Positions 1 to 64,000 of a stretch of DNA of 64,000 nucleotides are shown here, piece after piece (position 1 is the first letter of the stretch; the number at the start of each line of letters is the position of its first letter). Made by a program: the position numbers and the translations under genes. The DNA is from Saccostrea cucullata (lineage: Eukaryota): assembly GCF_032062105.1 (NCBI RefSeq), contig NW_026929710.1:62001-126000 (forward strand), given 5' to 3'. The notes beneath the pieces are model-generated. The model saw nothing but the letters and a program-made list of their open reading frames with translations. It was not told the origin of the DNA and did no database searches.

Positions 1-30609: not shown

Positions 30610-31820
30610 CGACCAAACTTGGTACAAAGCATCCTTGGGTGAAGGGGAATTTAAATTGTTAAAATGAAGGGACATATCTCCTCGCAAGGGGAGATAATCA
30701 AGAAAAGACAAAAATAGGGTTGGGTCATTAAAAAATCTTCTTCTCAAAAACCACATGGCCAGTAAAGCTGAAACTTATGTGAAAGCAGCCTGGGGTAGTG
30801 TAGATTCTAAATTGTTCAAATCATGACCCCCGGGGATAAGGCGGGGCCAAAATGGGGAATCAAAGTTTTACATAGAAATATAAAGGAAAAATCTTTGAAA
30901 ATCTTCTTCTCAAGAACCACTGGGCCAGAAAAGCTGAATCTTATGTGGAAGCATCCTTGGGTAGCGTAGATTCTAAATTGTTCAAATCATGACCCCCAGG
31001 GGTAGGGCGGGGCCACAATGGGGAATCAAAGTTTTACATAGAAATATAAAGGAAAAATCTTTAAAAATCTTCTTCTCAAGAACCACTGGGCCAGAAAAGC
31101 TGAATCTTATGTGGAAGCATCCTTGGGTAGTGTAGATTCTAAATTGTTCAAATCATGACACCCAGGGGTAGGGCGGGACCACAATGGGGAATCAATGTTT
31201 TACATAGAAATATGTAGGAAAAATCTTTGAAAATCTTCTTCTCAAGAACCACTAAGCCAGAGAAGCTGAAACTTATTTGGAAGCATCCTGGGGTAGTGTT
31301 GATTCTAAATTGTTCAAACCATGACCCCAGGGGGTTGGGCGGGGCCACAATGTGGAATCAGTCTTTTACATAGAAATATAAAGGAAAAATCTTTTAAAAT
31401 CTTCTTCTCAAGAACCACTGGGTCAAAAAAGCTGAAATGTATGTGGAAGCATTCTAGGGTAGTGTAGATTCTAAATTGTTCAAATCATGACCCCCAGGGG
31501 TAGGGCGGGGCCACAATGGGAAATCAAAGTTTTACACAGAAATATATAGGAAAAATCTTTGAAAATCTTCTTCTCAAGAACCACTGAGCCAGAGAAGCTG
31601 TAACTTATTTGGAAGCATCCTGGGATAGTGTAGATTCTAAATTGTTATAATCATGACCCCCGGGGGTTGGGCGGGACCACAATGTGGAATCAATGTTTTA
31701 CATAGAAATATATAGAAAAAATCTGAAAATCAAAGCAGAAACTTACATGGAAGCATACTGGGGTAGTGTAGATTTCAAATTGTTTAAATTATGATCAGTG
31801 GGGTAGGGTGGGGTCAAAGC

Positions 31821-31858
<38 letters not shown>

Positions 31859-33604
31859 AAATATGCATCTACTAACGGTTAATTTATGTACCTTCATTCT
31901 GAGATGATACTGTAAATACAATTATAGGGATAGTATGCCCTTAAAACTTCTGTAGAAACATGAGTTATAAATCTTCATAAAAAATGCAGATTATAAATAT
32001 TGATTTTATTATGAATTTCCCACCTATAAAATATTTATATATATAATTTTTTATGACATTATATAAGCAGAAAATATCAAGTTTATCATGTACCAAATTC
32101 CACTTAGACACCAAGCAAAGCTGTTTCTGGAGAGAGTCCACCACAAGAAGTGCAAGAGGTGCAGACGACTGCAGAGGGAGGCATCAGTGAAAAAGCACCA
32201 GAATCTGCTTTCTGTGCGAAGAAAATGAAAAGGCGGCCTTCTCAATATGAGGCTGATGAGAGGTGATTTTATTTACTAGTATTTGAATAAAACCTTGATT
32301 GCATTTTTCTGAGTAGCATCCCGTCCATTTTCGATAGCAATGAAGCAACGGCACTTGTTTCTTCAATATTTTTAGCCCATAGTATATTATAATTTTTTTA
32401 TACAATGGGTTAATTTAAAAAATATTACAGGAACAAGCGCCTGTGCGATGGAAGTCAATAACAGTGTAATTGATGCAAATCACCTATGGGATCTTACGTT
32501 TTAAGTTTTCGTAGTTAAAAAAATAAATGTCTTCTCCAGAAAGTAATCTCATGTGCCCTGAAAAAAAAATATTATAGTTCTTTTCAAAACCTTCATTTAT
32601 TTACAAAGTAAGTAAAATGCACTAGGCACAAGTTCCAAAGTTGCAATTTTTTTTTTTTTTTTAACGATTAAAACTTCAGACTCCTGTGTACAAATATAGA
32701 TTCTCTGAAATTGAAACTGGCATTAACAGTCTAGAACAGGATATATACATATATATATATATACATGTACATGTACAATCGGAAGTTTAGAGTTTTATTG
32801 TTTAACCTGCACTTAAATGTACAAAAAGTTACAGTAAGTCGGGTTTTATGAAACCAAGACTATGACAGTTGAATTTCTAAAATTGTGATAAATACATAGC
32901 TTTTCTAATCTTCCTTCGTGGATCTGTCAGAAAACTCGGAAAATCGCGGCAATCTCGGATATATTTTTCGAGCTCTCCAGACTGAAGGGCCCGAATTGAT
33001 GCTTTTGGTAAAAAAAAAAAAAAATAGTAACACAATGGAAATCTTTTAAATAGGTACTCATTGGCTCTTCTGACCTTTGATTTTTCACCTCGAAATTGAA
33101 AGCAAGGCAAAATACAGAATGTTGTTTTGAGTTAAAGAGTTATCGATTGTCGATGTGAAGCACACTCTTATAGATTTACTATTCTAAATTGTAACCCCCC
33201 CCCCCCTCCATGCAACAATTTGTCTTTTTTTTAATTCTAATGCAGCAAATTAAAATTTGGTTCAGATATCTTCTTCTGTGTTTTATTATGCTATAGCGCT
33301 ACCTCACCCATCTTTTTAAAAGATAAGCTTGTCTTGAGATAATTATACGTTAGTACGAGTTTTTGAGCATACTGAATGATTGTTCTTCGGTAGCTTGATA
33401 CTACAGAGAGAACTAATCAAGATTCAGAGGGAATGGCTCGATGTGGAGAAAGAGAGACTCGGCATCGAGAGGGAGAGGCTTCAGATAGAGCGTCGACGCT
33501 TGGAGATGGATGAGCGGGCCAGGGGATTTTCCGCCACATGTAATAATTCAGAACGCAATGCATCGGAATTTCAACTCTTCAACGGTGCATTTATGCAAAT
33601 ATGA
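29558..33604 (+). CDS. Harbinger Myb/SANT-like protein (copy 2)
   Basis: Exons 29558-29947, 32108-32262 and 33394-33604, with the same translation as copy 1. Confidence 0.88.
30461..31857 (+). mobile_element. Second copy of the Helentron/satellite element
   Basis: Same structure at the same position in Harbinger copy 2. Confidence 0.85.
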
Positions 33605-34210
33605 GGAATGTTAATGTGCATTTGATAAATCTTTTAATTCATATATCCACTGTTTTCTTTGATTTGCATGTACGTACAAAACATAAAGTTCCATTCATTA
33701 TGAACAGCATATATGTAAGATGTAACTGGTAAATACAATGTATTTTTCCAGAAAAAAGAAATTAAACAAATGACAAATGAGTTCTAGACATCGTAGTTAT
33801 ATCTCTGTTTTCTTTTTGATCTACAAAGAAATGCAATAAAATTAAATAATACATACACTTGCTCCTATTTTAATCACTTTCTGCAACTTCTTTACATCTA
33901 TTATCTCCTTCATGTTTATTTCACAATAAAAATAAAACTTTGGTGACTAAAATTCACCATTTTTTCACAGAATAAGAAGAGATCTCTGTAAACTTTCACC
34001 TAATTTCTAAAAAAAAAAAGGTTCCGGTGTTTAATTAAGTTTGAAAAAGTGGGGGGTGCTCCTGAAATTTACATTCCGATATCTGTATATATGCCGAGCT
34101 TCTAAATATTGAAAACATTACCTATTACGCAAAGCTACCAATTCAAATACCCGGCCAGATCAAATGTCATCGCACAAATGAAATCAGTTTAATTTGTATT
34201 TTTTAAGTAC

Positions 34211-36990
34211 CTAAAACCTGTCTCTTATCAACATTTGTCTAATCTCTTGTCCTGAGTGATCTTGTACATCGCCTGGCATGTCATTATCATCATCATTCTG
34301 CTCATCATCGTCCTGCTGGAACTCCACGGGGAGACCTCGATCTTCACAGATGTTGTGCAGCACTGCAGTAGCTGTGATTACTTGTACAGCTGTAGCTAGG
34401 CATATGGTTAACGGTCCACCTGTGTTACAGTTTTTTACACATGTTATACCGATTTGTCTTTACGTGAAGTCTAAAACTCTATTTCTGTCCTCATATGATG
34501 TCACAGATTATTCTATTTATTAAACACTGCTTATGGTAGATAAATTTATCAATATGTAGATATACGGACCGAAAACTGTCCATATTTTTAAAAATTCTTT
34601 TCTATTTTCTAAAATTTATATTCATAAATTCATCCAATTTTTTTTCTTTTTTGGTGATAATTTACATGATTTTTTTTCGACCATGTTAATCATATGAGAT
34701 AATATTTTTATCTTTCATGGCATCAGGCAGATAATTCCAAATGCAATAAAACATTCTGTATATTTTTCTTAAGTAAGGCCACACCAATAAAATTTTTTGT
34801 TCGTCGGACCCGCGCGCTCGTATTTAAACGAAACAAGACAAATAATATTATATAATTTAAAATTTCCCGCACCATTGGAATTTTGTGCTATTTTCTGTTC
34901 TATTTCCGCTCTATTTATCGTATTTTTCATCTGCTTACTCTGTAAATCAGAAAAAGATATAATTGTCCGCTCAAATTTCTTCACGCTCCGCCTAAAAAAT
35001 TTATCTACAAAAAGTAATAATATTATTATTTAACCGCTAGCCCGCTCGTACTTTCTTTCATCAAATGTCCGACGAACAAGAAATTAAATTGGTGTGGCCT
35101 ACATTAAACTCAGCTTGAAAATTGTTAAGTGCGTTTGTCATAACATTGTGTTGAGGGGACAGACAGCCAACAAGTCGTCAATTTAGAATACATGTAGGTA
35201 CGTGTATGCTGGGAAGTTCAAAGATGTGACATGTGTCATGTTGTGAATTTTGAATTTACCGGGTGGCAGTAAATACAAAATTTACAACATGACAACTTGT
35301 AAATTTTGTATTTACTGACACCCGGTAAATTCAAAATTTACAACATGACACATGCATTAATATTTTATTTAGAAAATACCTCGAGAACAAAGATTATGTT
35401 ATTCACGTAATACTATTGATGATGAATTTTATTTCTTTCTACAGTGTAGCTTGAATATACAAGCAAGGGAAAAACTTTTTTAAAAATATGTTAGATAATT
35501 GTTCCTCATTCTACATCAAATCACCTACACAGAAACTTGAATATATACTAAGTCCAAAACTTGAAGTTATAACGGCTGTTTGCACTTTTATAAAACTATC
35601 ACTAGAATTGAGAAATAAAAGGTCCACATCGGTGCAACATTTAGGAATGAATTTCTATATGTATATATACCAGTATGCGTAAATACAGCAAAATCAAGGG
35701 GGGGGCAAATGTGCCCCCTCTCTTCAAATGCGGATTCGGTAGGGTGTGAGGGTGAGATATAGAGGGAGATAAAAGGTTAGCTATGAGTCTCACGTTTTGC
35801 TTTACGTTGGATATCCAATTTAACAATATCTTGATTCAAAGAGAAAGAGAAAAGCAATGATTAGACATATTGATATGGAAACATCCTCCAGGTCACGTAG
35901 ACTCAAATTTGTTCAAATCACAATGGAAATTAGAAATGGATTGCTTTTTCATATTCATAATTATGTTGATTACAATATACATGTATATAAAATTTTCTTT
36001 ACACTTAGAATATAATTTTATTCACGCCAGACAAGTGACTTTCCATATATTGTGTATAAAACGTGTTGTTATGACTATTATATAACCAAATTTTATGAGG
36101 AAAAACAAGCCTTTTAGAAAATCTCATGCATGCTTGTTATAAACTATAGTATACGAACCAAATTTGTGAATGCAAAGCCACCGACTCTTCCATCGTCCGA
36201 ACGTATCTTCAATTCTCTGTCTAGCTCTTTTGTGCGCAACATTGAATGCCCTGTCAGCTGGTGTACTTGGAGCCCGAAGAGGAGTGATTAAATATTGTCT
36301 CAACGGGTAGGCCTGGTCGCCCAAAAGATGGCCAACATAGGGCTGATTTTTAAACCACTCTTTCAGCGAACAATTATTCCAAACATATGCGTCATGTGTG
36401 CTACCAGGCCATTGAACAACAATGTTTGTCAGTTTTTTCTTATGATCACAAACTCCCTGAACGTTAATTGCGTGGTACCCTTTTCTACACACATACGCGT
36501 CTTCCCTTTCCGATGGTGGTTTAATTTGGATAAGCGTTCCATCAACGCATCCCAATACATTTGGAATATTAAATTCGCACGAAAAACCCTGTTTGATTAC
36601 AAGCTGTTCTGCTATTCTCTCAGGAAACTTGATGAATTCCCTTGCCCTATTTGATAAAGCTTTAGATGTTTTGTAGACTATTCTTGAAACAGTTGGCTGG
36701 CTTACCCCTGCAATGTCGGCGACTACCTGTTGTAGGGATCCAGTGGCAAAGTACCTCAGGGCCGTCAAAACTTGTAGAGAAGCCGGTATGCTCTTGGACC
36801 TCATAGTGGGTGGCTCCAAGTCCTCAGCCAACAAATCTATAATATCTAAAATACAATATCTTGGCATGCGGAATCTTACGATTAAGTCTTGATCGTCATA
36901 CATATCCAAAGGATGTGTCCGGTCCCTGAAGACCCTTTCTCTTCTTAAATTTCTCTTGTTTAATCTTTGGAATATGACTTGGAACGCCAT
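34211..36990 (-). CDS. HARBI1-like DDE transposase (copy 2)
   Basis: Exons 36990-36159 and 34419-34211; DDE motifs intact. Confidence 0.93.
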
Positions 36991-38556
36991 TTCGTAGTTT
37001 CTTGAATAACGGGTATGACGTAAAATATTACGTAACAATCGTTTTATACGTAACTTAAAAAACTGAGTACTCTTTATATGCAAAAAAAAAAAAAGATTAT
37101 AATAAATAAAAGTAGATCGGGAAGAAAGTTTAATCAATTGTATAATTTAATTATTATTTATGTGTTTCCATTTAAATGTTAAATTATTTATTCTTAAGTA
37201 TAATTAATTTATTTTTATTTCATAAATATGGGCTTTGCCCTTTCCGCAACGTTTACGGATGGTCATGACGTCCCGTAATGTACCGCCGATTTTACGGAAC
37301 GTTTACGCAAAGTTTGCGGGTGCGGTACTTACGGAGACGTCGTGAATAAGAATTTTTCCCCTGCGGGTCAATTCCGCAAAGTCTACGGGTCCGGTAAGTT
37401 TACGGAGGCTTTGTGAATAAGGTCCCTGATGTTCATCAAAAATTAACGTCAATTGTCGTAGATGGAAGACTGATATAGAGCTCCAAACCTTTGTTTTGTA
37501 AACAAGGTAAGTGTCATGTTTTTGTTTACATAGATTAATATACTACTTTGTGTTCGCTCAAAGCAGATAATTTCAATAAAGAAATTTAATTTAAAATTTA
37601 TTTAAAATACGATTCTACAGTTTCTAATTATTTGCTGAATTTCATTTGTTATAAATATTATATTAACAAATGATGTTCAATTTTTGCAGTTCATTTGGAT
37701 TTTATTTCATTTTAAATATGATATTAACAAATGATGTTCAACTTTTTGCAAATCAATAGATAGTGCCTTAGTTAGAAATTGTAAACCTTAACATTGGTTT
37801 TAAAAATCAGATGAAACTGTGTCTATTTTGCAGATACCACAATTTCTTAAATATATAACACTACAAATGAGGGACTTTTCTTAATGGTAGAAAATATTTC
37901 GTGACGAGACACATTTTTCTAAATGACTAATCCGATGTATTTTATTTTTGTTCTTTTTTAATTACCAAATTGAAAACAAAAAGATTATTTATCTTGATAA
38001 TTTCTTTTTTATTATTTGTTTATTTATGCTCTGGTGATTTGAGAAAAGGTTTTGCCTATTTAAAATGAATAAGTCCCCTTAGTATACGAAAATCAATTGT
38101 AAAAGTACAAATAGTTTGAAAACAAAATATCAACATTAAAAATCTTGAAATGCTCAGTATAATAATAATAATTCAAACTATTTCCTAAATGTGTTTTATG
38201 AAAATAGAAACTGCATGTGTGTCAGAAAAAGTATGCCAAAACATTGTTTTTAGTTTTCTGTTAAATTTAGATATGATTGATATGATTTTTTCTCTCGCTT
38301 GTTATTGCAGATATATTGAAGACAGATAAACATGTTAGAGTATGGGACATTGAATATTATATTTGTATATTTTGTTGACAGTAAGTTTGTCAACAACACA
38401 AAAAAATCAATCAAACAATGAAAAAGAGAAAAATGGAGAAAAAATAAATAAATAAGAAGAGGAGGGAAAATGAATTTTTTTTAATATTAAAAAATATTTT
38501 AACTTTAGAAATAATTTGATTTATTGAAAAAGATGAAGTAAGATATTAAAGGCTTT

Positions 38557-38871
38557 GGCCTGTTTCACAAAGATTTGTTTCTATCCCTTCTCTCCGTTAA
38601 CATTATCCATTCGTTTAATATTAAATATCCAGCCACCATATTCAGTTTCTTCCTAAGACATCTCTTTTCCTAGCTGTCCTAAAGTTAAGAATTAATTTGC
38701 GAAAATCTGAAGATAAAGACGAGGTTTTTGAGAAACAGATAGGCTAATTAATGAACTAAATGAATTAAAGACGAGGTTTTTGAGAAACAGATAGGCTAAT
38801 TAATGAACTTAGGAAAATGTTCGTTTCTGAGATATAACTTAAGCCCAAGTTAGCTTTGTGAAATGGGTACC
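38557..38871. mobile_element. Degenerate Harbinger-type MITE with an internal 51-bp-period duplication
   Basis: Ends GGCCTGTTTCACAAAG / CTTTGTGAAATGGGTACC resemble the TTCACAAAG core of the Harbinger TIR. TAAAGACGAGG...TAATGAACT is duplicated at about 38715 and 38766. Confidence 0.5.
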
Positions 38872-41462
38872 AGCTGGTCTATAGGTAGAGGGGGAGAACT
38901 CAAATTTATACACTGTAAAAATGGAACCCGAAGTTCAACTTCAAACTATCATTCCAATTAAACAAGAATTAGGGTCCCGAGAAGTATATATAAAATCTGA
39001 TGTCTTAATGTCCTATAGAAAAAAAAATGCCCCAATTTTTAAGACACAAATCTTAGCAGAAACAACATTTTGATTTTCTCCTCAATCAAAGCATTGACGC
39101 TGAAAAAAAAAATCGATAAAAAATCTCACGTATGATTAGAATTATCTCTCTTGGAAAGAAATGACCATTGCATTATACAAAGGTATTTACACAAAGCAAA
39201 AAAAAATTTATTAAATCAGTCTTCATAACTGCAAGAGCAAGTAATGTAATCGTCAACACAGGTGCAATTCTGGCTAATTCTGTTAATATAAATTCTTTAT
39301 TCAAAAACGAAAGTACTCCAGGAGATGCACCTTCTTTGTTGTTGCATAAAATCTAATTGGTAGCTTCTTTTGTCGCTAAAGTTAAAAATAGTAGTCTCGT
39401 TAAACCAGACGTTCAATCGGCTGACACCGTAAATCTCCGACAAGACGCTCTCGGCTGTCCCGGTGAATCTCTCTCTTACGGAGACAGCCAGGCGTCTGGT
39501 AAATCGAAACTATTTAAATAGTGTTGGGCTGCCATTTAAAAAAAGATTGAGCAGGTAAGTACTTCTTACTCTATATTTAATTCGTTTTTACAGTAATAGG
39601 ACTATGCCTTGTGTATTAAATTCATAATGATTTTCTTTTTATTAAGATTATGAATATAATCATTATTATGCTTATTATTGTTTCCATTATTTATTTTAAA
39701 AACCAAATTATAAGGATCAATTTGCAATCTGGAGCATTTAAAAAAAACAAATTTTAAGGACCTATAATTTTTTTTACTCATTGTGTGTATTTTAAATCTC
39801 GTCAAAATCAAAGTTTCATTTAGTTTAGATTTCATTTATATTAATGAAATCTAGATTTTAACAAAGTAGAAGATATGACTCGGTGATATAAATAACTAGG
39901 GTACATGCAATACTAAAAACAGCAAAGGGGAATTCCAAATTCAGAGTAGGGAATTCACAATGTTTTCGTGTCTACTTGATCTGAAAATTTCATATTGACT
40001 CTTTCATACCTAAACGCTGGTTTTTTCTCATTGTGTATTTTTTTCCGAAAACTATTTTACATTTTTCATTTTTTTTGGGGGGGGGGGGGTGGATTATCAG
40101 TATTATTGTCTCGATATAGAGCATAGAATGAATTAATAAAGTAATAAATAAACCAGAGAGAAGGTGCTGTTATTATATCAAAACTTTCATGTTGAAGAGG
40201 AAAGCACAATTTAAATTCCCCCAATCCCGTTGACAACTTAATTCAATGAGAATACTTAATTCTCATTATGTAGGAACAATGCATAAAACGAATTGACACA
40301 TTGAGTTTCATTCATGATAAGAATTCAGCTTAATATTTATTCATAATATTATCTCAAAATGAAGTCCACTGATGCAAATAATACCAGAAAAAGTTAATAT
40401 ATTTTGTCCTATTTTGTAAGATAGAAAAAATTCTTTTTTATTGCTTTCAAGAACATTAATCTAAATAGAAATAATTTTCAATTTAACCCTGATCATGTAT
40501 ATACAATGTATTATTAGGTATTTATATGGCTGGCACTTCTGGACCGGAAATGCCGGAGGACAAGGCAGATGAAGACGAGGCTGTGACCCAGTTTCTGATG
40601 AGTATTGGCCTTGACTGCCTCACAGAACTGTTCTCCAAACAAAAGATTACCATGGATATTTTAAAGGAGATGACTTCAGAGAATTTGAAGGAGGCTGGAG
40701 TACAGGAGTATGGTTACAGACACAAGATTATTAAAGAACTTAACAAAAGAAAAGGTATGTAAACATGCATTTAAGAAATAATTAATGGATCATTTCTAAG
40801 TTATTATCGGATATAGTAGTAAACACGGGTTAATCCATGTGATCAAATCTTATACAGCCAAAATGGCTTTAATTCAGATTCAATCAGTTAACAAATATTT
40901 GAGTAATATATTTTCAAACCCACGGCGATTTTTTTCGAATCTCAATGATAAGATGTGACTTTGTTAATCACGTTTACCACTAATGGTGTGAAAATATTTT
41001 GATCTATTATGACCTAATAATGAATTAATGGCCACATGAAAAATCCGTTTATTATACAAGTTTTACATTGTTTAATATATAAACGGAAACGTTTGTAAAT
41101 GTTAATATTTCAGAACAATGATCACATGAATGATAATAATAATGATAATGTTTTAGGGACTTCGGCGTCTGTTCAAAGGTCAATATATCAACGAAAAAGA
41201 AAGGCAATCTTTGAACAGCATAATATGATACCCAGCAAGAAACACTGCAAACTTGGTAATAGTTTTTTTATTGATCTAAGAATGGCCCAAGGCTTTAAAA
41301 TCTCGATCGTTTTTGTGCCTCTGTCTATTTATCTGCAAACAGATACATAGATTTATTTCATTAAAAGTCAGGCCAGTTTCTATGCATGATCCTGTTACAA
41401 AGTAATTTAATGTGAAAGGACACGAGTTTGATCAAATTTAAATTTAAGCAATTTCAGCTTAA

Positions 41463-42122
41463 GGTTATCCGATCCTCAGGTTCTGAAAATCAGGCATTGA
41501 GTAGTTGAAAATGCTCACAAGGATGTCTCTAAATGCTCAAATTAAAATGTACTCAAATTCTTTAAAATTCATCTTCAAATTTAATCATATTATATAGGGA
41601 AAATTGGTAAATCTCGAATAATTTTTCAGGCAATGCGATTTGAACTACCTACTGCATATTTTCTAATTGATAATTGATCAAGAAATACACTTAAGGAATA
41701 AAAATCATAGGCATCCGGGCTTTTAAAGAAAATTGCATGCATTTTCAATTATTTGGACTTTACTCTCTCCTACTTACTTCCATTGTTTCAGAATGCATAG
41801 AGTATGAAGTGTTTCCTTTCAAAGAAAACACTGCAAATCACATCTAATTTCACATAATGCATATAAACATTGGTAACTAAGGCTAAATTAAAAGAAATTT
41901 GATTTTTTTTAAATATGCAAGTTCTACTTCATTTTATGAGGTACAAATGTTAACCTTTTTAAATAACGTTTGTTAAAACTTTAAAGAGCATTGAATCATG
42001 CGTAGAGGCATAAAATGAAATTTGTTGCATGAAAAAAATTCAATTTCAAGCCTTATTTTAATACTTATTGCATTAAATTATAAATTAAAGAGTTATCCTT
42101 CCTGGCTGAGGATCGTATATCC
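41463..42122. mobile_element. Non-autonomous element with TTAA TSD (Kolobok-like), intronic
   Basis: TTAA|GGTTATCCGATCCTCAG ... CTGAGGATCGTATATCC|TTAA. Confidence 0.7.
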
Positions 42123-43687
42123 TTAACACATTTAGATTGTGAATGTAGAGATGGGTCACATATTTAAATGAGGTATTTCTGCAGATATTCTTTCAGAGTA
42201 ATTTAACTTTCAGATATGCTTATGCCCCTCACAATTTATTTTTTCCCCTTTATAATATGAATACTTTGGTAGGAAAGTATTTTCCATTTAAGCAGTTTTG
42301 TCAATGAATTTGTTGTTTGCCTTGAAATTATGCCCTTCAAACCTTTTTGAATATATGTATTTCGTCCGCTCAATAATTGCTGCTCAATGTTTGAAAAAAA
42401 TATACACATTCAGTCCAGCTTTCTTATATGTTGACTGTAAGCAAAATCATTTTTCACATACATGCATGCTCAGACTAGTATTTTTCTGTTAAGTTGATGA
42501 ACTTGATATATCAATAGATGATTAGAACATAAAAAGAGAGTTTTTTAAAATGATACTTGTATACATGTATATGACTTTATTAATTTATTTAGTATATTAA
42601 TTTATTAATTTGCCTATACAGGGAACACTTTTTATCAAAAAACTGCGCCGTACCCGAAGAGAAAATCCGTGAAACCAGGAACACAAATACCACAAATCCA
42701 TCAGACGGCAGCTTCGACACAGACATCCTTTCCTTCATCTCAAAATAATTTGTCAAGTACGAGGAATTCAAATAATCATGGGTTGATGCAAACCATGGCT
42801 ACTCAAAACATCCCACAAACAGTTTCTTCCAACAGTTTGAGTAATACTAATTCAATATTTCCTGCCACTAGTAATAGTCAAATTGCTACAAGAAGTACCA
42901 ACCAATCGATGCTGGTAAATATCCAACCAATATCAGCAGGTAATAGCCAAGGCACGAGTCAGTCAATTACATTACCCAACCAGTCCTCTGTCAGTCCATC
43001 AGCCACAACTTGTATCACTACCTCATCCTCCTCCTCAACATCGACTTGTTCAAGTTGTACAACAATGTCTTCATCTCCATGTGCTTCACACTTAACCCTT
43101 ACATGTAAGTAATAAAACAACTGTTCGGTTAATCATACAGTCAAAATTTCAGACCAATGTGAACCAAACACGCCACAAAACATGAAGATAAAGATCGACA
43201 GGAGGTGCTCACTTATCCAAAACACCTTTTCCTACCTTTGATTTTAGAGGTTTAGGTTCGTTCTGCTTACAGTTTGTATTGTTTGTATGATTGTCTTTCG
43301 TTATCTTCACATTTTTGGAACAGATGACAATGATGACGCCATTACAGAGGACGAAAATAGGTTCTTGAGGTTTTTATTGTTGGCACAACTGGGTACTGAA
43401 GCTATGAGGATGGCATTTGACAATACTGTTCCACCACCCCACCTGGCTTCTCATCTACAGACTCATATACGCAAACTAAAGGAGAGATGTACTTCACAGC
43501 AGATGAAGGTCCTTTTCCCAAGTAAGGAATATAAAATTCAATTGAAATTTCCCAAATTTATTAGATAAGAATGTCATAATTTGCTTTTTTAAAGGACAGA
43601 TTTAATGCAAAAACATGTATACTAATAATAAGCTTCTTTTTTCTGATCTGAGGACAGATTTTATGCAAATATACTCCGTAATAAGAT

Positions 43688-43982
43688 TGATTGATTGTAT
43701 ATTGTTTAACGTCCCTCTCGAGAATTTTTCACTCATATAGAGACGCCACCACTTGCCGGTGGAGGGCTACAAATTTTGTCCTATGCTCGGCACTCAGGGC
43801 CTTTGAGCAGTGAGGGATCTTTTTCGTGCCAACACCTACTGCGACACGGGGCCTCGGTTTATACGGTCTCATCCGAAGGACCGGTCTCCACGTCCCGCAG
43901 TGGGATTTGAACCCGCGACGTAAGGATTGACTCCTTACTTCGCGACTCTAGAGCAGACGCTCTAACCACTGCGCCACACGGG
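43688..43982 (-). mobile_element. Full-length tRNA-derived SINE
   Basis: On the minus strand: A box TGGCGCAGTGGTTAGAGCG, B box GGTTCAAATCC and a (CAAT)n tail. The 14-bp TSD CTCCGTAATAAGAT lies at 43674-43687 and 43983-43996. Confidence 0.92.
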
Positions 43983-44913
43983 CTCCGTAATAAGATATAA
44001 AGTTTAAAAAAATTTTATTTATAAATGTTTACTCAACAGAGCATTAATATTTCATTTCAGCCTATCTGGTATCGACGACAAACTTCGATACAACTTTGCT
44101 CTACACTCTTTTCCGTAATACAGTGAGTGTTAAGGCGCCCTCTAACGGTTGGGGAAAAGATCCTCGCCCTCACAGCACCTCTCTTACTGATGATATAGAG
44201 CGAGTAAGGATACACAGAAACTCCATCTGTCATGGGAAGACTTCAATGGATCAACTGACTTTCCAAAGGAAATGGTTTGATTTATCAGAGGTGAACGTTT
44301 AATTTATCTTCGACCTTATAAAGATAACCTTATGCAGTTTTCCTACAAGCCACGTGTTATATAAAATCCGTTGAATAAATCATTTTCTCAGTCAAGTAAA
44401 TGTCACAAAAATTCAATACCATTTAACAGAAACATAGACGTATCTACTGTTTTCATGTACATGTATTATAAATTTGATAAAATACTTCTACATTATCTGG
44501 TGATCACTTGAAAATTGATTATTTTCTTTGACAATTTTTAGGCAATTTCTCGTTTGAGTAATGGAAAATTGAAAAAAGAAACTTCTTCTTTGGAGACGAG
44601 AAATTTTGATAAGAAAGCTAGGAAGAGTATCATGGATGACTTTGATCTCCTACAAAATAGAGTCTCAGAGTTAGAGCAGACTCATATACCAGCGCACATA
44701 AAAGGTACGTTCTCTTTCGTAAAATAAAAATACAGTCACAAAATTATTCAAGGTGGGAAATTAAGAAACCAGACCACATGGGGATAAATAGTAAACACTT
44801 TGTTATGATCCTTTTAGATAATGTTATATTTAAAAAAAAAAAGGATGCATCTGGAACATAAGTTGGGATCGAGGATTTGGAATGAAAACAATATTTTGAA
44901 TATTTTCCTATTC

Positions 44914-44914
44914 T

Positions 44915-44945
<31 letters not shown>

Positions 44946-44998
44946 AGATTCTAATACATACTTATACAATACAAATATACATTTTCTGTAAATTTTTT

Positions 44999-45069
<71 letters not shown>

Positions 45070-48000
45070 AAGAGAGAGAGGAGGGCGAGAAGGGATAGTA
45101 AGAAAAAAATTACAAAAACAGATTCTTCCAGGGTTTCCAGGCTTCGTCAAAAGTCAACTGATTATTGTTTTTATATGCAATATACTTGTTTATTTCATAC
45201 ATATATTTGATGGAGGATATCAGTCCATTCAAGGAGAGGTATTTACCACTACATCTCATTCTGTAGATAAAATATTTAATCTGAAGAGCAATGAGATATT
45301 TTATTTTGTCTAATTTTGCAAAAGATCCCAATATGAATTCTTTTTTCAAATATACAACATTAATATGAATCTTTCTAAAGCAATAACTATCAAAACTATT
45401 CAATAAGTCTTGTACTACTTCACATTCCCAGAAGATGTGTTCAATAGTTTCTGTCTCAGTTTCACAAAAAGAACACTTGTATGAATCTATTTTCTTAATT
45501 TTATGTAAAAAGGAATTTGTTGCTAATATTTTATGATTAATGCGGAACTGAAACCACTGAAGTTTTGTATCTTTTGTGAGCTTAAAAGGAAATGAAAAAA
45601 CTTTTTCCCATTCACTATCATTCAAGTTAAAAATTCTATTCCAGCTAGTCTGACCTAAAGGCTTGATATCATTGCTTTTCAAAATTTCATATAAATTTCT
45701 TGATTTCTTCGCATTTAATAAACGGAATGTTTTTTGTGTAATATATGGCATATAAACAGTTGGCATAGAAATAATATTTTTGATTTTCATCCATTCTCTA
45801 ATAGCAGCTATAAGTCCATTGTACTCAAGAAAGTTTGTATGGATTCCATATTTCAATTTAAACATATTTACATCCATAAAGGAACCGTCCTCTCTTAAGA
45901 GATCATTTACGAAAAATATATTATTTTCAAACCATTTCTTATAAAAAATTGGGTTTTTTTTTACCATTCAGAATATTTTTATTAAAAAATAGTGGTTCCA
46001 TGGAGGCACTTGCTTCTAGTTCTGGTAATTTAAAAAAAAAATAGCCAGGCTTCTAAAACTTTTTTCCAAAACATATTTTTTACATCTTTAATTTTCTTGA
46101 GAATGTATTCTTCTCCACAAAAAACTGTTTTTTTTAAATCTAAAGTTAGATATGAATATTTACCTTGCAGTATGACATTTTTCATCCATACAAGTTTCAG
46201 AGACATAATAAACTCTTTAATACTAATCATCTTGAAACCGCCATCTTTAAGATCTTTAATACAAACTCCTTTTTTTAGTCTAAAATCTTTAATTTTCTTG
46301 AGAATGTATTCTTCTCCACAAAAAACTGTTTTTTTTAAATCTAAAGTTAGATATGAATATTTACCTTGCAGTATGACATTTTTCAATACAAGTTTCAGAG
46401 ACATAATAAACTCTTTAATACTAATCATCTTGAAACCGCCATCTTTAAGATCTTTAATACAAACTCCTTTTTTTAGTCTAAAAGCATTACTCCCCATTAC
46501 AAAAGAATAAAAGGTGTTTTCTAAATCTTTTATATATAAATCAGTGGGATTTGGAAGGGAGGCAAAAATATGATTCAATGTTGGCAATAAAAGTGTTTTC
46601 AAAACTGTTAATCGTCCTAGTGGTGTGAGATTCCTATGTTTCCAATGTCTTATCATTTTCTTTATGTTTTCTAACTTTGAACTGAGATTCCTCGAAAGTA
46701 TCTTCTGCAAATCTATATCAAATTCAATACCAAGTAACCTAAAGTTTTTCTTTCCCCACTCAAGAGATTGATTTTTACATAAAACCTCATCACTACCTTT
46801 TTTGCTACCTATCCATATTACTTGTGTTTTATCGTAATTTATATGTAAGCCGGACATTTTTGCAAAATCTCTAAGGGTACCTAAACTTGATTGTAAAGAT
46901 TTCTCACTGCCATCTAATATAAGAGAAGTGTCATCAGCGAGCATCGAGATTTTCTTTTCCCCATCAATAAAATATATACCTTTGATGTCTTTGTTGTTTC
47001 TTATCTTAATAGCAAGGATTTCAGCACATATCAAGAATAAGTATGGGGATAGTGGGTCTCCCTGTCGACACCCTCGATGCAAAGAGAATGTTTCAGATAA
47101 ATTTCCTCCCTGATTTACTGCTGATGTAATGTTTGAATAAAATAAACTGACCCATTTCCTCATAGACTTTCCAAAATTAAAGAATTTAAGTGATTTTTGA
47201 ATAAAAGCCCAAGAGACAGAATCAAATGCTTTTTCAAAGTCAACAAGAAGAAGAAGACCTGGTATTTTTTCTTCTTCTGTGTATTGCATAATGTCATAGA
47301 TTAGTCTAATGTTTTCAGCTATATGCCTGCCCTGTATAAAGCCTGTTTGATCAGGATGTATAATTTTATCTAGAAACCTTCTAATTCTATTTGCTATTGA
47401 ACCAGATGCAATTTTATAAACTGTGTTTAAAAGAGAGATAGGTCTCCAATTTTTTAACAAGTGTTTAGGTTTGTCACCCTTCGGTAAGCAGGTAATGATT
47501 CCATGTCTCTGAGTTACACTTAAGATATCATGATCATATGCATAATTAATTGATCGGACAACAAAAATGCCTATAAATTTCCAAAAGACCTTAAAAAATT
47601 CTGAGGTAAAGCCATCTGAGCCAGGTGATTTATTTGATTTCATCCTAAAAAGTGTTTCCCCTGCCTCCTTCATTGTAATTTGACCTTCTAATGACCTTGA
47701 CTCTTCATTGGAAAGCTTTTCAATATCTGAAAAATTCATTTCCTCCTGAAGGTTAACATTTTCAATGACATCATCTACATTTCTATATAAATTTTCATAA
47801 TATTGTTTGGTTGTTTTTAAGATATCTGACTGATTATAAACTGTCTCTCCATTTTCTAATTTAATTTTTGGAATAATTTTACTTATGAAATTTCTTGACT
47901 CGAGATTACAGAAATATTTTGTCGGTTTCTCCCCTTCTTCTATCCATCTTGCCCTTGACCTTATATATACACCAGCCATTTTTTCTTTTCTAATATCTTC

Positions 48001-49592
48001 CAACTCTTTCTTTTTTTCTTCAAGAGTTTCATTATTGCTTGTAGACCCCTGTGCCAATTCCTCCAGGGAACTTATTTCTTTTATAAGTTTTTCTTCTTTA
48101 AAAATTCTGGATTTTTTTTTAAAAGACGAATATGAAATACATTTCCCTCTAATTTCCATAAGAAGTGTTTCTAAAAATAACTGGTCATTGACTAAAAATA
48201 CAATATTTTCATCTTCAATAGATTGCAAGTTATCTATATTGTATACTGGAACTGCATACTGCTCTTTAACCCTTTGTATCACCCCCTTAATTGAGTTTAA
48301 AAATTCTTCATCATATAAAAGAGAATTATTAAATTTCCATAATCCTTTGCCTTTCTTAAAATCATTGAACTTTAAACATAAAGTAATAATCGAGTGGTCG
48401 GACCTATAGCTAGGTTCTATAGAACTTGTTGTAACACTTGACAGTAAGTTCTCCGATACAAGAAAAAAATCTAATCTACTTTGCTTAATGGGACTTTTTT
48501 TTCTCCAAGTATATCTCAAAGCATCTGGATTATTTTGTCTATAAATATCAACTAAGTTGTTATCTTCCATAAGCTCTATAACCCTCTGTCTTGCATTAGG
48601 GTTATTTATATGTTTATAATTATAGTAGTCTAATTCAGGATTTAAAACAAGGTTAAAGTCACCACATAATATAACATTTTCACAATTAAAATCATTAATG
48701 TACTCATGTAATCTTTCATAAAAATCAGGGTTATCATTGTTTGGTCCATATATACAACATAAGAGAAACCTTTTTTCATCAGCAGTAAAATCTAAAAGAA
48801 GAAAATTACCATCCACGTCTCCTTTTTCCTTAGACATTTTAACCTCAAAATTATTATTGAATAGAATTGCTATACCTCTTGCATTTGATGAAAAAGAACT
48901 AAAGTAACAGTCAAAACCCCACATGCTTCTGATTTCATTTTCTATTTCAGTTGTAAAATGAGTGTCCTGAAGGCAGTAAATATTATAATTCATTCCTCTA
49001 AGATAATTAAAAACATCTCTTCGTTTGCTGATATCCCCCAATCCTTGACAATTAGCTGATAATATTTTCAAAGACATGATGGATAATTAAGAAATTTACC
49101 TCTGACGGAACCTGGAGCTTCTGTACGAATCTTGAATAAACACAGAATTGAGTTGTAAAGAGAAAGATAGAGTAGAAAGGAAAGAAGTAACAGAACAGGA
49201 AAAAGTTTGTAAAAAGCATTCAAACAGTTCAAAAATTGGCTAGCTCGAAAATTGTCAATGGGCCATATTCGCGTACAGGCAAAAAAGTCACAACCGGAAT
49301 TTAATATTTTAAAGTAATAGCAAAAACTTCGACGTCAATGGACCTCAAAGTTCCGGAATAATCACATGGATGGAAATTAAAATTCCGGGTTGTCTAAATA
49401 ACACTTTACACTATTTGATTTTTTCATCAAGATTGTCCAACAAGTCAAACTTCATTCGTTTATCGTTCACCAGTCCATAAACACTTCCATTAAAGTACCA
49501 CGCATTGTCTATTTTTGGGTGGTCTTTTAATCGGTTTATGAGGATCCCATTCAGTCTCGTCACATCGTCTGTCAGCCAGATCTTCCCATCTG
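44914..49592 (-). mobile_element. 5'-truncated L1/Tx1-clade LINE, antisense in an intron of the NLR-like gene
   Basis: Poly(A) tail at 44914-44939 and a 13-bp TSD TATTTTCCTATTC (44901-44913, 49593-49605). An ORF1 C-terminal remnant lies at 49411-49590, followed by ORF2 from 49077. The 3' UTR contains (TC)n. Confidence 0.95.
45110..49077 (-). pseudogene. LINE ORF2 (APE endonuclease - RT - C-terminal zinc knuckle), frameshifted near 45960-46040
   Basis: Endonuclease motifs NCQGL, LQDTH, GDFN, RLDFF and SDH. RT motifs WRPISLLN, DFEKAFDSV, QGDPLSP and LADD. CSFC..ETIEHIFWEC lies in the downstream frame. Confidence 0.92.
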
Positions 49593-52050
49593 TATTTTCC
49601 TATTCAGTTGAATGGAATGCCTACTTATATTTCAAAACATCTACGTATTACACCTTTAATGGGCTAATATGTTTTTGATCAACAAATATTAATTGATTCG
49701 AAAATACATATTTATACTAAAAGATGGATTCTTTCATTCGTTAATATATATTGTTTGTCCAGAATACTTATATTCCCCAAAGTTTTCACTTCTATAAAAA
49801 ATAAAAAAAGAGGGAGCTGGGTTGAAATTATTTTTTTTTCAATTTTATGTCGACGAGTGACAACTCCATGTTCAAACATTTATCAATATACAATATCTTA
49901 AACTTTGTGTTTGCAGAAAAGAAGAAGTCACATCAGTTTGATTTCAAATTAAAAATATCTATGTGAAGAAGAATCAAAATTTTACCACGATATTTATATA
50001 TTCAACGTGAAAGTATCCATTTTAATATTTAATTTTTTCACAGTGAATTATCAAATATACACGAAAAAGAATGAATATATAGCAACCACAAGTCAAATTT
50101 TAAATTTAGTATATACCACTTGTGTTATATATCAAATCAAAGCTTATAAAAAATTGTTTAAGAAAAATATAATTTTGAAATTTTCTGGTCAAGCATTGTT
50201 ACTAAAAATAGATTGCGAAATGTAAAGGTATTGTTCTAGTGTGTGACCACTTTTCTGAAGAAAATACCTAGTAGCATTGAGGTCAAAACTTAAGGTAATG
50301 TATTCAAAATATAATCTCTCTCTTCTTATTTCCTTTGCCCAGAATCCGAGTTATTAAAGTTCAATTGCATCAAACACCTAGATTGACTTGAATCATTAGA
50401 TAGTGAGAGTCGTCTTCCAGTATAATTAATTGGGTTACATGGGACACGCAACGTTACGTTGACGTTATGCTTATAAAAAGACGTCAACAAATCCAATCAA
50501 TAAAAATGATCACAAATTAATTTAAAACAAGATTTGTTTGTAAAACACTATACACCCGGCAACGACAAAATAAAAAAAAACTTTTTGGCACATATGTCAC
50601 AGTCAAGGTCACAAGGCAATTGACCTTGGTGTCATTTGAGAGAACATGATTAGTAAAATATGGATACCAAAAATGAAGTATCTGTTTCTTGCGCTTCAAA
50701 AGTTATTGCAAAGGTTAACTAAAAACGAAAAAAACTATTTTTAACATACAGGTCACAGTCAAGGTCACTGGGTTTTTGTCTTTAATTACTAGACTGTATT
50801 TATCCTTTTGTAAAATTAATCTTTGTGTTGGGCACAATGCTTGCAATTACAAAATTCCGTGGCGGATCAAAGGGGGTCGTATCCGCCCCCTAAAATTGTC
50901 AAAGTTAGCGTAAATCATAGTTTCGTCGAGAAAATATAAAAATGTCTACTCGGTTAACCTCAATTTTTCCTACAAAATCTCTAGAATTCAGCTTAAACCA
51001 GATTACCCCTGCCGATTATGGGCGCCCCCTCTAACTTTAATTCCTGGATCCGCGCATGGGATTTATAGAGAGTTGGAGTGATAAATACTTATCATATAAG
51101 GAATCTAAAAATCATGAATTTTTTATATAAATTATCAAAAACAAAAAATTTGTATTTTAAATTCTTCATACGAATACATTTAATATGATGCGGAGAATTG
51201 GTAATGAACTGGTATTAACTGGGAGCGTGATGTAAATCTTAAATTATTCCGATATGTAAGTGGAGACTAATAATCTGAATAACTAAAAAAAACTAGAAGA
51301 ATATAAGTCATAGATATGACCGCAGCATATGATAAATTCTGAAGAAAAGGAGGGGGAATTTAATTTAAAATTCCTTTGAACATTTAGTTAAACATGTAGA
51401 TCATTCCTAATGTGTGTTAAAGGTTGTCCGAATTTTTTGTGAATTATTAAAGCTCTCTCTCTCTCTCTCTCTGATGTAAAACATTTGATTTGCCCCGCTT
51501 TTGAGAAAGCGATCGAGGTTTCTTCAAATCTTATTCGTCTGTCTGTTTGTCAGTCAGACTGTAAATCTGTTTGTATGTAACAAAAATTCAACCTTGGTCA
51601 TCTCTTTAGAATTGGAACAGAGAAGAGATAGAATTGTATATTATTCATGTGTTTAAACTGTGACAAGACCTTTCTAAATACACTACAAGAAACCTATATA
51701 TTGTCGCAAGCGTCAAAAATCGGCCGCAAACCCAATTAATTGTTCCTTTGATATAGTAATAAGAAACTGAAATTTGCATGATCTGTTTTTAAAATTCCTT
51801 ACATTTATCTATTAAAATATCCTCCTGACATAAAACACGTGCATGCGACATTGCCGATTTTCCTTGAACCTTGACGTTTGACATACTTTTCAAAAATGCA
51901 ATTTTCCCCTTATAACTTCTGATTGAGATTTATATAATGCTTTCATATTTAACATGTTCATTGATGTGATTTCTGACCCCCTTGATCTGGACCTGTATGT
52001 TTGACCTAATTTTCAAAAAATCAACTTAAGTTATAACATTTGGATGACAT

Positions 52051-52497
52051 ATTATAGGGCGTTCATATTTGGAACAATATGCCATAAATAATGTAATATT
52101 ACCCACATAGAGACAAACAGCCGGTAAAACAAATTAAAGATTTTGTCTATACACGTACATGTATAGTACATCGGTACATGCAGCACTTTCATCCCCATGT
52201 ATGTTCATTAAATTAGATGTCAATGTCTAAGACATTTGATATACACTTTAAATTTTTTTTCATCACGTAAATATTATAGGGCGTTCATATTTGGAACAAT
52301 ATGCCATAAATAATGTAATATTACCCACATAGAGACAAACAGCCGGTAAAACAAATTAAAGATTTTGTCTTTACACGTACATGTTTTATAGTACATCGGT
52401 ACATGCAGCACTTTCATCCCCATGTATGTTCATTAAATTAGATGTCAATGTCTAAGACATTTGATATACACTTTAAATTATTTTTCATCACGTAAAT
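52051..52497. repeat. Tandem duplication of about 222 bp
   Basis: ATTATAGGGCGTTCATATTTGG...CATCACGTAAAT occurs at 52051 and 52273, nearly identical. Confidence 0.9.
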
Positions 52498-55400
52498 GAA
52501 ATTTTTCATGAGTGAATTCTTCAATACTGTTTTAATAACCAAAAAGTACAATCTGAAAAGAGTCAGAAATGAAAATTTTAAAATATCAGAAATGAAAACT
52601 AAAACATGTCGGCCATGAAAAGTTGAAATATCGAAAAATTTCCAATCGGCAATCCTCGGCTGACTCCGCTAGGTTCCATTCAAACCTCCGAGGTGCGATA
52701 TATGAGCCGCCCGAGATGCTCCAAGTGAAAAATACCAGAAATGAAATGCAGCTGGGGGACCACAATTTTAATTTCTTTTTTTAAATTTTAGACCTCTTTG
52801 ATGCATCAGTAATATTATTTTGCCTATTTGATTATTACAATTCATCCATCTACCTATCCATATGTTCATATTCTACATAGGCATCGAAACCGGGGGGTGG
52901 GGGTGGTAAGGGGGGGGGTATAGGGGTCTCAACTTCCCCCCCCTTTTTTTCAAAGATAGATATTTTTTAGGCATTGAAAATTGTGGTTTACCTTTTTTGT
53001 TGGTTTAGCCGCCCCCCCCCCCCCCCACCTTCAATCAGCCACCCCACTTTCAATTTGCGACGTTTATGCCCTAACATGCATGTAATTTATTGTTAGTGTT
53101 GTAATCAAAAATACTTAGAAATTTTAGAAATAGTATTTACCAGTCAAATATAATCTAAGTAAAATAATAAAATCTACACAACGTATTAGATTAAATGCAT
53201 ATGATCTATATCCATGGAAAACGAATCTAGAATATTTGTAGGCCTTATTGTCTCTTGAAAAAAATGAGCACCTGGCAAATACTATTTTTACATTTGTGTT
53301 GTATATAAAAATAATAAAAAACATATATATTAAGTTTCAATAAAATGCCAATGTAAGGATATAAACTGTATATCAATGGGAAAAAAAATCATATGAGACA
53401 AGCTGAATGAACATTATAAAAGAAGATATCCCACGTACCAAAAGTACAAAATTTTCTGTGACATGAATTTTGTAAACACGTTCTTCTGGAATTTAGCATA
53501 TCATACAATAAACTTATTTATTCATGAACTCAATTGAATTTATTTACATTTCTTTTAATAAAAAAAATCAGAAGGCTATTGTATTTTTTTCTTTACACTA
53601 GATACTTATTTTCTTACATATTTATTTTTATTTCTTACTCATGATTTTAATTTTTTATTGCTTCAAAATTATAACGTCAATTTTACTTTATAGAAGTTTT
53701 CTTTTTCAGTCCTAATCATCGTTCCTTGTTTTATATTTTTGACATGTTTAATTAGTATTTTTCTTAGATAAAAAATTATTATATTTAAAATTACCCCTTC
53801 GGGTACCCCATTAAAAAGACATCGAGAGTTATCCCCCTCTGAATATTTCTATAGTTACAGTAAACAAACTACATTACAAAACAATTTCCAGGAATCGTGG
53901 AGGGCGTGAAAATGACGTCAAATATCATTCGCGCTGGCTATATGTTGTGTTGTTATTTGAAAGATCGCTTCTTAGCGCCGATGCAAGGAAAATAAATCTA
54001 CACAGTTTCTTAAAGAGGAGAATATTCTCTTTCGATCTATTATTGTAACACATATGCAACCGGTTCGTCAAACGAGTGAAAAAACTCTCCGAAAAATGCT
54101 TACATTTGACTTTCCATAATCATAGCAATATACATATCTGGCTAGTCGTGTTTGGTATCATTATATTCAGAATAATCAACTGTATCTACCATTGTACAAA
54201 GAAATCCGAATATATCCTCTGTTGTCCTATAAACAGCGAAATAAAAGAATGCGGTTTTTATGACGCGCTAAAATCGTGACGTTTTATTTCAGAACATGCT
54301 TGAACATTTTATAGGAATTAAAACAAAAAACAGCGATAAAAAATTATAAAATTATAATTTTTAGATTGTTTAACAATTTATCTTTACAGTTCAATTAATT
54401 TTTTTGAAGTTAGAGACACGAAAGTATGTTAAATACGCTTTTTAAAACTGGTAGTTTTGTATACTGTCACATAGCGCAACGTAAAATGACTTGTGGTTGC
54501 TAGAATATATTTAAACATATTAAACCTTCTGAAAATGTGTAAATATTTCTTTTTCGTAACTTTTATTTAGAACGTCAAACTGAGGAGATAAAAGTGTGGG
54601 AGGAAGATGATGAAGTGTTCTGTGAGACTCGTGCCTTTAATGAGTTTGAAGAGATGATGAATATTCATAATATAGTCACCATTATAGGAGGACCAGGTAC
54701 AGGAAAAACAGCAAAGGCACGCCATCTAGCGATCAAATACAAAAGCGAGGGATGGGAGATCATCCCGGTCATTTGTTTAGAGGATATCAAAAACTTTGGA
54801 CATTTCAGTGTTAAACAGCTTTTTTTGTATGATGATCCAGCTGGTGTGTTTGGGTTTGATAGGTCAAGATACAATTCCTTAGTAGATTTTACAAAAATCA
54901 TTAAGTCCTTATCAGAAAAATAAGCAAAATTCATTTTCACTTGCAGAAAAGCAGTGTTTAATGAAGGTAGAAAATTAGACCTGTATATTTTTCAAAATAC
55001 GATTGATATCGAGAGCAAAGGAATGTCCCTTACAACAAATGATATGAAGAAAATGCTCACAATTCATTGTGAGAAAAGCAGAGTTGAAAAGTCTGTTTAT
55101 CAATGCTTGTCATTTAAATCAGGATTTTTGATGTTTCCTTTGCTTTGCAAACTGTTTTCGAAAGAAGTCCAATATCAAAAAGATGGAGGACGATTTTTTG
55201 AAATGCCTAAGCAGTGTTTGGTTGCAGAGTTTGAGAAAATGAAGCTTCTAAATAAGACTCACTACGCTTCGTTAGCTCTTTGTGTGTTATCTCAGAACAA
55301 GCTTAACATACATGATTGGAAAGATACTGAAACATTAAATCTTATGGTCAAACAATTTAGGATAGAGGGATCCTTGTCTGAATTGCAAGTATGCGATGCT

Positions 55401-57399
55401 TTAAACGAAATGAATGGGACATATGTCATCAAAATTGATGAAATGTACTCTTTTGTTCATGACGCCATATTTGAAGTAATGGCATATATGTACGGGAGAG
55501 AATTTCCCGAAATGGTCATATCTAAGATGAATAGTGGATATATTTCTAGATGTGTGAGGCTGAAACCCGATGCACAATCAAATCTTAATTCATTTGTTAT
55601 CATTCCAGAACAAAAATACCCTGTTCTTGCTAAAAGACTTTATGATGACATCAAGGATAAGCAATTTTATGATGTCTTCCAAAATAAATGTTTGAAAGAG
55701 CAATCTTTTTTACATGTCTTCATCAAATATCTGAATACAAAGTCAAACGACGATTTATATGAAAATTTTCTAAATAATATTGATTATGTCCCTCATCTCA
55801 TCGCCACAGAATTTATTGATAAAATTGAGGAAGGACGAAAATACATTTTTGAAAGACTAATTGTCGGTGAAACATATGCACAGGTGATGACGGATTCCTT
55901 TATGGCTGAAGATGAAGAAATGCCTGAAAATATAACAACATTTAAAACGAAATATCAGATCCGGGCCCTTAACTGGGTAGTTGCTTACGGTCACGATGTT
56001 CTTTTTGAATTTCTTATGGATAGGATCTCTCTTAATGAGATAGCTAGGAAGGAAATGTCTTTGTTTTCCTCATATGAACAATCTCATCTTCTTGTTTTGA
56101 GTACTTTTAGTGCAGATTCACAAATTACAAAAAAACTAATTGGATACTTAGATTCCAACTGTATTGACCAAAGTCCTAGTGGTAAATTTGACCCTTTAAA
56201 TATCCACATGTGTTATACACCTCTTACCGCCGCATGCGTAGGAGACAATTCTGAAACAATAGATGTCTTGCTTGATGCTGGGGCAGATATCAATAAACGT
56301 GATGACATGCCTGAGGGAGATACGCCGCTTACTTATGTTGCTAAACATGGAAATATAAAGATTGTTGAACATTTGATCATGAGGAATGCTAATATCGACA
56401 AGGTTAATGGTTGCAATAAATCACCCTTATATTGCGCGTCTTATTTTGGTCATGTCAGCACAGTTCGATACCTGGTTGCAAACAAGGCTAACGTTAATAT
56501 ATGTGATGCTTACAATCAGTCTCCCTTATTTGTTGCTGCCGAAAAGGGTTTCATCGAAATAGTAGACATCCTAGTGCAAAATGGAGCAGATGTTACTATT
56601 TGCGAAAATAATGAAAATAAAACAGCATTATATCAGTCTATCAGTAAAAATCACTTAGACATTTCAATGTTGCTTCTAAAATCGAGTGTTTATGACACAT
56701 TACTGAATTCAAATACCATTGATTTGATATTAAGAGAAGGAGTAGATCTCAACGTTCTTGACAATGAGGGTAGAACAATGCTACAATGGGCTATAAAGAA
56801 AAAAGATATTGTAATTTGTAAGAACTTAATTGAACATGGAGCCAAAGTGGAAAGTCTCTTGGAAAATGAAATACATTCCCTTTGGTCACACGTCTTAATG
56901 TCTCACAATTTTGATGACTTGAAGTTTGTCGTGAAAAAGTTTGGTCAGCCCATGCGCTCTGATATTCCTTGGAAAGAATTTCATTTATCGAAAGCTTCAG
57001 CTGAAAATAATTTTGAAGTAGTTAGCGTTCTGCTAAACCTTAATTTCAGTTCTCCTTACGAAGGTCAGATATTGCAGGAACTCTTTACAATTGCAATACA
57101 CAGAGGAAACATAGAATTTGTGAAAAAAGCTTTGGCAAGCCAGGTAGAAATTGTTAACAAATGCGAACCATCACTTTCCTTATTTGGTCCAAAGAATACA
57201 ACACCATTGAATATAGCCATACAACATGGACACACTGATATTGTTAAATATTTGGTGGAAAATGGATCATATGTAAATATGCCCGATCAAACAAACAAAC
57301 CATCATTTTACAGAACATTTGAGTGTAGAGAAAATGAAACTGTTGAAAAAATGGCGCAAAATAAAGTCAACATTAGTTTTCCTAAGGGATTTGAGGACG

Positions 57400-60300
57400 A
57401 AATGCCTTTACATTTTGCAATAAAAAACGGACACACAGAAATTGTCAAATATTTAGTTGAAAGAGGATCAGAGACAAACGCTCTTGATTTCAGAAGAAAC
57501 ACTCCACTTTTTTACGCATTAGAAAACGATAAAATCGAAATTGTTGAATTTCTTGTTGGACATGGGGCTGAAGTAAATGTTCCTGATTTTTTGAATGAGA
57601 CGCCGTTATGTAAGGCATCAGAAAATGGACAAACTAAAATTGTTGAATTTCTTGTCGGACATGGGGCAGGGGTTAATTTTTTTAATTTTTGGAAAGAGAC
57701 CCCCTTAAGTAAGGCATCAGAAAACGGGCACACTGAAATTGTTGAATTTCTTGTCGGAAACGGGGGAGAGGTAAATGCTTCTGATTTTAGGAAAGAGACG
57801 CCCATATGTAAGGCATCAAAAAACGGGCACACCAACATTTTTAGATATCTAGTCGAACATGGAGCAAATGTGAATATTGATATTTCTGAAGGGAGATCCC
57901 TTTTATCTATGGCATCTAAAAACGGGCACACCGAAATTGTTGAATATCTAGTCGGAAATGGAGCAGAGATAAATGTTTTTGACTCTAGAAAAGAGACGCC
58001 CTTATACAAGGCATCAGAAAACGGGCACACCAAAATTGTTGAATTTCTTGTCGGACATGGGGCTGAGGTTAATGTTTCTGATATTTGGAAAATTACGCCC
58101 TTAATTAAAGCATCAGAAAACGGGCACACTGAAATTGTTGAATATCTTGTTGGACATGGGGCAGAGGTTAATGTTTCTGATTTTTGGAAAAGGTCGCCTT
58201 TATTTACGGCATTGGAAAACGGGCACATCAAAATTGTTGAACATCTAGTCGAACATGGGGCAAGGTTAATGGTTCTGATAATTCTGGACAAGGACGCCCT
58301 TATGCATGGCATCAGAAAACGGACACATCAATATTGTTGAATATTTAGTCGAACATGGGGCAGAAGTTAATGTTTCTTCCTCTGGGGAAGGGACACCCTT
58401 ATACAAGGCATCCAAAAACGGGCACAGTGAAATTGTTGAATTTCTTGTCGGACATGGGGCTGCGGTTAATGTTTCTGATTCTTGTAATGAGACGCCCTTA
58501 TGCAAGGCATCAGAAAACGGGCACACCAAAATTGTTGAGTATCTAGTAGAACATGGGGCACAGGTTAATATTTCTGGTTTTGGGAAAGGGATGTCCTTAT
58601 GCATGGCATCAGAAAACGGTCACAACAAAATTGTTGAATATCTAGTCGAACATGGGGCAGAGGTTAATGTTTATTATTCTTTGAAAGGGGCACCCTTATA
58701 CAATGCATCAAAAATAGACACACCAAAATTGTTGAATTTCTTGTCGGACATGGGGCTGAGGTTAATGTTTCTGATTCTTGGAATGAGACGCCCTTATGCA
58801 AGGCATCAGAAAACGGGCACATTAAAATTGTTGAATATCTCGTCGGACATGGGGCTGAGGTTAATGTTGGAAATGGACGCCCTTATTCATGGCATCAGAA
58901 AACGGTCACACTAAAATTGTTGAATATCTTTTCGAACATGGGGCAGAGGTTAATAGTTCTGGTTCTAGGGAAGGGATGCCCTTATTCATGGCATCAAAAA
59001 ACGGACACACCAAAATTGTTGAGTATCTAGTCGAACATGGGGCAGAGGTTAATGGTTCTGATTCTAGGGAAGGGACGCCCTTATGCATGGCATCAAAAAA
59101 CGGACACACCAAAATTGTTGAATATCTTGTCGAACATGGGGCAGAGGTTAATGTTTCTGATTCTGAGGACGGGACGCCCTTATGCATGGCATCAGAAGAT
59201 GGACACACCGAAATTGTTGAATGTCTAGTTGAACATGGGGCAGAGGTTAATGTTTCTGATTCTTGGAATGAGACGCCCTTATACAAGGCATCCAAAAACG
59301 GTCACAACATCTTAGAAATTGTTGAATGGTTCTTCTCGGACATCATGGCATCAGAAAAGGTTAATAATTGTTGATATCTTTGAAATGGGGCAGAGGTTAA
59401 TGGTTCCTTATACAATGGCATCAAAAAACGGTCACAACAAAATTGTTGAATATCTTGTCGAACATGGGGCAGAGGTTAATGTTTATGATTATTTGAAAAG
59501 AACGCCCTTATTCATGGCATCAAAAAACAGTCACAAGAAAATTGTTGAATATCTTGTCGAACATGGGGCAGAGGTTAATGTTTATGATTATTTGGAAAGT
59601 ACGCCCTTATTAATGGCATCAAAAAACAGTCACAACAAAATTGTTGAATATCTTGTCGAACATGGGGCAGAGGTTAATGGTTCTGGTTCTTGGGAAGGGA
59701 TGCCCTTATGCATGGCATCAGAAAACGGACACACCAAAATTGTTGAGTATCTAGTCGAACATGGGGCAGAGGTTAATGGTTCTGGTTCTTTGAAAAGAAC
59801 GCCCTTATGCAAGGCATCAGAAAACGGTCACAACAAAATTGTTGAATATCTTGTCGAACATGGGGCAGAGGTTAATGGTTCTGGTTCTAGGGAAAGGATA
59901 CCCTTATGCATGGCATCAGAAAACGGACACATCAAAATTGTTGAGTATCTAGTAGAACATGGGGCAGAGGTTAATGGTTCTGATTCTTTGAAAAGAACGC
60001 CCTTATGCATGGCATCAAAAAACGGTCACAACAAAATTGTTGAATATCTAGTCGAACATGGGGCAGAGGTCAATGTTTCTGATTCTTGGAAATGGACGCC
60101 CTTATGCATGGCATCAGAAAACGGTCACGCCAAAATTGTTGAGTATCTAGTAGAACATGGGGCAGAGGTTAATGTTTCTGATTCTGAGGATGGGACGCCC
60201 TTATGCATGGCATCAAAAAACGGTCACATCAAAATTGTTGAGTATCTAGTAGAACATGGGGCAGAGGTTAATGGTTCTGATTCTTTGAAAAGAACGCCCT

Positions 60301-61250
60301 TATGCATGGCATCAGAAAACGGTCATTACATAATTGTTGAGTATCTAGTCGAACATAGGTTAATGGTTTTTCTTTGAAAAAACACCTTTTGCAACAAAAA
60401 ACGGTCAAACAAAACATTTCATGGGGCAGAGGTTAATGTTTCTGATTCTTGGAAATGGACGCCCTTATGCATGGCATCAGAAAACGGTCACGCCAAAATT
60501 GTTGTGTATCTAGTAGAACATGGGGCAGAGGTTAATGTTTCTGATTCTGAGGATGGGACGCCCTTATGCATGGCATCAGAAAACGGTCACGCCAAAATTG
60601 TGAAATATCTAGTCGAACATGGGGCAGAGGTTAATTGTTCTGGTTCTTTGAAAAGAACGCCCTTATTCATGGCATCAGAAAACGGTCACAACAAAATTGT
60701 TGAATATCTTATCGAACATGGGGCAAAGGTTAATGTTTGTGATTCTGATTAAGAGACGCCCTTATTTAAGGCATCAGAAAACGGACACACTGAAATTGTT
60801 GAATATCTAGTAGAGCATGAGACGGATTTGAAAAATTCTAAAGATTTGAAAAGAACCCCCTTATTTAAGGCATCAGAACAAGATCACAACGAAGTTGTTA
60901 GATATCTAGTTGGACATGGGGCAGACGTGAATATTTCTGATAATTAGGAAATGACGCCCTTAAGTAATGCATCAGAAATTGGACATCTCAAAATTGTTGA
61001 ATATCTGTCAAACACGGGGCAGAGGTAAATGTTTTTGATTCTTTGAAGAAGATGCCTTTATATAAGGCATAAGAAAACGGACGACCCAAATTTCTGAATA
61101 TCTAGTCGACCATGGGGCAGACGTGAATATTTCTGATTTATTGAGAAAGAAACCTTTAAGTAATGCATCCAAAAATGGGCACACCGAAAATGTTGAATAT
61201 CTTGTCGAACACGGGGCAGACGTTTATGTTTTTGATTTTTTGAAAACAGA
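57400..61250 (+). repeat. Tandem array of 99-bp ankyrin-coding units (roughly 35-40)
   Basis: Consensus TPLxxASENGHxKIVEYLVEHGAEVN, with high nucleotide identity between units. Confidence 0.95.
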
Positions 61251-61659
61251 AAACGGAAAACAGACTCAAGTAAATTTTTACTCATTTTTTTTCGGATATA
61301 AGACAGTTGCAAGTGTTTATTATTCAATGAAGGAATTGCTACTACCTAAAGCAGTTGAAACAGTCTACACCAAAACTGTCCAGTCGAACATAGGGCAAGA
61401 GTAGATGTTTCTGGGGCGAAAATAAGCGATTTTGATTCCAGTGAGGTAGCAACAGAGTCTAAGGCATTAGCATACAGACACAGATCATGGTAAGAAGCAC
61501 ACGGCGGTGTGACCATTTCGTCAGATACATGTATCCTTACTCTTCTTGGCATGTGATCCCGCATCTGATATTTTGGAAGATTCATGCTTGCTCTGCTCCA
61601 AATGTATTTTGTTGCAGTGGACTTTTCAGCTTAATAAATGTTTGTTATCCTCATAATTC

Positions 61660-62545
61660 TACGGTGGCTGGTATAGGACATGGTACGAGATTTTTTTATT
61701 ATTAATTCGTGGCCATTCGTCGCCACGAAAGCTAATGAAATAAAATTCGTGGCCATTCGTGGCCACGAAATTAAATTCGTGGGAACGAAATAAAAATTCG
61801 TGGGAACGAAATAAAAATTCGTGGCCACGAAATAAAATTCGTGGGAACGAAATAAAATTCGTGGCCACGAAATAAAAATTCGTGGCCAGGAAATAAAAAT
61901 TCGTGGCCACAAAATAAAATTCCTGGCCACGAAATAAATTTTCTGCTATATAATGTCATATTTAGCTTCCTCTCTTGTATGTCATTCAAGATGAACGGAC
62001 TTATTATTATCATTCAACTGGACTGAGCCAAATAGATTTATGGGTTATGGGTATTGAATAACATGCCTGAATCATCATTTACTATTGAATTTGATTTTTG
62101 CATGTAAATTGCATGAAGAACCTGATGTACGAATAAATACATAGGCGTAGTCACAGGGGGGGCAGCGGGGGCACTAGCCCCCCCACTTTCAGATCGGGGG
62201 GGGGGGCAAGAGTATGTCTGTGCCCCCCCACTTTTTAATGAAGAACGAAATCACAGCTATTTTTCCCCAACATTACCTTTACTATTGGAAATATTCATTG
62301 AATGGACCCCCCCCCCCCACTATTTGACCCTTGTATAGTTAAAGTTATATCGAAGAATTGTGGAAAGAAATTGGATTTGAAAGTAACTTGAAAGTAAGTT
62401 GGCCATTAACCCCCCCCCCCCCCCCCCCCCCCACGAAATAGGATTTTCGAGTTTGGGGAACTTTCTGTTTTTTTTTTTTTTTTTTTTTTTTTTGCTTGTC
62501 AAAGAAATTCTGGGAGTTGAGCCCCCCCCCCCCCCCCCCCACTTT

Positions 62546-62589
<44 letters not shown>

Positions 62590-63343
62590 TGTCAAAGAAT
62601 TTCTGGAGTTGAGCCCCCCCACCTTTAAGTTTGTGACTACGCCTCTGAAATAGTATTAATACTGATCTCACTAGTTCATCATTTTCCCCTTAACAATTAC
62701 ATGTACCTTTCTTGAAGTAAACACACTTTCATTTGTATGAAACAGTTGAGTTTTATTTGAAAACAATCATGACAATATATGAATATTGCTCTAATTTTTA
62801 AGATGTCACGTTCCCGATAATAGGGACCTATTCTGCCACTAATTGTTGAATAAATAAACATTGAGTGTTTGACTAAACAAGCCTTACAAGTACATTCTAT
62901 TTATTGAAACATCTAGCAATAAATGTGTGAAATACATTAAAAAATGCACTGGACATAATTTAAGCTATTGTAAATAACATGTATTCTCAGCTTTTTGTCT
63001 GCAGATCCGCGCACGCGTCTATGGACACATCTAAATTACGAACCCGATCTGTCAATACACTAGATGCTTTATCTTTTATTTCGTGGCCACGAATTTTATT
63101 TCGTTCCCACGAATTTTATTTTGTTACCACGAATTTTATTTCGTGGCCACGAATTTTTATTTCGTTCCCACGAATTTTTATTTCGTTCCCACGAATTTAA
63201 TTTCGTGGCCTCGAATTTTATTTCGTTCCCACGAATTTTTATTTCGTTCCAACGAATTTTTATTTCGTTCCAACGAATTTTATTTCGTGGCCACGAATTG
63301 ATAAAAAAAAATTCTTATACCATGTCCTATACCAGCCACCGTA
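61660..63343. mobile_element. Non-autonomous TIR element with mirrored subterminal minisatellites
   Basis: Perfect 26-bp TIR TACGGTGGCTGGTATAGGACATGGTA. Arrays of 21-22-bp AAATTCGTGGCCACGAAATA-type units sit at 61704-61937 and, inverted, at 63075-63298. Confidence 0.85.
62140..62647. mobile_element. G/C-run-rich MITE with 5-bp TSD, nested in the 61660-63343 element
   Basis: CATAGGCGTAGTCACA / TGTGACTACGCCTCTG termini, with AAATA on both flanks. Confidence 0.75.
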
Positions 63344-63576
63344 TGATTCCATATCTACATTTGCTGTGAATTTCTAGAAAGCCAACAGTGAAATTGATTT
63401 GAAAACCATTTTTGTGTAAACTCACAAGTAGAAATATACACGGAGAAACATGCGCTTACGTGACGTCACAATGAGGCTACAGCGACGTCAGTAAAAGTAT
63501 AACGATATGGGACAGCGAGAAACTCGAATATTGAGTATAACTTTGGTGCTTCCAAATTTGTAAAATATAAATATTA

Positions 63577-63742
63577 GGAATCTTTTTTTAAAAGTATAGT
63601 GTGAATTATTGGTGTGAGAATCGCACAGACTTGTCACGACGGCATATTTCATGAAGCGCTAGCGCGCTTCATGTAATATGCCTACGTGATAAGTCTGTGT
63701 GATTTACACACCAAATACTCACTCAAAACTTTAAAATATTCC
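63577..63742. mobile_element. Short palindromic MITE-like element
   Basis: GGAAT..TTT.AAAGT / ACTTTAAAATATTCC ends, internal inverted arms (CACAGACTT.TCACG / CGTGATAAGTCTGTG) and a central CATGAAGCGC..GCGCTTCATG hairpin. Confidence 0.6.
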
Positions 63743-64000
63743 TTAATTGATTTATTGATAATGCATTAACTTTCTGAGTAGTGACACAGCGCACAATGGC
63801 GTAAAGCAGTTTTTTTTTATAGAGATGATATCATTTATTATTTAGCTGAGTATGTAACAAATGTATATAAGTGAAGCAGACTTAAAATATTGTGCAAGTA
63901 TTGTATAAATTTTGTCGAGATGCAAATATTAGTGATTTGTCCTTAAATATTTTGAGTGATAAGCATTTTAACGATTTTATATCATAAGCTGAAATGATAG

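Follow-up and report, generated by a model that had tools for sequence, protein, structure and literature searches.

Proteins that join a DZIP3-type HEPN domain, an nSTAND3 NTPase and ankyrin repeats are known from bivalves, and this three-part chassis is common to them and to the receptor described here (PMC8195603, PMC3710099). Anantharaman et al. (2013, PMC3710099) reported DZIP3-type HEPN domains fused to ankyrin and NACHT domains, with an expansion in oysters. Kaur et al. (2021, PMC8195603) defined nSTAND3 from bivalve proteins, and their supplement lists Crassostrea virginica proteins in which TM and TRADD-N modules precede HEPN+nSTAND3+Ankyrin. Within the available portion of that supplement, which covers TRADD-N proteins, the combination SAM+HEPN is absent; the present gene carries a tankyrase-type SAM domain and an S/T linker at its N-terminus. 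From the pearl oyster, more than 50 HEPN-NACHT genes with an N-terminal DZIP3-like HEPN, an Rx4H motif, a STAND NTPase and C-terminal repeats have been proposed as RNA-degrading immune receptors (PMC9646362); they differ in having NACHT instead of nSTAND3 and LRR, TPR or WD40 instead of ankyrin repeats, and a SAM domain is unmentioned. Since the HEPN+nSTAND3+ankyrin core is already listed and HEPN-NACHT genes are known from the pearl oyster, novelty is confined to the added SAM domain. HEPN-STAND-repeat genes number in the hundreds in bivalves, and in the literature searched we found neither an experimental test of them nor a characterisation of HEPN_DZIP3+nSTAND3+ankyrin proteins. Paper searches for nSTAND3 with HEPN and for SAM with HEPN and bivalve returned nothing, and no paper on the SAM-bearing form was found in a mainly open literature with few subscription journals covered.

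Human SAMD9/9L consist of SAM, a disordered segment, an AlbA_2 tRNase, a SIR2-like domain, STAND, TPR and an OB fold (PMC13600222). The order SAM, disordered region, RNase, STAND and helical repeats is shared with the oyster gene family, which likewise has an N-terminal SAM and a central STAND domain, and SAMD9/9L are autoinhibited and activated by intermolecular assembly (PMC10246899, PMC13600222, PMC12680541). In addition, the oyster STAND model matches SAMD9 structures (E 2e-5; Z 10.5). However, the RNase is HEPN here and AlbA_2 there, and the repeats are ankyrin here and TPR there. AlbA_2, SIR2-like, TPR and OB-fold domains gave no Pfam matches in an intact ortholog, on which ground membership of the SAMD9/9L family was rejected, and the PDB matches of the receptor SAM contain no SAMD9 SAM. 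The two systems would be convergent and not orthologous. RNase L offers an ankyrin sensor that controls dimerisation of a HEPN-type RNase (PMC10942766), but it has a pseudokinase in place of STAND, the reversed domain order and a KEN instead of a DZIP3 HEPN domain. Bacterial Avs5 carries nSTAND3 (PMC12931631), and the helical EfAvs5 assembly 9jap is the top Foldseek match of our STAND model, although this bacterial protein, at 14% identity, has a SIR2 NADase effector and a TPR-type sensor. Tankyrase has the SAM subtype in common with the receptor (PMC4980433, PMC9712121), but places it between ankyrin clusters and PARP, whereas the oyster SAM lies N-terminal to the RNase domain; a PARP catalytic domain was not found by Pfam in the oyster gene, which as a whole protein is thus no tankyrase. 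The preliminary description had considered the four-domain combination uncharacterised. This stands for the SAM-bearing form, which is unreported in the literature found, but not for its logic, which SAMD9/9L share, nor for the chassis, which is known by computation; the tankyrase-type SAM and the SAMD9 parallel are the new elements.

The window, i.e. the whole stretch of 64,000 nt of Saccostrea cucullata DNA that was analysed, contains seven forward-strand exons that are bounded by AG/GT and compatible in phase (1,1,1,1,0,1), and exons 1–6 are free of stop codons, so that the proposed in-phase joining was borne out. Exon 1 (40526–40754) encodes the SAM domain (aa 17–74), which is tankyrase-like, and ends in a phase-1 donor. 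It is followed by a short K/R-rich basic stretch in exon 2 (41157–41255), the junctions of which are seen in RNA on a paralog, and by a low-complexity linker rich in S/T/Q/N in exon 3 (42622–43104), to which no Pfam family matched. The N-terminal HEPN helices lie in exon 4 (43324–43521), the HEPN_DZIP3 core with its Rx4H motif RNSICH (44216–44233) in exon 5 (44061–44290), and the final HEPN helix, continuing into a helical connector toward the NTPase, in exon 6 (44542–44704). The first part of exon 7 (54571–54920) holds the nSTAND3 nucleotide-binding domain (NBD) with Walker A GGPGTGKT (54687–54710) and Walker B LFLYDD (54819–54836). Past an in-frame TAA and in the unchanged frame, the segment 54924–56300 carries the FTCR motif (54936) and STAND parts that are helical, winged-helix and again helical, and the ankyrin region (56300–61250) comprises about 35 matched units, mostly at 99-bp spacing. 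All four motifs were thereby located as had been reported. Pfam scans, run exon by exon and not on the joined spliced model, matched SAM_2 (E 2e-13), HEPN_DZIP3 (4e-17), nSTAND3 (2e-19) and Ank_2 (2e-139), in agreement with the four domain assignments proposed earlier. Where a full-length sequence was required, public database proteins were used in place of the joined model.

A second copy on contig C15667, taken here as a paralog and not an allele, has exon lengths identical to those of the window, 93–97% exon identity and an intron 6 of 732 nt, compared to 9.9 kb in the window. All six GT..AG junctions are present in RNA reads or contigs mapped to this paralog, not to the window, with the exon 6–exon 7 junction covered by 4+1 reads over two runs and by one contig at depth 66, while a DNA-type run mapped to the same paralog contained none of the spliced joints. 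RNA depth was low, and the reads stem from other individuals, probably of a related species (90–95% alike). At 26 of the 35 variant sites listed, the reads match the letter of the window and not that of the paralog and hence represent a close relative of the window gene. The junction 44704–54571, which the preliminary description had singled out for confirmation, is consequently supported by its equivalent on the paralog. Two separate genes, one for SAM/HEPN and one for the NTPase, are ruled out by this exon 6–7 RNA junction and by single proteins in three species. It thus holds that, in this family, the SAM/HEPN and NTPase exons form one spliced gene.

Annotated four-domain proteins, the intact bivalve relatives that had been suggested as a search target, exist in S. 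echinata (LOC133192274, LOC133197762), Ostrea edulis (LOC125659290, LOC130046501) and, as a partial protein, S. cucullata itself (LOC134238555). Homologs that are open through the NTPase are XP_062576657.1 (partial, running off its contig), XP_061184254.1, XP_061189952.1 and the proteins of the two O. edulis loci. In the S. cucullata genome, a SAM exon lies upstream of HEPN exons on nine contigs, some of which are haplotigs, and in the NTPase tree the SAM-bearing loci form three well-supported subclades within one larger clade, compatible with a single gain of SAM or with several. The SAM-less chassis is far commoner, with 891 HEPN and 455 STAND-region candidates in the genome, and hundreds of relatives do without SAM, which is therefore not needed for the chassis. 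A homologue search with the SAM domain by itself returned just the query and is no evidence for its absence from Crassostrea/Magallana. Comparing window and paralog, dN/dS amounts to 0.08–0.12 for the SAM, HEPN and NBD exons and to 0.49 for the linker, indicating that the family is under purifying selection.

The HEPN_DZIP3 profile (PF18738) scores 62.7 bits in the window against a cut-off of 27, and the Rx4-6H motif with N following R, which reads RNSICH in the window, is kept in every SAM-bearing member. A model of the domain (pLDDT 94) has Csm6 (Z 6.7, rmsd 3.5, 111 aligned residues) and AbiF (Z 6.0) as its top structural matches, both with Z below 8, while Foldseek returned no matches for this model. 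The nSTAND3 profile (PF20720) reaches 70 bits for the window piece (cut-off 27.2) and 91 bits in the intact ortholog, where it spans positions 1–153 of 155. The Walker A of the second SAM-bearing subclade reads SGPGMGKT. For the STAND model of the intact ortholog (pLDDT 84), Foldseek placed NOD2/NLRPs and SAMD9 after Avs5. PADLOC gave PDC-S73 on the NBD as its sole match, and every ESM Atlas match stayed below 0.9. In Pfam searches, the gene matched neither NACHT nor NB-ARC, carrying nSTAND3 instead, and showed ankyrin repeats only, with no LRR, at the C-terminus; membership of the canonical animal NLRs was rejected accordingly.

The best PDB matches of the SAM domain are tankyrase-1 and tankyrase-2 (E 2e-13), the next SAM following at E 2e-5, and its best match in the genome outside the family is the SAM of the oyster's own tankyrase, with 48% identity. 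Mutations at eight positions disrupt tankyrase SAM filaments (PMC4980433), and at 7 of these the receptor has the same residue as oyster tankyrase, against a background of 41% (P ~0.01). The equivalents of tankyrase Y920, H924, D902, E906, K913 and K928 are retained, V903 is replaced by Ile as in oyster tankyrase, and Gln occupies the E897 position. In the second SAM-bearing subclade, only 1–4 of the 8 key residues are identical, with mostly conservative changes. In receptor and tankyrase alike, the SAM exon is bounded downstream by a phase-1 intron lying a few codons past helix 5, the last helix, a shared position that would fit, without proving it, capture of the exon from tankyrase. Tankyrase SAM polymerisation increases the activity of the linked enzyme (PMC4980433). 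While SAM had initially been taken as one of two N-terminal effector modules, an assembly module of the tankyrase type is the better reading of the domain.

STAND proteins are autoinhibited and assemble upon ligand binding. We propose a model in which the intact members of the subfamily are presumably cytosolic, ankyrin-gated STAND switches whose SAM-driven clustering brings HEPN domains together in pairs that act as an RNase, the window representing a damaged copy, and we assign this reading a probability of roughly 0.55. In the closed state, as STAND biology suggests, a nucleotide-bound STAND domain and folded-back ankyrins would keep the protein shut, until a ligand on the fast-evolving ankyrins opened it. 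Clustering could then proceed via STAND contacts together with head-to-tail tankyrase-type SAM contacts, for which the conserved interface residues speak. HEPN enzymes require dimerisation, with the active site formed between two domains (PMC10942766); paired HEPN domains of the receptor would likewise form a two-domain Rx4H active site and cut RNA, which, going by HEPN biology, may incapacitate either the invader or the cell it has infected. The family would probably comprise RNA-cutting immune receptors, for which we infer ligand activation, oligomerisation, RNase activity and an immune function. If the model is true, animals evolved the SAM-RNase-STAND-repeat layout known from human SAMD9/9L twice, the second time with other components, and oysters possess a direct RNA-cleaving cell defence of relevance to aquaculture disease. 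The small SAM subfamily, conserved over two oyster genera and with mutants known from tankyrase for the polymer interface and from HEPN enzymes for R and H, is a tractable test case.

A bolder and less likely extension holds that tankyrase supplied oysters with the exon for a polymerising SAM, which came to stand ahead of HEPN-nSTAND3-ankyrin, so that STAND would license a SAM filament aligning HEPN dimers and thereby yield an independently evolved SAMD9-like anti-pathogen RNase. Among the papers found, none describes an animal STAND receptor with a STAND-licensed filament lining up HEPN dimers.

We consider it doubtful that SAM instead serves as an adaptor, docking on oyster tankyrase or on a sister receptor for PARP recruitment, for location or turnover, or in sensor-helper pairs. 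Such docking would be in line with the homo- and heterotypic binding of tankyrase SAMs (PMC4980433), with the retention of much of both surfaces in the receptor SAM and with the coexistence of three SAM-bearing subclades with different surfaces. However, although the subclade of the window has the oyster tankyrase residue at 11 of 17 contact positions, the six that differ (897, 898, 911, 915, 919 and 922) are spread over both faces, which would suit a self interface that was re-wired more readily than a tankyrase interaction that was kept.

That the family is not RNA-cleaving and immune, with HEPN only binding RNA or acting as a scaffold, or with the proteins acting in stress or development, appears unlikely. 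An RNase assay of a DZIP3-type HEPN domain was not found in the literature searched, and non-immune STANDs exist (bioRxiv 10.64898/2026.01.04.697583), both of which leave room for such a role. Against it stand the near invariance of R, N and H in the R-N-x3-H motif among 93 relatives, the very large lineage-specific expansion evident from the number of HEPN candidates, and the domain shuffling of the nearest HEPN relatives, which combine with CARD, AIG1 and COR.

The copy in the window itself departs from the clustering RNase model in that, as assembled, it encodes no single four-domain protein, while the paralog and the orthologs do; the claim of one such protein is therefore valid for the relatives and fails for the copy from which it was derived. 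The in-frame TAA (54921–54923) sits inside the NTPase, after Walker B and ahead of the FTCR motif, at a position that is a sense codon in the paralog (Gln) and in the S. echinata ortholog, and the frame of the paralog is open over 1355 codons up to the contig end. NBD, helical and winged-helix parts are consequently united in one polypeptide in paralog and ortholog, but not in the window copy. RefSeq annotates a protein of 584 aa (XP_062620374.1) that terminates at the TAA and assigns the ankyrin part to a separate gene (XP_062620362.1). In the window, the frame after the TAA stays open for 1138 codons, to 58337, and the ankyrin tail shows at least four frame changes (near 58270, 58680, 58870 and 59300) as well as stops at 60375 and 60750. 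Downstream of the stop, dN/dS between window and paralog is still 0.27–0.34, and this remaining purifying selection, together with the 1138 open codons, indicates that the stop is recent. A recently damaged copy of the receptor subfamily is the best explanation for the locus. The product would be at most a 584-aa SAM-HEPN-half-NBD protein and the copy is probably non-functional. With the stop in its switch domain, a full receptor can be made only by intact relatives, which are preferable as study objects to the poorly suited window copy.

Whether the breaks are real bears on the window copy only, and assembly errors in an actually intact gene would be compatible with the mechanism proposed for the family. 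We regard this explanation as quite improbable. Two paralog haplotigs that are 99.9% alike differ solely by four deletions of 1–2 nt, one of them exonic, and the tail frameshifts may for this reason be partly artefactual, all the more as they fall within an array of 99-bp repeats, which is difficult to polish; in addition, both intronic transposons contain local duplications of about 200 bp, the one in the LINE being missing from its other genomic copies. The TAA, however, differs by one substitution, without any indel, lies in unique sequence and is less likely an artefact than the tail frameshifts, and two insertions in the intron fit a relaxed copy without proving relaxation. That the truncated copy is functional, a sensor-less SAM-HEPN protein that helps full-length paralogs or acts on them as a dominant-negative partner, is very unlikely: its exons for SAM and HEPN are undamaged and conserved, the 584-aa form is annotated in RefSeq and junction-dependent decay may not apply, as the stop probably falls in the last exon, but the stop cuts the NBD mid-fold, is recent by the selection and open frame behind it, and was not seen among the read variants listed.

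The length of intron 6 in the window is due to two insertions. A minus-strand LINE (44914–49592) encodes an APE endonuclease, a reverse transcriptase and zf-RVT, ends in a poly(A) tail and is flanked by a 13-bp target-site duplication (44901–44913/49593–49605), with its ORF2 split by the local duplication. Copies elsewhere in the genome are up to 100% identical; being recent and missing from the paralogs, the LINE was ruled out as a component of the receptor system. The second insertion (50080–54502, 4.4 kb, no strand assigned) has no long ORF, carries 16-bp terminal inverted repeats between 7-bp direct repeats (50073–50079/54503–54509) and occurs in many genomic copies at 92–95%, and is probably a non-autonomous DNA transposon.

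Two insertions lie in intron 6 of the receptor gene. For the LINE at 44914-49592 on the minus strand, other copies in the genome are 98-100% identical across 4.5 kb, and this very young family is therefore probably still active. Private to the window copy is a duplication of about 200 bp in ORF2. The second insertion, at 50080-54502, is an element present in many copies; it has 16-bp terminal inverted repeats and is flanked by a target-site duplication of 7 bp.

Upstream of the gene, we observed an exact tandem duplication of 8.6-kb units with 99.5% identity (20297-28862 and 28860-37425), which represents either a recent duplication or an assembly artefact. The duplicated unit contains a Harbinger-type transposon, with DDE_Tnp_4 on the minus and Myb/SANT on the plus strand, as well as a 166-bp repeat array.

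A haplotig, L032 on contig C5678, is 99.9% identical to the intact paralog and carries a 1-nt deletion in exon 4, a HEPN exon; the deletion either makes this a null allele or stems from faulty polishing. Additional tankyrase-like SAM exons, with 32-39% identity to the receptor SAM, were found on S. cucullata contigs C16717, C10650, C13113 and C13496. The closest HEPN relatives (P0026, P0046, P0052 and P0040) show domain shuffling, with CARD, COR-A and AIG1 GTPase domains as the partners, and one of these proteins appears, as judged by eye, to have an Ig-like N-terminus.

Elsewhere in the window, minus-strand exons at about 1600-5200 look, from their translation alone, like the RNA polymerase II second-largest subunit (RPB2). 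A short ORF-like stretch encloses a low-complexity repeat at 12398-12784, which is Gly/Asp-rich or His-rich depending on the frame.
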